Assembly: GCA_035445995.1 (NCBI GenBank)
Contig: DAOMRS010000001.1
Location: 369,203 to 433,202 of the forward strand
From: Candidatus Babelota bacterium
Lineage (GTDB): Bacteria > Babelota > Babeliae > Babelales > Vermiphilaceae
Length of the DNA: 64,000 bases
Direction of reading: 5' to 3'
Both the position numbers and the translations under genes were made by a program. Shown here one piece after another: positions 1 through 64,000 of this stretch (its first letter is position 1; each line of letters opens with the position of its first letter). The notes below the pieces were generated by a model. The model was given only the letters and a program-made list of their open reading frames with translations. It had not been told where the DNA came from and searched no databases.

Positions 1-376
1 TTTTTGGCTCTTGTTGTTCTTCTATAGCTACGCCTGCTTCATTGCTTCCACCTAAGAATACCACGCGATCAGCAACTACTGAATGTTTACTACGGTTTTG
101 ACCATTTTGATCTTGCCATGTATCAAGTTTTAAACGGCCTTCTACTAATACCGGACGCCCCTTGCTTAAATATTGGCGGCAACTTTCTGCTTGTGGTCCC
201 CACACGTCAATATCCACAAACAATACTTCTTGCACCATTTCCCCTGTTTGTCTGTTTTTAAATTGGCGATTAGTTGCCAATCCTAAGCGGCATACACCTT
301 GTCCTGATGCAAGTTCTTTGTGCTCGGGATCTCTAGTTAAATTACCGATTAAGATAATACGATTATATCCTGCCAT
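1..376 (-). CDS. ssb: single-stranded DNA-binding protein (partial; C-terminus lies beyond window start)
   Basis: Manual reverse-strand translation from ATG at 376: MAGYNRIILIGNLTRDPEHKELASGQGVCRLGLATNRQFKNRQTGEMVQEVLFVDIDVWGPQAESCRQYLSKGRPVLVEGRLKLDTWQDQNGQNRSKHSVVADRVVFLGG... This is the classic SSB OB-fold signature (IGNLTRDPE, W-G-x-x-AE, KG-x-V-x-VEGRL). It is open to the window edge, so it is absent from the ORF track. Confidence 0.9.
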   Translation of the reverse strand, partial: MAGYNRIILIGNLTRDPEHKELASGQGVCRLGLATNRQFKNRQTGEMVQEVLFVDIDVWGPQAESCRQYLSKGRPVLVEGRLKLDTWQDQNGQNRSKHSVVADRVVFLGGSNEAGVAIEEQQEPK

Positions 377-989
377 GACGTACCTTTCCGGATAACAAAA
401 ATTATAATGCAATAAAAGATTTGTTGATTTTATATAGATTTATAATGATTTATTATTTTTTTGATTAAGTCAATCCTCTACACAGCAAACTAATTTGATT
501 TTTAATTTAATTTTATATTTACTTTTAGTTTTGCGTATATTTTTTCTTTTTTTGAAAGTTTTGCGCTTCCCGCGCAGGGCAAATATATTGCTTGCCCAAT
601 ATATTTGATACAAGGGCAAAAAAGAGAAGAATCTCTTTTTTATCTCTCTTTGCGCTCATACGACAAACTCTCGCCTATATTTTCTGCTCATGTTTTTAAG
701 TTGATCAAATCTATTTTGCTAATTTTAGCCCACTGTATGTTACCGCGCGGCTGCGGATTGTTTCTACGAGCGCGAACGAAACAATACATAAAATAAAGAA
801 TCCGGTAGCGAGCCTTGACCTCGGCCGATAGGCTCGAGGGTCATGCATACGAGCGGGAAAAGGATCAAACAGGCTGTTTGTGTATTTTAGTCCAGACCTT
901 TTGTACAAGCAAAAGGTCTGGTGCCGCCTGCATAAGGCAAATGTACGAAAAAGAAGAAAAATTTATCAAAGTTAGATAGCTATAAGAAT

Positions 990-1373
990 CTACTTTTCTA
1001 AGTTTTTTAAAAACTGTACTATTTCTTGTACTTGCTTTTGCATCCATTCCACACGCTGTTCAAATTGTTGCAATTTAGTACAGCATGCATCTAATTCTTC
1101 TTTTGTTGCACAGGTCCAAAAGCAATTTTTCTTACCTTCTGCATAGGACAGCAGATGCTGCATACTTACTTCTTGCAAATCAGCAACAGACTTAATCAGA
1201 CTGGGCAAATTTTGCAAGACATTACCCAATAATTGTGTATTGTCTTCTTTTAATTTACTGATTGATGGTAATTTTTTTTTTGTAACAACGAAAGGGTTTT
1301 CTATTTGTTCTGCAAATATATAAACAATACCTAACATACCAAGAATAAAAAATAATGTTTTACTACGATGCAT
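990..1373 (-). CDS. hypothetical membrane-anchored protein
   Basis: ORF 990..1421. The likely start is the internal ATG at 1373 (MHRSKTLFFILGMLGIVYIF...), which follows the pgsA stop at 1384 and an AAGGAA-like RBS. It has one N-terminal TM helix and a helical C-terminal part. No family recognised. Confidence 0.55.
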   Translation of the reverse strand: MHRSKTLFFILGMLGIVYIFAEQIENPFVVTKKKLPSISKLKEDNTQLLGNVLQNLPSLIKSVADLQEVSMQHLLSYAEGKKNCFWTCATKEELDACCTKLQQFEQRVEWMQKQVQEIVQFLKNLEK

Positions 1374-1383
1374 ATGATTCCTT

Positions 1384-2019
1384 TTATCGAAATAATACAC
1401 GTGCATAGGCACGAACACCAATAACTACATACTGTACAAATGTTACTGCAACCAATGTAAACAATATACCGAGTGAAGTATAATATGTTTTAATGGGTAC
1501 CCATTTAAAAAAATAACACGCAAATAACCATGTGATAAACCCCATCTGCGCAAAGGTAGTAACTTTACCTAGCAGTGTTGGTTGTACACGTAAGTTACCC
1601 GTACGTGCAAGCACCACAAGTGATCCACCAACTAACAATATTTCTTTAAACAAAACAACCCATACAAACCATACAGGAATTGCAAAAAGTGGCGATTGTA
1701 CAAATGCTAAAGTAAAAAAACAAGACAATAATAAAGCTTTATCAGCTATAGGATCTAGACACGCACCTAAAAACGTGCGTTCATCACGTAATCGTGCTAT
1801 GTACCCATCAAGAAAATCTGACACTGATGCTAACACAAACAACCAAAATGCGACACCCCACTGTTGCATAATCATAGCAACAACAATTATCGGTGTTAAT
1901 ACGATACGCATAAAGGTAACCCAGGTAGCACTAGTGATACGTTTTTGCTCAGCCGGTAACTGGTGTAATAAGCGCAGATTTATACTTTTTATTTTCTTTA
2001 TATCAAATCGTGCCATCAC
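1384..2019 (-). CDS. pgsA: CDP-diacylglycerol--glycerol-3-phosphate 3-phosphatidyltransferase (CDP-alcohol phosphatidyltransferase family)
   Basis: CDP-alcohol phosphatidyltransferase motif DGYIARLRDERTFLGACLDPIADK (D-G-x2-A-R-x8-G-x3-D-x3-D) and a multi-TM profile. Confidence 0.85.
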   Translation of the reverse strand: MMARFDIKKIKSINLRLLHQLPAEQKRITSATWVTFMRIVLTPIIVVAMIMQQWGVAFWLFVLASVSDFLDGYIARLRDERTFLGACLDPIADKALLLSCFFTLAFVQSPLFAIPVWFVWVVLFKEILLVGGSLVVLARTGNLRVQPTLLGKVTTFAQMGFITWLFACYFFKWVPIKTYYTSLGILFTLVAVTFVQYVVIGVRAYARVLFR

Positions 2020-2053
2020 ACCTCAAACATAGCAATTGGTTCACAGATTTTTA

Positions 2054-3124
2054 TTACATGCCGGTGATCACGCCACCACCAAGACATTCATCACCCTTAT
2101 ATAATACTGCAAATTGTCCCGGGGCGATACCTTGATCACGTTCTTGTAAATTTATTGCGGCAGTTCCGTCATTTTTGTATGTCACGGTACCACAATGCAT
2201 ATATGCACCGTGGCGTAACTTGATGTGCAAGGTAGAATCAATAGGTTGTTGACCAGTAGTCCAATTGCAATTGGCAATAGTGAACGATTTACGTTGTTTG
2301 TCGTCTGCATGATAATTACGTGAAATATAGACAATATTATTACGCGGATCTTTATCAACCACATACCACGGCCCACCGGCAAGTCGTAATCCTTGACGTT
2401 GGCCAATAGTATAAAACCAAAAACCTTGGTGTTGTCCCATAACATTACCAGTTTCTACTTCCACCATATTGCCTGGCCGTTCTCCAAGATGATGTTTTAC
2501 AAAATCAGTAAATTTTAACTTGCCCAAAAAACAGATTCCTTGGCTATCTTTACGATCTTTATTAGGTAGATTAAATTGATGCGCTAAGTCACGCACTTCT
2601 GCTTTGTTTAAGTGTCCAATAGGGAATATAATACGTTGCAATTGTTCTTGACTCAAATGGGATAGAAAATACGTTTGATCTTTAATCGCATCAGGTGCTC
2701 TCAGCAAGCGCACGGTACCATCCGACCGTTCTTGGACCTGTGCATAGTGACCGGTTGCTACTTTATCAAATGAAGCATCAATTTTATCCAAAAAGAAGCC
2801 AAATTTTATACGTTGATTACACATAATATCCGGATTTGGTGTACGACCGGCTTTAATTTCGGCAATAGTATACCCTACCACGGTATCGGAGTATTCTTTT
2901 TGTAATGAGATAATCTTGAGAGGTACCCCTAATTGCTCGCACACGGCGCGCACGTAGCTCAAGTCTTGCTCCCATGGGCAATCCCCTAGGTACGCAAGCT
3001 CGTCTTCAAGCCAGATTTTTAGATAAAACGCGGTTACATCATGCCCTTGGGCTTTGAGTAATGCAAGAGCTACGGAGCTATCTACCCCGCCGGAAACCAG
3101 CGCTGCTATTTTTAGTTTTTTCAT
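2054..3124 (-). CDS. mnmA: tRNA-specific 2-thiouridylase MnmA
   Basis: 356 aa. N-terminal PP-loop AALVSGGVDSSVA. Conserved MnmA blocks are present (ATGHYA, KDQTYFL, KDSQGICFLG, GQRQGL). Confidence 0.92.
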   Translation of the reverse strand: MKKLKIAALVSGGVDSSVALALLKAQGHDVTAFYLKIWLEDELAYLGDCPWEQDLSYVRAVCEQLGVPLKIISLQKEYSDTVVGYTIAEIKAGRTPNPDIMCNQRIKFGFFLDKIDASFDKVATGHYAQVQERSDGTVRLLRAPDAIKDQTYFLSHLSQEQLQRIIFPIGHLNKAEVRDLAHQFNLPNKDRKDSQGICFLGKLKFTDFVKHHLGERPGNMVEVETGNVMGQHQGFWFYTIGQRQGLRLAGGPWYVVDKDPRNNIVYISRNYHADDKQRKSFTIANCNWTTGQQPIDSTLHIKLRHGAYMHCGTVTYKNDGTAAINLQERDQGIAPGQFAVLYKGDECLGGGVITGM

Positions 3125-3314
3125 ACTTTCAGTATAACAAATGAGGACAAAACAACTAGGGTATAATAGCCTATAATTGTTACATATAGAATAATTAGTT
3201 GATTATTTCCTCCCAAAACACCTTATTTTAGGGCCATCCATTTGCTAAAAAAACCTGAAAAGATATTATAATGAAGTATTACAAGTCATTTTCACGCTTT
3301 GGGGGTTATTCCGC

Positions 3315-5066
3315 ATGATTCGCAAAAAGTATATACGTATTGTTACTACCCTATTTATTAGTGGGTTTTTGGCTGCCCAAGCTAGTGCTATGGAACAAGG
3401 CGCACAACAGCTTACCAATGCCCAACTCCAGACAATCCAAGCTGAAGCAGCACAGGCTATACAAGAAATGAACCAGAATGGCACAACTATAGAAGCCATT
3501 CTGCAGGAAATGGCACAGGATGAAGCACAGCATGCTGCCCCATTCAACACGGGCATACCGCAGATAGATGAGCTTACGCAACAAGCAGGTATTCTCCTTC
3601 CTGCCATACCCAACTTTGAAAAAGATCGTCAACGTGCACAAAATCAGAATACCGTATTACTTGGTCATCCAAAAGTACCGGTTGCACTGTATAAACGTGA
3701 CCTGTATGAATTACCGTTTTTTGCTGCAGATCTTGCTATTGCGTATGCAGGGTTTCATGTTTATAAACAATACCGCATAGAACACTTGTACAAACTATTG
3801 ACCACCCATACAGAAACAACCATCGAAGAACTTGAAAAAATTCAAAGTCTACAAAAACAAATTGAGAGCAAATCACTTGATGCTGCACAACAAGAAACTA
3901 CTCAAAAAGAGCTTGATACCTTATGGGAAAAATTTGGTGAACAACATGCATATATTGGATACAACCCCTTCAAGCTCGATATGCTCCTGCCACTCATTGG
4001 TACCATGATTGGACATGCTGCAAGCAGTTATGCACAAAGCAAAATTATCCTCAAAAACTCTTTTGTACCGGAAGCGCAATTTGCATACACAAAAAAAGCG
4101 GATGGTAGTTATGAACGTTTTGAACTTGATCGCATGTATACACCAACAATTGATGATTACAAAAAGTTGCTTGATACAAATCAGGGACACAATCATAACG
4201 ATGTTGCAACAGCTCTAAAAACAGCAGCAACATTTTATGGGTACGTAGGATTGTCTTCAGCATTCTGGTCAAAATCACCCCTTGCCGCTATGACCGCTTT
4301 AAAATTTTTTATTATCCCTAATCCGAACACACCAATTACTGACAACATGCCTGACATAGGGCCACTCATACCTGATGAAGCAATAGAAAAAGGTTGGTAT
4401 AAAATTACTGGCCTACCCGACTGGCTTCACACGGTAAAAAATGCACCCGCAACGCGTTATGTAATGGAAGCTATTATCCTCGGACGAATATTAATCCTAA
4501 TCGATCGTGCATATCACGGTGCATGGATAAAACATGTGCAAACAAATACCAATGAATTGATAACTCTATTAAAACAGTATCAGGCAACTCACGAATTATC
4601 CAATAAAAATCCAGACAAACAACATGCACAACAACAACTGAAAGATTTCATTGCAACCGGAACTACCATTACTTCATGGCGCACGGCATGCCAAGATTTA
4701 TTTGTTCATAAAGTTATGGGGCGCGCAAGTGTACAAGTCCGCGTAGTCAGTTGGCTGACTACCGCAATTAGTGCAAGCTTGTTATGGAAAAGCCGCACTC
4801 CTATCAAATTTATATATAATGGTGCAAAAACCGGCATTATTTCAACTGAAGCTCTGCTAATTGGTGGATTAATAACAGCGTATTATGGTGGCGCATTATT
4901 CGGCCCTATAGTAGCTCAATCAGCATACATAGTGTATCAAGATATAAAACATGTTGCACAAAGTATAAAAAATTATGTGTTGAAAAATTGGCAATCAAAA
5001 AAAGAAGATCCGGCAATAGTAGCAACAGATCAAGAAGAAATTAATAACGTATCAGTAACTAATTAA
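3315..5066 (+). CDS. hypothetical secreted/multi-pass membrane protein (Q-rich coiled-coil N-region)
   Basis: 583 aa. Signal-like N-terminus (IVTTLFISGFLAAQASA), a Q/A-rich helical segment, and several hydrophobic segments including C-terminal ones (ALLIGGLITAYYGGALFGPIVA). It is followed 12 bp later by the AAA+ gene. No family recognised. Confidence 0.6.
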   Translation: MIRKKYIRIVTTLFISGFLAAQASAMEQGAQQLTNAQLQTIQAEAAQAIQEMNQNGTTIEAILQEMAQDEAQHAAPFNTGIPQIDELTQQAGILLPAIPNFEKDRQRAQNQNTVLLGHPKVPVALYKRDLYELPFFAADLAIAYAGFHVYKQYRIEHLYKLLTTHTETTIEELEKIQSLQKQIESKSLDAAQQETTQKELDTLWEKFGEQHAYIGYNPFKLDMLLPLIGTMIGHAASSYAQSKIILKNSFVPEAQFAYTKKADGSYERFELDRMYTPTIDDYKKLLDTNQGHNHNDVATALKTAATFYGYVGLSSAFWSKSPLAAMTALKFFIIPNPNTPITDNMPDIGPLIPDEAIEKGWYKITGLPDWLHTVKNAPATRYVMEAIILGRILILIDRAYHGAWIKHVQTNTNELITLLKQYQATHELSNKNPDKQHAQQQLKDFIATGTTITSWRTACQDLFVHKVMGRASVQVRVVSWLTTAISASLLWKSRTPIKFIYNGAKTGIISTEALLIGGLITAYYGGALFGPIVAQSAYIVYQDIKHVAQSIKNYVLKNWQSKKEDPAIVATDQEEINNVSVTN

Positions 5067-5078
5067 GAGGAATATTTT

Positions 5079-6596
5079 ATGAATATACTAAAACAAATAC
5101 ATGCTATATTGCTTGCCATCATGGCATGCCAACCATTTATGGCATTTGGTATGGCCCCAAGTACTTCGGCACCACAGCAACCACAACAAGACATCCCACA
5201 ATTATTACGCTATCTACAATATGGTTTAGACGCTGCAGGTCATGCCGGTGCAACGGTTGTACGAGCAGGTGTGAATGCCGTAGACCTCATTCGCCAAGCC
5301 AACCAAGATCGTGCAGACAAACGTCGCAAAGAACTCATGAACATTATAAGCAACTATCCACCAACAAGTAAAATCAGGCAAGATGCTGAAGCTCAATTAG
5401 ATGCACTGCAAAAACAAGAAGCAGAAACAAACAAAGCACTCAATGATATTCAAGCTGGCGGTGCAAAAACCTTGGTAGATATGGGGCAAGCTGGCGTTGC
5501 AGTATTACGCAAATTTGGTGAAGAAACTGCAGAACGTCAAACTAAAGTACAAGTTGCAGCTGCACAAGGCTACCAGACGCGAAAAGGTATGGTTGAATCA
5601 GTAGAAAAAGTTATGGAAGTATTTACTAATACTAACACGCGTAACAAAGCAGTAGTGTTCTTGACACTCGGTACATTGGGCACCGTTGGTACATTCTATG
5701 GTCTAAAGTTCGGGTTTCAAGTGCTCAATGATTGGTACAACACACCGGAGCTTGCTGAAAAAACTTCACTCCTACCGTGGTACAAAAAATTGTTCGGCAA
5801 AACTACACAATCAGTTGCATTGAGTGATGTAATTTTTAACGCAAAGTTAAAAACAGAAACTGATGAGCTGGCACATATTTTACAAAACACGGTGAACAAC
5901 AATGGCTACTTTGAACATGTATTATTATATGGCGCTCCAGGTACCGGTAAAACATTATTAGCAACTGCTTTAGCAGACAACTGTGGACTTGAATATATCT
6001 ATTTTGCAGCTTCCGCATTTGAAGATCATACAACAGAAGAAGCCGTACGTAAGGTAAAACAACTCTTTAATTTTGCAAAAGCATCACGCAAAAAACTTAT
6101 GATCATTATTGACGAATCAGAGATGATATTCCAAAGTCGTCAATCTGGCATTGCATTGAGTGAAAAAATGAGTGCCGTACGCACAGAAATTATGGGACGT
6201 ATGGGAACGCCACAAAAAGACTTTATGATCATTGCGTTAACTAACCGTCCGGGTGAATTTGATAAAGCTTTTGATAGCCGATTTACCACTCAAATAGAAG
6301 TTAGTGCACCTGCAGCAGAACAACGCAAACAAATACTTGAATTATATATTAATAAATTGCTTGCCAGCCAGGGTGAAACCGACATTAAGCAACACCCATT
6401 ATTCACGCAAGCGTATATTAATCAGATAAATAGTAAATTGAATAACTTTGTTGGTCGTGATATTTTTAACCTAGTTGTTGCAATTCAAAATGCAGTCAAT
6501 GCAACTGAAGATAAAAAAATCACCAAAGATTTGGTTGATCGTATTGTTGAACGTAAAATTGCACAAAAACAAAAAGATCATAAAAATTACGCATAA
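5079..6596 (+). CDS. AAA+ ATPase with N-terminal leader, coiled coil and central TM helix (ATAD3-like architecture)
   Basis: Walker A LLYGAPGTGKTLLA and Walker B LMIIIDESE. The arginine-finger region is FDKAFDSRF. Upstream lie a coiled coil (KRRKELMN...QLDALQKQEAETNKALNDIQ) and a TM segment (AVVFLTLGTLGTVGTFYGLKFGF). Confidence 0.85.
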   Translation: MNILKQIHAILLAIMACQPFMAFGMAPSTSAPQQPQQDIPQLLRYLQYGLDAAGHAGATVVRAGVNAVDLIRQANQDRADKRRKELMNIISNYPPTSKIRQDAEAQLDALQKQEAETNKALNDIQAGGAKTLVDMGQAGVAVLRKFGEETAERQTKVQVAAAQGYQTRKGMVESVEKVMEVFTNTNTRNKAVVFLTLGTLGTVGTFYGLKFGFQVLNDWYNTPELAEKTSLLPWYKKLFGKTTQSVALSDVIFNAKLKTETDELAHILQNTVNNNGYFEHVLLYGAPGTGKTLLATALADNCGLEYIYFAASAFEDHTTEEAVRKVKQLFNFAKASRKKLMIIIDESEMIFQSRQSGIALSEKMSAVRTEIMGRMGTPQKDFMIIALTNRPGEFDKAFDSRFTTQIEVSAPAAEQRKQILELYINKLLASQGETDIKQHPLFTQAYINQINSKLNNFVGRDIFNLVVAIQNAVNATEDKKITKDLVDRIVERKIAQKQKDHKNYA

Positions 6597-6620
6597 CTAG
6601 TAATTAAGAAAAGGACTATC

Positions 6621-7355
6621 ATGAAAAAACTAAGTCTCATACTGTCTCTTCTAGTGAGCTTTCCTGTTAACCTATGGCCAATAGAACCTGTACAAACCAA
6701 AAATGGCATCAATATCAGCATTATCGGTTGCAATAACCCTACTAATAAAATAGTACCACTCCAGGTTGGTGGCTTGCCATTTGAACTTAATGAAAATCTT
6801 ACGGTACAAGACTTTACCGGTCAAGATATATATCCACTAGCAATTACGGTTACCAATACAACTGATAAACCACTGGTATTAATGCCATATTCAACGCGCA
6901 TTCCGCTTATTACCAACAAAGAAGAAATCACTAAGAAATTGCATCACCGAAACTACATAAAACCGCTCTTATTCTGGCTTGGATCCAGAATTATACAGAC
7001 TTTAATTATGGCTCCTATAGTGCTTAACAAGTCATTCAATATGGCTAACAGAGGTATGACACAAGAGGAAATTATGCTAACTCTATCTCAAGATCCAACC
7101 GTTATATTATCAAACCTATTTGATAGAGCAGCACTTTTTGCAACACCGGTATACTGGTGGTACTTGCGTAAATTAAACCAAGCAATTGATGCGGCGATTG
7201 GTCAATACTTGCTCGACAATAATGTAACCATTATGCCCGGTCAAACCATCAAAAAAATACTTGCTTGCAAATATCGCCCCGGAAGCATGCTCAATTTGAA
7301 TTTTTATGATCTATCCGGCCAAGTAGCCGAATCAATTGATCTTGCAATTAACTAA
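6621..7355 (+). CDS. hypothetical secreted protein
   Basis: 244 aa with signal peptide MKKLSLILSLLVSFPVNLW. It is the third gene of the same-strand cluster and is followed by a terminator hairpin. Confidence 0.6.
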   Translation: MKKLSLILSLLVSFPVNLWPIEPVQTKNGINISIIGCNNPTNKIVPLQVGGLPFELNENLTVQDFTGQDIYPLAITVTNTTDKPLVLMPYSTRIPLITNKEEITKKLHHRNYIKPLLFWLGSRIIQTLIMAPIVLNKSFNMANRGMTQEEIMLTLSQDPTVILSNLFDRAALFATPVYWWYLRKLNQAIDAAIGQYLLDNNVTIMPGQTIKKILACKYRPGSMLNLNFYDLSGQVAESIDLAIN

Positions 7356-7380
7356 GCTCCTAGTGCTTCTTAAGAATTAA

Positions 7381-7408
7381 AAAAGGCTCCACATGCTGGG
7401 GCCTTTTT
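7381..7408 (+). terminator. Rho-independent terminator
   Basis: AAAAGGCUCC-acaugcu-GGGGCCUUUUU hairpin (6 bp G/C core including one G-U pair, extended by A-U pairs) followed by a T-run, 26 bp after the stop at 7355. Confidence 0.6.
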
Positions 7409-7485
7409 ACTTACATGACAGTATCCTATAATTACGTTATACTAAGCCAAACATCTTAATTTATTGATCTTTTTGGTAGGTACCC

Positions 7486-9141
7486 ATGAGCAAGAATGTA
7501 ATAGAAAAACTTCACCATGCATTTAATGATTATCTTATCACTACATTTGGTATAAACAGTACACGTGCCCAAGCATGCGAATTTACCCTCAATGTTGATG
7601 AAGCACGCCAGCAGTTTGGCGATATTAGTTCTAATGCAGCCATGCTCCTTGCCAAAGAACTCAAACGTGCTCCACGTGATCTTGCTCAAGAAATTGCACA
7701 GAATTTTTCTCATCCTTATATTCAAAAAATAGAACCTGCAGGCCCTGGATTTTTAAATATCTTTTTATCTGTCGAAGCATTGCGTACACTCACCAAAGAA
7801 TTGGCAGAACAAGGGATTGAATTTTTCAAAACTATACCAGCCAAACCACAACATATTAATGTTGAATTTGTGAGTGCTAATCCAACCGGCCCTTTGCATT
7901 TTGGTCATGGGCGCGGAGGCATCATTGGTGATGTACTGAGCAATGTACTCAGATTTTTGGGTAATCAAGTAACTGCAGAATTTTACATAAATGATGCTGG
8001 ATCACAAATTGACAAACTGGGTAATGCATTCAAAATACGTTGTATGCAAGTTGCCGGTCAAGATGTACAGCTGCCAGAAGATGCTTACCATGGCGAATAT
8101 TTAGTAGAGCTTGCCAAAGAATGCATCAAAACACATGGTGCTCAAGTTCTTGAAAAACCTGATGCCTTTTTTGCTGAATATGCAAAAACACATTTACTTG
8201 AACGTATCAAATATACCCTCAACAAATTTGGAATCACGTTTGATAATTACTTCTCGGAAAAAACACTTCATGAACAAGGCCTCATTACTGAAGCACTCGA
8301 AATTGTTAAAAAAAACGGCTACTTATATGAACAAGATGGCGCACTCTGGTTACAATCTACTGCCTTTGGTGATGACAAAGACCGTGTCGTACGCAAAGCA
8401 TCAGGAGAACTTACCTACGTTGCTGCCGATATTGCTTATTTAAAAAACAAAATCGATCGTGGTGCCAACCGTCTTATTATGACGCTCGGTCATGACCATC
8501 ATAGCTATGTAGTACGCTTACATGCTGTACAACAAGCACTTGGGCTTGGGCAATATCCACTTGATATTATTTTGTACCAGCTCGTTAAAATCAACGAAGG
8601 TGGTGAACAAGTACGTATGTCAAAACGTGCCGGCAAAATGGTCACGCTTGATGACGTTATTGATGCGGTCGGTTCTGATGTTGCACGCTTTTTCTTCTTG
8701 AACCGCAAAGCTGATGCACAGCTTGATTTCGATCTCAATCTTGCACTTACCAAAAGTGAAGAAAATCCAGTTTACTACTTACAGTATGCTTATGTACGTA
8801 CCAAAAGTATTTTGGGTAAAGCAGCAGAATTAACTGACCTTGAAACCATTGGCCCAAAAGACAGCCAATACATTGGTCAGGAAGAAAGCTTGCTCATCAA
8901 AAAGATGGTATCGCTCAAAACCCTGCTCGTCGATATTGGACAACAATACAACACGCACACATTAACTTATTTCGCCCTTGAACTCGCCAACCTGTTTCAT
9001 AAATACTATAGCCAGCATCGAGTTATCGATCCGGACAATATTAACAAAAGTCGAGCGCGCCTGTTATTGGTCAAAGAAATACGCAACACCTTTGAGTTGA
9101 TTCTTGATTTGCTGGAGCTGAGCAAACCTGACCGAATGTAA
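7486..9141 (+). CDS. argS: arginine--tRNA ligase
   Basis: 551 aa. Class I HIGH-type motif SANPTGPLHFGHGRGG, KMSK-type MSKRAGK, and a C-terminal DALR anticodon-binding-like region. Confidence 0.93.
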   Translation: MSKNVIEKLHHAFNDYLITTFGINSTRAQACEFTLNVDEARQQFGDISSNAAMLLAKELKRAPRDLAQEIAQNFSHPYIQKIEPAGPGFLNIFLSVEALRTLTKELAEQGIEFFKTIPAKPQHINVEFVSANPTGPLHFGHGRGGIIGDVLSNVLRFLGNQVTAEFYINDAGSQIDKLGNAFKIRCMQVAGQDVQLPEDAYHGEYLVELAKECIKTHGAQVLEKPDAFFAEYAKTHLLERIKYTLNKFGITFDNYFSEKTLHEQGLITEALEIVKKNGYLYEQDGALWLQSTAFGDDKDRVVRKASGELTYVAADIAYLKNKIDRGANRLIMTLGHDHHSYVVRLHAVQQALGLGQYPLDIILYQLVKINEGGEQVRMSKRAGKMVTLDDVIDAVGSDVARFFFLNRKADAQLDFDLNLALTKSEENPVYYLQYAYVRTKSILGKAAELTDLETIGPKDSQYIGQEESLLIKKMVSLKTLLVDIGQQYNTHTLTYFALELANLFHKYYSQHRVIDPDNINKSRARLLLVKEIRNTFELILDLLELSKPDRM

Positions 9142-9224
9142 CTATATACTTTAACTTCATTGATTTCTATCTCCTTAAATTGCTATATTAAAATTATATG
9201 CAGATTCAAAAAAAGGAGATATCT

Positions 9225-9620
9225 ATGAAATATGCACATATAGCGTTGATTACCGCTGTTGCGATTGCAAGCCAATCACATGCAGCTGTATTTACGGTAC
9301 AAAACAAGGGATCAAAAGCTATTGAGGCAGCACCTATGTGGTCTGGCAGCTCTGAATCTTATACTACTATCAAACCGGGGCAAGAGGTCCGTTTTGACTC
9401 AGGACTCAATGCGGTAACCGGTATCAGATGGCGTTTGGTAACAAGTAATAATCCAACACAGGGTACCGAATGTTATCAATACTATAAAGCAACTAAAGCA
9501 CCACATTTTGCAGGAGCACTTAACTTGGGCGGTAACATCCAGATACTTGACGCCGGTTCCTACTCATGGTACTTCGGCGTTGATGGATCAGGTTCAGCAG
9601 TTGCAACACCAGGTAGATAA
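9225..9620 (+). CDS. hypothetical small secreted protein
   Basis: ORF 9198..9620. The preferred start is ATG 9225, preceded by AAGGAG. Signal peptide MKYAHIALITAVAIASQSHA. No family recognised. Confidence 0.6.
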   Translation: MKYAHIALITAVAIASQSHAAVFTVQNKGSKAIEAAPMWSGSSESYTTIKPGQEVRFDSGLNAVTGIRWRLVTSNNPTQGTECYQYYKATKAPHFAGALNLGGNIQILDAGSYSWYFGVDGSGSAVATPGR

Positions 9621-9648
9621 CTTATTTTTGAGCTTACCAAAAAAATTG

Positions 9649-9673
9649 AGAGGAGCTTAGGCTCCTCTTTTTC
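9649..9673 (+). terminator. Rho-independent terminator
   Basis: AGAGGAGC-uuag-GCUCCUCU hairpin followed by TTTTT. Confidence 0.7.
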
Positions 9674-9771
9674 TGAGTAATCCTCCCTTACCATTGCCAA
9701 AAGCCCCATTTATGGCAAACTATACATATAATTATCAAATACCTATCCACTTTATTTTATTCGGGGGATAT

Positions 9772-10368
9772 ATGGCAAAAATAGATTTAAACCTTATTCA
9801 AGAACTTCGCCAACGTACCGGTCTTGGCATGATGGATTGCCGCAAAGCATTGGAAGAAACCAATGGCGATATAGAAAAAGCAATCGAATTATTGCGTAAA
9901 AAAGGTGCTGCTGTTGCCGCTAAACGGGCAGACAAAGATACTGCACAAGGGATTGTACACGCGTACATTCACCCGGGTAGTCAACTTGGTGTATTGGTTG
10001 AGCTCAACTGTGAAACAGATTTTGTTGCACGCACACAAGATGTTAAAAACTTCGCACATGATCTATGCATGCACATTGCTGCGCTTAAACCACTTTACCT
10101 TGCGCCAGCAGATGTTGATCCTAAATTTTTAGAACATGAAAAAAGTATTCTAAAAGAACAACTTGCCGGATCAGGAAAACCGGAAAAAATTTTGAATCAA
10201 ATTATCGAAGGTAAAGTAAACAAACTTTATTCAGAAATTTGTTTGCTTAAACAGCCATTCGTTAAAAATGATCAATTTACCGTAGAACAAGCACTCGAAG
10301 AATTAATGGCAAAAACTGGTGAGCGTATTAACATTCGCCGTTTTGCACGGTATGAAATTGGTGCTTAA
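9772..10368 (+). CDS. tsf: translation elongation factor Ts
   Basis: N-terminal UBA-like EF-Ts signature IQELRQRTGLGMMDCRKALEETNGDIEKAIELLRKKG, and NCETDFVAR. The start was moved to ATG 9772 (MAKIDL), preceded by GGGGGA. Confidence 0.92.
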   Translation: MAKIDLNLIQELRQRTGLGMMDCRKALEETNGDIEKAIELLRKKGAAVAAKRADKDTAQGIVHAYIHPGSQLGVLVELNCETDFVARTQDVKNFAHDLCMHIAALKPLYLAPADVDPKFLEHEKSILKEQLAGSGKPEKILNQIIEGKVNKLYSEICLLKQPFVKNDQFTVEQALEELMAKTGERINIRRFARYEIGA

Positions 10369-10370
10369 TA

Positions 10371-11072
10371 ATGGACCCCAAACGCATACTACTTAAACTG
10401 ACCGGCACTATTTTGCTGGATACAGATGGCAAACTCAGCTCTGTGCATATTACACAACTTGTGCGTCAGTTATATGCGTTACGTAGTTCGCATCAGTTTG
10501 GCATTGTAATTGGTGGCGGCAATTTCTTCCGCGGAAACCAACACGGTACCGCGATGGGATTGCAGCCTACCACTGCACATCAGGTTGGCATGCTTGCAAC
10601 CATGATGAATGGACTCATTATACGTAATATATGTACACAACTGGGATTAAACACCAGTGTGCTCTGCGCATTACCATGTCCCACCGTAGGTCAATTGGTA
10701 TCCGAGCACACTATACAACAAGCACAACAACGTGGTGACATTATTATTTTTACGGGTGGCACAGGTAATCCATTTTTTACCACAGACACCACTGCTGTAC
10801 TGCGCGCATTACAAATGGGTGCAGACGAGATCTGGAAAGCAACTGATGTTGATGGAATTTACCACGCAGACCCACGCAAGCAACCTGATGCTCGGTTTAT
10901 ACCGGCTACGACATACAACGAGGCACTCCGTCAAAATTTGGCCATCATGGACAGCACGGCATACACACTCGCCGCACAACATAATTTGGTAATTCGTGTG
11001 TTTAATGCTTTTGCACCTGATGCATTTATACAAGCAGCACACAATCAAACATTTGGCAGTATTTTAGCATAA
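10371..11072 (+). CDS. pyrH: UMP kinase
   Basis: LKLTG..., GIVIGGGNFFRG and FTGGTGNPFFTTDTTA motifs typical of PyrH. It sits in the conserved tsf-pyrH-frr order. Confidence 0.9.
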   Translation: MDPKRILLKLTGTILLDTDGKLSSVHITQLVRQLYALRSSHQFGIVIGGGNFFRGNQHGTAMGLQPTTAHQVGMLATMMNGLIIRNICTQLGLNTSVLCALPCPTVGQLVSEHTIQQAQQRGDIIIFTGGTGNPFFTTDTTAVLRALQMGADEIWKATDVDGIYHADPRKQPDARFIPATTYNEALRQNLAIMDSTAYTLAAQHNLVIRVFNAFAPDAFIQAAHNQTFGSILA

Positions 11073-11083
11073 AGGAAAAATTC

Positions 11084-11674
11084 ATGGCTCTTGAGATCCA
11101 ATTGATAGAAAATGATGTAAAAAGTTTCCAAACTCCTATGGAAGCAGAATTAGAAAAACCGATTAAACACTTCCAGGGTGAATTAGCCAAAATCAGAAGT
11201 GGTCGTGCCCATACTTCTATGATTGAAGATATACAGGTATCAGCATATGGCCAAGCACCTATGGCACTCAAAAATTTGGCTTCCTTGGCGGCACCAGAAG
11301 CACGATTATTAACCATCCAACCATGGGATAGTTCAATCATTGCTGACATTGAACGCGCTATTAACACCTCAGACCTCGGCGTAAAACCTGCAAATGATGG
11401 TTCGATTATTCGTATACAATTGCCGAACGTCAGCGCTGAGCGTCGCGAAGAACTCCTTAAAGTCTTGAATAAAAAGACTGAAGAATGCAGAATTGCAATC
11501 AGAAACATAAGAAAGGACTTCAACAATTTAATCAGAGATGCCAAAAAAGATAAAAAAATATCTGAAAATTTCTTTAACCGCTTGAGCGATGTGCTTCAAA
11601 AAGTAACAGATACCTATATACAAAAGGTAGATGACTTAAGTAAGAAAAAAGAAAAAGATATTACTACATTGTAA
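11084..11674 (+). CDS. frr: ribosome recycling factor
   Basis: IRSGRAHTSMIEDIQVSAYG..., LPNVSAERREEL and IRNIRKD motifs typical of RRF. Confidence 0.92.
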   Translation: MALEIQLIENDVKSFQTPMEAELEKPIKHFQGELAKIRSGRAHTSMIEDIQVSAYGQAPMALKNLASLAAPEARLLTIQPWDSSIIADIERAINTSDLGVKPANDGSIIRIQLPNVSAERREELLKVLNKKTEECRIAIRNIRKDFNNLIRDAKKDKKISENFFNRLSDVLQKVTDTYIQKVDDLSKKKEKDITTL

Positions 11675-11696
11675 AGCTTTTTTTTCTTATAACTTA

Positions 11697-11705
11697 TGCT
11701 ACAAT
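11697..11705 (+). promoter_or_regulatory. candidate extended -10 promoter element for tRNA-Leu
   Basis: TGcTACAAT (TG-n-TAnAAT) lies about 60 nt upstream of the tRNA. No clear -35 box. Confidence 0.3.
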
Positions 11706-11767
11706 AGTCTGCATAAGAATTGAAATATGGGTTGCTCCTGTGGAGTAACCCATCACGTACCAAAATT

Positions 11768-11854
11768 GCAAGAGTGGCGGAATAGGCAGACGCGCTGGAC
11801 TTAGGATCCAGTTCCCGAGAGGGAGTGGGGGTTCGACTCCCCCCTCTTGCACCA
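11768..11854 (+). tRNA. tRNA-Leu (anticodon TAG), CCA encoded
   Basis: Cloverleaf read by hand. Acceptor GCAAGAG/CTCTTGC. Anticodon stem CTGGA/TCCAG with loop CTTAGGA. Long variable arm TCCCGAGAGGGA. T-arm GGGGG-TTCGACT-CCCCC. 3' ACCA. Confidence 0.9.
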
Positions 11855-11870
11855 AAAAAAGGAGCAGGTC

Positions 11871-13253
11871 GTGAAACAAAAAAAAACTGTAATGCAGGCA
11901 TCTGGTGCAAGCACTATAAGTACGTCATCGTATGTAGTTACCCAAGAACAAGATCAATCTTCTCATCACAAATTATCGTTTCAGTTTGAAAAAACTCAAC
12001 CAGAACTTGGCTATGGTCACGTCATTATTCCAGCATCCATCATAGATGTGATGTATCATGAAACTGCACGCACACAACAACGCATCTTACGTGCACCTGG
12101 TTTTTCACTCGGCAATGTTCCTATTGCCTACATACAAAAACATTTACAAACTAATTTAATGGGGCACCTGAAAGAATTCCTATTCAAATATAATGTGCTC
12201 AACAACTTATTCCGCTCTATTCGCGAGGAAAAAATTCCTGTAGCAGGTGCACCACGCCTAACGCAAATCAAACTTAACCCACATGAAGACGCGTATTATA
12301 CGTTCGAACTTTCATTGTTACCTGCAATAGAAATTAACGAATGGAAATATTTACCATTCAAAGCTCCCAAGCGAAAAAATTACAAAGATCTTGATCGTCA
12401 AGTTGAATCATTCGTCAAACAAGAACAAGATGCATTAAAAGAATGCAGTATTGACGGTATTAATGTTGGTGATTGGGTATATTTTTCACTCGCGATTGCT
12501 GATCCAAACAATAAACCGTTAATCAACGGCTATGCAGAACGATTTTGGTTCAAAGTCGGTAATGAAGATGTAGATAATCCGTTACGCTCCATGTTTCTTG
12601 ATAAAAAAATAGGCGACACTTTTTATAGTACAAACATTGGATTACAAACATATTTTGGCAATCAACTTGATACCAATTATAATTTTGAAGTTACTATTAT
12701 TGATATATTACATTATGGGTATTTTTGCTTTGATTTATTCAAACGCCACTTTAGAGCAAAAACTAACAAAGACATGGGCAAAAAACTCATCGAAGTATTT
12801 TCATACCGCAATGACATTTCACAACGCCGCAGTATGGTAGATGAAACACTCAAGCTATTGATTAATAAAAATCGTTTTGATATTCCCAATCATATTATTT
12901 TACGTGAGCAAAAAAATATTCTGGAAATGGTACGCGAGAATCCCGATTACAACGTATATCGCACGCAAAAAAATTTCACCTATCGCGTACGCCAATTAGC
13001 AGAAAAATTAGCAAAAGAACAAACGTTTATAGATCATTTAGCGTATACAGAAAATATTTCGATTGACCCCCAAGAGGTAAAAGCCTACCTTAATTTAACC
13101 TTACGGCCACGCATGCGCGAGTTTTTATACTTTAAGTTCAGCGAACCACTCATCGAAGGCCAAGAGGTCCCTATACCGGAAGAAGAGTTGAACCGTATTG
13201 CACTGCGTGAAAAAGCGATTAACTACGCAATATATCAACTAACGAAGAAATAA
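11871..13253 (+). CDS. tig: trigger factor-like chaperone
   Basis: N-domain resembles the trigger factor ribosome-binding region (APGFSLGNVP in place of GFRxGxxP, then IPVAGAPRL...YYTFELSLLPAIEI). The central FKBP-like block is VGDWVYFSL...FEVTIIDI. The preferred start is GTG 11871, 6 nt after GGAG. The track start at 11847 would overlap the tRNA. Confidence 0.7.
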   Translation: MKQKKTVMQASGASTISTSSYVVTQEQDQSSHHKLSFQFEKTQPELGYGHVIIPASIIDVMYHETARTQQRILRAPGFSLGNVPIAYIQKHLQTNLMGHLKEFLFKYNVLNNLFRSIREEKIPVAGAPRLTQIKLNPHEDAYYTFELSLLPAIEINEWKYLPFKAPKRKNYKDLDRQVESFVKQEQDALKECSIDGINVGDWVYFSLAIADPNNKPLINGYAERFWFKVGNEDVDNPLRSMFLDKKIGDTFYSTNIGLQTYFGNQLDTNYNFEVTIIDILHYGYFCFDLFKRHFRAKTNKDMGKKLIEVFSYRNDISQRRSMVDETLKLLINKNRFDIPNHIILREQKNILEMVRENPDYNVYRTQKNFTYRVRQLAEKLAKEQTFIDHLAYTENISIDPQEVKAYLNLTLRPRMREFLYFKFSEPLIEGQEVPIPEEELNRIALREKAINYAIYQLTKK

Positions 13254-13310
13254 AATCTCCCGCTCCTGGCTTGTCAAAGAGTCACGGGAGAAAAATTATG
13301 AGAAATTATC

Positions 13311-14243
13311 ATGAAAAACAAAATTCACGAACTTATCATCATAGGATCAGGCCCTGCAGGCCTGACCGCGGCAATATATGCCGCACGCGCAAACCTGCAC
13401 CCACTTATTATTGAAGGCAAAGAGCCGGGTGGCCAGCTAATGGGCACAACTGCAGTTGAAAACTGGCCTGGTGAAAAAAATATCATGGGTCCACAGCTGA
13501 TGCTGAATATGAAAGAACACGCCAAACATTTTGGGACTGAATTTTTATCAGAATCAGTCGCACAAGTTGATTTTTCTCATCGACCATTCATGCTCAGAAC
13601 CGATCGCGATAAAGAGCTCAAAGCGCATGCTATTATTATCGCTACCGGCGCTACGCCGAACAAACTGAACTGCCCAGGAGAAGACGAGTATTGGGGCAAA
13701 GGAGTCAGCACCTGTGCCGTATGCGACGGTGCATTCTATGCGGATAAAAAAGTATTGATTGTCGGTGGCGGTGATACCGCTATGGAAGACGCATCTTTCA
13801 TGAAAAAGTTCACTAAAAACATTACTATTGTGCAAATTTCTGATGCACTAACCGCCTCACATGCTATGCAGCAGCGAGTCATTAATGACCCGGATATTAA
13901 TATTATTTATAATGCTACGGTCACCCAAATCCACGGCGATGGTCAGCATGTTACCGGAGCTACCATAACCAACCAAAAAACCAATGAGACTACAAAGCTC
14001 GACGTTGATGGCGTCTTTATAGCCATTGGGCTCAAGCCAAATACAGCTGTTTTTGAGGGGCAACTTGCTATGGGCAAATGGGGGTACCTCGATATAAAAA
14101 ACCATACCCGTACCTCTGTTGAGGGCGTATTTGCAGCTGGCGATGTTTCAGATTACCGCTATAAACAGGCAGTGACTTCCGCCGGGAGTGGATGTATGGC
14201 AGCCTTGGATGCAGAGCGCTATCTAAAAAGCATTGGCAAATAA
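13311..14243 (+). CDS. trxB: thioredoxin-disulfide reductase
   Basis: FAD motif IIGSGPAGLTAA, redox centre CAVCDG and NADPH motif VGGGDTAMEDA. Confidence 0.93.
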   Translation: MKNKIHELIIIGSGPAGLTAAIYAARANLHPLIIEGKEPGGQLMGTTAVENWPGEKNIMGPQLMLNMKEHAKHFGTEFLSESVAQVDFSHRPFMLRTDRDKELKAHAIIIATGATPNKLNCPGEDEYWGKGVSTCAVCDGAFYADKKVLIVGGGDTAMEDASFMKKFTKNITIVQISDALTASHAMQQRVINDPDINIIYNATVTQIHGDGQHVTGATITNQKTNETTKLDVDGVFIAIGLKPNTAVFEGQLAMGKWGYLDIKNHTRTSVEGVFAAGDVSDYRYKQAVTSAGSGCMAALDAERYLKSIGK

Positions 14244-14325
14244 GACGGTGCATATAAGGTTTTATTTGAAAAAACCACAATTTTAGTTACAATAGGGTAT
14301 ATAATAAGCTTATAAAGGACCTATC

Positions 14326-14472
14326 ATGTCAGTAACCGTATTCAAAAAAAGTCTCAAAAAACGTCGTCGCAAACATGGATTCAGAAAACGCATGGAAACT
14401 AAAGATGGCCGCAAAATTCTAAGCCGTCGCCGTGCAAAAGGTCGTAAACGTCTTGCTGTACGCTTCTACTAA
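14326..14472 (+). CDS. rpmH: 50S ribosomal protein L34
   Basis: Manual translation (below the track size cutoff): [48 protein letters not shown]. It sits in the conserved rpmH-rnpA-yidD order. Confidence 0.9.
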
Positions 14473-14484
14473 GAGGTAGAACCG

Positions 14485-14826
14485 ATGGCACGAATCGCCC
14501 GTGAAATTACGCGATTTCCATCAAAAAAAGCTATCGATGAATTATTCAAGAAAGCCCGGCGTGTGGTTCAACATCCGGGCCTTCATCTTTTAGTGGCACC
14601 CAAGCAACGTTCTATTGGGCACGTTTTAATTATCGTTCCTCGTGCAGTTGGCAGTGCACCCGAACGTAACAAAATTCGCCGGCAAATTAAATCTATTGTA
14701 TATGAACACAAACTGTATGACCGTAGTCTTGATTGTATTGCTATTGTCAAAAAAGGAGCAACAGATTTGAGCTTCGAACAATTAAAAGAACTGGTCCTAC
14801 AAGCGTATGATAAGAATCATAAATAA
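14485..14826 (+). CDS. rnpA: ribonuclease P protein component
   Basis: 113 aa basic protein immediately after rpmH. RNR-like motif SAPERNKIRRQIK. Confidence 0.85.
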   Translation: MARIAREITRFPSKKAIDELFKKARRVVQHPGLHLLVAPKQRSIGHVLIIVPRAVGSAPERNKIRRQIKSIVYEHKLYDRSLDCIAIVKKGATDLSFEQLKELVLQAYDKNHK

Positions 14827-14998
14827 ACTGATCATTTTCATTATCTCTGGTTTACGTCCATTACTTGGTCCCGCACATTGCAAATATCCAGTAACCTGTA
14901 CACCATATGCTATTGAACAACTCAACACCCAACCATTACACCGCGCACTAGGGTTAATTATTAGACGCATATTATCATGCAATCCATTTGGAGGATAA
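14807..14998 (+). CDS. yidD: membrane protein insertion efficiency factor YidD
   Basis: CKYPVTCTPYAIEQL...RRILSCNPF matches the YidD C-x-F/Y-x-P-T-C-S/T-x-Y pattern. It overlaps the rnpA end, as is common. Confidence 0.8.
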   Translation: MIRIINKLIIFIISGLRPLLGPAHCKYPVTCTPYAIEQLNTQPLHRALGLIIRRILSCNPFGG

Positions 14999-15000
14999 CT

Positions 15001-16419
15001 ATGATAAAAAGATACGCACGATTATTCATAATCAGTTGTATTACATCGCTATGCTATGGCATGGAACAAGACATAAATCTTGTAGATTTACCAAAAGATA
15101 ATTTTATTGAAATTATCACACAAATAGTCAGAACCACTGGCATACCAGCAATACAAAACAATGCTGACGTTCCGGTCATTGCCAAATACCTTACCTGGTT
15201 ATCATGTACCAACAAAATGTTTTATACCACGGTAAATAATCCTCCTATGGTTCAATTAATCATCAAAGAAATGGCAGCCCGATTTGGCATACCTGAAATA
15301 AACGCTGCACTTCACCTAAAAACTCCTAGCGCACAAGCATGGTTACAGTCACATTTTCTAGATAAACCTGAGGATGTAATCATGACAGGTATAGATTATG
15401 TCTTGCATACTGCCGCACAGGAATTCATTAAAGAACATGCTTTGATACAAATTATATTAACATCTATTCAGATATCTCAAACTACGACTACTCATCGAAC
15501 TATTTTTATGACAACACAAGAAAACAGAGATAGTTCGGATTACGATATCATTTTCTACACACCATGGGGAAAATATACCTATTTAATTAAACCATCCTTA
15601 GGTTGGATTGATGAGATGTTTGATCTTTTTATGCAACATATATGCAATAAGCTATCTGCAACAATTGAGCACATACCAGAAGTAAAATCAGTACCATTAA
15701 AAAAATTAAAAGAAAATAATCTGACAAATAATATCGGTATAGTATTATTTTATCAAAACATATATGAAGATATAGATTATGCTGATGCAAAAAAGCTACT
15801 TACTACCAATCAGGTATTTAGTTGTTATTATGGTCCATGTACATATCGTGTACATACGGTTGCAGGACATAAAATACCCTCTCCAAATATTTTTGATTAT
15901 ACACCATTACAAAGACAAGTACTCGGACAAGTACCTACATACAGACTCCTACCTCGTCAAAAAAACAATGAATCTTTTACTGAACCAGATGAACAACCAT
16001 TGGATACCATAGATCAACTTTCCAATTGGGCAGGTATGAGGCTAGAAAATAAAATGGATAAGCAAATCTATGAGTATGTTATAGATAAATTCAAACCTGA
16101 ATCTATTAATGACTTTATTCAGCTTATTACAACGGGTTGGCAAAGAACAACCTTAGAAAACTGCAGCGGTATTCTATGTAAACTTTCACCAGCAGACTAT
16201 TTTCTTGTAAAAAAAGAATTTGAAATACCCTGCGTATACTCTTTCATGCAATTAATTGCCTATAAACTCAAGCTAACCGGCAAATTAATAAGCACCTGGA
16301 AAAGATATAAGTTTACCGGTAGCGAATTTCATGATGATTCATTCACTGCTTATCTTTGGATTCGCAAAGATGCCTCCGATGAAGTAGTACATAAACTAAA
16401 GTTGCAAATAAATGAATAA
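15001..16419 (+). CDS. hypothetical protein with N-terminal hydrophobic leader and F-box-like motif
   Basis: Start ATG 15001 follows GGAGG. Leader MIKRYARLFIISCITSLCYG, then INLVDLPKDNFIEIITQIV...LSCTNKMFYTTVNNP, which resembles the F-box consensus L-x-x-LP-x-E-[IL]-x-x-I...[VL]-C-K-x-W-x-x-L-V-x-D. The rest is unrecognised. Confidence 0.6.
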   Translation: MIKRYARLFIISCITSLCYGMEQDINLVDLPKDNFIEIITQIVRTTGIPAIQNNADVPVIAKYLTWLSCTNKMFYTTVNNPPMVQLIIKEMAARFGIPEINAALHLKTPSAQAWLQSHFLDKPEDVIMTGIDYVLHTAAQEFIKEHALIQIILTSIQISQTTTTHRTIFMTTQENRDSSDYDIIFYTPWGKYTYLIKPSLGWIDEMFDLFMQHICNKLSATIEHIPEVKSVPLKKLKENNLTNNIGIVLFYQNIYEDIDYADAKKLLTTNQVFSCYYGPCTYRVHTVAGHKIPSPNIFDYTPLQRQVLGQVPTYRLLPRQKNNESFTEPDEQPLDTIDQLSNWAGMRLENKMDKQIYEYVIDKFKPESINDFIQLITTGWQRTTLENCSGILCKLSPADYFLVKKEFEIPCVYSFMQLIAYKLKLTGKLISTWKRYKFTGSEFHDDSFTAYLWIRKDASDEVVHKLKLQINE

Positions 16420-16951
16420 ACATACATTAATCACTCTTCTGCAATCTTACCACCCGTCCGACTCGCATGAACAATCTGTCAAACAACGCATGCTTGAATT
16501 CATGCATCAATACGATAATTGTTTTGAACGTTCACTCACCATTGGCCATTTCACGGCATCTGCATGGTTGCTCAGCAAAGATGGCAACAATGCGCTCCTC
16601 ATGCACCATGCAAAACTGAACAAATGGGTACAATTGGGTGGCCATTGTGACGGTGATCACGATGTACTGCGTGTTGCTATTAAAGAAGCTCAAGAAGAAT
16701 CCGGCATGCAACATATTGTTCCCGTACACCACAACATTTTCGATATAGACATACATCTAGTTCCTGCTAATCCAAAAGAAGCAGCACATTACCATTATGA
16801 TGTACGCTTTTTGCTACAAGTTACCAGCAATGAAACCTTCGTACAAAATAGTGAATCAAAAGAATTACGCTGGATTGGTAAAGATCGGAACGAACTACCA
16901 ACAGATCAACCATCCGTTGTACGCATGTTTAATAAATGGCTTATACTATAA
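16412..16951 (+). CDS. NUDIX hydrolase
   Basis: Nudix box GGHCDGDHDVLRVAIKEAQEESGM. Overlaps the upstream gene by 8 nt. Confidence 0.85.
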   Translation: MNKHTLITLLQSYHPSDSHEQSVKQRMLEFMHQYDNCFERSLTIGHFTASAWLLSKDGNNALLMHHAKLNKWVQLGGHCDGDHDVLRVAIKEAQEESGMQHIVPVHHNIFDIDIHLVPANPKEAAHYHYDVRFLLQVTSNETFVQNSESKELRWIGKDRNELPTDQPSVVRMFNKWLIL

Positions 16952-16977
16952 AAAGCCCCTTGGTAACAAGGGGCTTT
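16952..16977. terminator. bidirectional Rho-independent terminator
   Basis: AAAGCCCCUU-gguaac-AAGGGGCUUU hairpin between convergent genes, flanked by A-run and T-run. Confidence 0.7.
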
Positions 16978-17008
16978 GTTTCATCTTAGTTTTGAATTCA
17001 TCAAAAAC

Positions 17009-18421
17009 TTAAAGCAGCTTGCCTGCTAATCTACTCAATTCACTGCGTTCGCTCGTTTCTAAGAACACAGATCCAAACAGCTTTTGACCACGGAATTTTT
17101 CACTCGTGTACACTAAACCGTTACTACCAAAATCCAAATATGGTGAATCGATTTGGTACGGATCACCTGCCAAAATTATTTTACTACCTTCGCCCACACG
17201 AGTAATTAAGGTTTTGACTTCATGCGGCGTTAAGTTCTGCGCCTCATCAATCAAAATAAATTGATACGGTATTGAGCGGCCGCGCATATAGGTAATCGCT
17301 TCCAAACTTACCTTGCCTTGGTGCATCAGTGTATCGAGTGATGCAAGTCCACCGGTTGATTTGCGATATTTTTTGCGTGCTTTGCCCTTGCGCCTGCCAT
17401 GCTCAGTTTCCAACTCTTCAAAGTGGTGTGCAACATTAACCTCATGCATAATGAATTCCATGTTGTCGTAAATTGGCAACATCCAACTGTGGAGTTTTTC
17501 TTCAATCGTACCGGGCACATACCCAATGTCTCTGCCAAGCGGTACTACCGGGCGAGAAATTAACATTTTTTCATACTCATCATCTATAAGTACTTGATGC
17601 AATCCAGCAAGCAATGCCAAAAATGTCTTACCGGTTCCGGCAGGCCCAAGTAAGGTAATCAAATTAATATCATGGTCAGTCAACAAATCAAGTGCCATAA
17701 ATTGCTGCGCATTACGCGGATTGAGTGGCCATTTGAATTCCGGTCGCTCCAATGACTTGAACATACCATCACCCATGTACCTAAACACACGATAACGCTC
17801 TGGATTATGTTCATCTTCAAACAACACATATTGATTTAAACTTAAGTCAGCATCTTCTATCATTGAAGTCAATCGCTCAGACACACCCTGCTTGAGTTCA
17901 GCTCCCGGCACCTTAACACGTGTCCACCCTTGGTAAAATTCCTGCTCGGATATATATTCCTTCATATAATCCTGCACCGCAATACCAAGTGCATCTGCTT
18001 TTACCCGTGCATTCAAATCTTTGGAAATAAACTGCACATCATGACCTTGCTCTTTGAGCATAAATGCTACAGAAACAATGATGTTATCTTCTATGCGTAA
18101 AGAAAATGGCATGATGATTGCTTCATCAGCTGGTGGGAAAAATACTTGGATAATAGTACCATCTTCTAGGGTAACTCCAGTACCCAAAGATCCTCTACCA
18201 CGCAATTCATCCAACAGACGAATGGTCTCACGTGCATTACGCCCGCGATCGGTTCCTTCTTTTTTAAATTTATCTATTTCTTCAAGAACGATTGATGGAA
18301 TTGCAACCCATGATCCTTTGAATGCATACATAGCGGTTGGATCATGAATTAAGACGTTGGTATCAAGGACGTATATTCTTTTTTTTTCTAACCTTGTGGA
18401 TTTTGTCATAATGATTGACAC
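17009..18421 (-). CDS. PhoH-like ATPase with N-terminal PIN domain (YlaK type)
   Basis: PIN-like N-terminus IYVLDTNVLIHD. Walker A GPAGTGKTFLAL. PhoH block YMRGRSIPYQFILIDEAQNLTPHEVKT. Confidence 0.88.
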   Translation of the reverse strand: MSIIMTKSTRLEKKRIYVLDTNVLIHDPTAMYAFKGSWVAIPSIVLEEIDKFKKEGTDRGRNARETIRLLDELRGRGSLGTGVTLEDGTIIQVFFPPADEAIIMPFSLRIEDNIIVSVAFMLKEQGHDVQFISKDLNARVKADALGIAVQDYMKEYISEQEFYQGWTRVKVPGAELKQGVSERLTSMIEDADLSLNQYVLFEDEHNPERYRVFRYMGDGMFKSLERPEFKWPLNPRNAQQFMALDLLTDHDINLITLLGPAGTGKTFLALLAGLHQVLIDDEYEKMLISRPVVPLGRDIGYVPGTIEEKLHSWMLPIYDNMEFIMHEVNVAHHFEELETEHGRRKGKARKKYRKSTGGLASLDTLMHQGKVSLEAITYMRGRSIPYQFILIDEAQNLTPHEVKTLITRVGEGSKIILAGDPYQIDSPYLDFGSNGLVYTSEKFRGQKLFGSVFLETSERSELSRLAGKLL

Positions 18422-18607
18422 CCAGTTAAGAAGTTATTGATATACTACCACTCTCTCTTTTCAAAGAACTGAATTAATCAGCGCTCTTTTGTGGATCCTA
18501 GCATAGGCAAAAGTGGACAGGCAAACATGTATTTTTTTTGGCGACATGTTATACTTGGATCGGTAGAAACAGTCAAAATACTTGAGTGAGTTACGAAGGA
18601 TCTGAGT

Positions 18608-20314
18608 ATGTCTCAAAATAATGATCTACAAAAATTGCGTCATTCTGCTGCCCATCTTCTGGCACATGCGGTACTTGAATTATTTCCAGATACCATCCTC
18701 ACGATAGGTCCTGCAACCAAAGAAGGTTTTTTCTATGATTTTCTACCAACTACCAATTTCAAAGAAGAAGATCTTACCAAATTAGAAGCACGCATGCACG
18801 AAATCGCCAAACGCAATTTACCAATCACACATGAACAAATGCCCAAAGATCAAGCACGTGCCCTATTTAAACATAATAAATTTAAACTTGAACTGATAGA
18901 CAGCATCCCTGATGATACCGTTGGTATTGCTCGCCAAGGTGACTTTGTAGACTTATGCAAAGGCGGTCATGTTGCGGCAACCGGGGACATAAAACATTTC
19001 AAACTACTTTCTATTTCCGGTGCATACTGGCGTGCAGATCGCAACAATCAAGCACTGCAACGTATTGCTGGCACTGCATTCCCCAGCGCAAAAGAACTTC
19101 GCTTGTTTGAACAACGGCGTGAAGAAGCAGCAAAATATGATCACCGCAAACTTGGCAAAGAATTGGATCTGTTTTCATTCCATGAAGAAGGGGTTGGATT
19201 TCCATTCTTCCACCCGCATGGCAAAACCGTACTCAACACCATGCAACACTACTTGCGCAACAAGTTAGAAGAAGCTGGCTATCAAGAAGTTGCAACGCCG
19301 ATGATGCTTTCTGATGAACTCTGGCGTGCATCCGGTCACTATGCACATTACAAAGATAATATGTACTTTTGTGATGTAGAAGACAAAGTGTATGCGGTCA
19401 AACCCATGAACTGTCCCGGCGCCATTTTAATTTACAAAGAACGCCCGCGCTCATACCGTGATTTACCATTGCGCTTGGCAGAATTTGGCCTGGTACACCG
19501 GTTTGAGTTGTCGGGTGTACTGCACGGACTATTCCGTGCGCGCGCATTCATGATTGACGATGGCCATATTTTCTGTACACCGGATCAAATTGAACAAGAA
19601 CTTGTCAGTGCCATACAAATGGTTAAAGAAGTATTAAACAAATTTGGATTTACCAACATCACCGTTGGCCTATCTACTAAACCAAATAATGCTATGGGTA
19701 GTGATGATTTGTGGGACCGCGCAATCAACGCACTCAAAAACTCACTTGAAAAAGCAGGTCTTGCATACAACATTCAAGAAGGTGAAGGTGCATTCTACGG
19801 ACCTAAAATTGAATTTTTGATAGAAGATTCTATGGGACGCACCTGGCAGTGCAGTACCGTACAGCTTGATTTCTTCTTGCCGGAAAATTTTGACCTGACG
19901 TACACAACACCACAAGGAACCAAAGCCCGTCCAGTGATGATCCACCGTGCTATCTACGGTTCATTTGAGCGCTTCTTTGGCATCTTGCTTGAACATTACA
20001 AAGGTAAATTACCGTTCTGGGTCGCACCGGTGCAAGTTACGATACTTACCATTACCGATGAGCAAAAAGCATATGCACGAAGTATACTTGAACAACTAAA
20101 AGCCCATGGTATTCGCGCAGAGATAGATGAAACATCTGACCAAATTTCTGGCAAAATTAAACGCGCTCAACTTGCCAAAATTCCATGGATGCTCGTAGTT
20201 GGCCAAAAAGAAGTTGAAAATAACACGATTACCTTGCGACACACCGATGGCAAACAAGAATTTGGGTTAACACTGGATGAAGTGTTGCAGAAAGCTACAC
20301 AGGAAGTAGCTTGA
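18608..20314 (+). CDS. thrS: threonine--tRNA ligase (no N-terminal TGS domain)
   Basis: 568 aa. It starts directly in the second additional domain (LRHSAAHLLAHAV). Class II core motifs are present (HRFELSGVLHGLFRARAFMIDDGHIF, GAFYGPKIEF), as is the C-terminal anticodon-binding domain. Confidence 0.92.
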   Translation: MSQNNDLQKLRHSAAHLLAHAVLELFPDTILTIGPATKEGFFYDFLPTTNFKEEDLTKLEARMHEIAKRNLPITHEQMPKDQARALFKHNKFKLELIDSIPDDTVGIARQGDFVDLCKGGHVAATGDIKHFKLLSISGAYWRADRNNQALQRIAGTAFPSAKELRLFEQRREEAAKYDHRKLGKELDLFSFHEEGVGFPFFHPHGKTVLNTMQHYLRNKLEEAGYQEVATPMMLSDELWRASGHYAHYKDNMYFCDVEDKVYAVKPMNCPGAILIYKERPRSYRDLPLRLAEFGLVHRFELSGVLHGLFRARAFMIDDGHIFCTPDQIEQELVSAIQMVKEVLNKFGFTNITVGLSTKPNNAMGSDDLWDRAINALKNSLEKAGLAYNIQEGEGAFYGPKIEFLIEDSMGRTWQCSTVQLDFFLPENFDLTYTTPQGTKARPVMIHRAIYGSFERFFGILLEHYKGKLPFWVAPVQVTILTITDEQKAYARSILEQLKAHGIRAEIDETSDQISGKIKRAQLAKIPWMLVVGQKEVENNTITLRHTDGKQEFGLTLDEVLQKATQEVA

Positions 20315-20346
20315 ACTATAACAACATAAGCAATTTTTAAAATCAT

Positions 20347-21024
20347 ATGAAACATACTAACTGGTCATTATTTTTTGTCATAGCATGTGGTGTCACCTAT
20401 CTATGGTGGTACAAAAAAACGATCACCACAGAACAGCAAGCACAAGGTATGGTGATAATTCTTAATGGACCTTCCGGATCAGGCAAAAGTTCTATACAAA
20501 AAGAGTTTCAACAACTGATGATGCCCAACTTATGGGTTAAGGTTGGTATCGACAATTTGTTTGATAAAGTTATGCCAGATATTACACCAAACAACGTAGC
20601 ATTCTGGCAAACAGCAAATCCTATTCGTTGGGTAGAAGAAATACACGATATTGAAGGCGCTAGTGCTATCAAACTATTAATGGGGCCACAAGGAGAGCGC
20701 GTTGCTTATGCAATGAATAGCGCCATTGCTGCATATGCACAGAATGGTTGTAATGTAATTGTTGATTACATTGCATACAATCCTGCATGGTTCAAAGATC
20801 TTGAACAAAAATGCAAAAACTTGACTACCTATTATGTAGCGGTAGAAATCCCACTCGATACATTGGAAAAACGTGAAGAAGAACGCGGCACCTCACCCAA
20901 AGGGCATGCACGCAGTCATTATGCAACGGTATATGGTGATAAGCAATATGATCTCGACGTAAATAGTGGCGTACATACTGCACAAGAAATTGCAGAACAG
21001 TTGAAGAAATTGGTTGAAAAATAA
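20347..21024 (+). CDS. chloramphenicol phosphotransferase-like P-loop kinase with N-terminal TM anchor
   Basis: TM segment WSLFFVIACGVTYLWWY, then VIILNGPSGSGKSSIQKEF...WVKVGIDNLF, resembling CPT-family kinases. Confidence 0.65.
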   Translation: MKHTNWSLFFVIACGVTYLWWYKKTITTEQQAQGMVIILNGPSGSGKSSIQKEFQQLMMPNLWVKVGIDNLFDKVMPDITPNNVAFWQTANPIRWVEEIHDIEGASAIKLLMGPQGERVAYAMNSAIAAYAQNGCNVIVDYIAYNPAWFKDLEQKCKNLTTYYVAVEIPLDTLEKREEERGTSPKGHARSHYATVYGDKQYDLDVNSGVHTAQEIAEQLKKLVEK

Positions 21025-21037
21025 GGGGAATAATCAC

Positions 21038-21655
21038 ATGCACTATATCGATTTATCCCGCACAATTACTCCTGATCTGCCCTGTTGGCCGAATGATCCC
21101 CCACTCGTTTTGGAACAGATTACCAAATATGGATTTGTTATTGATAATATCGTCAACACCGGCATGCACATTGGCACGCACATTGATGCTGCGCAACACA
21201 TGATAGCAGGTGGCAAATCACTTGCACAATATCCGGTAAGCAAATTCATTGGACGCGGTGTAATACTGGATGCATCTGGTCGAGATACCATTGATGTGGA
21301 TCTTTTGGAAGATGTTTATATGCAACCGGGTGATATCGTGCTTGTCCACACCGGACGAGATAAAGCATTTGGCGTACCGGCATATTTTGAAACTTATCCG
21401 GTATTTACCGAAGCATTCGGATATAAACTGGTTGAACATAAAATTAGTATGGTTGGCATGGATTCACCGACACCAGATAATTATCCATTTCCTGTGCACC
21501 AACTATTATTGCAACATGATGTTTTAATTATTGAAATGCTTACTAACTTAGACAAACTATTCGGTATTTCTAAATTCACAGTTATCGCTTTACCACCAAA
21601 ATTTGATACTGCAGGTGCATTTGCTCGAGTAATAGCATTTGTTGATAAAATTTAG
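21038..21655 (+). CDS. cyclase-family protein (kynurenine formamidase-like)
   Basis: HIGTHIDAAQH matches the cyclase/arylformamidase H-x-G-T-H-x-D-x-x-x-H motif. Start taken at ATG 21038 (MHYIDLS). Confidence 0.75.
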   Translation: MHYIDLSRTITPDLPCWPNDPPLVLEQITKYGFVIDNIVNTGMHIGTHIDAAQHMIAGGKSLAQYPVSKFIGRGVILDASGRDTIDVDLLEDVYMQPGDIVLVHTGRDKAFGVPAYFETYPVFTEAFGYKLVEHKISMVGMDSPTPDNYPFPVHQLLLQHDVLIIEMLTNLDKLFGISKFTVIALPPKFDTAGAFARVIAFVDKI

Positions 21656-21661
21656 GCATAG

Positions 21662-22684
21662 TCAGTTTTTTAACATTACATGAGTATCGGTTTTGAATGT
21701 TATATCTATAACACCCTGAGACATAAACATATCTACAAACTGCTTATACATTTCTGCTCTATTTTTAGTATCATCTGTCGTCAAAAGCAACTGTTGGTTA
21801 TACTCAGCAATGTCTTCCACTATTCGTTCATACCGGTAATAAGCAAGAATATCCTTATTGATCTCAGTTTTTCCATAACCTTCATAAAAAAATTCTTCTT
21901 CGTGAAGATCATTCCAAACATTACCAACACCCCCACCGATAAACATCAAATCTCGCTCTTTAGGAGCCATAATAGGTTGGTCCCAATCTACTATATAAAG
22001 AGAGCTATCATTAGCTATCAAGACATTGCCAGCATGTATATCAGAATGACATAACACAAACTTAAGTGACTTTTTCTGAATCTGCTGTCCTAATTGCTCT
22101 GCACGATCTACCAAGCGCTGAATGGTTTCTCTATGTTCTTGCATAAGCGTTAATAGATTCAATGCTATCTCATCAGTTACTTGTGGGTTAGTATCAATAT
22201 AGGTATAGATTGACCGGACCGCTTCACACCATTTAGACGAATAAGTTTCGTGCCTAATCTTATCTTTAATAAATGGAGGTAACTGAAATTCATGTATTTG
22301 CCTCAAGGCTTTGCCCAGCATAACCCATTGCTCATTGGTCAGAGCGCAATTAAACCCATCTAATCCTTGGATAAATGGATATACAATAAAAGTAAAATCA
22401 TCAATATAGTGGGTTGATTTGCCATACTTTGTTTTTATAGGAGCTATAATCTGTGGAATTCCAGAATCATGCAGCATTTGTTGTACCATAACACCAATAT
22501 CACAATGGTGACTATGTTTAATCTTTACAAAATAAGTTGAATTGTCATGCGCTTGAGCTTTATATACTGATGCATTTACATCTGCACCCAAAGGAATAAA
22601 TGTCAGCGCAGCAACTTCAATACCATAATCAGTATTGAGACAATCAATAATACGTTGATTAGAAAGGAATTGCTTTTCTGTCAT
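21662..22684 (-). CDS. aminoglycoside phosphotransferase family kinase, APH(9)/spectinomycin-phosphotransferase-like
   Basis: Catalytic loop LCHSDIHAGNVLI and metal-binding IVDWD. The long block PKERDLMFIGGGVGNVWN...FYEGYG...YYRYERIVEDIAEY matches my recollection of Legionella APH(9)-Ia closely. Confidence 0.8.
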   Translation of the reverse strand: MTEKQFLSNQRIIDCLNTDYGIEVAALTFIPLGADVNASVYKAQAHDNSTYFVKIKHSHHCDIGVMVQQMLHDSGIPQIIAPIKTKYGKSTHYIDDFTFIVYPFIQGLDGFNCALTNEQWVMLGKALRQIHEFQLPPFIKDKIRHETYSSKWCEAVRSIYTYIDTNPQVTDEIALNLLTLMQEHRETIQRLVDRAEQLGQQIQKKSLKFVLCHSDIHAGNVLIANDSSLYIVDWDQPIMAPKERDLMFIGGGVGNVWNDLHEEEFFYEGYGKTEINKDILAYYRYERIVEDIAEYNQQLLLTTDDTKNRAEMYKQFVDMFMSQGVIDITFKTDTHVMLKN

Positions 22685-22818
22685 AGGTAAAATGTACCGG
22701 TAAAAATATGAATAATAAACAATTATGCTTTACCTAAAAACTCAGAGCAAGATAATTTTACAAAAAAATTATAATATAGGTATACAGAAAAAAATAATTA
22801 CAAAATATAGGTAGTTTT

Positions 22819-23595
22819 ATGAAACCAATATTCCACACAAGTGCATTACCTGAGCATTATGACCCTGCAGCAGAAACTTATGATGCGTTTAACGAACAAC
22901 TATCTGCAACAATTAATCAGACCATCACCAACATACTAAAAGAGCATAAAGTACGTTCAGTGCTTGATATGACCTGCGGTACCGGGTCACAAGTATTTTG
23001 GCTTACCCAAGAAGGCTTTAAAGTCGTTGGCTCTGATATCAATAAAAAAATGTTGGATATTGCACGGCAAAAAGCTAAAGCCAATAACCTCGATATACAA
23101 TTTATAGAAGGCGATATGCGTACTACACAAATTGATACGTTTGATGCAGTCATTACCATATTCAATGCAGTCGGCCATCTGACGAAATCTGATTTTGAAC
23201 AAGCCATACGCAACATATATAGTAATCTAAATCCTGGTGGATTATATATTTTTGATATCTTTAATTTGGATTACTTGTTGCATGGCAATAATATCACAAC
23301 TCTGACTATTGATTGGCAAAAAATTGTTGATAATATTGCCGTACGAGACATTCAATACAGCACCATAGATCAAGCAGGTATCCTATCCTCATATACCACA
23401 CACTATGTAAAAAAAGACAATGAGGAGCCAACCATTACAGAAAGTGCACAAACATTACAGGTATACACTGCACAACAATTACAAGATATGCTCCAGCGCA
23501 ATGGATTTAAAGTACTCAATCAATGTGCTATTGATGGGTCATCATTTGCCCCATATGAAACCGAGCGTATTTTAATTGTTGCACAGAAAGTATAA
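22819..23595 (+). CDS. class I SAM-dependent methyltransferase
   Basis: Motif I VLDMTCGTGSQ and motif post-I GSDINKKML. Confidence 0.85.
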   Translation: MKPIFHTSALPEHYDPAAETYDAFNEQLSATINQTITNILKEHKVRSVLDMTCGTGSQVFWLTQEGFKVVGSDINKKMLDIARQKAKANNLDIQFIEGDMRTTQIDTFDAVITIFNAVGHLTKSDFEQAIRNIYSNLNPGGLYIFDIFNLDYLLHGNNITTLTIDWQKIVDNIAVRDIQYSTIDQAGILSSYTTHYVKKDNEEPTITESAQTLQVYTAQQLQDMLQRNGFKVLNQCAIDGSSFAPYETERILIVAQKV

Positions 23596-23614
23596 CTTCT
23601 TATCGGAGATATCT

Positions 23615-24085
23615 ATGTACGATATTACTATTCGTCATTTCAAGCCATCTGATACACCCGAACTGATCCAACTATTCCGCGATGCAGTACACACAATCAA
23701 CATTCAACACTACGCTCCGGAACAAATTGCCGTCTGGGCACCAGAAGATATTGATCAAGACAAATGGCTTAAATCACTCGTACAAAATATCACCTTTGTA
23801 GCAGAGCTTGATGGCAAGGTTGTCGGCTTTGCCGACATGACGCATGAAGGCTACTTGGATCGACTCTATGTGCACAAAGATTACCAAGGTCGATTCATTG
23901 CATTCCGATTATTCAAGCATATTGAGCAAGCTGCGCGTAAACTTGGCCTGACCAAAATCACCACTGATTGCAGTATTACCGCACGAATTCCTGCAGAGCG
24001 GATGGGGTTCAAGGTGGTCAAAGAACAGATAGTGGTACGCAAGGGGGTTAAGCTCAAGAATTATGTGATGGAAAAAGAGTTATAG
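23615..24085 (+). CDS. GNAT family N-acetyltransferase
   Basis: Acetyl-CoA binding block LYVHKDYQGRFIAFRLFKHIEQ. Start ATG 23615 follows GGAG. Confidence 0.85.
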   Translation: MYDITIRHFKPSDTPELIQLFRDAVHTINIQHYAPEQIAVWAPEDIDQDKWLKSLVQNITFVAELDGKVVGFADMTHEGYLDRLYVHKDYQGRFIAFRLFKHIEQAARKLGLTKITTDCSITARIPAERMGFKVVKEQIVVRKGVKLKNYVMEKEL

Positions 24086-24666
24086 TTCTTATCAATATGT
24101 CTTTGCATAATATCTTGATCATAATAACAGCCATTAATATAAAGTGCATTTTTATGTTCACCGCATTTTATGAATCCAAGTTTTTTGTACAATTCAATAG
24201 CAGCTTTTTGTGTGGTAGTTACAAAAAGCATAACTTCAGTTACATGCTCACTCTTTCTTAATTTTTCTAAAACTGAACGGACTAAGATTTCGCCTATACG
24301 AAAGCCTCTATATGTTGGTTTTACGTATACGCTTATTAATGTAGCCACGTGTCTGCAAGCAGAAAGATGCGCCATTTTGCACATAGCACCAGCTACCCCA
24401 ATAAGCTTACCCTCATTTTGAACAAAACTAAGCCACATATTATTGCCATGTTGTGCATCTTCGAGCAGTTTTTTATATGATTCCAATGATCGGCTTTCCT
24501 CATCTTGTACAGAACCACCAATTCCTTGTGGATCATTCGTCACCGCATCTATGCGCAATGCACGAAATTCTTCCCATCGCTCTGGAGCCAAATCAAATGG
24601 GTTTATCGTTGCAAGCATTGCATAAGCATTAATTCCCATGCTTAAAAAACATACTATTAAAAACAT
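24061..24666 (-). CDS. GNAT family N-acetyltransferase with N-terminal signal/anchor sequence
   Basis: VYVKPTYRGFRIGEILVRSVLE GNAT motif. The preferred start is ATG 24666 (MFLIVCFLSMGINAYA), preceded by AAGGAA. The 3' end overlaps the convergent GNAT gene by 25 bp. Confidence 0.75.
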   Translation of the reverse strand: MFLIVCFLSMGINAYAMLATINPFDLAPERWEEFRALRIDAVTNDPQGIGGSVQDEESRSLESYKKLLEDAQHGNNMWLSFVQNEGKLIGVAGAMCKMAHLSACRHVATLISVYVKPTYRGFRIGEILVRSVLEKLRKSEHVTEVMLFVTTTQKAAIELYKKLGFIKCGEHKNALYINGCYYDQDIMQRHIDKNYNSFSIT

Positions 24667-24706
24667 TATTTTGTTCCTTAGCCCCAATGTTCTAATTTTT
24701 TTATGA

Positions 24707-25102
24707 TTAGCCAAATACCTTTTTATGCCAAAATGCTTTTTTATTATCATAAAACCATTTTTTGTTATCTTCAGTTAAAAATCTGCTCAATTGTTTTATG
24801 TCAATTTTGTATCTATAGAATAATGCAAGAAGTTCCATAAGATCAGCATCTGGTATTACATCAGTTTCAAAGTACAAATACAACTCGTCTCCAATACCAT
24901 CAAATTTTTTGATAGATGGTATTTTCTGTATCCATACAAAAAATAACATTTCATCTAATGCAGAAAAATACCAAATTTCTTTGCATGTTAAGACCAATTT
25001 ATATTTATTATTTCCTTTTCGGTCTTCTTTACTTTCAGGAAAAATATTCTTATGTCTTCCTGTCTTTAGGTTATGAACATCCCAATGTGGACCTACATGC
25101 AT
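24707..25102 (-). CDS. hypothetical protein; N-terminus resembles an orphan toxin C-terminal tip, remainder a possible immunity-type module
   Basis: N-terminus MHVGPHWDVHNLKTGRHKNIFPES parallels the SHGGSQYKVFKETSKGLEWIF segment at the C-terminus of the Hint toxin two genes upstream. The rest (…DLMELLALFYRYKIDIKQL…) is unrecognised. Confidence 0.45.
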   Translation of the reverse strand: MHVGPHWDVHNLKTGRHKNIFPESKEDRKGNNKYKLVLTCKEIWYFSALDEMLFFVWIQKIPSIKKFDGIGDELYLYFETDVIPDADLMELLALFYRYKIDIKQLSRFLTEDNKKWFYDNKKAFWHKKVFG

Positions 25103-25125
25103 TTATATCTCCTGAATTTTCTAAA

Positions 25126-25443
25126 TTATAATCCACGCTTCTTCCACCAATCATCTGTTTTGAATTCTTCTGGTAAAATTCCTTCTTCTTCAGCATAAGT
25201 ATCATTTTCTATGCCATACTCTTTTTCCAAGATATCAAAATATTGATCGCGCAAGCTTTCGGGCAACTTTGTACCACACCAAGGACAATATAATAAACAT
25301 TGTATTGCAGTTATTTTTTTTCTATAGCTCAATGGGATATAATATTCTCTATATTTAGGTATATACCCTATCTGTACTCTAATATCTTCTATAAAGTTAT
25401 TCATCAACTCACAACAATGTTCAGACGTATTTTTTATTTGCAT
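25126..25443 (-). CDS. hypothetical small Cys-containing protein (possible immunity-type protein)
   Basis: 105 aa with HCC...CPWCGTKLP Cys cluster. It lies inside the toxin cassette on the same strand. Confidence 0.5.
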   Translation of the reverse strand: MQIKNTSEHCCELMNNFIEDIRVQIGYIPKYREYYIPLSYRKKITAIQCLLYCPWCGTKLPESLRDQYFDILEKEYGIENDTYAEEEGILPEEFKTDDWWKKRGL

Positions 25444-25471
25444 TTTTTCACATATAAATCTTAAACAACCA

Positions 25472-25933
25472 TCATAGGTAGGCTACAAATACTTGTAGTC
25501 TATAGTCATCTTCGTCATCTGACATATTTTCTTCTATTGTTACTTCACTCCAAGGGATACCTTCATGATACGACGAAGTTTTAAAATTTTTCAATATTGA
25601 CAATGAGTCATGAACCAAATCAATCTTGCAACCAAATGGCAGCTGTGTAACGTGCCCAGAAATAATATTAAAACGTAACTGACTTGCCATCTCATCAAAC
25701 CACATGTATAACGTTTTATCTTGATTATTACTTTTTATTTGTAAAATAAGGTTATTGACAAATTTTTGTAAATCCTGTATCGACACTGTTTCTACTGCTC
25801 CTGGGTCAAGCGATATGCCCCACATATTAGTCAATGTTTCTTCATCACGTAGCTGGTGATTACCAGTTATGAGTACTGGACTATTCAAAATAATATTTAA
25901 ATCACTAGCTTGCTTAATAATGATATGATTCAT
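25472..25933 (-). CDS. candidate immunity protein, translationally coupled to the Hint-domain toxin
   Basis: Start ATG (25933-25931) overlaps the toxin stop TGA (25932-25930) as ATGA. It is an acidic 153-aa protein with no leader. Confidence 0.55.
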   Translation of the reverse strand: MNHIIIKQASDLNIILNSPVLITGNHQLRDEETLTNMWGISLDPGAVETVSIQDLQKFVNNLILQIKSNNQDKTLYMWFDEMASQLRFNIISGHVTQLPFGCKIDLVHDSLSILKNFKTSSYHEGIPWSEVTIEENMSDDEDDYRLQVFVAYL

Positions 25934-27000
25934 GAACAACCTATTATATCTTTGTATGGTATAAATATACCCGTTGGACCCTTATGTTTTCCCATTATGG
26001 GACTTCCTTGAGCATCTGCATCAAAAATCCATTCAAGTCCTTTAGATGTTTCTTTGAAAACTTTATATTGCGAACCACCATGACTTGCTCGATCCTTAGA
26101 CCACCAATATTTTGTATCTGGATCTTGGTATATATTACCAAACCGTTGCGTTCTTCCTCTCTTACCTTTTTTTGATTTAAATTTATCAAAAAAATTTGTT
26201 TTATTATTTTTGTCTTTATTTTCCGGATCTTCCGGACTACCACCTGCTGCCATTTTTGAATTGTTGTTATAATTACTCTGCGCATTATTATTCTCTTTTT
26301 GGTGCTGTTCAATATAAGCGGTATTAAATGACAACTTATAATCTACAACTTTTCTGCCAGCGATCTTTTTCCATATAATGCCAGCAACGCTTCCAATCAC
26401 CAGTCCACCTACAACAGCCGGCGCACCAATGCTCAAACCAAATAAACTTCCAAGTGCACCAAGCTCGAATGGGATTTTTGCCCCAGCTAATAATGCAACT
26501 GGCAACACCATGTTATGTGTGAGTACTGCATGTTGACCAACCAAGAAGGTGTGCGTATTTTGTACTTCAATAGAACAGACTGCTCGTTTATTTTTTATAA
26601 ACTCAACATAAGTAACAGGAATTAATGTGTTGTATTGTCCCAGAAGAATATCACCTTGGCGCAGCTCATATGCAGATACCCATTTGTTGGTCAGTGCAAG
26701 ATAGAATTCTTGTGTAGGTGTACAGATAATGTCATTACAACCACCATCAAGCCCTAGCGCAAAATAACAGTTAGTTTCACTTTTACCACCACTGGCAACA
26801 TGACTACTCACCCAACATTTTTTATCAACATCATAACTTGCTATAGATTGTTTTTTGTTCTTTGCAGCAAGTTCACATATTTGCTCCAAAGGATACCAAC
26901 TATTATGATCATTTTTGACTAAAGTAGATGGATCAAAACCATGGGAGCATAATTGAGATATGAATACTAAGCAAAAACCAGCAAGTATATAATACTTCAT
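25930..27000 (-). CDS. Hint-domain polymorphic toxin-like protein (leader + Hint + Gly-rich hydrophobic segment + C-terminal toxin-like module)
   Basis: Leader MKYYILAGFCLVFISQL, then a Hint signature from C-SHGFDPSTLV through TPTQEFY...WVSAYELRQGDILL...IEVQNTHTFLVGQHAVLTHN. Next comes the hydrophobic segment LAGAKIPFELGALGSLFGLSIGAPAVVGGLVIGSVAGII, a low-complexity N/K linker and a basic C-terminal domain. Confidence 0.75.
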   Translation of the reverse strand: MKYYILAGFCLVFISQLCSHGFDPSTLVKNDHNSWYPLEQICELAAKNKKQSIASYDVDKKCWVSSHVASGGKSETNCYFALGLDGGCNDIICTPTQEFYLALTNKWVSAYELRQGDILLGQYNTLIPVTYVEFIKNKRAVCSIEVQNTHTFLVGQHAVLTHNMVLPVALLAGAKIPFELGALGSLFGLSIGAPAVVGGLVIGSVAGIIWKKIAGRKVVDYKLSFNTAYIEQHQKENNNAQSNYNNNSKMAAGGSPEDPENKDKNNKTNFFDKFKSKKGKRGRTQRFGNIYQDPDTKYWWSKDRASHGGSQYKVFKETSKGLEWIFDADAQGSPIMGKHKGPTGIFIPYKDIIGCS

Positions 27001-27018
27001 TGATCCCCTTTGACTAAC

Positions 27019-27111
27019 TCACCGTGATTTTTTCACGCCCACGCGGGGACACAGATCTGCAATTGCACATCTTGAACAAAATGGCGATATCGGCACACAT
27101 ACATTCTGGCC
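27019..27111 (-). pseudogene. detached duplicate of the last 30 codons plus stop of nth
   Basis: It translates to GQNVCVPISPFCSRCAIADLCPRVGVKKSR-stop, identical to the end of nth at 27674..27766. There are 9 nucleotide differences in 93, all synonymous. It has no upstream coding continuation. Confidence 0.85.
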
Positions 27112-27112
27112 G

Positions 27113-27595
27113 CTAACTAGAAACCTGTCCACTTATTGTTGCCCGGGATTGAAGCTGCGCTTGTAAAGCAAGAACTAATAGTTTTAACTCATTATGATTC
27201 TGCTGCAATAGATCATGATCGCCCTTCAATTGTTGCAACTCTTTTGTTATTCGTTTAAACTTTTTTCTATTTCTTAATTTTTCCTTGCGCAATTCAGTAT
27301 TAGTCTTTTGTAATTCAGTATTAGTCTTTTGTAATTCAGTTTCATTATGACTCTGTTGCGATTCATTACTTCGCAAGGTGCGTCTATGTTTACTCACCTC
27401 TAATTCAGCATCATTCAATCTATTGTGAATTCGTTGCAAATTGGATTCTGTGGATACAATAAATCTATGTACTAATGGATAACGATCCGGTCGTTTACCT
27501 CTGTGTAGGCGTTGTATTTGATCTGTATGCATAGACTGTATTTGAAAACTCATACACAGCACAAAAGTACTAAATACGATCAGATATTTTTTCAT
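27113..27595 (-). CDS. secreted coiled-coil protein with internal heptad tandem repeat
   Basis: Signal peptide MKKYLIVFSTFVLCMSFQIQS. Repeat TELQKTNTELQKTNTELRKE. Leucine-rich heptads follow. Confidence 0.65.
   Translation of the reverse strand: MKKYLIVFSTFVLCMSFQIQSMHTDQIQRLHRGKRPDRYPLVHRFIVSTESNLQRIHNRLNDAELEVSKHRRTLRSNESQQSHNETELQKTNTELQKTNTELRKEKLRNRKKFKRITKELQQLKGDHDLLQQNHNELKLLVLALQAQLQSRATISGQVSS
27291..27342. repeat. 21-bp tandem repeat (2 full copies plus a partial third) inside the coiled-coil gene
   Basis: AATTCAGTATTAGTCTTTTGT occurs twice, followed by AATTCAGTTT. It encodes the TELQKTN repeats. Confidence 0.85.
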
Positions 27596-27673
27596 AGATG
27601 CTCCTTATTTTGTTATGCGCTATGGAAATTTTTAAAGCACAGGCTATAGTTACTACCACAAAAGTCAATCTCT

Positions 27674-28348
27674 TCACCGCGACTTTTTCACCCCTACCCG
27701 CGGGCATAGATCTGCAATTGCACATCGTGAACAAAATGGCGATATCGGCACACATACATTCTGGCCCCACATGACGAGGAGCTTGTTCCACTCACTCCAA
27801 TATTCTTTGGGCAGAATTTGTTGCAGTGCTTTTTCGGTTTGTTCTACAGTCTTGGTTTTGATCAGTCCAAGGCGATTAGAAATACGATGCACATGGGTGT
27901 CCACACAAATAGCGGGAATACCAAAGCCATCGGCCAACACCAGATTGGCTGTTTTGGAGCCCACGCCCGGCAAGCTCATGAGCTCATCTTTGGTATGAGG
28001 GACTTGCCCATTGAAGCGCTCTAAAATCTCTTTGCTCATGGCATGAATATTCTTTGCCTTGGTCCGATAGAAGCCGGTTGGGTAAATAAGTTTTTCTACG
28101 GTCTTGAGAGGTAGCTTGAGCATAGCTTGGGGGGTTTTGGCATGCTTGAAGAGTTCAAGCGAGGAAGGGAGTGAAATGGTATCTTTTGTCCGTAAGCTCA
28201 GAACACAGCTGACAAGTACCAGGTATGGGTCACGTCCAAATTTTTGGACAATTTGAGTAGCCGCCGGTGCCTCCATTCCTTCAGTTGCTATGCGCAACTT
28301 CTTGACTATTTGTATGGCGCGCTCACGGAGCGCATGATCCGACGGCAT
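27674..28348 (-). CDS. nth: endonuclease III
   Basis: Helix-hairpin-helix LPGVGSKTANLVL, catalytic region ICVDTHVHRISNRLG, and 4Fe-4S cluster C-x6-C-x2-C-x5-C (CVPISPFCSRCAIADLC). Confidence 0.92.
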   Translation of the reverse strand: MPSDHALRERAIQIVKKLRIATEGMEAPAATQIVQKFGRDPYLVLVSCVLSLRTKDTISLPSSLELFKHAKTPQAMLKLPLKTVEKLIYPTGFYRTKAKNIHAMSKEILERFNGQVPHTKDELMSLPGVGSKTANLVLADGFGIPAICVDTHVHRISNRLGLIKTKTVEQTEKALQQILPKEYWSEWNKLLVMWGQNVCVPISPFCSRCAIADLCPRVGVKKSR

Positions 28349-28426
28349 AACCTGCTCCTATAACGACCTTTAAGATTGTCGAGAGGTCGTTTTTTTGTTA
28401 GGATAAAGTATTAGGTGAGGTTTGGG

Positions 28427-28543
28427 TTAATTCCCTGGAGGTCTTGAGTCACCACTCAACAATGCTAGTACAACAAAGATAAGAGACAGCGCTGCCCGGT
28501 TAGATAAAATTATATTCAAGTAGCGAGATAAGTGATTAAGCAT
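28427..28543 (-). CDS. candidate 38-aa small membrane peptide
   Basis: Manual translation: MLNHLSRYLNIILSNRAALSLIFVVLALLSGDSRPPGN. ATG is preceded by AGGAG at 5-nt spacing. There is no homology evidence. Confidence 0.3.
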   Translation of the reverse strand: MLNHLSRYLNIILSNRAALSLIFVVLALLSGDSRPPGN

Positions 28544-28620
28544 TTAAACTCCTAAAAAAGCTTTTAACTAACAAGATTATCGCTAAGTATAATGCCACAA
28601 AACACGAATATCAATAAAAC

Positions 28621-31332
28621 ATGGTAAATATAATAAATTCCTTGATTTCTGTTGATGTAATAATTGGCAGTCCCCCTTTTCTGCTCAGTGTTTTTATTAT
28701 CTTTTTTTTATTCAAGGCATTATTATTAACTGCTCTTGTTAAAAAAGGCATACAAACAAACATAGCTAAATTACCATTAATCTTATTAGCTATTATTTTA
28801 TTAAGTTCTATGCTTGAAAACTCTGCATGGATATACAAATTTGTTCGTTCTTTATGGTTTCCACACACGGACTTTCGAATTTATCTTTTTTGGTTACGTT
28901 TGACATGGGGATTGTCTGTTATTCATTTCCAAACAATTGTATTATTTTTAGAAAGTTTAATAACAACGACACTTAGACTCAGATGGTATCATTACATACT
29001 TATCACTATTACCAGTTTATTTTTCTTATTTTTTACCGGACTGGCTATATTCAATTTCGATTGTGCTGAGAACATAGCTCGCCCGGAAATTGAATTCAGC
29101 GTACTAAAAATAGCTGGTATATATTCTAATGCTATTCTCTTTATTGCTGGGATTATAGCACTGTATCAATATCGGCAAAAAAATTTACCTCGTATCTTAA
29201 AAAAACAATTACAAGTATTACTTCAAGGTATAATTTTCCCCTACTGGTTATGCGATATCCTTCAAATTTATCCTCTTTCTTTTTCTCCAACTTGGACAAC
29301 CAATAGCTACACATTTGCATCACTATCAAACATAATTCTTATATTCGCATTCTATTTCTGTGCCCGTAGGATTATGGGGTTACGCTTCCTCAATTTTGAA
29401 AATCATGTACACACCAAAATTACCCGTTTTAGTTTTATGGATGATTTCAAAAATACCCTTGAACAATTGAGTTACGTTAACACTATTGAAGAGCTGCGTC
29501 ATATTACCCAAAGTTTTTTCAAAGAAGCATTTGATGTACCTCTTGGCAAAACAGCACTGCATATCCGTATATTGGATGCAGCTAGCGCTGAGCTACGCCA
29601 ACACGATATTATCACCAGCTGTGTGGAAACATTTTTTGGTATGCAAGATCAGAATGTACTCGATCATATCCGCCAGCAAAAAATACTCATCTATGACGAC
29701 ATTACATTCAGCAATTTTTATGAAAATCATGAAGCAGGCAATGCTATCGTCAGATTTATGGACAACTTAAATGCCGATGTATTCTTACCTATTTATGAAA
29801 AAAATAATTTGGTTGCTTACATTATCATTGATCGCCATGCACGCTTTGACCAATTCTATAGTAGTATCGAGCGAGATGAAATGCTTGTATTCTCAAGCTA
29901 CATGGGAAATATTATTCACCTATTACAAAGCAAATCGGTTGAAACACTGACACGTCAAACCAAAGAAATACAAGAAGAGTTGTATCGTAAACATCAAGAA
30001 ATTAACCAATACAAAGAAAGTATTCGTTCATTTTTGCGATATAAAAAACAACAAAGCATTGGTATTATTTTTTACAAAAACAATCGTTTTGTATTTGGCA
30101 ATCAAACAGCCAAGGAACTTATTCAAGTCAATATTAATATACAGTTAGGACATCCGATTAGTCGAGCACTCAAAAACGTTGCACAAACTGTAGAACAATA
30201 CAAAACACCTCAAACAAGTTTTATCAAAGATGTACAAGGTAATCCACTCGTACTTTCTGCAGTACCACATTTGGAGCATAACCAAGTTATTATCATGGTA
30301 CATTATCCGGAAATATCTGATATTCTCAAAAAACAACTTGATCTATTGCATGATCCTTCAGAATGGGATTTTGTATTGTATCTAGAAACCACTGAATCTG
30401 GTAAATTAATTAATCAATTAATTCCCGGATCCGGGCCAGCATTGCTCAAGTTTAAAATTGAATTGCTCAAAATCGCATTGAGCAGAAAGGCTATATTGCT
30501 CGATATGCCTGAAGAAGATTTGCTCTCAACCGTCGAACTATTACATCACACTAGTTTGCGTGATAACTTACATACACTCGACTTGCAACACCCCATAAAA
30601 AATAATGATATTGCCATACAATTATTCGGTATTAATCCTATTTTTGGGATTGAGCATGACAAGCCGCTTCTTGAAGTATTGGATAAAACAGGAACCTTGT
30701 ATATTAAAAACATTGAATACTTAGACCAAGAAACACAAAAACACCTAGCAGAATTTATTCGCTATGGTTTTTTCCGCACCTTCAAAAGTGACCAAAAAAT
30801 TCCAAGCCATGTACGTATTATCTGTTCGAGTAACAGAGACTTGCAAACACTTGTACAACAAAATGCTTTTAATGCTGATTTGTTCAATGAACTTAAGCAA
30901 ACCACCCTTTCTATGCCATCACTTGTAACTTTACCAGATGATGAATTGAAAGATTTAGCACAAGGATTCAGTGATTTGGCAGTCAAAACACAAGCATTTA
31001 AAAATATGCTTACATTGTCCGAACGTGATAAAGACAAAATCGCACACATGCGGCCTGCAAGTTTGCAAGAACTTAAAACAAATGTACAAAATATATTAGT
31101 GAAAAAATCTCAGAAAAGTAATATCTATGAAGAAACGGGATTTGATCCTGCTTACCAAACTATTGACCCTGAGTTAGCGCGAGTCGCACGCCTTGGCAAG
31201 CAGGCATTAAAGGATCGCAAGATTATGACCTTATTGTGGGAAAAATTTCAAAGCCAACACAAAATTGCTGCGTTTCTTGGTGTCAATAGATCGTCCGTGA
31301 GTCGACGATTCAAAGAATATAACCTAGAGTAG
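28621..31332 (+). CDS. 7-TM membrane protein with sensor region, degenerate sigma-54-activator-type AAA+ domain and C-terminal Fis-type HTH (paralog 1)
   Basis: About 7 hydrophobic helices lie in residues 1-250. The C-terminal third is collinear with the NtrC-type central domain (VRIICSSNRDLQTLVQQNAFNADLFNEL...LSMPSL). However, Walker A is replaced by LLDMPEEDL, Walker B DE by LYIKNIEYLD, and GAFTGA is absent. The HTH is IAAFLGVNRSSVSRRFKEYNL. Confidence 0.7.
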   Translation: MVNIINSLISVDVIIGSPPFLLSVFIIFFLFKALLLTALVKKGIQTNIAKLPLILLAIILLSSMLENSAWIYKFVRSLWFPHTDFRIYLFWLRLTWGLSVIHFQTIVLFLESLITTTLRLRWYHYILITITSLFFLFFTGLAIFNFDCAENIARPEIEFSVLKIAGIYSNAILFIAGIIALYQYRQKNLPRILKKQLQVLLQGIIFPYWLCDILQIYPLSFSPTWTTNSYTFASLSNIILIFAFYFCARRIMGLRFLNFENHVHTKITRFSFMDDFKNTLEQLSYVNTIEELRHITQSFFKEAFDVPLGKTALHIRILDAASAELRQHDIITSCVETFFGMQDQNVLDHIRQQKILIYDDITFSNFYENHEAGNAIVRFMDNLNADVFLPIYEKNNLVAYIIIDRHARFDQFYSSIERDEMLVFSSYMGNIIHLLQSKSVETLTRQTKEIQEELYRKHQEINQYKESIRSFLRYKKQQSIGIIFYKNNRFVFGNQTAKELIQVNINIQLGHPISRALKNVAQTVEQYKTPQTSFIKDVQGNPLVLSAVPHLEHNQVIIMVHYPEISDILKKQLDLLHDPSEWDFVLYLETTESGKLINQLIPGSGPALLKFKIELLKIALSRKAILLDMPEEDLLSTVELLHHTSLRDNLHTLDLQHPIKNNDIAIQLFGINPIFGIEHDKPLLEVLDKTGTLYIKNIEYLDQETQKHLAEFIRYGFFRTFKSDQKIPSHVRIICSSNRDLQTLVQQNAFNADLFNELKQTTLSMPSLVTLPDDELKDLAQGFSDLAVKTQAFKNMLTLSERDKDKIAHMRPASLQELKTNVQNILVKKSQKSNIYEETGFDPAYQTIDPELARVARLGKQALKDRKIMTLLWEKFQSQHKIAAFLGVNRSSVSRRFKEYNLE

Positions 31333-31567
31333 TGATCCTTTTGCCCATACCTCTCATTTTTGTTGCGTTTGTGTATCAACACACTCTATACTCACGAAGG
31401 TGGAAAACGCAAAAATGTTTTCACAACCACAAGTAATTGACACAAAAGATCAATTATTTGACTATCATACATCATGATTTGGACTCCTATGGGTTCCTAA
31501 GAAGTAATAGTTATGTTAAAGTACGTAGAGTAGTATAAACAGTTGCATATGCAAAATCAATGATAAC

Positions 31568-34312
31568 ATGGTAAAAATATTAGAAGCACTTAATACAATT
31601 GTTCATAGCCCGCAGTTATTGCTTGCTACTATAACAATTTCATTTACCGTTAAAACATACTTTTTGGCAATTCTTATTCCAAAGGGCTTAAAATCAAGAA
31701 CTTTCCATAGGCCATGGTTCTTTGCCTTGGGCATTTTGGGGTGTTCATTATTTGGTGATATTGCGTGGATGATTAAGCTATATCGTCTTGTATTTAATCC
31801 AGCCATTTCGTACACAACAGTCACCTTCTTGACTCGTATTGCATGGACTTTTGTAGTTCTACAATATCAATCACTTGCCTTCTTTATCCAAAGTTTAATG
31901 GATAAATATTTTAAGCCCACGCGTATCCAACAATTCTTTGTATGCGTTAGCATGCTCATAGCGGGATATTTTTTATATGAAGCATTCTTTGATACTACTT
32001 TAATAAGTGAAGAAGAACGCGAACTTGCCAAAGCGTTGAGCACCAACATTCCATTAGAAATAAATGCCATGCGCTACACCGTACTCTATATCTTATTTGG
32101 GCTCATTGTACCTAGTTTATACAATACGTTCCGCTTGATGCGTTCCAAGTTACTTCCTAAAATTTTACGTAAACAATTAAATATTTTTATCAAATATTTG
32201 GTATGTCCTTATTTGATGACTGAGGTTATACAAACCTCATATTTTATGGTTATTGCCATTCAACCATACATTCTACCTTTGGTAAATTTCTCTACGATAT
32301 TGCTTATTATGGCTACCTATTATTGCATGCATAAAGTCATGGGACTACGATTCTTGAATTTTTCAAGCCACGTCACGTCTGTGCCACGACTCAATGCTCT
32401 TTCTAACTTCAAAACACATTTGGAACAACTCAGCCAAGCAAGTAGCCTCTATGAACTCATGCAAGTAACTCAACTATTCTTCAATGAAGCCTTACATGTT
32501 CCCCTGCGAGATACGACACTTTTGAGTCGTCAGGATGAACATGTAGTAGGCGCACAAATGAATGACAAACATTTAACTAAAAAATTAGTCGAAGAATTCA
32601 TGCGATCACACAGCGATTCTGTCTGCAAAATTATTGAAAAATTAAAAATTTTGGTCTATGACGAAATTGCATTCTCTCACTTTTATGAAGAAGATGAAGA
32701 TCGTAATGCGCTACTTAATTTCCTTGATACCATTGATGCAGAAATCTTTTTACCTATTTATGCGCAAAATAGCATGATTGCATATATCACCGTAAAAAAA
32801 GGTGCTCGCGGTGATGCATGTTATAATGATAGTGAACGTGATGAAATGATTGTATTTGCAAGTTATTTGGGTAGCAGCATTAACTTACTTAATAACAAAA
32901 ACCTTGATACCATGGTCACCCATGCTAAAAAACTACAAAACGAACTTTACATTAAACATCAAGAAATAAATCAATACAAAGAAAGCATCCGCTCATTCTT
33001 ACACAACAAAAAACGTAAAGACATGGGCACCAAAGATATTGGTATCATTTTTCATAAAAACCGAGAGTTCGTATTTGGTAACCAAGCGGCAAAAGAACTG
33101 ATTCAAATAAACCTCAATGAACAACCTGGGCACCCACTCAGCAAGGCCTTCAAAACTATTGCACATGATGTGTATACCTACAAAGCTCCACAAAAACAAT
33201 TTGCTAAAGACAGTAATGGTAATACACTCGTACTTTCTGGCGTACCTCATTTGGAACAACAACAAGTAATTATTACCGTATCATATCCTGATATTGCAGA
33301 CATTATTACTAATCAATTTGGTCATCTACAAAATCCAACCATGTGGGATTATGTATTGTATTTAGAAACAACTGAAACTGGTAAACGTATTAATCAACTT
33401 GTTCCGGGTACCGGCGAAGTAATATTGAACTTTAAAATTGCATTACTCAAAACTGCATTAAGCAAACAAACCGCTCTTATTGATGTGCCTGATGATGATA
33501 TTGTGCCAATCGTAGAATTATTACATAGCATTAGTCTGCGTGAAACACTTTATACGCTGAATTTGCAGTATGTAACACAGCACCAAGATATTGCCATGCA
33601 ATTATTTGGGACCAACCCAATACTCCGCTCATCTGACGAACGCCCTCTATTAGAAGTTTTGCATGACAGCGGTACCCTATTCATAAAAAATATCCACTTA
33701 CTTGATCTGGAAACACAAGCGTTGCTCACTGAATTTATGCAACAAGGATTATATCGCCCCTATAAAGGTGATCAAAAAGTAGCAAGCAATACGCGTATAT
33801 TATGCTCAACTAACCAAAACTTATCATTGTTAGTGCGAGATGGAAAATTCTTGGCAGAATTACTCCACGAACTCAAGCGCAATACACTTTCGATGCCATC
33901 ACTCATTGCACTACCAACTGATGAATTGTTCAATTTGGCAGATGGATTTGCTGAACAAGCAATTCAAGCACACACGTTCCAAAACTTATTATCGCTTACC
34001 GATAAAGATAAACAAAAATTAATACAAAAACAGCCAACAAGCCTCCAAGAATTAAAGACACGCGTACATCAGATATTATTACTTAAATCAAAAGAAAATA
34101 ATTTAGAACAAGATCCCGATCTTGACCTGGTATACGATGTGAATGATCCACTGCTCATTGAAGCTGCACGGCTTGGTAAATATGCACTCAAAGATCAAAA
34201 GATCATGTCCACCCTATGGGAAAAGTTCCAAAATCAAAATAAAATTGCTACATTCTTGGGCGTTAATCGCTCATCAGTCAACCGGCGATGTCGAGAATAT
34301 AATTTAATCTAG
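31568..34312 (+). CDS. 7-TM membrane protein with sensor region, degenerate sigma-54-activator-type AAA+ domain and C-terminal Fis-type HTH (paralog 2)
   Basis: Same architecture as 28621..31332, with identical blocks such as KHQEINQYKESIRSFL, MGLRFLNF and LGVNRSSV. Walker A position LIDVPDDDI. Walker B position LFIKNIHLLD. HTH IATFLGVNRSSVNRRCREYNL. Confidence 0.7.
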   Translation: MVKILEALNTIVHSPQLLLATITISFTVKTYFLAILIPKGLKSRTFHRPWFFALGILGCSLFGDIAWMIKLYRLVFNPAISYTTVTFLTRIAWTFVVLQYQSLAFFIQSLMDKYFKPTRIQQFFVCVSMLIAGYFLYEAFFDTTLISEEERELAKALSTNIPLEINAMRYTVLYILFGLIVPSLYNTFRLMRSKLLPKILRKQLNIFIKYLVCPYLMTEVIQTSYFMVIAIQPYILPLVNFSTILLIMATYYCMHKVMGLRFLNFSSHVTSVPRLNALSNFKTHLEQLSQASSLYELMQVTQLFFNEALHVPLRDTTLLSRQDEHVVGAQMNDKHLTKKLVEEFMRSHSDSVCKIIEKLKILVYDEIAFSHFYEEDEDRNALLNFLDTIDAEIFLPIYAQNSMIAYITVKKGARGDACYNDSERDEMIVFASYLGSSINLLNNKNLDTMVTHAKKLQNELYIKHQEINQYKESIRSFLHNKKRKDMGTKDIGIIFHKNREFVFGNQAAKELIQINLNEQPGHPLSKAFKTIAHDVYTYKAPQKQFAKDSNGNTLVLSGVPHLEQQQVIITVSYPDIADIITNQFGHLQNPTMWDYVLYLETTETGKRINQLVPGTGEVILNFKIALLKTALSKQTALIDVPDDDIVPIVELLHSISLRETLYTLNLQYVTQHQDIAMQLFGTNPILRSSDERPLLEVLHDSGTLFIKNIHLLDLETQALLTEFMQQGLYRPYKGDQKVASNTRILCSTNQNLSLLVRDGKFLAELLHELKRNTLSMPSLIALPTDELFNLADGFAEQAIQAHTFQNLLSLTDKDKQKLIQKQPTSLQELKTRVHQILLLKSKENNLEQDPDLDLVYDVNDPLLIEAARLGKYALKDQKIMSTLWEKFQNQNKIATFLGVNRSSVNRRCREYNLI

Positions 34313-34329
34313 CTCTGATAGGTACCACC

Positions 34330-35247
34330 ATGAACTTAGAGCAATTTAAGTCAAAGAAAAAAGAATTTCTTACGTATCTTCAAGTTGAACGCAACCTGTC
34401 CGATCATACTTTACGTGCTTATGAAGGCGATCTACGTCAATTTATTACGTTTTGGGAATATCTAGCACCAGCAGAACAAAAAAGTCTGGGGCTTCGGCAA
34501 ATTATTGAACGATATTTAGTAGGACTTTTTTATAAAAAAATAGATAAAAGTTCTATTGCACGTAAATTTTCATGCTTTAAATCTTTTACCCACTTTTTGC
34601 AATCACAAGGTATAAAAATTGATTTGAATCTCAAGCGCCCACGCTTGGATAAAAAGCTGCCTGTCTATTTAAGCATTGATGAAATGTTCCATCTACTGGA
34701 TTCCGTTAATAACAATGAATTGCCAACCCGTTATCCGCTTCGTGATAAAACTATTTTAGAACTTTTATATGCTACTGGCGTACGGTGTTCGGAGCTGATC
34801 AGCATGCGCCTGTGTGACATTGATATGGATAATAAAACCATACGCGTAAGTGGTAAAGGTAAAAAAGAACGTATCGTATTATTTGGCGATAAAGCAAAAG
34901 ATAAATTAGCTGAATATATTCTTACTGAACGTCCAGCTGCAAAAAAACAAGATGAACCACTTTTTTTGAATTACCGCAAAGAACCCTTTACAGCACGCTC
35001 GGTACAACGCGTTATTGAAATGTTCCGTAAATTTCTAAAAATTGATCGACACATAACTCCTCACAAAATTCGCCATTCATTTGCTACGCACTTACTCAAT
35101 CAAGGAGTAGATTTGCGTGTAGTGCAAGAATTGCTTGGCCACAAAACACTCGCAAGCACCGAAAAATATACCCACGTATCTCTCGATGATCTTGCCCGTA
35201 TGTGTGATGCCTTACACCCTATAAATACTATGCTCAAAAAGAAATAG
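34330..35247 (+). CDS. tyrosine recombinase, XerC/XerD family
   Basis: N-terminal SAM-like domain (LSDHTLRAYEGDLRQF). Catalytic residues are in GVRCSEL, HKIRHSFATHLL and LGHKTLASTEKYTH. Confidence 0.88.
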   Translation: MNLEQFKSKKKEFLTYLQVERNLSDHTLRAYEGDLRQFITFWEYLAPAEQKSLGLRQIIERYLVGLFYKKIDKSSIARKFSCFKSFTHFLQSQGIKIDLNLKRPRLDKKLPVYLSIDEMFHLLDSVNNNELPTRYPLRDKTILELLYATGVRCSELISMRLCDIDMDNKTIRVSGKGKKERIVLFGDKAKDKLAEYILTERPAAKKQDEPLFLNYRKEPFTARSVQRVIEMFRKFLKIDRHITPHKIRHSFATHLLNQGVDLRVVQELLGHKTLASTEKYTHVSLDDLARMCDALHPINTMLKKK

Positions 35248-35249
35248 TA

Positions 35250-36977
35250 ATGAACCTACGCTCACAACACACACTCAATTACAAGATCTACATCATCGCT
35301 TATATTACCTATTGTATTATCGGCATTATGGTGCTTCGTTTAATGTACCTACAGATCAGTTTAACGGAACGCTTTACCACACGCAGTCAAAAAAACTTTT
35401 TGCAAATCAAAACAATACAATCACCTCGCGGCAATATTATTGACCGCTATGGCAGATTACTCGCTACCAACCGTCCACTCACTAATTTACTATGGCAAGG
35501 TACCGGACAATATCGCTTGCTACCAGAGCAATACGATATGCTTGAAAAAATAAGTGCTATAGTCAATAAACCAATCACACACGATGAAGAATTAATAAAA
35601 AAAATTACACACGCAGAACGTCACCGCAAGCAAACACTTATTGCAACTGATCTATCACTCGAACAGTTAAGCCAAATTGCAGAACAGTTTTCAAGCACAT
35701 CAAATATAACTATTTCAACCCACTTTAAACGACATTACCCACACCACGCCTTTGCAAGTCATTTGCTCGGCTATCTTGGCACTATGGGCATAGATCAATA
35801 TGGCAAAACAGGACTGGAAAAATTATTTGAAGACACACTCAAAGGTGAACACGGAACCGAAGTAAATGTTATCGATTCACTTGGTCGCAATGTAACACAA
35901 ACCACACTCAAAGAAGCTCTTTGTGGTAACACCATACAAACCACGTTAGATATTGATTTACAACAACTGTGTGAGAATGTATTTCCTGCTGATGTATGTG
36001 GTACCTGCATTATTATGGACCCGACCGATGGCGCATTACTTGCCGTATTGTCTCGTCCTAATTTTGATCCAACTATTTTTTTAGAAAAAATACGTGATGA
36101 TGTATGGCAAGAATTACAAAAAAACAATCCTTTTTTAAATCGCGCATTTAACGCTATGTACCCTCCCGGCTCCATATTTAAACTCATTACCATAACTGCA
36201 GCACTTGAAGAACATTTAATAGAACAAGACGCCACCTTTAACTGTAAGGGCTTCTATACGTTTGGTGATCATACGCACTGGTGTAATCGTAAATCAGGCC
36301 ACGGTAAATTAACACTTAATCAAGCTTTAGCACAATCATGTAACCCGCCACTGTATTACATTGGCGCTCATATGGATATTGATACATTGGCAAGCTATGC
36401 GTATAAATTCGGCTTAGGCAAAAAGACAAATACTATGTTCCCTGAGCAAACAGGCATTGTCCCAAATAAAAGTTGGAAACAAGAAAAAAAAGGAGAACGA
36501 TGGTGGCCTGGTGAAACCTTGTCGGTCGCAATTGGCCAAAGCTTTTTATTGGCAACACCTATCCAAATCGCACGTATGATCTCTGCCATTTACACGGGTT
36601 ATTTAGTAAATACACGCATTCTGTTTAATCAACCTATAGAAAAGCAATTACTTGATATCAATCAAGACACACGTAAATTCCTAAAAAAATCAATGCGACG
36701 AGTAGTTACTAGTGGTACAGGTAAACGATTAAAATATCTAAAAGATATCAAAGTCTATGCAAAAACGAGTACTGCTCAAACAAGTGCTCTAGAAAAACGT
36801 AATTTATCCGCTGATTATTGGGAACACGGTTGGTTTGCAGGCAACATTGTGTATAAAGACCATGCACCACTAACCATAGTGATATTGGTAGAACGTGCCG
36901 GTTCAGCTTCAGTATCAACCGAAATTGCCAAGGAGTTCTTAATTAGATATAAAAAGCTAATGGATGGAAAAGTTTAA
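35250..36977 (+). CDS. penicillin-binding protein 2 family peptidoglycan transpeptidase
   Basis: N-terminal TM anchor and PBP dimerisation region. Transpeptidase S-x-x-K motif PPGSIFK. The late motif is KTSTAQ (K-T-G-type position). Confidence 0.85.
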   Translation: MNLRSQHTLNYKIYIIAYITYCIIGIMVLRLMYLQISLTERFTTRSQKNFLQIKTIQSPRGNIIDRYGRLLATNRPLTNLLWQGTGQYRLLPEQYDMLEKISAIVNKPITHDEELIKKITHAERHRKQTLIATDLSLEQLSQIAEQFSSTSNITISTHFKRHYPHHAFASHLLGYLGTMGIDQYGKTGLEKLFEDTLKGEHGTEVNVIDSLGRNVTQTTLKEALCGNTIQTTLDIDLQQLCENVFPADVCGTCIIMDPTDGALLAVLSRPNFDPTIFLEKIRDDVWQELQKNNPFLNRAFNAMYPPGSIFKLITITAALEEHLIEQDATFNCKGFYTFGDHTHWCNRKSGHGKLTLNQALAQSCNPPLYYIGAHMDIDTLASYAYKFGLGKKTNTMFPEQTGIVPNKSWKQEKKGERWWPGETLSVAIGQSFLLATPIQIARMISAIYTGYLVNTRILFNQPIEKQLLDINQDTRKFLKKSMRRVVTSGTGKRLKYLKDIKVYAKTSTAQTSALEKRNLSADYWEHGWFAGNIVYKDHAPLTIVILVERAGSASVSTEIAKEFLIRYKKLMDGKV

Positions 36978-36990
36978 ATATAATCTATAT

Positions 36991-37024
36991 AAAAAAAGGG
37001 ACCCCCAAGGGCCCCTTAAATTTT
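36991..37024. terminator. bidirectional terminator-like hairpin between the PBP2-family gene and rpsT
   Basis: A7-GGGaCCC-ccaa-GGGcCCC-TT hairpin. It has a clean T-run on the minus strand (rpsT side) and a weaker one on the plus strand. Confidence 0.55.
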
Positions 37025-37038
37025 GAATACAGCATCAT

Positions 37039-37308
37039 TTACGCACGATCAGCTTGTGCAACTTTTTTTGCCAAGCGACTCATTTTGCGAGCTGCGGTAC
37101 CGGCATGGATTAAGCCTTTGCTTTTTGCACGGCTTAATTGGGCACTCACGTCTTTCAATAATTCTTTTGCTTGTGCAACATCTTGTTCTTCAAGCGCTAC
37201 TAATACTTTTTTAGTTGCTGTTTTGATTGCAGATTTGCGTGCAAGATTACGTACTGATTTTTTTTCTGTTTGTTTTACGCGTTTTTTTGCAGATTTAATA
37301 TTTGGCAT
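37039..37308 (-). CDS. rpsT: 30S ribosomal protein S20
   Basis: MPNIKSAKKRVKQTEKK... is a typical S20 N-terminus. 89 aa, basic. Confidence 0.92.
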   Translation of the reverse strand: MPNIKSAKKRVKQTEKKSVRNLARKSAIKTATKKVLVALEEQDVAQAKELLKDVSAQLSRAKSKGLIHAGTAARKMSRLAKKVAQADRA

Positions 37309-37333
37309 CGATGCCCCTTTAGATTACCCGGAA

Positions 37334-37537
37334 TTAAATAACTTTTTGAACTTTACCAGCTTTTACACACTTAGTACAAACTTTACCACGGTGCACGGTG
37401 TTCTTGCTACTGCCAACTAGGGTAAAACGCATAGCGTGAACATTCGGATATACCCATTTTTTTGTACGGTTATTTGCATTACTAACATTCATGCCAACGC
37501 TTGGACCTTTGTTGCATACTGCACAAATTCTTGCCAT
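37334..37537 (-). CDS. rpmB: 50S ribosomal protein L28
   Basis: MARICAVCNKGPSVGMNVSNANNRTKKWVYPNVH... matches the L28 pattern (C-x-x-x-G/K...N-x-S-H-A-x-N-x-T-K-R). Start moved to ATG 37537. Confidence 0.85.
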   Translation of the reverse strand: MARICAVCNKGPSVGMNVSNANNRTKKWVYPNVHAMRFTLVGSSKNTVHRGKVCTKCVKAGKVQKVI

Positions 37538-37653
37538 GAGACAAACCTCTTGAGCTTTAAGTGATTTTTTAGATACCTGCCCCATGGGCAGTATAAGCTG
37601 ATTAGTTACCTATTTATAGAATCTCACTATACCAAAAGTTCATAATTTTTCAA

Positions 37654-38448
37654 CTAAAAACCCGCCATTTTCAACTCTTTTATCAATCCTTGATAAACTA
37701 CCGGGGCGCCTGCAATACACGAAGTATAGTTGGGGGTAACATTCTTACCTGTAATGTCTGTTACCTGACCCCCTGCCTCTTGGATTAATAATATTCCTGC
37801 AGCTACATCCCACCATGCCAAATACGTCAAAAATAAGCCATCTAAACGGCCACATGCTACATAAGCAAGGTCCAAAGCAGCCGCTCCAAAATGCCTTACT
37901 GCCCTGGCTTTTTTTGCTATAGAACCAAGGGCATCTACCAATGGACCACGTTGCTTGCGCAAATAGGGCAAGCTAATGGCAACTATGGCATCATCAAATA
38001 CATGTGGCGTTGAAACGTTAATCTGTTGGCCGTTGAGCCAAGCTCCTTTGCCATGCTCAGCATAAAAAAATTCATTTAAAATAGGTTGATATATAGCTGC
38101 TACAATAGGAATATTGTTTTCAGTCAATGCAACCGAAATGCAAAAATATGACAGCCCTTGAGCAAAGTTAGTAGTACCATCAAGCGGGTCTATTACCCAC
38201 TGCAAGACAGCTGTTCCTGAACTACCCGATTCCTCTGCTAATATGCTTGCTTCTGGCAATAATGCATGCAATTCTTTTTTTAAGAACTCTTCACTTGCTA
38301 TATCTGCCTGGGTAGCAAAGCTATTACCTGATTTGGGCATGCGAGTCAATTGCTGTGCGGTAGGTACGTAGGAAAGTATAATATCACCTGCCGCACGCAT
38401 GATAGGCTCAAGTTGCTGCTGCCAATCAAGCACTCCTTTTTTGTGCAT
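37654..38448 (-). CDS. suhB: inositol monophosphatase family protein
   Basis: WVIDPLDGTTNF and WDVAAG motifs of the IMPase family. Confidence 0.85.
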   Translation of the reverse strand: MHKKGVLDWQQQLEPIMRAAGDIILSYVPTAQQLTRMPKSGNSFATQADIASEEFLKKELHALLPEASILAEESGSSGTAVLQWVIDPLDGTTNFAQGLSYFCISVALTENNIPIVAAIYQPILNEFFYAEHGKGAWLNGQQINVSTPHVFDDAIVAISLPYLRKQRGPLVDALGSIAKKARAVRHFGAAALDLAYVACGRLDGLFLTYLAWWDVAAGILLIQEAGGQVTDITGKNVTPNYTSCIAGAPVVYQGLIKELKMAGF

Positions 38449-38460
38449 ATATGAACCTAA

Positions 38461-40290
38461 TTAAGAAAGTTTATGTTCAGTACGCGGCTCAATACCAAGC
38501 AACACATAAATTTCACCTGCATACATCGTTTCTTTTTCTAACAATGCTTGTGACAATGCATCAAGTTTATCACGATTTGAACGCAATAAATCACATGCTT
38601 TTGTATAACACATATCTATGATATTTTTTACTTCTGCATCCAATTGTTCTGCTGTTTTTTGTGAATACACAAAGTCTTGGTTGCTTTGGCCATATATAAT
38701 AGGCCCTACTTGTGCAGACATACCATAGTTACACACCATAGCGCGTGCAATTTTACTTGCTACTTGAAAGTCACTGTATGCTCCCGTAGTTGCAGAATCA
38801 AACACCAGTTCTTCTGCAGCACGACCACCCAATGCAGACGCAATCGATGCAAGCATTTCATCTTTAGTAGACGTATGTTTTTCACGTTCAGGCAAATAAT
38901 GAGTAACACCTAACGCACGACCACGAGGAATAATAGTAACTTTATGTAATGGATCAGTATGCTCTGGCATTAATAAACGAACTAATGCATGTCCTGCCTC
39001 ATGATATGCAGTAACTTTTTTGTCATTTTCAGTTAATACAATAGTTTTAAGTTCTTTGCCAAGCATAATTTTATCACGTGCTTCTTCAAAGTCCTCTATA
39101 GTGACATAGCCTTGTTCACGTTTTGAAGCAATAATTGCCGCTTCGTTAATTAAATTTGCAAGATCCGCACCAGAAAAACCTGGAGTCCCTTGTGCTATTT
39201 TCTTTAAATCAACATTTTCAGAATCAACTTTTACGTGCTGTGCATGCACACGTAAAATCTGTTCACGACTAGTAACATCCGGATATGGTACATCAACATG
39301 GCGATCAAAACGACCTGGTCGCAACAATGCTTTATCAAGAACGTCCACCCTATTGGTAGCTGCAAGCACAATAACCGGTGCTTCATTTGTTTGAAACCCA
39401 TCCATTTCTGTCAATAATTGGTTGAGCGTTTGTTCGCGCTCATCATGCCCCCCACCAAGACCACTACCACGGTGACGCCCTACTGCATCAATCTCATCAA
39501 TAAATACGATACATGGCGCATGTTTACGCGCTTGTGCAAACAAGTCACGAACACGTGCTGCACCTACACCAACAAAAACTTCTATAAAATCTGAACCACT
39601 AATACTAAAGAATGGACAGGTAGCTTCTCCTGCTACTGCACGAGCAAGCAATGTTTTACCATTTCCCGGCTCACCAACTAACAACACGCCACGTGGAATT
39701 TTAGCTCCCATGCGTTTATATTTTTGTGGATTTTTAAGAAAATCAACTACATCTTTGAGTTCTTCTTTTGCTTCAGTTACACCTGCAACGGAATTGAATG
39801 TTTCTTTAATAGTTGAAGGCATAAATAACTTAGCACGGCTTTTGCCCATGCTGAAAATATTGCCAGCACCACCACCATTAGAACCACCGCGTGATTGACG
39901 CATAAAAAAGAATATTCCCCAACCCAAAAGCAATAATAGGGGCAGAAGTGGTAAGAAATACCAAAGATTAAGAGTATGTGTTGAGGGAGAAACAACCATT
40001 TCTACATTATGTTCACGTAGAAGATCCCAATCCTTTTGACTAGTACCTATTACCGTTTCAAAATGAGTTCCATCCTTCAAAACGCCATAGACATCTTGTC
40101 CAGAAATACGTACACCACGTACCTCTGCTTGCTCGACTTTATCTAAGAATTGCGAATAACTCATAGTTTGAATAGTACGGTTTTGCTCGGTCAGTTGATG
40201 TAAAACATATAAGCTACCTACGAATATCAATGCTGCAATAAGGATATTTTTAGGGGTATTGCCCCAAGATTTTGTTTGTTTTTTTTTCAT
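38461..40290 (-). CDS. ftsH: ATP-dependent zinc metalloprotease FtsH
   Basis: Two N-terminal TM helices, Walker [12 protein letters not shown], Walker [32 protein letters not shown], and zinc site HEAGHAL. Confidence 0.95.
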
Positions 40291-40440
40291 CGTGTTTGAA
40301 CCTAGATTTGTGAGTTTTTACCTGGGATTTGCTTGCAAAAAACAAGCAACCATTTCTAGTTGAATATTACCATAAATGATACTTTATAGCAACCCTGCGA
40401 ACCTGCTCAATCAGTCTTATTACTAGGTAAATTTACCCTA

Positions 40441-41757
40441 TTAAACCACTGGATATGTGCCGTAAATCGGCGACCAAGTAGGGTAATCACAATGCGCTAC
40501 TACGGGCGTAATATAGTGCCAATCTGAGGTCAACATGTTAAAAATACCCAAACGGGATCGGTCAGCCCGTTCTACTGATGCCAAAATATAATTGCCACAT
40601 GGGGACCACGAACATTCATCCTTGTTTGCTTTATCATGGGTAATCTGTGTATGTTTTTTAGTGGCAATATCATAGGTAAAAATTTGCATAACCCCTTCTA
40701 CTCGCTTAATATAGGCTATGCAGTTTTTAGTAGCACAATAGCTTGGCGAAGCACAATAACCTTCGCTAGAAATACGTTCTACTCGCCCAGTTGCCAGTTC
40801 ATATTGAAAAATCTGTGGATATTCGGTCAAAAAATCAGAACAGAAAAACACAGTATTACCATCCGCAGTAAGCGTTGGTGAAACATTATTGCCATGCTGC
40901 ATGGAACGATGTGTTATCGGATCAGTATATTGTAGTTTTTTGAATTTACTTGTTGCATCATAATAATATAGTTGGCAGTTGCCATCGCCACGTGACGCGC
41001 AATATACTACTTTTTTCCCATCATCAGAAAATGAAGTCAACATATTAATACCATCAAAGTCTGAAGCAATGCGCCGTTGTTTTTTCATATTAACTACCAT
41101 CAAGCGTACATTTTCATTGGTATATTCTGAATAAAAAATTAATGGATTTTGCGCATCATGATTCCAACGCGGCACAACATTCACGGTTGGCGTATTAACA
41201 ATAATTTTCTCATTCTTACCATCATAATCGGCAACACAAATATGCTTGATACTTTTGCCTTTTATCGGATCTATTTTTTTACAGTAAGCTATTTTAGTTG
41301 AAAAAAAACCAGGCTGCCCGGTTAGTGTTGGCCACACAGCATCTGCTATATTATGCGCCCATCCATTTGGATCTATACTACGTTTTGTATATTTTTTACC
41401 TTTCACCATATGCACACAAGCAGTGTCGTATACACGCCATTCGAATGCGCTCCCCTGTTTTGCTTCACTCATAAATATGGCCAATGGATAGCCCTGCTTG
41501 AATAAATCTTTAATATCTTTTTTTGATAAAGGCGTTTCTATTGGTTTAATTGCTACATCAAACTGACCACTAAATGTTAAATCATCTTGTAATCGTCCCG
41601 CAACTTGAAATAGTTGCGAATTTGAATCACCTACAACACAAATAGCTAATGGGACTTTTGCACGTTGTACACCTTGTACATCTATGTTTTGCGTTGGGTG
41701 TGTATAGGTTACTACTACACACATGACACTCAATAAACGATAAAAAATTTTAGTCAT
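40441..41757 (-). CDS. tolB: TolB-like periplasmic beta-propeller protein
   Basis: Signal peptide, N-terminal TolB-type domain and repeated propeller blades (PRWNHDAQNPLIFYS, SFSDDGKKVVY, PTLTADGNTVFF, SWSPCGNYI, PTWSP). It lies directly downstream of tolQ-tolR-tolA-like. Confidence 0.8.
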   Translation of the reverse strand: MTKIFYRLLSVMCVVVTYTHPTQNIDVQGVQRAKVPLAICVVGDSNSQLFQVAGRLQDDLTFSGQFDVAIKPIETPLSKKDIKDLFKQGYPLAIFMSEAKQGSAFEWRVYDTACVHMVKGKKYTKRSIDPNGWAHNIADAVWPTLTGQPGFFSTKIAYCKKIDPIKGKSIKHICVADYDGKNEKIIVNTPTVNVVPRWNHDAQNPLIFYSEYTNENVRLMVVNMKKQRRIASDFDGINMLTSFSDDGKKVVYCASRGDGNCQLYYYDATSKFKKLQYTDPITHRSMQHGNNVSPTLTADGNTVFFCSDFLTEYPQIFQYELATGRVERISSEGYCASPSYCATKNCIAYIKRVEGVMQIFTYDIATKKHTQITHDKANKDECSWSPCGNYILASVERADRSRLGIFNMLTSDWHYITPVVAHCDYPTWSPIYGTYPVV

Positions 41758-41766
41758 AATAATCCT

Positions 41767-42558
41767 TTATGCTTTCAATGTTATGGGAAATGTTGCACCC
41801 CATGCCCAGCGCGGCCACTCAATTGCCAAGATTGTAGCCCGTACTTGAACATCAAACATTAAGATGTTGGATGATGTCGTTATTTCTGCTCTTTTGACCA
41901 CTCCATGCCCATCTACCTCAACCATAACACTACACGCACATCCATCAGGCACCCCATGCGGTGGATGCCAGCGGTTTGCAAGTTCTTGATATAACTCTTG
42001 GTAACGATATGCAGCTTGCGCATCACGATATGACACTATTATTTTGCTCGTATCAACTACACCATCCTGGGCTACCGCAACATGGTCAGACATAGCTTTG
42101 GCAGATTGTTCTTGGACTACCGGCTTTTTTTCTACTGTCTGTGCTTTTGACTTTTGTTGTACAGGCTTGGCTAACTCTTTTTTTGGCGCTATTTTTTTTT
42201 CTATCGGTTTGCCAACAGGCTTTGTAACTTTTTTAGGTTGTGGTATTACTTTTTTTTGAGGCACTTTTTTTTCTTGTACAAATGCCGTTTTAGGAGCAAC
42301 TTGTTTAGCTTGCGCTGCTTGCTTTACTGGTTGTTTTGTCACACGCTGTACCTGTTTTGGTTGCGCCTCAAGCATCACCATAACTTCACAATCAATTTGC
42401 TGACGATTATGCATATTAAAAATAAGCTCATCAAATTGATCACGATAGCCTACAAATACTATTGCTAAAAATAATGTATGCAAAAGAAGCGAACAACCAA
42501 TTAATGGGAACCAAACACGCAGATGTTTATGTATGCTTCTGTGAAACCAATGCAACAT
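41767..42558 (-). CDS. TolA/TonB-like energy-transducer protein
   Basis: N-terminal TM anchor, K/P/Q/V-rich linker (KQPVKQAAQAKQVAPK...KKVIPQPKKVTKPVGKPIEKKIAPKK) and a small C-terminal domain. Position is between tolR and tolB. Confidence 0.7.
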   Translation of the reverse strand: MLHWFHRSIHKHLRVWFPLIGCSLLLHTLFLAIVFVGYRDQFDELIFNMHNRQQIDCEVMVMLEAQPKQVQRVTKQPVKQAAQAKQVAPKTAFVQEKKVPQKKVIPQPKKVTKPVGKPIEKKIAPKKELAKPVQQKSKAQTVEKKPVVQEQSAKAMSDHVAVAQDGVVDTSKIIVSYRDAQAAYRYQELYQELANRWHPPHGVPDGCACSVMVEVDGHGVVKRAEITTSSNILMFDVQVRATILAIEWPRWAWGATFPITLKA

Positions 42559-42946
42559 GTTTTACTCCGCCAACAACTTTAATTTGATCAACTAACTCAA
42601 AAACTTTTCCATATGCTGCTTGCGTATCTGCTTTTACAAATACGGTACGATCTTGTTGTATATTGAGTTCTTTTTTAAGTGTCACAATCAAATCTTTGTC
42701 AGCTATCGGCGTACCATTGAAAAATAATTTTCCTGTTTGATCCACATACACCACAATTTCTTGATTACCACCACGCGCCTCTTTTGCTTGCCCTTTTGGC
42801 AATGTAATGCGGATGGCATTTTGCATCATAGGTGCGGCAACCATAAAAATAATAAGCAATGTAAGTGCTGTATCAATGAGTGGTGTAAGCGAAATATCTT
42901 GCAGAGCCTTTCTCTGCCGTCGTTGACGACGCAGTGATCGTTTCAT
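42527..42946 (-). CDS. tolR: biopolymer transport protein TolR/ExbD
   Basis: ISLTPLIDTALTLLIIFMV TM motif and the periplasmic domain typical of the ExbD/TolR family. Confidence 0.85.
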   Translation of the reverse strand: MKRSLRRQRRQRKALQDISLTPLIDTALTLLIIFMVAAPMMQNAIRITLPKGQAKEARGGNQEIVVYVDQTGKLFFNGTPIADKDLIVTLKKELNIQQDRTVFVKADTQAAYGKVFELVDQIKVVGGVKHVALVSQKHT

Positions 42947-42956
42947 ACTAACCTCG

Positions 42957-43616
42957 CTATTTTAAACTTTGCATACGCAGCGACAATATATCCGCTAATG
43001 TATATACGCGTTGTTCAAAGTCACGTATCTGACCTTGTATATAATTGAACATAACAAATGCAGGGATTGCGACAATTAAGCCTGCCAATGTAGTAGTCAA
43101 TGCTTGTGCAATACCAGGTGCAACTGCTACAATATCCGCTGTTTGTCGTTCACTAATACCAACAAACGCATGAATAAGTCCCCATACCGTACCAAATAAT
43201 CCAAGTAATGGTGAAACTGCTGCACTCGTAGAAAGTAATGAGATATATGCTTCCTCATCAACCAATATATTATCCAACAATTGTTCACTATATTGTTGTA
43301 GCATTTCTTTCGCATCTGATGATGATACTGCTTGTTCACGTAACACATATGCAAAATTAATATATTTTGCCATAAAATATCCAGGGAGTGTGTTTTGCAT
43401 TTGCATGGCAAGCGCACGTATATCATCATGAGTTTTTGTTTGTTGCAATTGTTTAATTGCACGTTTTATATGTTGCTTTTTAATCCGTATCACTAACAAT
43501 TTGAAAAAGAATATAGTCCAACATATGATTGATAAACCAAGTAAAATAAATAAAACTATCCAGCTGACCACATCTGATTGTTTAACCAACTGCCATAATG
43601 CATTACCCATGATCAT
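42957..43616 (-). CDS. tolQ: MotA/TolQ/ExbB proton-channel protein
   Basis: Three TM helices. Conserved block SPLLGLFGTVWGLIHAF...IAQALTTTLAGLIVAIP. Confidence 0.88.
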   Translation of the reverse strand: MIMGNALWQLVKQSDVVSWIVLFILLGLSIICWTIFFFKLLVIRIKKQHIKRAIKQLQQTKTHDDIRALAMQMQNTLPGYFMAKYINFAYVLREQAVSSSDAKEMLQQYSEQLLDNILVDEEAYISLLSTSAAVSPLLGLFGTVWGLIHAFVGISERQTADIVAVAPGIAQALTTTLAGLIVAIPAFVMFNYIQGQIRDFEQRVYTLADILSLRMQSLK

Positions 43617-43700
43617 AGTATATATCCTCGTGAAATAAAGTGTGCTGTTTAATACTCATCAAAGTGTAGCAAAGTATATACACATTTGAAAAGACGTGCA

Positions 43701-45107
43701 CTATTTTTTACTCAATATACGTCGCTTGAGCTCGTCTTTGTCTTTAATGCCCTCTTCCAACTGTATCTCATATGCTTCACGTAATAATTGTCCCATACGC
43801 GGGCCGGCCTGCACGCTATCTAATAAATCTGCACCTTGCAAAATAGGTTGCTCTATTTGGGTGAGCACGTGTGCTTGTTGTGCACGAGCACGAAACTCTT
43901 CAACCTCGGGTTGTGGATTCACCAAAGGTTCTTGACTATCTGGGTTACGTCCACGCCTATCTGCTAAGGCAAGATCTGCAAGCATCCCCATGGTAACTTG
44001 TGGTGCTAATTTGTTTGCTAATCGTTTGTATGCAGATTTTTTTGCACCGTTTTCCACAAATTGTAAAGGAGCCATATGATGACTCACTAACTTACATACT
44101 GCATCTATAAGTTCCTTATTACGTGTAATTCGCTTGAGCATGTTTCTTGTTAACGCATCACCCGCTTTATCATGTCCATGGCTCCAAATTTTACCATCAA
44201 TTTTTTGTGTATGTGTTGCTTTCCCTAAATCATGGCACAATGCTGCATACCGTAATACCAATGTATCAAATTGATTGGTATATACTGTCGCTACTGATGC
44301 ATCAAGCGTTTGCATCGTATGCTCGAACACATCGCCTTCTGGATGCCAGTCAGCTCCTTGCTCTACACCAACCAATGCATGTAACTCTGGCAACACGGTA
44401 TGCAATCTACCAATAGCTTGTATCCAACGAATACCGAGCGATGGACGCTGTGATTTGAGCATTAATTTATTAAACTCAGCCTCGATACGTTCAACAGAAA
44501 TATTCTTGATATCCATATGCATACAAATAACATTGAGCGATTCAGCTGGAACCATATTAAAACGACTAATAAACTGCATCACTCGATAAAATCTGAGCGG
44601 ATCTTGTACAAATAACTCCGCATCAGTTTCACGCAAAATTTTGTTTCGTAAGTCCTGTTGACCATGAAACGGATCAATTAATTCATAGGTAATCAAATCA
44701 ATGCCCATTGCATTAATCGTCAGATCACGTCTTCTGAAGGCTTGCACAAAACCCATAAACGGATCTATCGCTACATGTGGCTTTCTTCCATGAGTATCTG
44801 TACGAGGCAGCGACCAATCTACATCAAGTTTATGTACACGAAATACACCAAACGATTTGCCAATCAAACTCACTGGACCAAATGTACACAAAATATCTTC
44901 AACTTGTTCTGGTAATAAATTGTGTACTTCAATATCCAAATCCTTGACGGGCAAACCTAATAATAAATCTCTGACAGCGCCACCAACTAATACGACTTTA
45001 CCACCAACTGCATCAAGCGCATGCACAATATCTTGAACCAACGGATATTTTTTTAGTATTTGTGTGAGGATACTTTGCTTGCTCACATCTATTTTTGTAA
45101 ACTTCAT
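43701..45107 (-). CDS. cca: CCA tRNA nucleotidyltransferase with HD domain
   Basis: Polymerase-beta motif VGGAVRDLLLGLPVKDLDIEV, RRDLTINA, and HD domain HDLGK. Start moved to ATG 45107 (MKFTKID). Confidence 0.88.
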   Translation of the reverse strand: MKFTKIDVSKQSILTQILKKYPLVQDIVHALDAVGGKVVLVGGAVRDLLLGLPVKDLDIEVHNLLPEQVEDILCTFGPVSLIGKSFGVFRVHKLDVDWSLPRTDTHGRKPHVAIDPFMGFVQAFRRRDLTINAMGIDLITYELIDPFHGQQDLRNKILRETDAELFVQDPLRFYRVMQFISRFNMVPAESLNVICMHMDIKNISVERIEAEFNKLMLKSQRPSLGIRWIQAIGRLHTVLPELHALVGVEQGADWHPEGDVFEHTMQTLDASVATVYTNQFDTLVLRYAALCHDLGKATHTQKIDGKIWSHGHDKAGDALTRNMLKRITRNKELIDAVCKLVSHHMAPLQFVENGAKKSAYKRLANKLAPQVTMGMLADLALADRRGRNPDSQEPLVNPQPEVEEFRARAQQAHVLTQIEQPILQGADLLDSVQAGPRMGQLLREAYEIQLEEGIKDKDELKRRILSKK

Positions 45108-45152
45108 ATGGAATTTATTGTTATTAACCTTTTTTTGACAAAGGACCATATT

Positions 45153-46094
45153 ATGCAACGCACACACACTCATTTGTTCTTGTTTAGCGTATTCATATTG
45201 AATATGATAACATTTCATACCGCACAGGGTAAATTTTCTTTTAAAAAAGTCTCTTCTTGGTTTGCAACTCAACAAAATGAAGAAATTTTAGAAAAAGCAT
45301 ATGATATAGAAGAAGGGAAAAAACTTCGCGTAGAAAATATTGATGGTAATATCACTATAAAAACTGATCCTAATCAAGTAACCATAGCACTACGAGCTAT
45401 CAAACGTACCGCCCAAGCAGAACAACTAGAAGCTATAACCATAGTGAGTGAATACAATAACAATAACTTAGTGCTCAAAACAGAATATACTGCAGAAATA
45501 GTTGGCGCACAGGTAGACTATGAGCTTTCAGTTCCTGCACAAACCAAATTACATTTAATAACTCAAAAAGGTAAAATCACTATAGATGAAGCATACAGTC
45601 CAATTGTTGCAACTACCACACAAGGTGACATTACGGTTGCCAATACGCATGATGCAGTAAAATTAGAAACTAAAGAAACTGGCGCTGTACATATTGCACA
45701 CGCAGCAGGTAACGTGTACGCAACCACTACTAATGGTGCAATTATTATCGATAAAGCATACAAAAATGTTGTTGCACAAGCAGAAAAAGGTAATATCCTA
45801 CTCAACTGCATGGAAGTTCCCGCAAAAAGTACTATTCGTTTAAATACTAATGCAGGCACTATTCAATTGGCATTACCAACAGAAACCAATGCACGCTTGA
45901 AAGGCAAAACTGAACGTGGAACGCTCGTATCTGATCATTATATAACACTCAATGAACAAACTACCCAATTGAACCGCAAAGCTTGGACACGTTTTAAAAA
46001 AGAAGTTAATGGCATGCTCGGATCAGGTGAAGCACAAATTGAAGTGCATACAGCTAATGGTAATGTAAAAATTAAAGAAACTAAAACTGCCTAA
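45153..46094 (+). CDS. secreted all-beta repeat protein (DUF4097/putative adhesin-like)
   Basis: Leader LFLFSVFILNMITFHTAQG. Repetitive beta-strand pattern (GNITIKT, GKITIDE, GDITVAN, GAIIIDK, GNILLNC, GTIQLAL, GNVKIKE). Confidence 0.6.
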   Translation: MQRTHTHLFLFSVFILNMITFHTAQGKFSFKKVSSWFATQQNEEILEKAYDIEEGKKLRVENIDGNITIKTDPNQVTIALRAIKRTAQAEQLEAITIVSEYNNNNLVLKTEYTAEIVGAQVDYELSVPAQTKLHLITQKGKITIDEAYSPIVATTTQGDITVANTHDAVKLETKETGAVHIAHAAGNVYATTTNGAIIIDKAYKNVVAQAEKGNILLNCMEVPAKSTIRLNTNAGTIQLALPTETNARLKGKTERGTLVSDHYITLNEQTTQLNRKAWTRFKKEVNGMLGSGEAQIEVHTANGNVKIKETKTA

Positions 46095-46100
46095 AAAATC

Positions 46101-46121
46101 GGGGCAGCTTTTTGCTGCCCC
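46101..46121. terminator. bidirectional Rho-independent terminator
   Basis: GGGGCAGC-uuuuu-GCUGCCCC hairpin between convergent genes, preceded by an A-run. Confidence 0.7.
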
Positions 46122-46128
46122 ACCTAAC

Positions 46129-47589
46129 TCATCTGTTTTTGATTTTCAAATGATAATCTACTTGCTTGCCAGTAATGTCGGCAGCATAGTACACCATGAA
46201 TGGCTGCTCATAATAATGAATCCACCATGGGCGCGCTCGCGGATTACTTGCTGGTAACGTAACTTGTTCTTTATCATCTCCATTACCTTGTGCTACATAT
46301 AATAAATCGGTTATTTGTTCATTAAAACGCGGCACTTGCCCCGTGCCTGGAACACCATTAAATGCTTCATACAGAATCTCTAATAATCGTTGTGCGTTCG
46401 ATTGTCCACTAGCCGGATATATGACAACTAATGGCGTATCTGCAGGTATTGATATCTCTAATTCATTCGGTAAATCTTCCCTGCGTGCACCAGTCCGATC
46501 GGCTATCTGTTCTATGTCTCTCTTGCCAAGAACTAATGTAGATCCAACTCTAAATTTAAATGTTGCAATTAATTTTTGCACTTCACCATTTTCTTTGATG
46601 AGTTGTAATAACTTAATCAGTACATTATATCTGTTACCTTTTGGCATAAGATGGATCTTATAATTAGATACCAAAATACCTAGTATTTCTTGAGCACGAT
46701 CTTTGTTTATATACAATGCATCTTCATAATCTTGCATCATCCACGAGGTTTCAGCACCATTTACTTTCTTCACCAACATGTTCCCCCGCAGTAATTCCTT
46801 ATTTTCAAAGTACACCATGTTTTGTGTGGGTACAAATGTAGTGTTAAATCCAAAGTACTCAGCTAATGCTTGCCAAACTAAACGCCTAATGAGTGGAATT
46901 CTTCTTTTTGCAGGTATACCGCCATCTGGTAGTAAATCAAATAAAGTAAATGCTGGGACTTTGTTTTTTAAATATGTATCAACTACCTCTTTATATTGAT
47001 CAGGAATATCACTGAATAAACCATATGCAGATTTTTTTAAATCAGCTACCAATTGCTCGGATAATGGTACGACTTTTCTTCTGGTCGATTCTTCTAACTC
47101 GTGCTGGCGCAGTTCTTGTTTTATTCCTTCAGATACAAACACCGTATTATCCATTGCAGCTTTGACCGTCAATTCAATAGTTTCTTTTGGGTTAAGCACA
47201 GCAGGAATCCACTTATAATATATAACCCATTCAAGCTGCATATTTGCTGATACAATTATTTCAACATCCTTACCCCTATTAATTGGCTGCTGTGCTTCAT
47301 GGCGAATTTGAGCAAGCGTATCATTAAGTGAAGTAGAATTATAATACGTAATGGTAAGCCTCAATAGATTATCTAGCCTTGAAGCAATTTCAACCAAACG
47401 ATTACCCCTATTGACCATCAGAACATGTGCTCTGTGTATATCTATATAATGTACCTTGAATGAAAAAATTGAATCGTTTGTGATAAAAACTTTGGGTTGA
47501 TATGCCGGCTCTTCTTTTTCCATTGAGCTCACAAAATTAAATAACATTCCCAAGCAAAACAACATAGCAACAACAAGATTTTTCTTCAT
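46129..47589 (-). CDS. secreted protein with C-terminal OspF/SpvC-like (phosphothreonine lyase family) signature
   Basis: Start ATG 47589 follows GGAGGG. Signal MKKNLVVAMLFCLGMLFNFVSS. The C-terminal region YKIHLMP...ATFKFRV...PLVVIYPAS...LLYVAQGNGDDK is collinear with SpvC DKFHISV...DKWKVTD...AQFTLYIKP...YLSYRNE. Confidence 0.5.
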   Translation of the reverse strand: MKKNLVVAMLFCLGMLFNFVSSMEKEEPAYQPKVFITNDSIFSFKVHYIDIHRAHVLMVNRGNRLVEIASRLDNLLRLTITYYNSTSLNDTLAQIRHEAQQPINRGKDVEIIVSANMQLEWVIYYKWIPAVLNPKETIELTVKAAMDNTVFVSEGIKQELRQHELEESTRRKVVPLSEQLVADLKKSAYGLFSDIPDQYKEVVDTYLKNKVPAFTLFDLLPDGGIPAKRRIPLIRRLVWQALAEYFGFNTTFVPTQNMVYFENKELLRGNMLVKKVNGAETSWMMQDYEDALYINKDRAQEILGILVSNYKIHLMPKGNRYNVLIKLLQLIKENGEVQKLIATFKFRVGSTLVLGKRDIEQIADRTGARREDLPNELEISIPADTPLVVIYPASGQSNAQRLLEILYEAFNGVPGTGQVPRFNEQITDLLYVAQGNGDDKEQVTLPASNPRARPWWIHYYEQPFMVYYAADITGKQVDYHLKIKNR

Positions 47590-47635
47590 ATTCCCTCCAC
47601 ATATACGACTATTTTGCAAAATACAAATAAAGTTA

Positions 47636-48133
47636 CTATCTTGCTTTTACATCACAGAGAATACTTTTTACATGTAATCTTGAACTAAGCAGTTGTCCTA
47701 TAAACCCAATAGTTAATGTACACGCATTTCCTTTTTTATTGCTCACTAATACAAAAGGATTCTTGAGTGACAACGTATATGGATTATATGTCCATGTTGT
47801 TTTTACTATTGCCTGAGCATCTTTAATACTAGCGTCTTCTTTTTTATCTGATAAAAAACCTATTTCACGAACTTCTTGCGGCTGCAATATAAAAAAATCA
47901 TCTACTATAAATTCACCTGCTTGTTTCTTACGATAAATTTCATCGCGCTCTGCTTGACTATACGCTAGTGAAAACTCCATACCTTTCAATTTTCGATCAA
48001 AATACTGAACTTCAATGCGCATTTCATACTCAGTATCATTTTTAACAGACAAAAACTGCTTCCCTGCTGCTAAAACTATATCACTTACACATCCTGCTAC
48101 TAAAAATAAAAAAACCATCATATATTTTTTCAT
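47636..48133 (-). CDS. hypothetical lipoprotein
   Basis: Lipobox MKKYMMVFLFLVAGC. No family recognised. Confidence 0.6.
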   Translation of the reverse strand: MKKYMMVFLFLVAGCVSDIVLAAGKQFLSVKNDTEYEMRIEVQYFDRKLKGMEFSLAYSQAERDEIYRKKQAGEFIVDDFFILQPQEVREIGFLSDKKEDASIKDAQAIVKTTWTYNPYTLSLKNPFVLVSNKKGNACTLTIGFIGQLLSSRLHVKSILCDVKAR

Positions 48134-48329
48134 TTATTTATCCTCATTTTTATAAAGATTTATATCAAAATATCTCTAGTAAAACATAAACCTTTTGTGT
48201 GATAATACGCAATGATTTATAAAATTATTTATAATTTGTGCTATAAACACTAATTGATATTTGATTTTTTTTATAAGTAGATCATAGTAGTAAATTACCT
48301 AACAAAGCATCATTCTTAAAGGAGCTCAT

Positions 48330-49649
48330 ATGATCAAAAAGCACCCCCTATACATGTCAGTTTTAATCAGTACATTATTATTGGCTTCTACCTTGAATGC
48401 CTCATGGGCATCGCACATCTCTGCATTAATGCAAGAATCCAATTCTATCTGGCTCCAACTGATATTATCCCTTCTACTGGGAACTCTATTAAGTTTTACA
48501 CCGTGCATTTATCCCATGATTCCTATTACCATTGGCATATTGGGTGGCGGTAGTAAATCAGTAATACATAATTTTGGTCGTGCACTTGCATACACATTCG
48601 GTATTGCGACCACCTTCGCCTTATTAGGGCTTATGGCAGCATTCACCGGACAATTATTCGGTAGTCTCATGACGCAAACTCCCGTAATTCTTGGCATGGC
48701 ATGCCTCATGATATATCTGGGATTATCTATGATGGGATTTTATAACATGTATATCCCACGCTTTATCCAAGTAGGTGGTTCTAATACACCAAGTGGATCT
48801 CTTGTAGGAGCGTTTATTTTTGGTGCTATAAGTGGCACCGTGGCATCTCCTTGCGTTTCTCCAGGGCTTGTATTATTACTTGGCATTGTCACTGCATTAG
48901 GTAGCAAAATTCTTGGGTTTGCATTGTTGTTCTCATTCGGAGTAGGCTTGAGCATTCCACTTTTAATTATCGGCACTTTTTCAAGCTCACTATCAGTACT
49001 ACCACAAGCTGGCATGTGGATGAATGACGTCAAAGAATTTTTTGGTCTTTTATTACTTGGAATGGCATTATATTTTTTAAGTCCATTACTTCCACAAGAA
49101 ATTATTATGTGGTTACTTGGATCGGCACTCATGCTCGTCGGCTTATATTATATATTCAGTGCATACAAGAACATTTCTACGGTAGGTCGTACACTTAAAA
49201 TTATTATCGGCCTTTGTGCATTTGTGGGTTCCCTATATGTATTTATGAATACATGCCAAACATGTTCTGATATGGAATGTGCAGATCAAAAATCATTCTG
49301 GTTCTTATCATACAATGATGCCTTAGCAGAAGCACAAAAAACAAATAAAAATATTTTTGTAGATATTACGGCACCATATTGTTCAATTTGCAAAGCTATA
49401 GATAAAAAATTATTGCAAAATGACCAAGTCATAGAAGCATTGCTAGATCTCATTCCTGTACAGTTAGATGCATCTGATACTGAAAATGAAATCCATATGC
49501 AATTATTCAAAGAATTCAAAGTAATTGGCACACCAACCTTTTTAATCATTGATCCATACACGGGAGATGAATTACAACGCTGGGGTGCAGAATTATATGA
49601 AATAAGCCCAAACAAATTTGTTGAAATGCTAGAACACTATAAAAGATAA
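48330..49649 (+). CDS. dsbD: thiol:disulfide interchange protein DsbD-like (CcdA-type TM domain + C-terminal thioredoxin fold)
   Basis: Multi-TM core with conserved Cys-Pro pairs (FTPCIYPMIP, VASPCVSPG). C-terminal thioredoxin-like CxxC APYCSICK. Confidence 0.85.
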   Translation: MIKKHPLYMSVLISTLLLASTLNASWASHISALMQESNSIWLQLILSLLLGTLLSFTPCIYPMIPITIGILGGGSKSVIHNFGRALAYTFGIATTFALLGLMAAFTGQLFGSLMTQTPVILGMACLMIYLGLSMMGFYNMYIPRFIQVGGSNTPSGSLVGAFIFGAISGTVASPCVSPGLVLLLGIVTALGSKILGFALLFSFGVGLSIPLLIIGTFSSSLSVLPQAGMWMNDVKEFFGLLLLGMALYFLSPLLPQEIIMWLLGSALMLVGLYYIFSAYKNISTVGRTLKIIIGLCAFVGSLYVFMNTCQTCSDMECADQKSFWFLSYNDALAEAQKTNKNIFVDITAPYCSICKAIDKKLLQNDQVIEALLDLIPVQLDASDTENEIHMQLFKEFKVIGTPTFLIIDPYTGDELQRWGAELYEISPNKFVEMLEHYKR

Positions 49650-49657
49650 GTAAAAAA

Positions 49658-49678
49658 AGCCGCTCAATATGAGCGGCT
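49658..49678. terminator. bidirectional Rho-independent terminator
   Basis: AGCCGCUC-aauau-GAGCGGCU hairpin flanked by A7 and T7, between convergent dsbD and hpf. Confidence 0.75.
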
Positions 49679-49682
49679 TTTT

Positions 49683-50027
49683 TTAACGTTGTTTCTTGAA
49701 TTCTTCGTGACGACCACGCGTTTTTCGCTCGTCAACTTCTCTTCTTTTTTGTTCGTGTAATTCTTCATACATTACATCAATTACCCGATCTAACACTGCA
49801 TATAGATCTGTACCTTCATAATTAGAAATAAGGTCATATTGTGGGCTTTTGACACGCAACTCTACACGATGATGCGCATGTATTTTTGATGGTTCAAGTA
49901 CCAAATCAATATATATGGGGGTACGTTCATGCTCAAGAAAATTGATCACCTTTGCCAACTGCTCATTCGCATATTCTTCCATAACATCTGAATGATCCAT
50001 ATTTCTGAATGTAATACGTTTGTGCAT
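49683..50027 (-). CDS. hpf: ribosome hibernation promoting factor (short HPF/RaiA family)
   Basis: MHKRITFRNMDHSDVMEEYANEQLAKV... is the S30AE family pattern. Start ATG 50027 follows AAGGAG. Confidence 0.8.
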   Translation of the reverse strand: MHKRITFRNMDHSDVMEEYANEQLAKVINFLEHERTPIYIDLVLEPSKIHAHHRVELRVKSPQYDLISNYEGTDLYAVLDRVIDVMYEELHEQKRREVDERKTRGRHEEFKKQR

Positions 50028-50085
50028 AATAAACTCCTTTTGAAGGTTGCTGAACTTCTGCAAGAAGTATTATACCGCAATAGTA

Positions 50086-51396
50086 TTACCTGCGCACAAC
50101 AAATTTGATTGGCACACCCTGTAAGTCACATGCACGGCGCAAAAGATTTTCAAAATATGCAAGCTGACTTGGCCCAAACCATTCAGGCGTATTAACATAT
50201 AGCAAGAGTGTAATTGGGGCTGATTTAATTTGTTTAACTTTATGTACATGTAGCAAGCTCTCATTACGGTAGAGCGGCTTTTTATGCAATGCATCTTTAA
50301 AGAATAAAGTAAGATCATCAATTGGCAATTCTTGTGAATAACGCTGCCAAACTTTTTGCACAAGTGGCAACACCTTACCAATATTCTGCCCTGTTTTGCA
50401 TGATATGTTTAACTGAGCAACTTTTTTTATAAAATATTTATATTCATCTAAATCCATAGCAAGTTGCTCTACATCAAACTCTTCAGTCAAATCTTGTTTG
50501 TTAAACAACAAGATTAACCCTTTGTGTTTTTCTTCAAATGCATAAAATGCCAATTTTAATTCTTGATCTGATAGCTTACCTTCAGATGAATCAATAAGTA
50601 ATAAAACAATGTCAGCATCATCAAGTGCACGCAAAGAACTTCTTGCCATAAGCCCTTCAAGCGGTTCAGTAATCGCACGCTGCCTGCGCAATCCCGGTGT
50701 ATCAGTAACCAAAATATCTTCTTTGAAAAAACGAACTTTTTCTGCTATAGCTTCCCGCGTAGTACCTGGAATATCAGCAACAATAGCACGCTCTTGTTTG
50801 AGTAATAAGTTCAATAATGAAGATTTACCAACGTTTGGCTTACCAAGCAATACTACCTTGCATGTAAGCTCTTCTTCTTTTTGTTCTTTTTTTTCAGGCA
50901 ATATAGTAACAAGTTCTTCTAATAAATCAGCAATACCAATACCATGCTGTGCTGAGATAGGAAAAATCTTTTTGAACCCTAATTGATCAAACTCATACAA
51001 TTGTTCTTGTGCAACATGTGCATCTGTTTTGTTGATAACAAGAATTACCTCTTTTTTCATTTTGTGCAACATTTTAGATAGTGCAAGATCTTCTGGCAAA
51101 ACACCTACCTTACCATCACACATAAACAACACAATATCAGCATCTTCAAATAAAGAGAGCGCTTTTTTACGCGTTTCTTCAATCAAAGGGTCTTGCGATG
51201 AGCGTACACTAATACCACCTGTATCAATCAGCTCAAAGCACTTATCTTGCCAACATACCGTGTCTTTTAAAAAATCACGTGTTACGCCTTCATAATCAAA
51301 AGCCAAGCTTTTTACATCAGTAGATAAACGATTAAATAAGGTAGATTTGCCAACATTCATTCTACCCACAATTAATACACGCGGTAATGTGCTCAT
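50086..51396 (-). CDS. der: ribosome biogenesis GTPase Der (EngA)
   Basis: Two tandem G domains (GRMNVGKSTLFN / DTGG / NKTD and GKPNVGKSSLLN / DTPG / NKQD) plus a KH-like C-terminus. Confidence 0.93.
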   Translation of the reverse strand: MSTLPRVLIVGRMNVGKSTLFNRLSTDVKSLAFDYEGVTRDFLKDTVCWQDKCFELIDTGGISVRSSQDPLIEETRKKALSLFEDADIVLFMCDGKVGVLPEDLALSKMLHKMKKEVILVINKTDAHVAQEQLYEFDQLGFKKIFPISAQHGIGIADLLEELVTILPEKKEQKEEELTCKVVLLGKPNVGKSSLLNLLLKQERAIVADIPGTTREAIAEKVRFFKEDILVTDTPGLRRQRAITEPLEGLMARSSLRALDDADIVLLLIDSSEGKLSDQELKLAFYAFEEKHKGLILLFNKQDLTEEFDVEQLAMDLDEYKYFIKKVAQLNISCKTGQNIGKVLPLVQKVWQRYSQELPIDDLTLFFKDALHKKPLYRNESLLHVHKVKQIKSAPITLLLYVNTPEWFGPSQLAYFENLLRRACDLQGVPIKFVVRR

Positions 51397-51399
51397 TTT

Positions 51400-53196
51400 T
51401 TATGTCCTTATTTCCCGTACGGTTCCAGGAAAATACTGTAATATAAGATTTGTTTTTTGCCACACTGATGTATCAGACACGTCAATAGGATATGAATCTG
51501 GCTGTTTATGCATAGACATAGAACGTCCGTTGTTCCGTTGGTGCATCACACTATGTTGCGGTCTTGTTTGATTGTATACTTTGCTAACAGATGTTTTTTG
51601 TACTTGAACTGCTTTGGATGCATGCAATGTTGTTGCAGTATTTGGTGTTTTTTGTTCAATTGGCGCAGCAACATGCTTAATGACAATTTCTTTCTTCGCA
51701 CCACTAAATAACGGATTGAACTTTACTTGTTTATTAAATACCGTACACAATATTGGAAACCAAAGTTTTTCAGTACTTTTTAACCAATCAGAAAAGAATG
51801 ATAAATCTTTAGAAAATTCAACATCTAATGCACCGGTAGCCGGATTATAATTTTTTACTGAACCTTGTGTGAAGATTGAAGTAACCAATGGATCATTAAT
51901 TGTTTGTATCTGCACTATAAAAGTCTGCCATTGTTTTTGAAATTCTTCTTCTTCTATTTCCTCTTCCTCATCTTCTTCATCAAAATCTCCTTCATCTTCT
52001 TCATCATCTAGCAAATCTTGAGACTCGTCTTCTACCATAGGAACTGATGCCTGTTGTACAGGAGATGATGAACCTTCAGGATCTTTTTTGATGCTATGCG
52101 TATGGCATAGTTGCAATAGGATCATTTCGAGTAATGAATACTTAGCAGTCGTTCTCAAAAATGCAGATTCATTTTCATAGAATGTATCTAATATGTGGTT
52201 AATATGCGCAAGAGAAACATGCGTTGCTATATGTGAAAGCTCTGATGCATAATCACTAAACTGCTCTGATGCTACACCATGTTTTGCCCAAAGTAATGCT
52301 CGAGCAAGATCCAATAGTCGCCCCCATACATATTCCGGTGCATACGTAGATAGTTTGATTTCTTTTATGGTCTGTAATAACGTTGCAGGGGTTTTAGTCA
52401 CCACCGCATCAAACAAACCCAAAATACGCGCATCATCAAGATATCCTAATACATTGAGTACTGCCTCTTTATTTACAATACTACTTGAAAAACGCACTTG
52501 TTCGAGCATATTCAAAGCATCACGTGCAGAACCATCTGTTTCTTTTACAATATAATGCAGACCATCTTCATCAAATTGAATATTTTCTTGCACGCATATA
52601 TTTTGCAAATGATGCACTAATGTATTCACTTCAATTGACTTGAAAAATAATTGAAAGCAACGGGATCTAACCGTATCAATAATTTTATGCGGATCTGTTG
52701 TTGCTAAGATAAAAAGCACTGATGATGGCGGCTCTTCAAGTACTTTAAGTAACGCATTAAATGCTGCTTTACTCAACATATGCGCTTCATCGATCAAATA
52801 AATTTTCTTAGTACCCATTAGCGGCATTAATGACGCTGCATCAACAATTTGTCGAACATTATCTACACCGGTATGTGAAGCAGCATCCATTTCTATAAAA
52901 TCTGGATGTTTACCCGCAAGCATAGCGGTGCATGATATGCACGTCAAACATGGTAACTGAGCTTTTTGAGGTTTTTGTTGGAATAATTCCAGTTGCTCAC
53001 AATTGAGCGCCATTGCAAATACGCGAGCCGTCGTTGTTTTACCACACCCACGCTGACCAGAGAATAAATATACAGGAAAGTATTGGCCCTTATAGAGACT
53101 GTTTTTGAGCATACGAACAGAAAGTTCTTGCCCAACAATTTCATTAAAATTTTTTGACCGCCACTTGCGTGCGAGGTTCAACTTTACCGTATTCAT
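51400..53196 (-). CDS. dnaX: DNA polymerase III subunit gamma/tau
   Basis: LARKWRSKNF..., Walker A GQRGCGKTTTAR, Zn module CEQ...C..C..C, Walker B YLIDEAHML, and SRC. Start moved to ATG 53196. Confidence 0.92.
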   Translation of the reverse strand: MNTVKLNLARKWRSKNFNEIVGQELSVRMLKNSLYKGQYFPVYLFSGQRGCGKTTTARVFAMALNCEQLELFQQKPQKAQLPCLTCISCTAMLAGKHPDFIEMDAASHTGVDNVRQIVDAASLMPLMGTKKIYLIDEAHMLSKAAFNALLKVLEEPPSSVLFILATTDPHKIIDTVRSRCFQLFFKSIEVNTLVHHLQNICVQENIQFDEDGLHYIVKETDGSARDALNMLEQVRFSSSIVNKEAVLNVLGYLDDARILGLFDAVVTKTPATLLQTIKEIKLSTYAPEYVWGRLLDLARALLWAKHGVASEQFSDYASELSHIATHVSLAHINHILDTFYENESAFLRTTAKYSLLEMILLQLCHTHSIKKDPEGSSSPVQQASVPMVEDESQDLLDDEEDEGDFDEEDEEEEIEEEEFQKQWQTFIVQIQTINDPLVTSIFTQGSVKNYNPATGALDVEFSKDLSFFSDWLKSTEKLWFPILCTVFNKQVKFNPLFSGAKKEIVIKHVAAPIEQKTPNTATTLHASKAVQVQKTSVSKVYNQTRPQHSVMHQRNNGRSMSMHKQPDSYPIDVSDTSVWQKTNLILQYFPGTVREIRT

Positions 53197-53343
53197 GTCT
53201 GTTCTTTTGGGTGAGTTTGTTATGCTATGCTCTATACTCACATGGGGAAGTTGTACAAGATATACTTGTGCCCCTGCTGCTTCCTTTCGGACCTGACAGA
53301 TTAAGCCAAGATTCTTTACATACTTCCCCAAAATTTTTATTTT

Positions 53344-53432
53344 CGGAGAGAGAGGGATTCGAACCCTCGATGCCTCTTACGAGACATACACGATTTCCAA
53401 TCGTGCTCTTTAGACCACTCAGACACCTCTCC
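53344..53432 (-). tRNA. tRNA-Ser (anticodon GGA), CCA not encoded
   Basis: Reverse strand GGAGAGGTGTCTGAGTGGTCTAAAGAGCACGATTGGAAATCGTG...GAGGGTTCGAATCCCTCTCTCTCCG. Anticodon stem CACGA/TCGTG with loop TTGGAAA. Long variable arm. T-arm GAGGG-TTCGAAT-CCCTC. Confidence 0.9.
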
Positions 53433-53472
53433 GAGATTGCCTTGCAAAAGACCGGTCTAAAAGAGTTCTTTT

Positions 53473-54351
53473 TTACTCTTCTATATCTTCAATATCATCA
53501 ATTATAATATTGTCGACACTATTATCTTCATCTTCTTCTTCAACCACTGCTTTTTTAGTTGATTTAGCTTTGTTTTTAGTTGAAGCTTCTACTGAAGAAG
53601 GAGCTTTTTTTGCTTCTCCCTTTTTAGTTTTTTCCGAAGCTGCTTCTTTTTCTTTTTCAAGTGCTATTTTTTTACCAGCTTCTACAGCATTGCCTAGATG
53701 GTTCATTATTAAGGAAATAGAACTTACTGCATCATCATTTGCTGGAATAACATAATCAACCAACGATGGGTCACAGTTAGTATCAACTATGGCAACAACC
53801 GGAACATGCATATTGACTGCTTCAAGCAATGCCGAATTCTCACGACCAACATCTACTAAAACAAGCGCACCAACTGGCCACTTAAGTGTACGGATCCCAC
53901 CAACACTTTTTTCAAGACGTTCTGTATCTTTTTTGAATTCGTTTAGTTCTTTTTTGGTATAATGAGGAAATTTTTCAGATTTTGCCAAGATATCTTCAAG
54001 GTGTAACAATTTAGTTACTGCTTTTTTTACTTGCGCAAAATTACTTAACGTACCACCAATCCAACGGTGGTTAACATAAGGCATACCAAGTTTCATTGCA
54101 ACTTCAGTAACCGCCTTCTGAGCTGGCTTTTTAGTACCAACCCATAAAATGGTTTTATTATCTGCAGCAACAGACTCTAAAAATTTAGCTGCTTGTTCAA
54201 GGTGACTTGCTGTTTTTGAAATATCGATCAGGTGAACCTTATTTTTAGTACCCCAGATGAATGGAGCCATTTTAGGGTTCCAACGAGCTGATCGGTGACC
54301 AAAATGTGTACCTGCTTTACCTAATTCTTTGAAATCAATTTGTTTTGTCAT
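53473..54351 (-). CDS. rpsB: 30S ribosomal protein S2 (with K/E/D-rich C-terminal extension)
   Basis: GTHFGHRSARWNPKMAPFIWG and VDTNCDP motifs. The roughly 60-aa charged tail ends in DNIIIDDIEDIEE. Confidence 0.93.
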   Translation of the reverse strand: MTKQIDFKELGKAGTHFGHRSARWNPKMAPFIWGTKNKVHLIDISKTASHLEQAAKFLESVAADNKTILWVGTKKPAQKAVTEVAMKLGMPYVNHRWIGGTLSNFAQVKKAVTKLLHLEDILAKSEKFPHYTKKELNEFKKDTERLEKSVGGIRTLKWPVGALVLVDVGRENSALLEAVNMHVPVVAIVDTNCDPSLVDYVIPANDDAVSSISLIMNHLGNAVEAGKKIALEKEKEAASEKTKKGEAKKAPSSVEASTKNKAKSTKKAVVEEEDEDNSVDNIIIDDIEDIEE

Positions 54352-54441
54352 GCAAAAATCCTTAAAATTCCTCTCGTAGCTCTACCTATAAGACTACCCT
54401 ATAGATTGTAGCAAAAAGCCCTACAATTGCAATCTAAATAC

Positions 54442-55863
54442 CTATATTTTTATTGCCTCTTCATCCAAACCAATAACCTCATTCTTTGCTATAGCGCGAT
54501 CAAATCGACGACCAAGCAAATATGCAGCCATAAACCATAACCCCACTACTCCTGCGAAGAAGAAAGAATGTAATGGCATATACATGGAAACAGATACCTG
54601 TGTAGTTGCCCAGTTAAATGCCGATCCACTAGTCTTAGCAAATTTACTACCAAAGGCATCAATCCATGATTTTGATTTAAACTTAATTTCTTTAACTGTT
54701 GGTATATATAAACTTTCCCTGACTGGCCAGCTAAATGCCAAGTTAATAGATTTTAAGATACTATATGCTAATCCAAACATAAATGGCGATGCATCAAACA
54801 TTACATAGCACAATACTGCCCCACATACTAACGGTATTAAAAAAAGACACACTCGTGTACCTAGCCGCTTGAGTAATTCTCTCGTACCCAGTAACGAGAT
54901 AAGAAACCCAATAGCATGAGATAACATGATCATCCATAATAAATTTGCCGTTACTCCCGCAAGCGTATCAGCATTCGCTTCTGCAACTTTTAAACGCAAA
55001 AAACTCAAAACTGTGCTGACAACTTCGTAAAAATAAACCATACCAAATATACCCAAAACATATGGATATCGAATTAGCAACCATAATCCGGCAAACATAC
55101 CAGTTTCATTTTTACCCTCTTTCTTTCGTAACTTTTCCGCTTGATACACTGCTTCATAACCATGTAAATACTGGCCAGGAACATGTTTTATCATCATTAA
55201 TGTCATAATCGGCACTAAAATAAGCATACATGATGACATAGCATAGACTAACTGATGCGCATAAATGTCCACACTACGTGAATAGGTAGCAGAAGCACTT
55301 ATACCGCTCAATATAATCCAAGCAATAAGTGCACTTGTTACACCACCAAATTTAGACCCTGCAACCATCAATCCATAATTGTTTTTTGCTTCTTGAGGGC
55401 TAGAAATTGAGTTTGCAAACGCCCAAAATACACTGACCAAAAATGGTGAATATGCTTCGACAAAAAAGTAAAATACCCATCCAAATATACGATCGGGACC
55501 TATATTCGTGTTTGGTAATCCAATAACCGGATGCCCTAATAAATAAGTAAAAAGAAACCCTAGCATCCCAAAAAATAACGCACAATAGTTCAGTAATTGA
55601 TAACGACGCACCTTATCTACTAACTTTGAATATAAAAAAATTGCTGGCATAAGCCCAAATAACACCACCGTGCGCGCAAGAGGAACATATTCTCTACCTA
55701 CTATTTGCAAAAACACCGAATCTTTCAATTCTTTAGCTATAGTATATCCACCAATAATCAAACAAAATGCCATAGACAAAAACAATAGCTTTTGCCGCTC
55801 ATGCGGCTCAACATCAAAAAGCGCTCCAAACACGTTTCTTATTTTCGACCCCATTCCCATCAA
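54442..55863 (-). CDS. ATP/ADP translocase family nucleotide transporter (Tlc/NTT), copy 1
   Basis: About 12 TM helices. N-terminal family signature ERQKLLFLSMAFCLIIGGYTIAKELKDSVF. Confidence 0.8.
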   Translation of the reverse strand: MMGMGSKIRNVFGALFDVEPHERQKLLFLSMAFCLIIGGYTIAKELKDSVFLQIVGREYVPLARTVVLFGLMPAIFLYSKLVDKVRRYQLLNYCALFFGMLGFLFTYLLGHPVIGLPNTNIGPDRIFGWVFYFFVEAYSPFLVSVFWAFANSISSPQEAKNNYGLMVAGSKFGGVTSALIAWIILSGISASATYSRSVDIYAHQLVYAMSSCMLILVPIMTLMMIKHVPGQYLHGYEAVYQAEKLRKKEGKNETGMFAGLWLLIRYPYVLGIFGMVYFYEVVSTVLSFLRLKVAEANADTLAGVTANLLWMIMLSHAIGFLISLLGTRELLKRLGTRVCLFLIPLVCGAVLCYVMFDASPFMFGLAYSILKSINLAFSWPVRESLYIPTVKEIKFKSKSWIDAFGSKFAKTSGSAFNWATTQVSVSMYMPLHSFFFAGVVGLWFMAAYLLGRRFDRAIAKNEVIGLDEEAIKI

Positions 55864-56029
55864 TGCATCCCTCTTGCCTTAAATACAAACAACAAATACA
55901 TTAGCCCGAATTAATTCACTCACCCTAATTCACTCACTTCTTTATACATGAAAGAGCCTTCGTCGATTATCGACAGAAGGCTCTTTCTTTTTTAATTCAT
56001 CATCATAATAGTATGCTTCAGCTTACTGA

Positions 56030-57364
56030 CTAACATACAATCTCATTATTCTCAATAGCTTTATTATATGTTTTTGCAACATACATTGCTACCAAAATCC
56101 ATCCAGCAATTAATCCCATTGAACCAACAGAAATCATTGTTAAGAATACGGATAGGCCAAGTGCCCCACGCGTACCATTTATTAATGATGCAGTTGCTTT
56201 TGAACCACGAGAACCAAACATTTCTATCCAAGCTTGTGCTTTATATTTAGCATCTGCACTAGTTGGAATATACAATTGTTTCATAGTCGGTTGGTTCAAT
56301 GCATAGTTGATAGCTTTTGAGAATACCATGATAGCAGCCGATAAATATAGTGCTGTTGGATACCATGTAATCAACAATACAGCTCCCGCAACCAAAATTG
56401 GCAATAAGATCAATGATGCGAGCATACCAAGCTTACGCTGAATATTGTTAATACCAAACAATACGCTTAACGTTGCAACTACACCAACCATATATGCATA
56501 TTGAGATAAGAATGCACTGCGTCCAAGCTCACTCGAAAAAGAACCATACACGGTTAATTTGAAATGGTAGTCAATTACTGTAACGATAACTTCGTATAAA
56601 GAAATAATTAAGAAAATACCAAAGAGATATCCTTGAGTAACCAATAATCTGAGACCTTCAAAAAACCCTGGTTCTGATTCTGGATGAGCAGATTTATCAC
56701 CTTTAAAACCAGTCAACTGATTTTTTGGTGTAATATTAAAGAACAACCACATAAGGAATAAGGTCAATCCCATTAATACTGCAAGAATACCTAGTATTGG
56801 CGCACTATTGGCAAACCCAAGCGTTCTTGCATTTAAGAAATATGGCCCAAAAATGTTACCCATTTGACCAACTAATGCAATAAGCGGGAATCCACGCTTA
56901 GCTGATTCTGGCAAAGTAATATCAACAGTAATCGCCCAGAATAACGCTACAATCAACGAACCAAAACTTTCTACAAACACATACCAAGCCCAACCGATAT
57001 AACGAGTAGGGTCTTCTACTGTATTAGCCAATCCAATAGTAGGATCAGAGAATGCCCACCAAAAGAAAACCGCTAATGCTGCATACACAGATAACAAACC
57101 ATAAAATACTTTTTCACGAGGGAAAGTATCAACCAATTTTGAATACACTAAAACAAGTGGAGTAATAACGAAAAGGGAAACAATCTTTGCCATCCATAAA
57201 TAATCGCCACCCACAACTGACATGAAAATACTATCTTTAATCGGACGCATAGTCCAATATATACCGATAATTAGGCCGAACATAGCTGCTAACATACCGA
57301 ATTTCTGTACTTCTTCTCTACTCTCAAACTTACCCCAAAGGGTCTGCGCAATACGCTTAAACAT
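56030..57364 (-). CDS. ATP/ADP translocase family nucleotide transporter (Tlc/NTT), copy 2
   Basis: About 12 TM helices. N-terminal signature VQKFGMLAAMFGLIIGIYWTMRPIKDSIF. It is a paralog of 54442..55863. Confidence 0.8.
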   Translation of the reverse strand: MFKRIAQTLWGKFESREEVQKFGMLAAMFGLIIGIYWTMRPIKDSIFMSVVGGDYLWMAKIVSLFVITPLVLVYSKLVDTFPREKVFYGLLSVYAALAVFFWWAFSDPTIGLANTVEDPTRYIGWAWYVFVESFGSLIVALFWAITVDITLPESAKRGFPLIALVGQMGNIFGPYFLNARTLGFANSAPILGILAVLMGLTLFLMWLFFNITPKNQLTGFKGDKSAHPESEPGFFEGLRLLVTQGYLFGIFLIISLYEVIVTVIDYHFKLTVYGSFSSELGRSAFLSQYAYMVGVVATLSVLFGINNIQRKLGMLASLILLPILVAGAVLLITWYPTALYLSAAIMVFSKAINYALNQPTMKQLYIPTSADAKYKAQAWIEMFGSRGSKATASLINGTRGALGLSVFLTMISVGSMGLIAGWILVAMYVAKTYNKAIENNEIVC

Positions 57365-57837
57365 ATATAGATCCTTATTGGAAAAAATACTGTTAGATAA
57401 ATCTCTTAGTTATCGTTATTAGTTTAATAGAAGATAAACAACTTGTAAAAATAATTTGTCCTTTCTATGCCATTGCGCCCCTTTCCCTTACCCAGCTAGC
57501 TCTCCAACTACTCCTTATAAAATTGCCTATCAAAAATAAAAGGCTATCCAGCCAACTAGGCCGGAAAGCTCAATCATAACCCTCAATGGCCATTATAGCA
57601 AGTTATCAACCGTATATCACGATATAATTTTCAATATGAAAACATTTATGGTGTATTTTATCTAATTTACCATTTTATTGACAAAAAAAGCCGGTAGATT
57701 AACTTTAAAATTGGGCATAAAAATGTCTTTTTGCTATACTATGAGTAGTTAAGCTTGGAGGTACTTACATTTTATCTTTATGGTACCCCAACCAGTCATA
57801 TTTAAGAAAAAAACTATTAAATCTAGGACTAGAGCAT

Positions 57838-60270
57838 ATGGAACAACACAAAGAAACTATGGGTGCAGCAACGAGCGCAACCTTTAACAGGTTACCGTTG
57901 TTACCATTAAAAAACGTAGTTATCTTGCCTAAAAGCATTATTCCTATCGTCGTAGGTAGACCCCTTTCTATTAAGGCGGTTGAGCATGCTCTCAATAATG
58001 ATCGTTCATTATTTATTACGGCTCAAAAAGACTCAAAAACTGAAAACCCTACTATAAATGACCTATTTGAGGTTGGTACACGTTCAAACATTCTACAAGT
58101 AAGACGTATGCCAAATGGTACTCTCAATATATTGGCAGAAGGTATCTGTCGCGCAAAAGTTGATTCATTTGATGAACAAGATGGTTTTTTTAGCATTAGC
58201 TATAATGATTTAAAAACAACCAACAATGATCAAGACATTGAACTAGAAGCAATCTGGCGTCAATTAAGTGGGTTATACCAAGGATATGCAAAACTTAATG
58301 AAAAAGCACCTATTGATATTATTCAATCGGTAAAAACTCCTGAAGACATGGATTACATTACTGATACTATTGTAGTACATAGCAATGTATCTTTTGATGA
58401 TCGCCAAGATATTCTTGAAACCCCCGATCTAAAAGATCGTATGCTCAAAGTATGTGCTTTACTCAATAAAGAAACAGAAATTTTACAAACTGAACAACGC
58501 ATACAAGGTCGAATTCAAACACAAGTTGAAAAAAGTCAACGTGAATACTATTTGACCGAACAGATGAAAGCTATCCAAAAAGAACTTGGACGAGAAGATC
58601 AATCTGCTGAAATTGAACAACTGCGCGCAAAGGCAAAAAAGTTATCTCTTCCTGAAGATGCTATGGAAAAGGTTGAAAAAGAATTACGCCGTCTTGAACA
58701 AATGCCCCCATTATCATCTGAAGCTGTGGTAAGTCGCCACTATGTTGATTGGGTAATCTCATTACCATGGCATAAAATAAGTGCTGATACCATTAGTTTA
58801 AAGCAAGCAGAGCGTATTTTGAATGAAAATCATGCAAGCTTAAAAAAACCAAAAGAACGCATTACTGAATTTTTGGCAGCAAAAAAATTCTCAAAAAATC
58901 TCGAGCGTTCACCAATTATTTGCTTAGTTGGTCCTCCGGGTGTAGGTAAAACATCGTTAGCAAAATCAATTGCCGATGCACTTGGTAGAGAATTCGTTCG
59001 AATTTCTTTGGGTGGTATTCGCGATGAAGCAGAAATTCGTGGTCACCGCCGCACTTATATTGGTGCTTTACCGGGCAAAATTATTCAAGCAATGCGCAAA
59101 GCAAACACTATGAATCCAGTAATTTTGCTTGATGAAATTGATAAAATGTCACGAGATATTCATGGTGATCCTGCAGCAGCAATGTTAGAGGTATTAGACC
59201 CGGAACAAAACAAAACATTTGTAGATCACTTTTTGGATATTGAATATGATCTTTCAAAAGTAATGTTTATTACTACAGCAAACGTACTTGAACATATTCC
59301 ATATCCACTGTTTGATCGCTTGGAAGTTATTTCATTATCTGGATACACAGATGCAGAAAAACACTCCATTGCAAAAGAGTTTCTAATCCCTAAAAACTTA
59401 GAAGAATATAACTTGACCAAACGTCAGTTTAAAATATCTGATGAAATATTGGAGCATGTTATTACCGAATACACAAAAGAAGCGGGTGTACGTCAATTAG
59501 AACGTACTATTGCCAAATTAATGCGTAAAGCTATTCAGTATTTACTTCAAAATAAACAAGTAAAGAATATTGTGGTAACCAAAGACCGGGTAAAAGAATG
59601 GTTGGGCAATGTTATCTTCAAGAAAACTAGTTTGAATCCAAACAAAGAACGCATTGGATTAGCAACAGGCTTGGCATGGACAGAAGTTGGTGGCGATGTT
59701 CTAGAAATCGAAGTTTCTGCCATACCAGGAAAAGGCGGTATCACCTTGACCGGCCAACTTGGTGAAGTTATGCAAGAATCTGGCCAAGCTGCATTGAGTT
59801 ATATTCGTGCACGCGCTGTTGATTTGGGACTTAAAGCATCATTTCATTCTAGCAAAGATATTCACGTACACATTCCAGAAGGTGCTACACCAAAAGATGG
59901 ACCATCTGCCGGTATTACTATTGCTACCGCATTAGTATCTGCTCTAACAAAAAATCCAACATTAGAACATCTTGCAATGACCGGTGAGATTACCTTGCAG
60001 GGCCGCGTACTTGCTATCGGTGGACTAAAAGAAAAACTGTTAGCAGCACAACAACATAAAATGACAAAGATTATTGTGCCATATGAAAATAAAGATGAAA
60101 TTGAAGAAATCAAAAAAGAAATTAACCTTGATTCACTCAATATTGTCTTTGTAAAAAATACTGATGAAGTATTAGCTGAAGCTTTCATTGAAAATCCATT
60201 CAAAAGAGCTAAACTAATTAAAGCAAAATCAAAAAAAACAACTAAGAAAAAACAAACAACAAAAAAATAA
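57838..60270 (+). CDS. lon: ATP-dependent Lon protease
   Basis: LON N-domain ([13 protein letters not shown]), Walker [12 protein letters not shown], Walker B ILLDEIDK, and catalytic serine PKDGPSAG. Lys-rich C-terminal tail. Confidence 0.95.
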
Positions 60271-60297
60271 TACATCATTTAATTCATCGGAGTTTGT

Positions 60298-60501
60298 ATG
60301 AATAAAACAGTTTTAACAACTGCATTAAGTATCAGCATTTTATTAGTGATTCCTGCTTGTGGTGGCACAAAACAAAAAAAATCAGCAACCCCAAAGAAGC
60401 TTGATATTATTGAAGCACTCATTGAAGAAGAAACAACTAAAAATGTTGAAGATGATATTAATATAGAAGAAGAACAAGACGAAGTACGCATTAAATTTTA
60501 A
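60298..60501 (+). CDS. small acidic lipoprotein (candidate)
   Basis: 67 aa. Leader MNKTVLTTALSISILLVIPAC with a lipobox-like IPAC. E/D-rich remainder. Confidence 0.5.
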   Translation: MNKTVLTTALSISILLVIPACGGTKQKKSATPKKLDIIEALIEEETTKNVEDDINIEEEQDEVRIKF

Positions 60502-60526
60502 TATGTTTATTAAATCTTGATATACT

Positions 60527-60557
60527 GAGCCCAGCAAAATTGCTGGGCTTTTTTTTT
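60527..60557 (+). terminator. Rho-independent terminator
   Basis: GAGCCCAGCA-aaau-UGCUGGGCU hairpin followed by T9. Confidence 0.75.
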
Positions 60558-60591
60558 GTTAAATTTGATCAACTCAAAAAAGGGTTTATTA

Positions 60592-62265
60592 ATGAGTACT
60601 TTTCAAAAAACAGCTTTTATTTTAATGTTCTCATGCCATTTTGCTTTAATGAGCATGACTACCGATGAGAAATTAAAATTCAGCACGCATGATGAAACAT
60701 CTCAGGATGAACCTATTGCTATCAAAAAAAACCTCTGCCAACATTCAAATACCATAACTAACATGGTAGAAGATTTGGAATCCACTGATGTCATTCCTCT
60801 AGATAAACTGGATCGTGCAACATTATTATTAGTGAAAGACTACTTAAAAATTATCCATAAGATGAAACAGCGTACTACATCTGGCATCCGAAAAAATAAA
60901 ATACATACCAAATTACGTACGTTGCTCCAATCGCTCGCAAGCCCTGTTCTTAAATCTGTTATACACGCTAGCAATTTTCTTGATGTAAAAAAATTACTTA
61001 AATATTCCTGCCACGCGTGGCAACAACGCGTCTTTTCTCAAAAAACTCTCCATAAATTATATAAAAGAGAAACCCTATTTACTAAACCTAATTTATTATT
61101 ACCAGCTGAAATAGACACCTTAGCTACAAAAGAAATTGGTACTCAATTAGCTCAGTACATTTATAAAAACCATATAGCAACCACACCACAATTACATAAC
61201 AAACCAATTTACAAATGTGGGTTTGGACTACGCTCAGTAAGTTATAATCATGATGGATCTTTTATTGCTGCAGGCTCAGGTGATCATTGCATTTATATCT
61301 TTGACGCCCACACGTTGTACCTCGTAGATACATTAGTCGGACATACTATGGTTATAGAGCAAATCAAATTTGGCCCCACACACACCAAATTACTTGCTTC
61401 AACATCTGCAGACCATACCGTACGCATTTGGCATCTTGATACCAATATCTGTGATGTATTGGAAGGACATACCAAAGGAACTAATGCCATCGCGTTTAAT
61501 ACTGATGGCACTAAACTTGCATCTACATCTGAGGATAAAACAGTACGCATTTGGAGTATTCCAAATAAAACATGTTTATATACTATTAATGGAAACACAA
61601 GAGCTACATGGAAAGTCTTTTTCAACACAGATAATCTTATTACCGTAGCAGCATGTGATAATACGGTTAAACAATGGAAACTACTAGAAGATCAAAAAAC
61701 TGAGTTAAAAAATAGCTTTGAGGGAAGCTATGGCGAATTATGTTTTAATAAAAAGCAAACCATATTTGCTACTGATACACAGGATTATAACATCCATTTA
61801 ATAGATGTAGAAACAGGTGCACTGTATCGTATTTTTAAAGGACACAGTAGCCCAATTTTTTATTTAGTCTTTAATCATGACGAGACATTATTAGCATCTT
61901 GCTCAAAAGATCATACGATACGCATTTGGGATATAGAAGCCGATACCTGTATAAGAACTATTAATCAGCATACAGATTATGTTTATGAAGTAAGTTTTTC
62001 TCCAGATGGATGCAAGTTAATTTCTGCATCACAAGATTGCACATTGTATATGTGGACATTACTTGGGCAAGAAAAGAAACGGTTGTTAGACAAATTACAA
62101 AAGAGAACATTACTCAAACATGCACAACTGTTATGGCTGGCATTTACTGAACATACCTATAACCCACTTAACCTAAGAAGATATCCATATTTGAAACAGT
62201 TATTTGATGAGTTTAATACCACCGAGAAAAAAATATTCCGCAAGCATTTAAATATCCTCGCCTAA
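60592..62265 (+). CDS. Skp1/BTB-like domain fused to WD40 beta-propeller, with N-terminal hydrophobic leader (paralog A)
   Basis: Start ATG 60592, after the terminator. Leader TAFILMFSCHFALMSM. Skp1-like blocks IAIKKNLCQHSNTITNMVEDLESTDVIPLDKLDRATLLLVKDYL and VLKSVIHASNFLDVKKLLKYSCHAW. WD40 repeats follow (DHCIYIFD, DHTVRIWHL, DKTVRIWSI, DNTVKQW, DHTIRIWDI, DCTLYMW). Confidence 0.75.
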   Translation: MSTFQKTAFILMFSCHFALMSMTTDEKLKFSTHDETSQDEPIAIKKNLCQHSNTITNMVEDLESTDVIPLDKLDRATLLLVKDYLKIIHKMKQRTTSGIRKNKIHTKLRTLLQSLASPVLKSVIHASNFLDVKKLLKYSCHAWQQRVFSQKTLHKLYKRETLFTKPNLLLPAEIDTLATKEIGTQLAQYIYKNHIATTPQLHNKPIYKCGFGLRSVSYNHDGSFIAAGSGDHCIYIFDAHTLYLVDTLVGHTMVIEQIKFGPTHTKLLASTSADHTVRIWHLDTNICDVLEGHTKGTNAIAFNTDGTKLASTSEDKTVRIWSIPNKTCLYTINGNTRATWKVFFNTDNLITVAACDNTVKQWKLLEDQKTELKNSFEGSYGELCFNKKQTIFATDTQDYNIHLIDVETGALYRIFKGHSSPIFYLVFNHDETLLASCSKDHTIRIWDIEADTCIRTINQHTDYVYEVSFSPDGCKLISASQDCTLYMWTLLGQEKKRLLDKLQKRTLLKHAQLLWLAFTEHTYNPLNLRRYPYLKQLFDEFNTTEKKIFRKHLNILA

Positions 62266-62345
62266 GCTAAAAAATATCTTCTTGCATAAGACGGTGTTTG
62301 TGGCAAAATCTTAGACAATAAACTCACTTCTTGGAGAAAGAAGTA

Positions 62346-64000
62346 ATGAACATAAAAATTATATTATCATATGGATTATATTTTGTTTTTTGTTGCTACG
62401 CTATGGATGGTGATACTATAACAATAGAATGCCTCAGCCATAACCCACCTCAAAAAGTACTATTACCAAAAAAGTATGTAGCTTTATGGCAGACAATCAA
62501 TGAAGCCTTAGAAACAAATCCAACAGAAAGAACGATTGCCCTTCCGCATATAAATAAAATCACTGCCCAACTTATTATTGAAACCTATGTACCAGAAATA
62601 TATAGATGCAAAAAAAAGTTATTAACTCCACAAATAGCCAATGGCATTCGTACACATATAAAAACTCTATTAAATCAACTATCCTTGCAAGATCTTTATA
62701 CGGTAATGAAAGCAGCCGACTATCTTAATATTCCAGAACTCATACAACTGAGCTGTAAAGTATGGATACACAAAAGCGTTGCAGCTCAATCTTTTGCACA
62801 TTTACATGAAAAAAACAATCAAATTGCCTCTTATATGCTGGTGCCCACCTTATATGCGTGTATATACAATCAACTTGCACCCTCGTTGACCTCATACTTA
62901 TATCGACGTCACATTGCCACTAGAGATCCTATGCCAGATACTATTATCCTACAGTTAGAACATAATGACCATAATATTGATGATGGTTTTAATAACGTTT
63001 TATTCAATACAGATAACACTCATATAGCTGCTGGTTCAAACCGAGGCATAATATACATACAGCCGATTAATAAAAAATATGATCTTTTGACATTATTAGA
63101 CCACCATCAAGCAATAACATCTTTATGCTTTAGCCCAACAAATCCCTTTTTGCTTGCCTCAGGTTCATATGATCACACTATTAAACTATGGGATTTAGAA
63201 AAGGACAGCAGCCTTATACATACATTTGAAGGACATACTACTCCTGTCAGTAACATCACTTTTAATCCAACAGGTACACATCTTGTATCAACATCTATCA
63301 TGGATAATACCACGCGCATTTGGAATATAACTACCAAACAATGTATACAAATATTACCCATAGAAGAATATCCATGGAGAGTCAAGTTCTTAAATAATAC
63401 TACTTTTGCCTGTGCCACTTGTGCTAACGCTATATATTTTTGGCAATGGAATGCTGCAACCAATATGTATACAACTATAGATATATTAAAACAAGCAAGT
63501 TTCGGTGAATTTGGATTTAACCATACAAACAATACATTTGTAACAGATACACACTCCGGTACAATTTTACTGGTAGATTTTAATACCAAAAATCTTATAT
63601 ATAGATTCCTCAAGCATACTGATACTATTTACGGCCTTTGCTTTAATCATGCTGGAAATCTATTAGCATCTGCCTCCGATGATAAAACCATTTGCATCTG
63701 GGATCTGTCTACAAAACAATGTATTCAACGATTACATCATGGTGCAGCAGTGAAAGCAATTGACTTTACTGCTGATGACACTGCATTAATCTCTGCTTCT
63801 CATGATGGTACCGTGCGGATATGGCAACTTGTTACCCCTAATCATAAAGCTGCCCTGGATAGCCTAAAACAACTTACATATTTATGCGATCCAGTCACTC
63901 GCACAGACAAACCAACTATTGTATTTGATCAACTGCGACTCCTTGCTTATATGTCATCACTTACACAAGAAAACCAATCATTAAATCTTAATGAATATCC
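62346..64000 (+). CDS. Skp1/BTB-like domain fused to WD40 beta-propeller, with N-terminal hydrophobic leader (paralog B; partial, runs off window end)
   Basis: Manual translation from ATG 62346 (after GGAGAAAG) is open to the window end. Sequence reads MNIKIILSYGLYFVFCCYA..ITIECLSHNPPQKVLLPKKYVALWQTINEALETNPTERTIALPHINKITAQLIIETY...LYTVMKAADYLNIPELIQLSCKVW. WD40 repeats follow (DHTIKLWDL, DNTTRIWNI, DKTICIWDL, DGTVRIWQL). It is absent from the ORF track because there is no stop in the window. Confidence 0.75.
   Translation, partial: MNIKIILSYGLYFVFCCYAMDGDTITIECLSHNPPQKVLLPKKYVALWQTINEALETNPTERTIALPHINKITAQLIIETYVPEIYRCKKKLLTPQIANGIRTHIKTLLNQLSLQDLYTVMKAADYLNIPELIQLSCKVWIHKSVAAQSFAHLHEKNNQIASYMLVPTLYACIYNQLAPSLTSYLYRRHIATRDPMPDTIILQLEHNDHNIDDGFNNVLFNTDNTHIAAGSNRGIIYIQPINKKYDLLTLLDHHQAITSLCFSPTNPFLLASGSYDHTIKLWDLEKDSSLIHTFEGHTTPVSNITFNPTGTHLVSTSIMDNTTRIWNITTKQCIQILPIEEYPWRVKFLNNTTFACATCANAIYFWQWNAATNMYTTIDILKQASFGEFGFNHTNNTFVTDTHSGTILLVDFNTKNLIYRFLKHTDTIYGLCFNHAGNLLASASDDKTICIWDLSTKQCIQRLHHGAAVKAIDFTADDTALISASHDGTVRIWQLVTPNHKAALDSLKQLTYLCDPVTRTDKPTIVFDQLRLLAYMSSLTQENQSLNLNEY

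What the first reader, a model, noticed from the sequence alone, without database searches (positions are those of the whole stretch)
5079..6596. ATAD3-like AAA+ ATPase (leader, coiled coil, single TM, AAA+) in a bacterium
Seen in sequence: there is an N-terminal leader, a long coiled coil, one central TM helix (AVVFLTLGTLGTVGTFYGLKFGF) followed by NTPELAEKTS, and then an intact AAA+ module (LLYGAPGTGKTLLA, IIIDESE).

Both the order of elements and several blocks match my recollection of the eukaryotic mitochondrial inner-membrane ATPase ATAD3. The block SEKMSAVRTEIMGRMGTPQKDFMIIALTNRPGEFDKAFDSRFTTQIEVSAPAAEQRKQILELYINK compares with ATAD3 [66 protein letters not shown].

ATAD3 is generally treated as a eukaryotic protein. 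A bacterial copy with a secretion-type leader could be a horizontally acquired effector that targets or mimics organelle membrane-contact machinery. It could alternatively be a bacterial relative informative about ATAD3 origin.
Basis: partly seen in the sequence, partly recalled or inferred. Interest (0 to 1): 0.65.

Follow-up and report, generated by a model that had tools for sequence, protein, structure and literature searches.

The report
Bacterial relative of mitochondrial ATAD3 ATPase
This gene from an intracellular bacterium (phylum Dependentiae) encodes a membrane-anchored ATPase that is a true relative of ATAD3, a protein that the papers I could search describe only from eukaryotic mitochondria; it sits in a conserved two-gene unit with an unknown partner, which gives a way to study where ATAD3 came from and how it works.

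Summary
Window 5079-6596 (+) is a 505-aa ORF with a Sec-type leader, a helical N-region, one Gly/Ala/Thr-rich hydrophobic segment and an intact AAA+ module.

The ATAD3 reading holds from the hydrophobic segment to the C-terminus (about 320 aa):
- The bacterial-family profile hits Pfam-verified eukaryotic ATAD3 at E 1e-84 to 1e-70, each in one near-full-length stretch.
- A eukaryote-only ATAD3 profile ranks this gene first in its genome (187 bits; the probable FtsH scores 53).
- A careful tree separates ATAD3 plus the bacterial family from FtsH/CDC48 with 100/100 support.

The helical part of the ATAD3 N-domain is not detectable in this protein. Two bacterial relatives do pass Pfam's ATAD3_N threshold.

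All traced bacterial members are from Dependentiae. 46 of 201 sampled genomes have a clear copy, often several. Gene composition is native.

New here: a leader-bearing partner gene (3315-5066) lies directly upstream in 10/10 clade I loci and 8/12 clade II loci.

The direction of transfer is unresolved (AU p 0.37-0.49). The most likely mode of action is an inner-membrane ATPase with the ATPase in the cytoplasm and the helical region in the periplasm, the same orientation as ATAD3. A secreted effector is the main rival. No searchable paper reports this family.

The parts
3242..3269 (+). Candidate promoter of the two-gene unit (TTGCTA-16-TATTAT)
   Evidence: Consensus match only (9/12). The number of such matches in the region is not above shuffles (14 found vs 15.6 expected), so this is a weak lead.
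3315..5066 (+). Partner gene (583 aa): leader, variable helical/Q-rich stretch, conserved blocks (QNTLL, GLYKxD, H..NPFK, KLKKFV..GH), hydrophobic C-terminal helices. No known family.
   Evidence: A homologue lies directly upstream on the same strand of the ATPase gene: 7/10 clade I loci by tblastn, and 10/10 have a leader-bearing ORF there; 8/12 clade II loci by HMM. No Pfam, NCBIfam or PADLOC match. AF2 pLDDT 62; no Foldseek match (best E 0.32).
5067..5078 (+). 12-nt spacer with a Shine-Dalgarno-like GAGGA (5067-5071), 7 nt before the ATG
   Evidence: Read directly from the sequence. No terminator-like site lies between the two genes. Co-transcription is inferred.
5079..6596 (+). ATAD3-family AAA+ ATPase gene (505 aa + stop)
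5079..5153 (+). Sec-type leader (aa 1-25, MNILKQIHAILLAIMACQPFMAFGM)
   Evidence: Hydropathy 1.76. A leader is present in all 14 members of alignment A1. The cleavage site was not tested with a dedicated predictor.
5154..5648 (+). Helical N-region (aa 26-190), predicted periplasmic
   Evidence: AF2 helices at 39-92, 98-163 and 166-181; hairpin at ~65-125 with pLDDT 77-89. Homologous between bacterial clades I and II (hhalign 96.8%) but not detectably to the eukaryotic ATAD3 N-region (1.2%).
5649..5717 (+). Gly/Ala/Thr-rich hydrophobic segment (aa 191-213)
   Evidence: Aligns with the ATAD3 membrane segment. KD 1.55, against 1.97 and 2.27 for the two membrane helices of this genome's probable FtsH. 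Group means: eukaryotic ATAD3 1.36 (includes two mis-extracted rows, so an underestimate), clade I 1.43, clade II 1.29.
5739..5771 (+). Juxtamembrane motif NTPELAEKTSL (aa 221-231), family signature P-x-L-x-x-E/D-T/S-S
   Evidence: P223, T229 and S230 are invariant in A1. The same motif (PSLIRESS / PTLVRETT) is in eukaryotic ATAD3 and is absent from FtsH/CDC48.
5919..6305 (+). AAA+ ATPase core (aa 281-409): Walker A 285-292 (nt 5931-5954), Walker B D345/E346 (nt 6111-6116), sensor-1 N389, Arg finger R401
   Evidence: Pfam PF00004 E=5e-25. All catalytic positions are invariant in the family. AF2 pLDDT 85-93.
6306..6593 (+). Lid domain with ATAD3-type VGRD (R460 at the sensor-2 position) and a long C-terminal helix (aa 410-505)
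   Evidence: G459 and R460 are invariant. ATAD3 has SGRE here; FtsH/CDC48 have SGAD/VGAD. The BLASTP alignment to Solanum ATAD3 runs to residue 499.

Best explanation
WHAT IT IS (shown). Window 5079-6596 encodes a catalytically intact AAA+ ATPase that is a genuine homologue of mitochondrial ATAD3, from the hydrophobic membrane segment through the juxtamembrane motif, the ATPase core and the lid to the C-terminal helix. It belongs to an old, native gene family. All bacterial members traced here are from Dependentiae. The family splits into at least two deep clades and is often multi-copy. The gene is almost always preceded by a partner gene of unknown fold (here 3315-5066), with which it is very probably co-transcribed.

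HOW IT MOST LIKELY WORKS (inferred).
1. The Sec leader carries the helical N-region across the bacterial inner membrane.
2. The Gly/Ala/Thr-rich segment stops transfer, so the ATPase stays in the bacterial cytoplasm where ATP is available. This is the orientation of FtsH in bacteria. It is also the orientation of ATAD3 in mitochondria: helical region in the intermembrane space, ATPase in the matrix.
3. The ATPase oligomerises at the inner face of the membrane, as classic-clade AAA+ proteins do, and couples ATP hydrolysis to work on or through the envelope.
4. It does this together with the partner, which has a leader and hydrophobic C-terminal helices and is therefore predicted to be a membrane-anchored periplasmic protein.
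5. As in ATAD3, pore loop 1 lacks the aromatic residue of threading unfoldases. A membrane-organising or scaffolding role therefore seems more likely than processive protein unfolding.

ORIGIN. One ancient exchange between a eukaryote and the Dependentiae lineage; the direction is not resolved.
For: Homology:
- The exhaustive profile search puts Pfam-verified ATAD3 (PF12037 E to 7e-105) at E 1e-84 to 1e-70, each in one stretch over profile positions ~30-505. Generic AAA domains score 60-90 bits over the core only.
- BLASTP against Solanum ATAD3: E=1e-33, aa 189-499.
- A eukaryote-only ATAD3 profile ranks this gene first of 1233 ORFs: 187 bits, against 53 for the probable FtsH.
- Careful tree: ingroup 100/100 against FtsH/CDC48.
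- Shared derived characters: juxtamembrane motif, degenerate pore loop 1, single-Arg SRH, Arg at the sensor-2 position, C-terminal helix.

Active site: Walker A/B, N389, R401 and R460 are invariant.

Native and old: GC3 0.281 vs 0.279+-0.038, codon-usage distance at the 63rd percentile. Full synteny with G144. 46/201 phylum genomes at E<=1e-60. Clade II is also in Dependentiae genomes. The intermediate contigs are Dependentiae-like.

Partner. 12-nt spacer with GAGGA.

Topology: leader plus one hydrophobic segment in most members. ATAD3 topology from PMC10419812. Precedent for Dependentiae using host mitochondrial inner-membrane proteins in their own membrane: mitochondrial carrier family transporters in Babela (PMC4378268).
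Against: The central segment is only marginally hydrophobic: KD 1.55 here, bacterial mean 1.35, and 32% of members below 1.2. The membrane helices of this genome's probable FtsH score 1.97-2.27. Stop-transfer is therefore not assured.

Charges flanking the segment do not clearly obey the positive-inside rule (R187/K189 before it, K210 after it).

Patchy distribution, multi-copy tandem arrays and a fast-evolving N-region are typical of host-interaction genes. In this phylum, leader-bearing proteins are commonly assumed to be secreted.

Oligomeric state and any interaction with the partner are untested. Outgroups in the trees were limited to FtsH and CDC48 D1/D2.
Confidence: 0.55

Rival explanations
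1. Secreted effector. After Sec export, and possibly type II secretion or outer-membrane vesicles, the protein reaches the host cell, with or without its partner. There its marginally hydrophobic segment inserts into a host membrane (the mitochondrion or the membrane around the parasite), and the ATAD3-like ATPase mimics or interferes with host ATAD3-dependent membrane organisation.
For: The leader is conserved. The hydrophobic segment is marginal, like those of exported membrane effectors. Distribution is patchy with paralogue expansion in tandem arrays, and the N-region evolves fast. The Dependentiae member Chromulinavorax remodels and expands the host mitochondrion, and 44% of its proteins carry signal sequences (PMC6561590). 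Babela's leader-bearing proteins are interpreted as secreted (PMC4378268). A type II secretion system is conserved in the phylum (PMC4776705).
Against: A leader carried by ~44% of proteins discriminates little. A Sec-exported protein with a hydrophobic stop-transfer segment would normally stay in the inner membrane. The bacterial proteins lack the ATAD3 N-terminal part, which extends to the outer mitochondrial membrane in ATAD3. At 26-29% identity to ATAD3, co-assembly with the host protein is unlikely. The tightly coupled partner also has hydrophobic C-terminal helices, which fits a membrane complex in the bacterium. There is no direct evidence of secretion.
Confidence: 0.28
2. Ordinary bacterial membrane AAA+ (an FtsH-like protein that lost its protease) whose likeness to ATAD3 is convergent or due only to the shared AAA+ core.
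For: Pfam finds only generic AAA domains in this protein. PDB and Foldseek best hits are generic classic-clade ATPases. NCBIfam gives weak FtsH/PAN/CdvC hits far below their cut-offs.
Against: Genuine ATAD3 gives the same generic PDB hits, because no ATAD3 structure exists. Homology extends outside the AAA core on both sides. There is a gap of more than 130 bits between this gene and the probable FtsH with a eukaryote-only ATAD3 profile. Ingroup support is 100/100. Bacterial relatives pass the Pfam ATAD3_N threshold.
Confidence: 0.02
3. Recent horizontal acquisition from the current host, or eukaryotic contamination of the assembly.
For: ATAD3 is otherwise eukaryotic. Dependentiae live inside protists and carry many eukaryote-like genes.
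Against: Native GC3 and codon usage. The gene is embedded between mnmA and argS, with the same order in a related genome. Only 26-29% identity to any eukaryotic ATAD3 tested. Two deep bacterial clades across many families of the phylum. The gene has a bacterial leader, a Shine-Dalgarno site and operon structure.
Confidence: 0.01

Closest known systems
Eukaryotic ATAD3 (human ATAD3A/B, plant ATAD3, and others; Pfam ATAD3_N PF12037 + AAA PF00004), mitochondrial inner-membrane AAA+ protein
   Same: The order of elements. The Gly/Ala-rich membrane segment followed by P-x-L-x-x-E-T/S-S. The pre-Walker-A helix. An AAA+ core with degenerate pore loop 1, single-Arg SRH and Arg at the sensor-2 position. 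A long C-terminal helix. 26-29% identity over 244-361 aligned columns. The predicted orientation relative to a double membrane.
   Different: Encoded in a bacterial genome. A Sec leader replaces the ATAD3 N-terminus. The helical N-region of this protein is not detectably homologous to ATAD3_N. It has a dedicated upstream partner gene with no eukaryotic counterpart found. The family is multi-copy with tandem arrays.
FtsH (bacterial inner-membrane AAA+ protease)
   Same: Classic-clade AAA+ fold (Foldseek TM-score 0.75-0.78 on the FtsH ATPase domain). Predicted topology of N-terminal hydrophobic helix, periplasmic region, second hydrophobic helix, cytoplasmic ATPase.
   Different: No M41 protease domain: the protein ends 96 residues after the AAA core. 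No aromatic pore loop. RPGRFD is replaced by SRF. The sensor-2 position is Arg, not Ala. The genome has a separate 609-aa probable FtsH, which scores only 53 bits with the ATAD3 profile.
Msp1/ATAD1 (membrane-anchored single-ring AAA+ extractase of mitochondria and peroxisomes)
   Same: One membrane anchor plus one classic-clade AAA+ domine; among the top structural neighbours.
   Different: Msp1 has an N-terminal anchor without an extramembrane helical region, and canonical aromatic pore loops. Sequence affinity is far lower than to ATAD3: no Msp1-like protein of that length appears among the 150 best profile hits. Its pore loops were not examined here (own knowledge).
Leader-bearing AAA+-Ulp1 fusion family of Babela massiliensis (PMC4378268)
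   Same: Dependentiae-specific, expanded, leader-bearing AAA+ proteins presumed to act in host interaction.
   Different: A different architecture (C48 peptidase fusion, no ATAD3-type membrane segment or motifs). It was described as specific to Babela, whereas the present family is phylum-wide.

Membership tests
ATAD3 family | Classic-clade AAA+ module with intact Walker A, Walker B, sensor-1 and Arg finger | tested here: met
   PF00004 E=5e-25. G285-T292, D345/E346, N389 and R401 are invariant in the family alignment. AF2 pLDDT 85-93.
ATAD3 family | Specific sequence affinity to ATAD3 above all other AAA+ groups, in both directions | tested here: met
   Bacterial profile to Pfam-verified ATAD3: 255-300 bits, single stretch. 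Eukaryote-only ATAD3 profile to this gene: 187 bits, first of 1233 ORFs, probable FtsH 53 bits. Tree ingroup 100/100. Limitation: outgroups were FtsH and CDC48 only.
ATAD3 family | Gly/Ala-rich membrane segment followed by the juxtamembrane P-x-L-x-x-E-T/S-S motif, upstream of the ATPase | tested here: met
   aa 191-213 and 221-231 align with the corresponding ATAD3 segments. This corresponds to roughly the last 50 positions of Pfam ATAD3_N.
ATAD3 family | N-terminal ATAD3_N (PF12037/DUF3523) coiled-coil domain | tested here: not met
   This protein: no PF12037 hit at E<=1; hhalign of the pre-membrane region against the eukaryotic N-region gives 1.2%. In relatives: P0201 28.7 bits and P0239 39.1 bits (above the 25-bit cut-off); P0009, in the window's own clade, 20.2 bits. 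The signal is concentrated at the model's C-terminal end; the helical part alone reaches at most 33.6% probability.
ATAD3 family | ATAD3-type derived motifs: no aromatic pore loop 1, single-Arg SRH, Arg at the sensor-2 position (SGRE), extended C-terminal helix | tested here: met
   Alignment with FtsH and CDC48 D1/D2 as contrast. R460 is invariant.
ATAD3 family | Location in the mitochondrial inner membrane, with the ATPase in the matrix and the N-terminus reaching the outer membrane | not testable with these tools
   The gene lies in a bacterial chromosome. Only the analogous orientation in a double-membraned envelope can be inferred.
FtsH | C-terminal M41 zinc-metalloprotease domain | tested here: not met
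   No protease domain in the Pfam or NCBIfam scans. TIGR01241 scores 68.6 bits against a cut-off of 600. The protein ends at residue 505.
Iet anti-phage system (IetA/IteA ATPase) | IetA-type ATPase at family score, paired with the IetS protease | tested here: not met
   PADLOC IetA scores 63 bits over the AAA core only. NCBIfam IteA scores 52 bits against a cut-off of 510. The neighbours have no PADLOC match.

The most novel reading that the evidence does not exclude
Eukaryotic ATAD3 is not a eukaryotic invention. On this reading it was acquired early in eukaryote evolution from a Dependentiae-like intracellular bacterium. In that bacterium an envelope-spanning AAA+ ATPase with a dedicated partner already had the helical-region-out, ATPase-in orientation that ATAD3 keeps in mitochondria. 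The bacterial two-gene module would then be the ancestral form of a disease-relevant organiser of mitochondrial membranes.

In favour: at least three deep bacterial lineages against essentially one eukaryotic clade, and outgroup rooting falls among bacterial sequences.

Against: all traced bacterial members come from a phylum that lives inside eukaryotes and imports host genes, and bacterial monophyly is not rejected (AU p 0.37-0.49).
Probability: 0.25. Interest if true: 0.85.

Novelty: new variant of a known kind. Interest (0 to 1): 0.6.

Why it matters
ATAD3 is essential in animals and is linked to human neurological disease. Its molecular mechanism and its evolutionary origin are both unclear, and no ATAD3 chain appeared in my sequence searches of the PDB.

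A large, diverse bacterial branch of the family offers three things:
- **Natural sequence variation.** It shows which features are conserved across the whole family: the membrane segment, the juxtamembrane motif, Arg at the sensor-2 position, and a degenerate pore loop.
- **A conserved partner protein.** Nothing comparable is known for ATAD3, and the partner points to a membrane complex that can be tested.
- **A concrete test of origin.** It allows testing whether a key mitochondrial inner-membrane protein was exchanged between eukaryotes and their intracellular parasites, and in which direction.

For Dependentiae biology, it is either an envelope machine specific to these parasites or a candidate for their manipulation of host mitochondria.

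Tried and rejected
1. The scan of named genomes (genome contigs) with the family alignment was useless. It says nothing about distribution outside Dependentiae.
2. The idea that the partner is a split-off ATAD3 N-domain (gene fission or fusion) was rejected: hhalign probability <=0.2% against the ATAD3 N-region, full-length ATAD3 and the bacterial N-regions.
3. Linking the window clade's N-region to ATAD3_N through intermediate bacterial sequences gave no significant signal.
4. Partner characterisation led nowhere: no Pfam, NCBIfam or PADLOC match, only 3 hits in the word-indexed search, and no structural neighbour (best E 0.32).
5. Known anti-phage system: rejected.
6. Recent HGT or contamination: rejected.
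7. Lipoprotein: the Cys in the leader (IMAC) does not fit a lipobox and is not conserved in position (read), so it is not claimed.
8. The first PDB search showed no ATAD3 hit. That is uninformative, because a genuine ATAD3 also finds only CDC48/p97.
9. My first 'bacterial-like' label was wrong for P0238 and P0243, which are eukaryotic. It was corrected in the second tree.
11. The small-ORF arrays near the module in other genomes are absent from this genome.
Full report
**Observation.** Window 5079-6596 (+) is a 505-aa ORF.
- a Sec-type leader (aa 1-25)
- long predicted helices over aa 39-181
- a Gly/Ala/Thr-rich hydrophobic segment (aa 191-213)
- the motif NTPELAEKTS (aa 221-230)
- an AAA+ module with Walker A GAPGTGKT (285-292) and Walker B D345/E346

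The window block is 18/66 identical to it.

**Organism and context.** The window is C1:369203-433202 of a 1.10-Mb, 3-contig, ~98% complete genome. The closest named relative of the protein is from Candidatus Babela massiliensis. Housekeeping genes on related contigs are 58-78% identical to this genome's copies. The organism is therefore a member of Dependentiae (TM6), obligate intracellular bacteria of protists (PMC6561590, PMC4378268). The gene lies between mnmA and argS. Its GC3 (0.281) and codon usage are typical of the genome (0.279+-0.038; 63rd percentile).

**Is it ATAD3-like?** Pfam sees only a generic AAA domain in this protein, and the best PDB hits are AFG2/Rix7/p97. That is uninformative, because a genuine ATAD3 gives the same generic hits and no ATAD3 chain turned up. 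The decisive tests were these:
1. An exhaustive hmmsearch of 1.84 billion representatives with a 14-member family profile. After about 85 full-length bacterial-type hits, it returns proteins of 590-715 aa at E 1e-84 to 1e-70, each matched in one stretch over profile positions ~30-505. Seven of the ten I scanned carry Pfam ATAD3_N at E down to 7e-105. Two of these are plant proteins, from Solanum and Macleaya.
2. BLASTP of the window protein against Solanum ATAD3 gives E=1e-33 and 28% identity. The alignment runs from the hydrophobic segment (aa 189) to aa 499.
3. Generic AAA domains (CDC48 D1/D2 and this genome's probable FtsH) score only 60-90 bits against the family core, and only over the ATPase core. 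ATAD3 proteins score 197-263 bits over the whole core.
4. In the reciprocal direction, a profile built from 18 eukaryotic ATAD3 proteins ranks the window gene first among the genome's 1233 ORFs (187 bits). A 596-aa paralogue is second (172 bits) and the probable FtsH third (53 bits).
5. A careful IQ-TREE (LG+C20 PMSF, 66 rows) separates ATAD3 plus the bacterial family from FtsH/CDC48 with 100/100 support.
6. The groups share derived characters that FtsH and CDC48 lack: the membrane segment plus P-x-L-x-x-E-T/S-S; no aromatic pore loop 1; a shortened SRH with one Arg (SRF/DRID versus RPGRFD); Arg at the sensor-2 position (VGRD/SGRE versus SGAD); and a long C-terminal helix.

**The N-domain.** There is no hit at E<=1. 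The region upstream of the hydrophobic segment gives hhalign probability 1.2% against the eukaryotic N-region, although it is clearly homologous between the two bacterial clades (96.8%).

The family as a whole is not devoid of signal. Two Dependentiae proteins pass Pfam's 25-bit threshold: P0201 at 28.7 bits over model positions 40-264, and P0239 at 39.1 bits. A member of the window's own clade (P0009) reaches 20.2 bits. Most of that score comes from the model's last ~50 positions, which are the membrane segment and the juxtamembrane motif. The helical part alone reaches at most 33.6% probability. I therefore treat homology as shown from the membrane segment onward, and as possible but unproven for the helical region.

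**Distribution.** In 201 genomes sampled across the phylum, 90 match at E<=1e-30. That cut-off is leaky, because this genome's own distant paralogue scores 1.5e-39. By my count from the table, 46 genomes match at E<=1e-60, many with 2-6 copies and some in tandem arrays.

There are two deep, well-supported bacterial clades. Clade I (100/100) contains the window protein. Clade II (100/99) is in families f10 and f12 of the phylum. A few intermediate Dependentiae sequences fall outside both. Every bacterial member I traced is from Dependentiae. The attempt to survey named genomes of other phyla failed for technical reasons.

**Direction of transfer.** Eukaryotic ATAD3 forms one clade (100/99). It contains land plants, green algae, oomycetes, a coral, a nematode, a fish and a mammal, and its internal order roughly follows organismal groups. 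That fits old vertical inheritance in eukaryotes.

With outgroup rooting, the eukaryotic clade sits among the bacterial lineages, but the backbone is unresolved. AU tests do not reject a single bacterial clade (p=0.49 on 143 rows; p=0.37 on 66 rows with corrected labels). The direction of the ancient exchange therefore remains open.

**A conserved partner.** The 583-aa gene upstream (3315-5066) ends 12 nt before the ATPase start codon. The spacer contains a GAGGA Shine-Dalgarno-like sequence, and no terminator-like site lies between the genes.
- A homologue lies directly upstream on the same strand in 7 of 10 clade I loci by tblastn, and all 10 have a leader-bearing ORF of about 360-560 aa there. 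Babela has two such pairs in tandem.
- A profile of clade I partners also finds the partner upstream of clade II genes in 8 of 12 loci. The pair therefore predates the split between the two clades.
- The partner has a leader, conserved helical blocks and hydrophobic C-terminal helices. It has no Pfam, NCBIfam or PADLOC match and no structural neighbour, and it is unrelated to ATAD3_N.
- The downstream 244-aa leader-bearing ORF (6621-7355) is not conserved.

**Mechanism.**
- *Shown:* an intact active site, a confident AAA+ fold, a leader plus one hydrophobic segment, and operon coupling to the partner.
- *Inferred:* the leader exports the helical N-region. The hydrophobic segment anchors the protein, with the ATPase in the cytoplasm. 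This is the FtsH orientation, and it matches ATAD3's orientation relative to the mitochondrial double membrane (PMC10419812). The ATPase oligomerises and acts with the periplasmic, membrane-anchored partner. The degenerate pore loop argues against a threading unfoldase.

**The main rival** is a secreted effector. In its favour:
- The hydrophobic segment is marginal: KD 1.55 here and 1.35 on average in the bacterial family, similar to eukaryotic ATAD3 (1.36) and well below the 1.97-2.27 of this genome's probable FtsH. Two eukaryotic rows in that table were mis-extracted and should be ignored.
- The family is patchy, expanded and fast-evolving at its N-terminus.
- A Dependentiae member remodels its host's mitochondrion.

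Against it: a leader carried by 44% of proteins discriminates little, and a hydrophobic stop-transfer segment plus a membrane-anchored partner fit a resident complex better. I put the resident model at about 0.55 and the effector model at about 0.28.

**Novelty.** No paper in the searchable library mentions ATAD3 together with Dependentiae, TM6, Babela or related names. The Babela and TM6 genome papers do not describe this family. NCBI names the Babela protein 'AAA family ATPase', and JGI's automatic annotation labels at least three related metagenomic proteins, two of them bacterial-type (P0005, P0014), 'ATAD3A/B'.

Earlier notes from this scan, on other Dependentiae genomes, report the same family and partner. 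They agree with my results, but they are not independent evidence.

I classify this as a new variant of a known kind: a bacterial, leader-bearing, partner-coupled branch of the ATAD3 family.

Noticed in passing
Own genome C1:18295-20085 (-), outside the window: A second ATAD3-family gene: 596 aa, leader-bearing. It scores 172 bits with the eukaryote-only ATAD3 profile and 135 bits with the family core, from the membrane segment to the C-terminus. It sits on a very long branch and has no partner-family gene next to it.
   Followed up: partly
window 6621-7355 (+): A 244-aa leader-bearing ORF immediately downstream of the ATPase gene. It has no Pfam, NCBIfam or PADLOC match and no detectable homologue in the ten related loci, so it is not part of the conserved module, despite the earlier three-gene reading of this stretch.
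   Followed up: partly
window 9198-9620 (+): A 140-aa leader-bearing ORF between argS and tsf with no Pfam match.
   Followed up: no
L107 (G144:C1) 9594-11083: In the syntenic relative, a second weaker up583-like match (318-aa ORF) directly precedes a 211-aa C-terminal ATPase fragment, downstream of the intact pair. It looks like a decaying tandem duplicate of the module.
   Followed up: no
L104 11010-13353, L108 3898-5588, L111 12293-14343, L113 11114-13153: Arrays of 3-4 small (165-200 aa) leader-bearing paralogous ORFs lie next to the partner-ATPase pair in several genomes. They form a loose family (blastp E to 1e-25 within loci, some hits across loci). tblastn finds none in the window's genome.
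   Followed up: partly
L130 10227-12479 (-): Next to the ATAD3_N-positive Dependentiae protein P0239 lie two further small AAA genes (356 and 391 aa) on the opposite strand.
   Followed up: no
L127 9710-17015 (+): Directly downstream of the bacterial ATAD3-like P0201 lies a tandem array of ~340-360-aa genes, six of which carry ankyrin-repeat hits. The 336-aa leader-bearing ORF upstream of P0201 does not match the partner profile.
   Followed up: partly
L126 (P0238) and P0243: Two eukaryotic ATAD3-like proteins (the P0238 contig carries eukaryotic-type ribosomal protein L26 and MRG genes, GC 56%) lack any recognisable ATAD3_N. They form a separate, strongly supported pair outside the main eukaryotic ATAD3 clade.
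   Followed up: partly
P0266 (Logan assembly, 17.9-kb contig): A protein 97% identical to the window's partner gene product exists in an independent public assembly, so a near-identical strain has been sequenced elsewhere.
   Followed up: no

What the first reader, a model, noticed from the sequence alone, without database searches (positions are those of the whole stretch)
28621..34312. Tandem paralogous 7-TM proteins carrying a catalytically dead sigma-54-activator AAA+ domain and a Fis-type HTH
Seen in sequence: two adjacent proteins of 903 and 914 aa share one architecture. It comprises about 7 N-terminal TM helices, a roughly 350-aa cytoplasmic region (GAF/PAS-like by position) and a C-terminal third collinear with NtrC-type bacterial enhancer-binding proteins. 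The ends are HKIAAFLGVNRSSVSRRFKEYNL and NKIATFLGVNRSSVNRRCREYNL, which are Fis/NtrC HTH_8 type.

Every catalytic or sigma-54-contacting element is replaced in both copies:
- Walker A GESGTGKE becomes LLDMPEEDL or LIDVPDDDI.
- Walker B LFLDEI becomes LYIKNI or LFIKNI.
- No GAFTGA loop is present.
- The R-finger region REDLYYRL becomes NADLFNEL or LAELLHEL.

Inference: these are membrane-integral one-component DNA-binding regulators that kept the bEBP scaffold as a structural or oligomerisation module while losing ATPase and sigma-54 coupling. I do not recognise a 7-TM plus pseudo-bEBP plus HTH combination as a described family. Both loss patterns are conserved across the duplication, which argues against decay.
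Basis: partly seen in the sequence, partly recalled or inferred. Interest (0 to 1): 0.75.

Follow-up and report, generated by a model that had tools for sequence, protein, structure and literature searches.

The report
Membrane 7TM regulator with dead bEBP core
Two neighbouring genes of a Dependentiae (TM6) bacterium encode a phylum-wide, uncharacterised protein family that joins a seven-helix membrane receptor to a DNA-binding regulator whose ATPase motor has lost every catalytic and sigma-54-contacting motif, so the database label "sigma-54-interacting regulator" is probably wrong in function.

Summary
ORFs 28621-31332 (903 aa) and 31568-34312 (914 aa) are full-length paralogues, 45% identical. 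Each has this predicted layout:
- an N-out/C-in 7TM domain
- a GAF-like region, a long helix and a PAS-like domain
- a complete bEBP-type AAA+ fold
- a TyrR/Fis-type C-terminal HTH

All 211 family members examined lack the Walker A P-loop, the Walker B DE pair and GAFTGA; the arginine-finger Arg is replaced in both window proteins and in the commonest family variants. A conserved acidic loop (xMPEEDL) sits where the P-loop would be. The dead domain is under strong purifying selection (dN/dS 0.065-0.12).

The family is confined to Dependentiae. It occurs in 1-3 tandem copies in a conserved block, nth <- | -> regulator(s) -> xerC -> mrdA, and is read from sigma-70-type promoters. The 7TM module matches no Pfam family and has only 394 relatives among 1.84 billion representative proteins.

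Best reading: a membrane-integral one-component regulator of the "atypical EBP" kind (like TyrR, VpsR, NtrX) that is independent of ATP and sigma-54. DNA binding, the GAF assignment and rpoN status remain inferred or untested. It is a new variant of a known kind and moderately interesting.

The parts
27674..28348 (-). nth (endonuclease III, HhH-GPD), the conserved divergent upstream neighbour
   Evidence: Pfam HhH-GPD E 1.4e-24. Found upstream on the opposite strand in nearly all of 80 Dependentiae loci.
28564..28593 (+). Sigma-70-type promoter of gene A: TTAACT, 18 nt, TATAAT. The -10 lies within AGTATAAT (28586-28593).
   Evidence: Best + strand promoter-like site in the region, 10 of 12 matches. 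AGTATAAT-like element with at most one mismatch within ~100 nt upstream of the ATG in 64 of 106 family genes, most often ~35 nt before it.
28610..28616 (+). Family-specific leader motif ATCAATA, 16 nt after the -10 and 4 nt before the ATG. There is no Shine-Dalgarno sequence.
   Evidence: [TG]CAAT within 25 nt of the ATG in 58 of 106 family genes against 16 of 298 control genes. SD-like core in 10 of 106 against 37 of 61 for xerC. Coordinates.
28621..31332 (+). Gene A, 903 aa (NCBI HRN77980.1 / HRQ62598.1, annotated as sigma 54-interacting transcriptional regulator)
28621..29406 (+). A residues 1-262: N-out/C-in 7TM module. Short helix 2-15, then TM helices 18-45, 50-78, 85-114, 122-144, 156-186, 191-216 and 230-258. 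Ends in the near-invariant juxtamembrane GLRFLNF (29377-29397).
   Evidence: AF2 pLDDT 85.6, pTM 0.82. Positive-inside count 13.9 against 3.4. No Pfam family. 394 relatives in 1.84e9 representatives; N-terminal in all 150 listed.
29434..29931 (+). A residues 272-437: GAF-like sensor region (tentative)
   Evidence: AF2 secondary structure. GAF_2 weak hits in 11 of 60 members, best E 0.005. No PDB profile hit.
29938..30042 (+). A residues 440-474: long signalling helix carrying the near-invariant HQEINQYKESIRSFL
   Evidence: Weak coiled-coil-type Pfam noise such as ZapG-like and PhoU.
30058..30303 (+). A residues 480-561: PAS-like domain (strand-strand-helix-helix-strand-strand-strand)
   Evidence: AF2 topology. 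MEKHLA (PAS-like) weak hits in 7 of 60 members, mapping to this stretch.
30436..31116 (+). A residues 606-832: catalytically dead bEBP-type AAA+ domain
   Evidence: Pfam PF00158 / PF14532. 3dzd alignment. Foldseek to NtrX, FlrC, PspF and NtrC1, target TM 0.60-0.68. dN/dS 0.065-0.12.
30496..30525 (+). Walker A position: LLDMPEEDLL, a conserved acidic loop instead of GxxGxGK
   Evidence: D633 is invariant. 0 of 211 members have a P-loop.
30628..30660 (+). GAFTGA (L1 loop) position: GINPIFGIEHD
   Evidence: 0 of 211 members have a GAFTGA-like motif.
30697..30714 (+). Walker B position: LYIKNI (the DE pair replaced by KN)
   Evidence: Across the family QN 92, KN 88, EN 13, DE 0.
30868..30894 (+). 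Arginine-finger position: FNADLFNEL (FREDLYYRL in bEBPs)
31168..31329 (+). A residues 850-903: C-terminal helix-turn-helix of TyrR/Fis/NtrC type (HKIAAFLGVNRSSVSRRFKEYNL at 31258-31326)
   Evidence: Collinear to the C-terminal ends of DhaR, TyrR, AtoC and PrpR models. TyrR-homologue DNA-binding domain 1g2h, E 0.09. LGVNRSS.xRR largely invariant (L886, V888, N889, R890, S891, S892, R895, R896 invariant; G887 and V893 at least 90%).
31532..31562 (+). Gene B's own -10-like AGTATAAA (31532-31539), then 16 nt, then ATCAATG (31556-31562)
   Evidence: Same spacing as upstream of gene A.
31568..34312 (+). Gene B, 914 aa (HRN77981.1 / HRQ62599.1), with the same architecture. 7TM ends ~32371. Dead AAA+ at 33416-34096: LIDVPDDDIV 33476-33505, LFIKNI 33677-33694, FLAELLHEL 33848-33874. 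HTH at 34238-34306.
   Evidence: The TM domain is only 25% identical to A's, against ~55% estimated for the cytoplasmic part.
34330..35247 (+). xerC/xerD-type tyrosine recombinase, starting 18 nt after B's stop
   Evidence: Pfam Phage_integrase plus SAM-like N domain. Conserved immediately downstream in most loci.
35250..36977 (+). mrdA-like class B penicillin-binding protein (PBP2), starting 3 nt after xerC's stop. Terminator-like hairpins follow at 36996-37059.
   Evidence: Pfam Transpeptidase plus PBP_dimer. Synteny. Terminators.

Best explanation
A and B are membrane-integral, one-component transcription regulators of the "atypical enhancer-binding protein" kind.

**Shown or strongly supported**
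- A 7TM bundle, N-terminus outside and C-terminus inside, is fused through a conserved juxtamembrane motif (GLRFLNF) to a cytoplasmic chain.
- That chain runs: GAF-like region, long helix, PAS-like domain, complete bEBP-type AAA+ fold, TyrR/Fis-type HTH.
- The AAA+ fold has no P-loop, no Walker B acidic pair, no GAFTGA loop and no arginine finger in any member. It therefore cannot hydrolyse ATP or remodel sigma-54 holoenzyme.
- It is nevertheless under strong purifying selection and carries a new conserved acidic loop where the P-loop was.

**Inferred mechanism**
- A signal sensed in or across the membrane is relayed through the GAF/PAS chain. Conserved polar residues R93, W96, E158 and Q215 cluster toward the outer side of the bundle and may take part.
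- The dead AAA+ domain acts as an oligomerisation and geometry scaffold. It sets how the C-terminal HTHs are presented to DNA lying near the membrane.
- The protein then represses or activates sigma-70-type promoters without using ATP.
- Likely targets include its own conserved block (regulator(s)-xerC-mrdA). This would link envelope or host-derived cues to cell-wall growth and chromosome resolution in an obligate intracellular bacterium that has very few other regulators.
- The tandem second copy has a much more divergent 7TM domain and probably senses a different cue. It may co-assemble with copy 1.
For: **Architecture and topology**
- ORFs and paralogy.
- Full-length AF2 model: pLDDT 83.7. 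TM-only model: pLDDT 85.6, pTM 0.82.
- Positive-inside Lys+Arg count: 13.9 against 3.4.

**bEBP homology**
- Pfam above gathering score.
- NCBIfam partial hits to DhaR, PspF, NtrX and TyrR that run to their C-termini.
- 3dzd alignment across the whole core.
- Foldseek top 50 are all bEBP AAA+ domains, led by the atypical EBP NtrX.

**Motif loss and selection**
- 0 of 211 members have a P-loop, GAFTGA or a Walker B DE pair. The acidic loop is conserved and D633 is invariant.
- dN/dS in the pseudo-AAA+ domain is 0.065 at dS 0.17 and 0.124 at dS 0.58.
- The HTH segment LGVNRSS.xRR is largely invariant, with G887 and V893 at 90% or more.

**Expression and context**
- Sigma-70-type -10 element before the family genes.
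- Conserved block nth | regulator x1-3 | xerC | mrdA in about 80 genomes, with gaps of 18-26 nt to xerC.
- The published gene inventory of Chromulinavorax names only three transcriptional regulators, merR, yebC and fmdB (PMC6561590).

**Precedent**
- Atypical EBPs act on sigma-70 promoters without sigma-54. VpsR, listed with TyrR, HupR, HsfA, PhhR and NtrX, is the worked example (PMC6158489).
Against: - There is no direct evidence of DNA binding and no conserved operator was found. Upstream of the -10 the intergenic regions show no conserved motif.
- The HTH is below Pfam thresholds when scored alone. Its best PDB E-value is 0.09.
- The GAF assignment is weak.
- The full-length pTM is only 0.52, so the arrangement of domains relative to each other is not established.
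- A regulator tethered by seven TM helices can reach only membrane-proximal DNA.
- Conserved synteny with xerC-mrdA may be plain gene-order conservation in a compact genome.
- Whether the genome encodes rpoN could not be tested.
Confidence: 0.6

Rival explanations
1. A membrane-anchored DNA-tethering or cell-cycle factor rather than a transcription regulator. The HTH would hold a chromosomal site at the membrane, and the dead AAA+ ring would act as an assembly platform working with XerC (dimer resolution) and PBP2 (wall synthesis).
For: Tight, phylum-wide linkage to xerC and mrdA in the same orientation, with gaps of 18-26 nt. The protein is permanently membrane-bound by prediction. The HTH is invariant across the phylum, which would fit one conserved chromosomal site.
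Against: The sensor chain (7TM, GAF-like, PAS-like) is typical of signal-responsive regulators. All characterised homologues of this AAA+/HTH cassette are transcription factors. No conserved DNA site was found near the locus.
Confidence: 0.12
2. The pseudo-active site still binds a small ligand, for example a cyclic dinucleotide as in FleQ and VpsR, or another nucleotide in a non-canonical way. That ligand, not the 7TM domain, would be the main switch.
For: The P-loop position carries a new, conserved motif with an invariant Asp. VpsR is a weak sequence hit (7v2b, E 0.002). VpsR acts together with c-di-GMP, and FleQ is cited there as interacting with c-di-GMP through its Walker A motif (PMC6158489).
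Against: The loop is strongly acidic (E-E-D) and lacks the glycines and lysine, which would disfavour phosphate binding. I did not test for FleQ-type c-di-GMP residues, and whether Dependentiae make c-di-GMP is unknown.
Confidence: 0.1
3. The membrane form is a precursor. On signal, a protease releases the soluble GAF-PAS-AAA+-HTH part, which then acts as a free transcription factor.
For: This would solve the problem of DNA access. The TM-to-cytoplasm linker (residues ~259-271) has lower model confidence. FtsH and Lon are encoded in the window, but both are ubiquitous.
Against: No cleavage motif was identified. The juxtamembrane motif GLRFLNF is near-invariant and looks like a coupling element rather than a cleavage site. 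In the top 150 hits to the TM-domain profile, the shorter proteins look like contig-end fragments rather than a distinct architecture; soluble forms lacking the TM domain would not be found by that profile and were not searched for.
Confidence: 0.1
4. A canonical sigma-54-dependent activator, as the public annotation says.
For: Pfam PF00158 above gathering score. NCBI name "sigma 54-interacting transcriptional regulator".
Against: No Walker A, Walker B DE or GAFTGA in 211 of 211 members, and no R-finger Arg in either window protein or the commonest family variants. The Pfam match covers only the second half of the model. NCBIfam scores of 40-60 bits are far below the 440-800 bit cut-offs. Matches to the sigma-54 promoter consensus lie scattered, mostly within long open frames and at no conserved intergenic position.
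Confidence: 0.02
5. Decaying pseudogenes, or relics under relaxed selection.
For: Loss of all catalytic motifs.
Against: Intact ~900-aa reading frames in hundreds of genomes. Mean column identity is 61%. dN/dS is 0.04-0.12 in the cytoplasmic domains.
Confidence: 0.01

Closest known systems
Atypical enhancer-binding proteins (E. coli TyrR, P. putida PhhR, V. cholerae VpsR, B. abortus NtrX, R. capsulatus HupR, M. xanthus HsfA; also E. coli DhaR)
   Same: The central domain is homologous to the bEBP AAA+ module but lacks GAFTGA, and a Fis/TyrR-type HTH sits at the C-terminus. These proteins act, or are expected to act, on sigma-70 promoters. A PAS domain lies directly before the AAA+ domain, as in TyrR and DhaR. 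DhaR (GAF-PAS-AAA+-HTH) is the top NCBIfam hit for gene A; NtrX is the top Foldseek hit; the TyrR DNA-binding domain is the best match to the HTH (PMC6158489).
   Different: The known members are soluble, with REC, ACT or GAF N-termini. The review passage read says only some of them carry non-consensus Walker A or B motifs; from my own knowledge, TyrR and NtrX still bind ATP. Here a 7TM domain is fused, the whole P-loop is replaced by an acidic loop, Walker B is gone family-wide, and the R-finger Arg is replaced in both window proteins and the commonest family variants.
Canonical bEBPs (NtrC, NtrC1, PspF, NifA, DmpR, FlrC, ZraR)
   Same: Same AAA+ fold (target TM 0.60-0.68 over ~235 columns) and the same order of elements, including the C-terminal HTH.
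   Different: All catalytic and sigma-54-contacting motifs are absent. The protein is membrane-integral.
Bacterial 7TM receptors fused to cytoplasmic signalling modules (7TMR-DISM, 7TMR-HD; Anantharaman and Aravind 2003, cited from my own knowledge)
   Same: The logic is the same: an N-terminal seven-helix bundle is fused directly to cytoplasmic signalling or output domains in one polypeptide.
   Different: There is no sequence match to Pfam 7TMR-DISM_7TM or to any other TM family. There is no extracellular sensor domain, only ~17 residues outside. To my knowledge, a dead AAA+ domain plus HTH has not been described as an output for those receptors.
Membrane-bound one-component transcription regulators (ToxR, CadC, TcpP, BcrR; cited from my own knowledge)
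   Same: One polypeptide combines membrane-embedded sensing with a cytoplasmic DNA-binding domain. There is no phosphorelay.
   Different: Those proteins have 1-4 TM helices and winged-helix or XRE DNA-binding domains, placed at the N-terminus in ToxR, CadC and BcrR. Here seven TM helices sit at the N-terminus, followed by a ~640-residue relay and a Fis-type HTH at the extreme C-terminus.
Eukaryotic and viral class A GPCRs
   Same: These are the only PDB folds that the isolated 7TM model resembles: query-normalised TM 0.44-0.57 over ~270-300 columns, with the same N-out/C-in topology.
   Different: E-values of 2e-3 or worse, rmsd 6-10 A and 8-16% identity. This is generic seven-helix-bundle similarity and PDB is heavily weighted toward GPCRs, so it is not evidence of homology.

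Membership tests
Sigma-54-dependent bEBP (Pfam PF00158 Sigma54_activat) | AAA+ domain homologous to the bEBP core | tested here: met
   PF00158 E 2.6e-11 and 3.3e-10; PF14532 E 1e-14. Both are above the gathering score but cover only profile positions ~92-168. The whole core aligns to 3dzd and, by Foldseek, to NtrX, FlrC, PspF and NtrC1.
Sigma-54-dependent bEBP (Pfam PF00158 Sigma54_activat) | Walker A P-loop GxxGxGK(E/T) | tested here: not met
   GESGTGKE aligns to DMPEEDLL in A, and B has DVPDDDIV at the same position. 0 of 211 family members have G....GK[ST] in the C-terminal part.
Sigma-54-dependent bEBP (Pfam PF00158 Sigma54_activat) | Walker B hhhhDE | tested here: not met
   LYIKNI in A and LFIKNI in B. 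Across the family QN 92, KN 88, EN 13, DE 0.
Sigma-54-dependent bEBP (Pfam PF00158 Sigma54_activat) | GAFTGA loop that contacts sigma-54 region I | tested here: not met
   The position is occupied by INPIFG... 0 of 211 members have a GAFTGA-like motif.
Sigma-54-dependent bEBP (Pfam PF00158 Sigma54_activat) | Arginine finger and sensor II arginines (FReDLyyRL, PLReR) | tested here: not met
   FNADLFNEL in A and FLAELLHEL in B. The PLReR position reads PSLVTLPDDEL.
Sigma-54-dependent bEBP (Pfam PF00158 Sigma54_activat) | rpoN (sigma-54) and -24/-12 promoters present in the genome | not testable with these tools
   Only 64 kb of the ~1.1 Mb genome is available. None of the 32 window ORFs scanned against Pfam is RpoN. 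No RpoN-box peptide occurs in 1.59 Mb of Dependentiae DNA, a low-power check. Consensus -24/-12 matches lie mostly within long open frames and at no conserved intergenic position. The literature searches found nothing.
Atypical EBPs (TyrR, PhhR, VpsR, NtrX, HupR, HsfA, DhaR) | bEBP-homologous central domain without a functional GAFTGA, plus a C-terminal Fis/TyrR-type HTH | tested here: met
   The definition is taken from PMC6158489.
Atypical EBPs (TyrR, PhhR, VpsR, NtrX, HupR, HsfA, DhaR) | Regulates sigma-70-dependent promoters | not testable with these tools
   Indirect only: the family genes themselves sit behind sigma-70-type -10 elements.
Atypical EBPs (TyrR, PhhR, VpsR, NtrX, HupR, HsfA, DhaR) | Soluble protein with a REC, ACT or GAF N-terminal regulatory domain | tested here: not met
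   The N-terminal 262 residues form a 7TM bundle.
7TMR-DISM / 7TMR-HD bacterial 7TM receptors | Sequence membership of the 7TM module (for example Pfam PF07695) | tested here: not met
   No such hit at E up to 10 for A or B, nor for 36 diverse TM domains.
7TMR-DISM / 7TMR-HD bacterial 7TM receptors | Seven TM helices N-terminal to cytoplasmic signalling domains | tested here: met
   AF2 helices and the positive-inside rule.
GAF and PAS sensor domains | Recognisable GAF and PAS folds between the TM domain and the AAA+ domain | tested here: inconclusive
   Residues 480-561 have PAS topology in the AF2 model, and weak MEKHLA hits map there. GAF_2 was hit in only 11 of 60 members, best E 0.005, and the model is helix-rich with few strands. 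The profile gave 0 hits against PDB.
Rhodopsin-like GPCR fold | Significant structural or sequence similarity to the GPCR 7TM bundle | tested here: inconclusive
   The top 50 Foldseek hits are all GPCRs, but with E of 2e-3 or worse, TM 0.44-0.57 and rmsd 6-10 A.

The most novel reading that the evidence does not exclude
A phylum-specific, GPCR-like seven-helix receptor is wired directly to a DNA-binding output. The link is an AAA+ ring converted from a motor into a ligand-controlled assembly switch, with the P-loop replaced by a conserved acidic plug.

This receptor-transcription factor would be the principal host or envelope sensor of Dependentiae. It would act as master regulator of their growth and division programme (xerC-mrdA and beyond). 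Tandem copies would diversify the sensor domain, while gene conversion keeps the output modules compatible for hetero-oligomers.
Probability: 0.2. Interest if true: 0.8.

Novelty: new variant of a known kind. Interest (0 to 1): 0.6.

Why it matters
**For bEBP and AAA+ biology.** This is an extreme natural case of a motor turned into a pseudoenzyme. The entire nucleotide site has been rewritten, yet the domain is under strong constraint. That makes it a clean system for asking what the bEBP scaffold does apart from hydrolysing ATP.

**For signal transduction.** It adds a 7TM-to-DNA one-component architecture that is not in Pfam, and I found no paper describing it.

**For Dependentiae.** These are obligate intracellular bacteria with ~1 Mb genomes, and the one published gene inventory I read (Chromulinavorax) names only three transcriptional regulators. 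A 2.7-kb regulator gene kept in 1-3 copies at a fixed place next to xerC and mrdA, in the roughly 80 genomes where the scan found it, is a prime candidate for the switch that couples host or envelope cues to growth and division.

**For annotation.** The hundreds of database entries related to these proteins, where they carry a name at all, are labelled "sigma 54-interacting transcriptional regulator" or given TyrR/AcoR-type names. Those labels are probably misleading about function.

Tried and rejected
1. **rpoN status.**
   - Four literature searches on Dependentiae or TM6 with sigma-54, rpoN or sigma, plus reading the Chromulinavorax, Babela and TM6 comparative-genomics papers, found no statement.
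   - The tools give no access to the rest of the genome.
   - A peptide scan for the RpoN box and GAFTGA in 1.59 Mb was negative, but has low power.
2. **Sigma-54 promoter consensus.** It looked 3- to 6-fold enriched over mononucleotide shuffles. The sites lie scattered, mostly within long open frames, and at no conserved intergenic position. I rejected this as a coding-composition artefact.
3. **Sensor region against PDB.** Sequence and profile searches gave no hits. The GAF/PAS assignment therefore rests on AF2 topology and weak Pfam hits only.
4. **ZapG-like Pfam hits.**
   - They appeared in 23 of 60 members, which was tempting given the mrdA neighbour.
   - They map to the long helix, score 12-15 bits against a cut-off of 33.5, and occur alongside other coiled-coil families.
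   - I rejected them as coiled-coil noise.
5. **Operator search.** Anchoring 64 upstream regions on the -10 element showed no conserved motif upstream of it. The only conserved elements were the -10 itself and the ATCAATA leader motif.
6. **dN/dS between the two window paralogues.** dS is saturated, so closer pairs from other genomes were used instead.
7. **Whole-model Foldseek for the TM domain.** The results were swamped by AAA+ hits, so a separate TM-only model was needed.
8. **Relatives of the 7TM module with other outputs.** Only the best 150 of 394 hits can be seen and all look like this family or fragments of it. The tail could not be inspected.
9. **Pfam on the full 113-sequence alignment.** The call exceeded the size limit.

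Full report
**What is in the sequence**

The two ORFs are exactly as described: 28621-31332 (+, 903 aa, "A") and 31568-34312 (+, 914 aa, "B"). They align end to end at 45% identity. Both are exact matches to NCBI proteins: HRN77980.1 / HRQ62598.1 for A and HRN77981.1 / HRQ62599.1 for B. Both come from a 1.096-Mb Candidatus Dependentiae contig and are annotated "sigma 54-interacting transcriptional regulator". The rest of the window fits an energy-parasitic Dependentiae genome of ~37% GC, with two TLC ATP/ADP translocases, WD40 proteins, Lon and FtsH.

**The bEBP homology is real and the catalytic motifs are gone**

Evidence for homology:
- Pfam Sigma54_activat and Sigma54_activ_2 match both proteins above the gathering score, but only from model position ~92 onward.
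- NCBIfam gives partial, far sub-threshold hits to DhaR, PspF, NtrX, TyrR and others. Several of these run to the C-terminal HTH of the models.
- phmmer against PDB aligns A residues 603-824 with the entire AAA+ core of Aquifex NtrC-family structure 3dzd, E 2.5e-10.

That alignment places the motifs as follows:
- GESGTGKE opposite DMPEEDLL
- LFLDEV opposite LYIKNI
- FREDLYYRL opposite FNADLFNEL
- the GAFTGA segment opposite INPIFGIEHD

An AlphaFold2 model built on a 113-sequence alignment (pLDDT 83.7) matches solved bEBP AAA+ domains over 230-248 columns of ~240-residue targets, with target TM 0.60-0.68. All 50 top hits are bEBPs, and the atypical EBP NtrX ranks first. So the whole fold is retained, including the subdomain that normally carries Walker A.

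**The loss is ancestral, universal and selected**

I aligned 211 family members. One hundred were read from genome loci, including every tandem copy. The other 111 came from the protein database.
- None has a P-loop, a GAFTGA-like motif or a Walker B DE pair. The Walker B pair reads QN in 92, KN in 88 and EN in 13.
- The P-loop position carries a new conserved acidic motif, [EDST][MI][PAN][EDQ][ED]D[LV], with D633 invariant.
- The HTH segment LGVNRSS.xRR is largely invariant (G887 and V893 at 90% or more), as are several family-specific motifs: HQEINQYKESIRSFL, WDYLLYLETT.SGK.INQLIPGSG and the juxtamembrane GLRFLNF.

Nei-Gojobori dN/dS on unsaturated pairs gives these values for the dead AAA+ domain:
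- 0.065 at dS 0.17
- 0.124 at dS 0.58
- 0.076 in a third pair

Values of 0.04-0.08 apply to the PAS-like and HTH parts, and 0.15-0.30 to the TM domain.

**The membrane domain**

Evidence for a seven-helix bundle:
- A TM-only AF2 model covering residues 1-265 scores pLDDT 85.6 and pTM 0.82.
- It shows a short N-terminal helix and seven long helices.
- Across 36 diverse members, Lys+Arg counts average 13.9 in loops 1, 3, 5 and the C-tail. They average 3.4 in the N-terminus and loops 2, 4 and 6.
- This indicates N-out/C-in topology.

How far the module extends:
- No Pfam family recurs among the TM domains, including 7TMR-DISM and HisKA_7TM.
- A profile of the module finds only 394 proteins with E of 1e-3 or better among 1.84 billion representatives.
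- In the 150 best hits the module is always N-terminal. Those proteins are either ~870-1050 aa long or shorter, apparently truncated.

Foldseek against PDB returns only class A GPCRs, at borderline values: E 2e-3 or worse, TM 0.44-0.57, rmsd 6-10 A. I read this as generic seven-helix similarity.

A and B are only 25% identical in the TM domain, against roughly 55% estimated for the cytoplasmic part.

**The sensor chain**

- Residues 480-561 have canonical PAS topology in the model. The PAS-like MEKHLA family gives weak hits there.
- Residues 272-437 are only GAF-like. GAF_2 appears in 11 of 60 members (best E 0.005), and the model is helix-rich.
- Sequence and profile searches of this region against PDB find nothing.

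**Distribution and genomic context**

A scan of one genome per species (GTDB r232) found 113 relatives. The record titles are Dependentiae, Babeliales, TM6 or unclassified (generic "bacterium"), except some labelled Pseudomonadota or Proteobacteria; most of the 80 loci fetched share the same Dependentiae neighbourhood.

In those loci the arrangement is conserved: nth (-) | family gene x1 (48 loci), x2 (29) or x3 (3) (+) | xerC (+) | mrdA/PBP2 (+) | ... S20, L28, IMPase, FtsH (-). The gap between the last regulator gene and xerC is often only 18-26 nt (neighbour identities). In the window, B's stop codon is 18 nt from xerC's start, and xerC's stop is 3 nt from mrdA's start. Terminator-like hairpins appear only after mrdA.

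Evolution of the copies:
- Copy 1 is orthologous to copy 1 and copy 2 to copy 2 across many genomes. The duplication is therefore old, and copy 2 evolves faster.
- There are also recent duplications at 68-89% identity.
- In one tandem pair, dS is 0.04 across residues 441-835 but 0.8-1.7 elsewhere. This indicates gene conversion of the PAS/AAA+ part while the sensor diverges.

**Expression signals**

- Gene A has the best sigma-70-type promoter match in the region: TTAACT, 18 nt, TATAAT at 28564-28593.
- An AGTATAAT-like -10 with at most one mismatch was found within ~100 nt upstream of the ATG in 64 of 106 family genes, most often ~35 nt before it.
- The family genes mostly lack a Shine-Dalgarno core: 10 of 106 have one, against 37 of 61 for xerC.
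- Instead, 58 of 106 carry a [TG]CAAT(A) motif within 25 nt of the start, against 16 of 298 control genes.
- In the window both genes have the same spacing: -10, then 16 nt, then ATCAAT[AG]. Its role is unexplained.

**Sigma-54**

I could not determine whether the genome encodes rpoN.
- The literature searches and the three genome papers say nothing.
- None of the 32 window ORFs scanned against Pfam is RpoN.
- An apparent excess of -24/-12 consensus matches is a coding-sequence artefact.

This gap does not affect the main conclusion. Proteins with no nucleotide site and no GAFTGA loop cannot act as sigma-54 activators whether or not rpoN is present.

**Interpretation**

The best-supported reading is a membrane-integral one-component regulator of the atypical-EBP kind. 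Atypical EBPs (TyrR, PhhR, HupR, HsfA, NtrX, VpsR) are already known to lack GAFTGA and to act with sigma-70 RNA polymerase (PMC6158489). DhaR, which I know from the literature as a GAF-PAS-AAA+-HTH regulator acting at a sigma-70 promoter, is the top NCBIfam hit for A.

Two things are new here. First, a family-specific 7TM receptor module is fused to the regulator. Second, the nucleotide site is completely rewritten.

The inferred mechanism is that the 7TM bundle senses a signal and relays it through the GAF-like region, helix and PAS-like domain. The dead AAA+ scaffold then sets the oligomeric geometry of the HTHs on membrane-proximal DNA, without ATP.

Rivals I cannot exclude are:
- a DNA-tethering or cell-cycle role with XerC and PBP2
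- a non-canonical ligand in the rewritten site
- proteolytic release of the cytoplasmic part

The canonical sigma-54 activator reading and the pseudogene reading are contradicted by the data.

**Verdict**

It is a new variant of a known kind, and interest is moderate to high (0.6). A bEBP or AAA+ specialist would find the fully rewritten but tightly conserved nucleotide site, and the 7TM fusion, surprising. For Dependentiae biology it is a strong candidate for a central regulator.

Noticed in passing
window 28586-28620 and 31532-31567; 106 family-gene upstream regions in L001-L080: The family genes share a peculiar leader: an AGTATAAT -10, then ~16 nt, then (G)ATCAATA a few nt before the ATG, with no Shine-Dalgarno sequence. 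Neighbouring genes more often have AGGA/GGAG-type sites (20-61% against 9%). The motif is rare before control genes (16 of 298 against 58 of 106). It could be an autoregulatory half-site or a translation signal.
   Followed up: partly
L047:9980-15700, also L027 and L054: Tandem copies show mosaic divergence. In L047, dS is 0.04 across residues 441-835 but 0.8-1.7 in the TM, GAF-like and HTH parts. This indicates gene conversion that homogenises the PAS/AAA+ core while the sensor domains diverge. In L027 the TM domain has dS 0.80 against 0.17-0.32 elsewhere.
   Followed up: partly
window 34297-34329: The conserved C-terminal codons of gene B (..GAA TAT AAT.. for E-Y-N) form a TATAAT box about 30 nt before the xerC start codon. 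An exact TATAAT lies 20-60 nt upstream of xerC in 11 of 61 loci. This may be an internal promoter for xerC-mrdA, or a by-product of AT-rich codon use.
   Followed up: partly
window 24707-27000 (- strand): A 356-aa protein with a weak Pretoxin-HINT match (E 7e-4, below the Pfam cut-off) is followed by three small ORFs. One is DUF6980 and two have no Pfam hit. The local GC dips to 0.33. This looks like a polymorphic toxin/immunity-type cassette. hint356 homologues occur sporadically in other loci (L014, L068).
   Followed up: no
window 53238-53432 (- strand): Bacterial small SRP RNA (53238-53332) and a tRNA (53344-53432) lie directly upstream of dnaX. The mechanical ORF 51400-53331, with a TTG start, overlaps the SRP RNA. 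The true dnaX start is probably further downstream.
   Followed up: no
window 54442-57364 (- strand): Two tandem TLC-type ATP/ADP translocase genes (473 and 444 aa), the hallmark of energy parasitism in Dependentiae.
   Followed up: no
L008, L016, L020, L021, L024, L036, L044, L045, L048, L055, L061, L062, L064, L066; P0054: Contigs carrying this Dependentiae-specific gene, most of them with the nth-xerC-mrdA-S20-L28-FtsH neighbourhood (L062 carries the gene only), are titled "uncultured Pseudomonadota bacterium" or "Proteobacteria bacterium". The related protein P0054 (52% identical to A) is named as from "Candidatus Limnocylindria" in public records. These are probably taxonomic mislabels of MAGs.
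   Followed up: partly
window 28361-28398: A strong hairpin, ACGACCT..AGGTCGT followed by T7 on the + strand, sits in the nth-A intergenic region directly before the nth start codon. It lies in the nth 5' leader on the - strand. Its function is unknown.
   Followed up: no
window 5079-6596 (+) and neighbours 3315-5066, 6621-7355: A 505-aa classic AAA (PF00004) ATPase is flanked by two ORFs with no Pfam match. I did not examine these further.
   Followed up: no

Follow-up and report, generated by a model that had tools for sequence, protein, structure and literature searches.

Pathogens are known to hijack cullin-RING ligases with mimics of receptors, whether of F-box, BTB, SOCS-box-like or another type. 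BTB-Kelch proteins have been termed 'single chain analogs of Skp1/beta-TrCP1' (PMC3597819). Chlamydiae associated with amoebae encode dozens of BTB-LRR proteins bearing type III secretion signals (PMC1257465, PMC4209131), and the Parachlamydiaceae have been described as the sole prokaryotes known with BTB domains (PMC4209131). The window analysed here, the whole stretch of 64,000 nucleotides, belongs to a Candidatus Dependentiae MAG, not a chlamydia, and carries two neighbouring genes, A and B, for which we confirmed a shared plan: behind a hydrophobic leader comes a Skp1-like BTB/POZ domain, which a rigid helical linker joins to a seven-bladed WD40 propeller, and the chain closes with a helical tail. 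Dependentiae/TM6 is a widespread phylum of protist parasites whose host-interaction proteins are, to our knowledge, essentially uncharacterised. The features of the locus are the following:

60527..60550, plus strand: intrinsic-terminator-like hairpin (10-bp stem, 6 G-C pairs, T-run)
8-13 nt upstream of the gene A ATG, plus strand: Shine-Dalgarno-like AAAGGG, from sequence
60592..62265, plus strand: gene A, ATG start, 557 aa, identical to NCBI model PLU71_02105
60592..60654, plus strand: hydrophobic leader of A (MSTFQKTAFILMFSCHFALMS), followed by M-T-T-D-E; putative Sec signal peptide
60670..61032, plus strand: Skp1-like BTB/POZ core of A, aa 27-147 (Pfam Skp1_POZ, PDB phmmer, AF2, Foldseek, canonical-Skp1 HMM, column analysis)
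61039..61182, plus strand: H6-equivalent helix and one long linker helix of A, aa 150-197, leading directly into blade 1
61195..62058, plus strand: seven-bladed WD40 propeller of A, aa 202-489 (Pfam WD40, AlphaFold model, Foldseek)
62068..62247, plus strand: C-terminal four-helix tail of A, aa 493-552 (model; conserved)
upstream of gene B, plus strand: Shine-Dalgarno-like GGAGAAAG, from sequence
62346..>64000, plus strand: gene B, 551 aa inside the window, which cuts its 3' end
62346..62402, plus strand: hydrophobic leader of B (MNIKIILSYGLYFVFCCYA), followed by M-D-G-D (hydrophobic stretch)
62439..62768, plus strand: Skp1-like domain of B, aa 32-141 (canonical-Skp1 HMM, alignment to A)
62958..63875, plus strand: WD40 propeller of B, about aa 205-510 (Pfam WD40 E 2e-41, blastp to the A propeller)

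The full gene B (L001 11755-13497), read in the source contig, would end at window-equivalent position 64088 and encodes a protein of 580 aa. The hairpin ends the lon/lipoprotein unit immediately upstream of gene A, and no terminator-like hairpin of this kind was found in the A-B intergenic stretch. A and B are paralogs (blastp, 32% identity over 468 aa, E 2e-68), with an alignment that begins within the N-domain (A54/B50). An earlier note on this DNA had described two adjacent same-strand genes, and both are present on the plus strand with its quoted peptide strings verbatim; the hydrophobic leaders it had noticed are also there, with about 20 hydrophobic residues behind a short polar or basic N-end in each protein.

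The N-domain is a true Skp1 homolog, of Skp1 type and neither a generic BTB domain nor Elongin C, as several searches confirmed. The domain of A matches Pfam PF03931 Skp1_POZ (E 2.2e-5, 24.9 bits, over the gathering cut-off of 21.9), as do 12 of 18 aligned family N-domains, and in a phmmer search of the PDB all 26 matches were Skp1, led by Dictyostelium Skp1a (E 3.2e-6, aa 35-142). An HMM built solely from 78 canonical eukaryotic Skp1 proteins gave 84.5 bits for A, 56.6 for B and 56.7 for a third paralog, the maximum of 600 shuffled controls being 8.6 bits. B alone gave no Pfam match for a Skp1-like domain, and we take its N-domain as Skp1-like because of this HMM score and its alignment to A. 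A 3-sequence N-domain profile scanned against 1.84 billion (1.84e9) proteins returned 175 matches, and the 150 listed were nearly all canonical Skp1 (re-confirmed using human SKP1, E 1e-10 to 1e-56), plus at least 15 clusters of Skp1-like+WD40 fusions. The best 50 Foldseek PDB matches of the AF2 model of the A N-domain (pLDDT 86.7) were all Skp1, with the qualification that the AF2 alignment included canonical Skp1 sequences and so nudged the model toward Skp1 likeness. The profile and structure searches proposed in the earlier note thus gave significant matches, and Pfam, PDB, large-scale profile and Foldseek searches all point to Skp1, with which the note had called a 120-aa region collinear.

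The core of A follows a beta-beta-alpha-alpha-beta layout and continues in helices through the Skp1 H5 equivalent, with I68-P69-L70 at human V45-P46-L47 and N128-F129 at human N108-Y109, while the domain of B has diverged more, with I64-A65-L66-P67 around the P46 position and D125-Y126 in place of N108/Y109. Across 30 family members the best-conserved BTB/POZ columns of canonical Skp1 (S24, T26, D33, V45, P46, L47, L100, A106, N108, Y109, L110, I112 and L115) are kept at frequencies of 0.83-0.97, including I45 at 0.90, P46 and L47 at 0.87, N108 at 0.83 and Y109 at 0.83 (aromatic 0.97). P46, N108 and Y109 of Skp1 are said to have been reported as Cul1 contacts by Zheng et al. in 2002. A has P69 and N128-F129 at these columns, and B complies in part, with two non-conservative changes. 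The check on conservation of the putative Cul1-contacting residues that the earlier note had set thus comes out in its favour for the family columns, P46 and N108/Y109 among them, but not for B at two of these positions (A65 for P46, D125 for N108); some of these conserved residues are also structural, so that conservation is no proof of a binding surface.

The C-terminal part of Skp1 behaves differently. PF01466 is the Skp1 C-terminal 'dimerisation'/F-box-binding domain (helices H7-H8), and known non-SCF Skp1 complexes act through this C-terminal F-box-binding region. The canonical conserved columns C120, A124, K130, R136, F139, D144 and E148 are replaced in the family, PF01466 matched the human control and 0 family members, and the canonical-Skp1 HMM alignments end near position 135. 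The family has lost the F-box-binding signature. At E<=10, Pfam gave no PF01466 or F-box match for linker or tail peptides and no match to F-box families in the N-regions, linkers or tails of A and B, in line with the earlier proposal of a Skp1-like domain fused directly to WD40 that bypasses the F-box. The linker of A bears a family-conserved L-P-x-[ED]-I motif (L170-P171-A-E173-I174), which aligns with Skp1 positions 137-141 and not with an F-box. The suggestion that 14977..16419 encodes an F-box-like neighbour found no support, as this protein had no Pfam match even at E<=10.

Pfam PF00400 matched A (E 1.9e-46) in 6 stretches and B (E 2e-41) in 4, and the AlphaFold model of the A propeller has 28 strands forming 7 blades (pLDDT about 97), at the upper end of the 6-7 blades counted beforehand. 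Its best Foldseek match was the prokaryotic WD40 protein 5yzv (TM 0.93, 31-33% identity). The family joins a eukaryote-derived domain to a bacterial-type WD40 propeller and a putative export leader. B (YPYL..LF..FN motif) and the orthologs conserve the C-terminal tail of A, which is a high-confidence part of one rigid body in the model of full-length A (pLDDT 95.1, pTM 0.91), in which the Skp1-like domain and the propeller are predicted to be rigidly coupled as a single body.

The family is found in Dependentiae/Babeliales, and the survey of related genomes that had been proposed recovered Skp1-like+WD40 fusions there, often in tandem, with arrays of 2-5 genes in Babeliales MAGs. The same N-domain also occurs in Skp1-like+ankyrin variants (P0170, P0172 and P0203), and in some L005 paralogs the C-terminus bears a hydrophobic segment resembling a tail anchor. 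A leader is present in every member, and the leader plus M-[DE] junction is family-wide; by manual inspection the leaders have a basic or polar N-end and a hydrophobic core of 12-15 aa, and in nearly all members a mostly small residue (A/G/C/S/T) precedes the conserved Met. Syntenic orthologs of A and B share 43% and 31% identity, respectively, beside 81-85% for the flanking RpsB, TLC, Lon and RecJ, which indicates, on identity values, that the family evolves far faster than its syntenic neighbours. By part, ortholog identity is 35% and 22% in the N-domain and 52% and 38% in the propeller, and an N-domain diverging more than the propeller is unexpected for a grip on a highly conserved cullin. 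Two ATP/ADP translocase genes lie nearby, and TolB-like PD40 propeller proteins are encoded in the same window (40444..41757).

The best explanation of these data places A and B in a fast-evolving family of putatively exported host-interaction proteins that is specific to Dependentiae. A more specific reading, to which we give an even chance, is that they are Sec/T2SS-exported, F-box-independent single-chain receptors for host Cul1, with cullin binding and host delivery as its conjectural steps. The Sec-type leader would be cleaved and carry the protein out of the bacterial cytoplasm. A Sec leader alone carries a protein only as far as the periplasm, and we know of no demonstrated route into the host cytosol in Dependentiae. 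Onward release would presumably proceed by the type II secretion system core to the phylum, or by vesicles; a T2SS is common to TM6 genomes (PMC4776705), and signal peptides occur on 44% of CDS and 78% of ankyrin proteins in Chromulinavorax (PMC6561590). Once in the protist host cytosol, the Skp1-derived BTB/POZ domain could dock onto a host cullin at its N-terminal domain, Cul1 being the likeliest partner, and the rigidly attached WD40 propeller might then present a host protein to the Rbx1-E2 end of the ligase. In this way the bacterial protein would serve as an SCF substrate receptor in one piece, independent of the F-box, and steer host ubiquitination toward the WD40-bound target.

The N-domain motifs kept from Skp1, together with the lost F-box-binding residues, could also be read as those of a cullin decoy or SCF inhibitor, whose Skp1-like domain would sit on host Cul1, or on a different partner of Skp1, with no productive ubiquitination of substrates, and would shut down host SCF, the propeller serving for localisation or for blocking access. 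Binding of Cul1 without recruitment of an F-box protein would compete with host Skp1, and the tail-anchor-like segment of the L005 paralogs suggests membrane sequestration. We find this unlikely: a pure competitor needs neither a rigidly coupled propeller (pTM 0.91) nor an ankyrin swap of the repeat domain nor many fast-diverging paralogs, all of which fit diversified target recognition.

An equally unlikely reading keeps the proteins host-directed and makes them independent of cullins, the Skp1-like domain being a general interaction or oligomerisation module, or a non-SCF Skp1 mimic (e.g. in RAVE/V-ATPase assembly), with the propeller as a scaffold. What the family keeps best are exactly the most conserved BTB/POZ blocks of canonical Skp1, and what it has lost is the C-terminal region that non-SCF Skp1 complexes use; both points argue against this reading. 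It draws on the fast divergence of the N-domain between orthologs, the loss of P46 and N108 in B, the CBF3 and cytoplasmic-lattice structures among the Foldseek matches, and a non-SCF role of Skp1 in RAVE (PMC11648922).

Still less probable is an envelope protein of the bacterium itself, brought by its leader to the periplasm or cell surface, with a bacterial function for the propeller and helical domain and with the Skp1 likeness as an evolutionary leftover. The leader is putatively of Sec type only, with no recognisable type III/IV signal in A or B, the closest propeller match is a bacterial-type WD40 (5yzv; cyanobacterial and other bacterial homologs), and the window also encodes the TolB-like PD40 propeller proteins. 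However, a eukaryote-specific adaptor domain keeps its hallmark motifs across more than 30 divergent copies, the family is confined to an obligately intracellular phylum and has ankyrin variants, and tandem expansion with such low ortholog identity beside conserved neighbours is typical of host-interaction genes. Eukaryotic contamination or mis-assembly, with genes from the protist host, could explain the Skp1 homology and a WD40 type common in eukaryotes too, but is hardly conceivable, as A and B sit within a 1.1-Mb bacterial contig among lon, rpsB, dnaX, cmk, recJ and aspS, with the same synteny in independent assemblies of other samples, the GC content of their neighbours, SD-like motifs, a rho-independent terminator and no introns, and the Skp1-like+WD40 architecture was absent among the named eukaryotic matches.

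Returning to the single-chain Cul1 receptor, its broadest form, which we advance tentatively and hold somewhat short of even, is that the family would be the first known bacterial Skp1 mimic: secreted, self-contained Cul1 receptors that bypass host Skp1 and F-box proteins, with interchangeable WD40 and ankyrin domains, in rapidly diversifying arrays, some of them tail-anchored. If true, a Skp1-adaptor mimic in cis with a substrate propeller would be a different solution, one that needs no host Skp1 and suffers no out-competition by host F-box proteins, and a minimal 'Skp1-receptor' design found in nature, relevant to the engineering of degraders. The family would then rank among the first effector families of Dependentiae/TM6 open to mechanistic interpretation, and offer a defined molecular handle on protist-host rewiring by an almost unstudied phylum.

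Compared with eukaryotic Skp1 (PF03931 + PF01466), the family has a homologous BTB/POZ domain with S-x-T-I-K-N-M-L-E-D, I-P-L-P and A-A-N-Y-L-D-I motifs and H5/H6-equivalent helices, but it is bacterial, lacks the PF01466 signature, and adds a putative export leader, a cis WD40 propeller and a helical tail. Elongin C, a Skp1_POZ protein of only ~112 aa, stops after H4, whereas the family has H5/H6 equivalents aligned with Skp1 residues 113-136; an Elongin C identity was rejected, with 0/26 PDB sequence matches and 0/50 top fold matches. The order of Skp1 fold, rigid helical connector and 7/8-bladed WD40 propeller recalls Skp1-bound beta-TrCP, Fbw7 and Cdc4, and FBXW11 aligns to the full A model over 426 columns, though the overall fit is only modest (TMt 0.69, rmsd 9.4 A); those complexes, however, consist of two chains with an interdigitated interface, and the family of one chain with a shorter connector. 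F-box effectors (Legionella AnkB/LegU1, Ralstonia GALA, Agrobacterium VirF, poxvirus Ank/PRANC) likewise supply a foreign substrate receptor to host SCF (PMC4209131, PMC1781473), and the Foldseek matches of the A N-domain include 5k35, the structure of AnkB with Skp1; such effectors imitate the F-box partner and depend on host Skp1, whereas the A/B family resembles Skp1 itself, with no F-box detected.

BTB-BACK-Kelch, MATH-BTB and poxviral BTB-Kelch proteins also combine a BTB-fold cullin adaptor and a substrate-binding beta-propeller domain in one chain (PMC3597819; PMC1257465), a functional analogy only. BTB-Kelch-type adaptors have a dimeric PLZF-type BTB (PF00651) with a 3-box/BACK, bind Cul3 and carry Kelch repeats; A and B have a Skp1-type domain, one long linker helix, a WD40 propeller and a C-terminal tail, and the A N-region gave no PF00651 match at E<=10, only Skp1_POZ and a chance NanE match. 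We did not find the bacterial Skp1/WD40 form described, as the earlier note had supposed, but its placing of the architecture in no described effector class overstated the novelty, because the concept has precedents in eukaryotic BTB-Kelch and chlamydial BTB-LRR proteins and single-chain BTB-fold adaptors are well known (PMC3597819, PMC1257465, PMC4209131). With the BTB-LRR (PEX1)/F-box families of Parachlamydiaceae the family shares a eukaryote-like cullin-ligase adaptor domain joined to repeats, tandem expansion, fast evolution and a presumed effector role (PMC4209131; PMC1257465), and it differs from them in belonging to Dependentiae, in being of Skp1 type instead of BTB or F-box, in using WD40 or ankyrin instead of LRR, and in bearing a putative Sec-type leader instead of a type III signal.

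In its final 3.4 kb the window contains, on the + strand, the two adjacent genes announced in an earlier note based on sequence alone, and the peptide strings quoted there are present in the sequence of both. These genes, A and B, encode a leader, a Skp1-like N-domain, a helical linker, a WD40 propeller and a tail:

60527-60550: strong terminator-like hairpin, upstream of A
60592..62265, + strand: gene A, 557 aa
62346 to beyond the window end, + strand: gene B, 551 aa inside the window; complete protein of 580 aa in the source contig

No terminator-like hairpin was found between A and B, and the leader ATG of each gene is preceded by a Shine-Dalgarno (SD)-like motif. Proteins A and B align with 32% identity over 468 aa (E 2e-68), from a point inside the N-terminal domain onward, and are paralogs; protein A is identical to the NCBI entry 'MAG TPA: hypothetical protein PLU71_02105 [Candidatus Dependentiae bacterium]' from a 1.1-Mb contig of GCA_035444025.1. 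Around A and B lie housekeeping genes of bacterial type (rpsB, dnaX, der, lon, cmk, recJ and aspS) and genes for two TLC ATP/ADP translocases, as would fit a bacterium that lives inside cells as an energy parasite. An environmental chlamydia, which the translocases and Lon at first suggested as the source, is rejected: NCBI gives Candidatus Dependentiae, and the relatives belong to Babeliales. The translocase pair (window 54442-57364, - strand, and loci L014 and L015) adjoins lon and is syntenic and 81-83% identical in a related organism; adjacent genes of this family are a hallmark of energy parasitism. Small lipoprotein-like ORFs with lipoboxes ..VIPAC and ..VLPGC lie on either side of A-B (window 60298-60501, + strand, and positions 13598-13846 of L001, from the source contig), with weak conservation across syntenic genomes (34-51% identity).

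The N-domain is Skp1-like, as the earlier note claimed, by five largely independent tests: Pfam, phmmer against PDB sequences, a profile scan, an HMM of canonical Skp1 and Foldseek. In Pfam, a profile search suggested earlier, Skp1_POZ (PF03931) matches A at E 2.2e-5, with a score above the curated cut-off (24.9 against 21.9 bits). When residues 1-186 of A were compared with all PDB sequences, 26 matches were obtained, every one of them Skp1, the best being Dictyostelium Skp1a (E 3.2e-6, aa 35-142). Word-indexed homolog searches with the N-domain alone or with a 20-sequence family profile gave almost nothing, and the family was revealed only by an exhaustive HMMER scan of a profile of three N-domains against 1.84 billion representatives, which returned 175 matches at E<=1e-3. 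Among the 150 of these that were listed, the proteins of 110-370 aa (mostly 140-220 aa) are nearly all canonical Skp1, as re-confirmed with human SKP1 (E 1e-10 to 1e-56), named examples being SKP1-like proteins from plants, algae, a ciliate and the amoebozoan Arcella, and the long ones are Skp1-like/WD40 fusions. With an HMM derived exclusively from 78 canonical Skp1 proteins, the scores were 84.5 bits for A, 56.6 for B and 56.7 for a third paralog; all 30 family N-domains exceeded 25 bits, and the best of 600 shuffles reached 8.6. Finally, the AlphaFold2 model of A residues 24-215 (pLDDT 86.7), for which canonical Skp1 sequences were in the model's alignment, shows the Skp1 beta-beta-alpha-alpha-beta-helix topology; its best 50 Foldseek matches in the PDB, a comparison also proposed in the earlier note, consist entirely of Skp1 chains (with E values as low as 1.9e-6, a probability of 1.00 and TM values reaching 0.78) and include neither a generic BTB protein nor Elongin C.

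To see which parts of Skp1 are retained, we placed 30 N-domains of the family in one alignment with human SKP1, whose numbering we use, and 78 canonical Skp1 proteins. The columns most conserved in the BTB/POZ part of canonical Skp1 are equally conserved in the bacterial family (0.83-0.97), namely S24, T26, D33, V45, P46, L47, L100, A106, N108, Y109, L110, I112, L115 and L116, while the F-box-binding C-terminal columns C120, A124, K130, R136, F139, D144 and E148 carry other residues. In the SCF structure of Zheng et al. 2002, P46 and N108/Y109 are reportedly in the Cul1 interface. The corresponding residues are P69 and N128-F129 in protein A, and A65 and D125-Y126 in B, so that B is less canonical than A. 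Neither the Skp1 C-terminal domain (PF01466) nor F-box models matched any family member tested, in keeping with the bypass of the F-box that had been proposed. The family protein is therefore a Skp1 homolog yet an incomplete Skp1, since the C-domain is not detected, and it is neither an F-box protein, a PLZF-type BTB protein nor Elongin C. We also considered whether the linker motif L-P-x-[ED]-I, which aligns with Skp1 positions 137-141 at the H6-H7 junction, and the C-terminal tail could be a remnant or in-cis F-box; this is structurally possible, but we rejected it as unsupported, Pfam at E<=10 giving neither an F-box nor a Skp1 C-domain match on linker or tail. The separate F-box-like protein reported earlier in the window did not hold up either: the ORF at 14977-16419 (+ strand, 480 aa) has no Pfam match at E<=10 and is an ORFan with a putative export leader followed by ME (LVDLPKDNFIEII).

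The direct fusion of a Skp1-like domain to WD40 is seen in the full-length AlphaFold2 model of A (aa 24-557, pLDDT 95.1, pTM 0.91) and in sister fusions. In this model the Skp1-like domain runs through the H5/H6 equivalents into a single long helix, which bears the family-conserved L-P-x-[ED]-I and directly enters a propeller of 28 strands, that is, 7 blades, followed by four helices conserved in B, orthologs and distant members. With its high pTM, the model implies that A forms a single rigid body, in a manner similar to beta-TrCP, Cdc4 and Fbw7, where a rigid linker connects F-box and WD40; FBXW11 aligns with the model over 426 columns, in a loose fit only. The closest structures to the propeller are the prokaryotic WD40 protein 5yzv (TM 0.93, 31-33% identity) and WDR5, and the WD40 proteins nearest to it in sequence come mainly from bacteria and in some cases from fungi. 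We infer that A is probably chimeric, combining a Skp1 domain of eukaryotic origin with a propeller of bacterial type.

The survey of related genomes advocated in the earlier note located the same fusion in Dependentiae/Babeliales, often in tandem: this architecture is found in 15 or more clusters (50% identity), and every named one belongs to Candidatus Dependentiae or Babeliales. A query of three sequences, covering their subgroup only, found five loci in two Babeliales MAGs among species-representative genomes, whose flanks hold family genes in tandem runs of two, three and five, and further genes, also in tandem, on metagenome contigs. A third paralog, of 943 aa and carrying a precomputed Skp1_POZ match, lies 9 kb downstream of B. 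Protein P0238 has two tandem Skp1-like domains ahead of a propeller, and the JGI metagenome proteins P0170, P0172 and P0203 fuse the same N-domain to ankyrin repeats; the latter three carry classic AxA signal peptides. In the Babeliales MAG contig JBFXEV010000001.1 (L005; 272-2014, 2084-3742, 3812-5653 and 5724-7379), several of the tandem paralogs have a hydrophobic C-terminus resembling a tail anchor (..AAVALGTGAALGVLGWCAYKWFASDNSNN), which suggests that some family members are membrane-inserted. A scan of viral contigs gave no relatives, so a giant-virus source is not supported, and no single donor lineage could be named, the nearest canonical Skp1 proteins being spread over plants, algae, a dinoflagellate, a ciliate and the amoebozoan Arcella. 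A related organism has the identical order rpsB-TLC-TLC-lon-lipoprotein-A-B-small ORF-cmk-recJ, with flanking proteins 81-85% identical but A only 43% and B 31% (N-domains 35% and 22%, propellers 52% and 38%, respectively), which is the pattern of fast-evolving host-interaction genes.

The hydrophobic leader noted earlier for A and B is common to all family members: a basic/polar N-end, a core of 12-15 hydrophobic residues, mostly a small residue, and a near-invariant Met, aligning with the initiator Met of Skp1, then Asp/Glu. This junction (e.g., ..FCCYA-MD, ..AQASA-ME, ..SLCYG-ME, ..FVSS-ME, ..SSAFG-ME) recurs in all Skp1-like family members and in unrelated ORFan proteins of the window (occurrences of both kinds: 60592-60660, 62346-62408, 3315-3395, 14977-15070, 47589-47510 on the - strand, and 5079-5160; also family genes of L002-L008), the M-[DE] dipeptide being far commoner there than by chance. 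It may be a phylum-specific export/cleavage motif, a second start codon, or the trace of leaders grafted onto captured genes. The window also encodes an AAA ATPase (5079-6596, + strand; PF00004, E 5e-25) with a hydrophobic leader (..MAFG-MA), recalling the leader-bearing AAA-ATPase fusions expanded in Babela massiliensis (PMC4378268), and a leader-bearing protein of 356 aa (25933-27000, - strand) with a weak, below-cut-off Pretoxin-HINT match (PF07591, E 7e-4). A type II secretion system is common to TM6 genomes (PMC4776705), Babela signal peptides have been called 'somewhat atypical' (PMC4378268), and in Chromulinavorax signal peptides occur on 44% of CDS and 78% of ankyrin proteins, regarded as secreted effectors (PMC6561590).

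The best-supported mechanism, to which we give roughly even chances, is that A and B are predicted secreted, single-chain, F-box-independent substrate receptors of cullin-RING ligases: a host target would be presented by the propeller, which is held rigidly, once the Skp1-like domain had docked on the Cul1 of the host. This reading is weakened by the substitutions of B at the key columns and by the faster divergence of the N-domain relative to the propeller. Two other roles, each improbable to a similar degree, are that of a Cul1 decoy or inhibitor and that of a host-directed scaffold acting independently of cullins; a role in the bacterial envelope is somewhat more doubtful still. Contamination is dismissed with near certainty, being ruled out by synteny, GC, SD motifs and terminator.

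Papers on TM6 genomes mention WD40 and F-box proteins and not a Skp1-like domain (PMC4378268, PMC4776705), and in the literature searched we found no paper connecting Skp1 with Dependentiae. The A/B family differs from the F-box effectors of Legionella, Ralstonia and Agrobacterium, which depend on host Skp1. Functional parallels to it are the BTB-Kelch Cul3 adaptors of eukaryotes and poxviruses, described as 'single chain analogs of Skp1/beta-TrCP1' (PMC3597819; PMC1257465), and the BTB-LRR and F-box families that have expanded in Parachlamydiaceae (PMC4209131).
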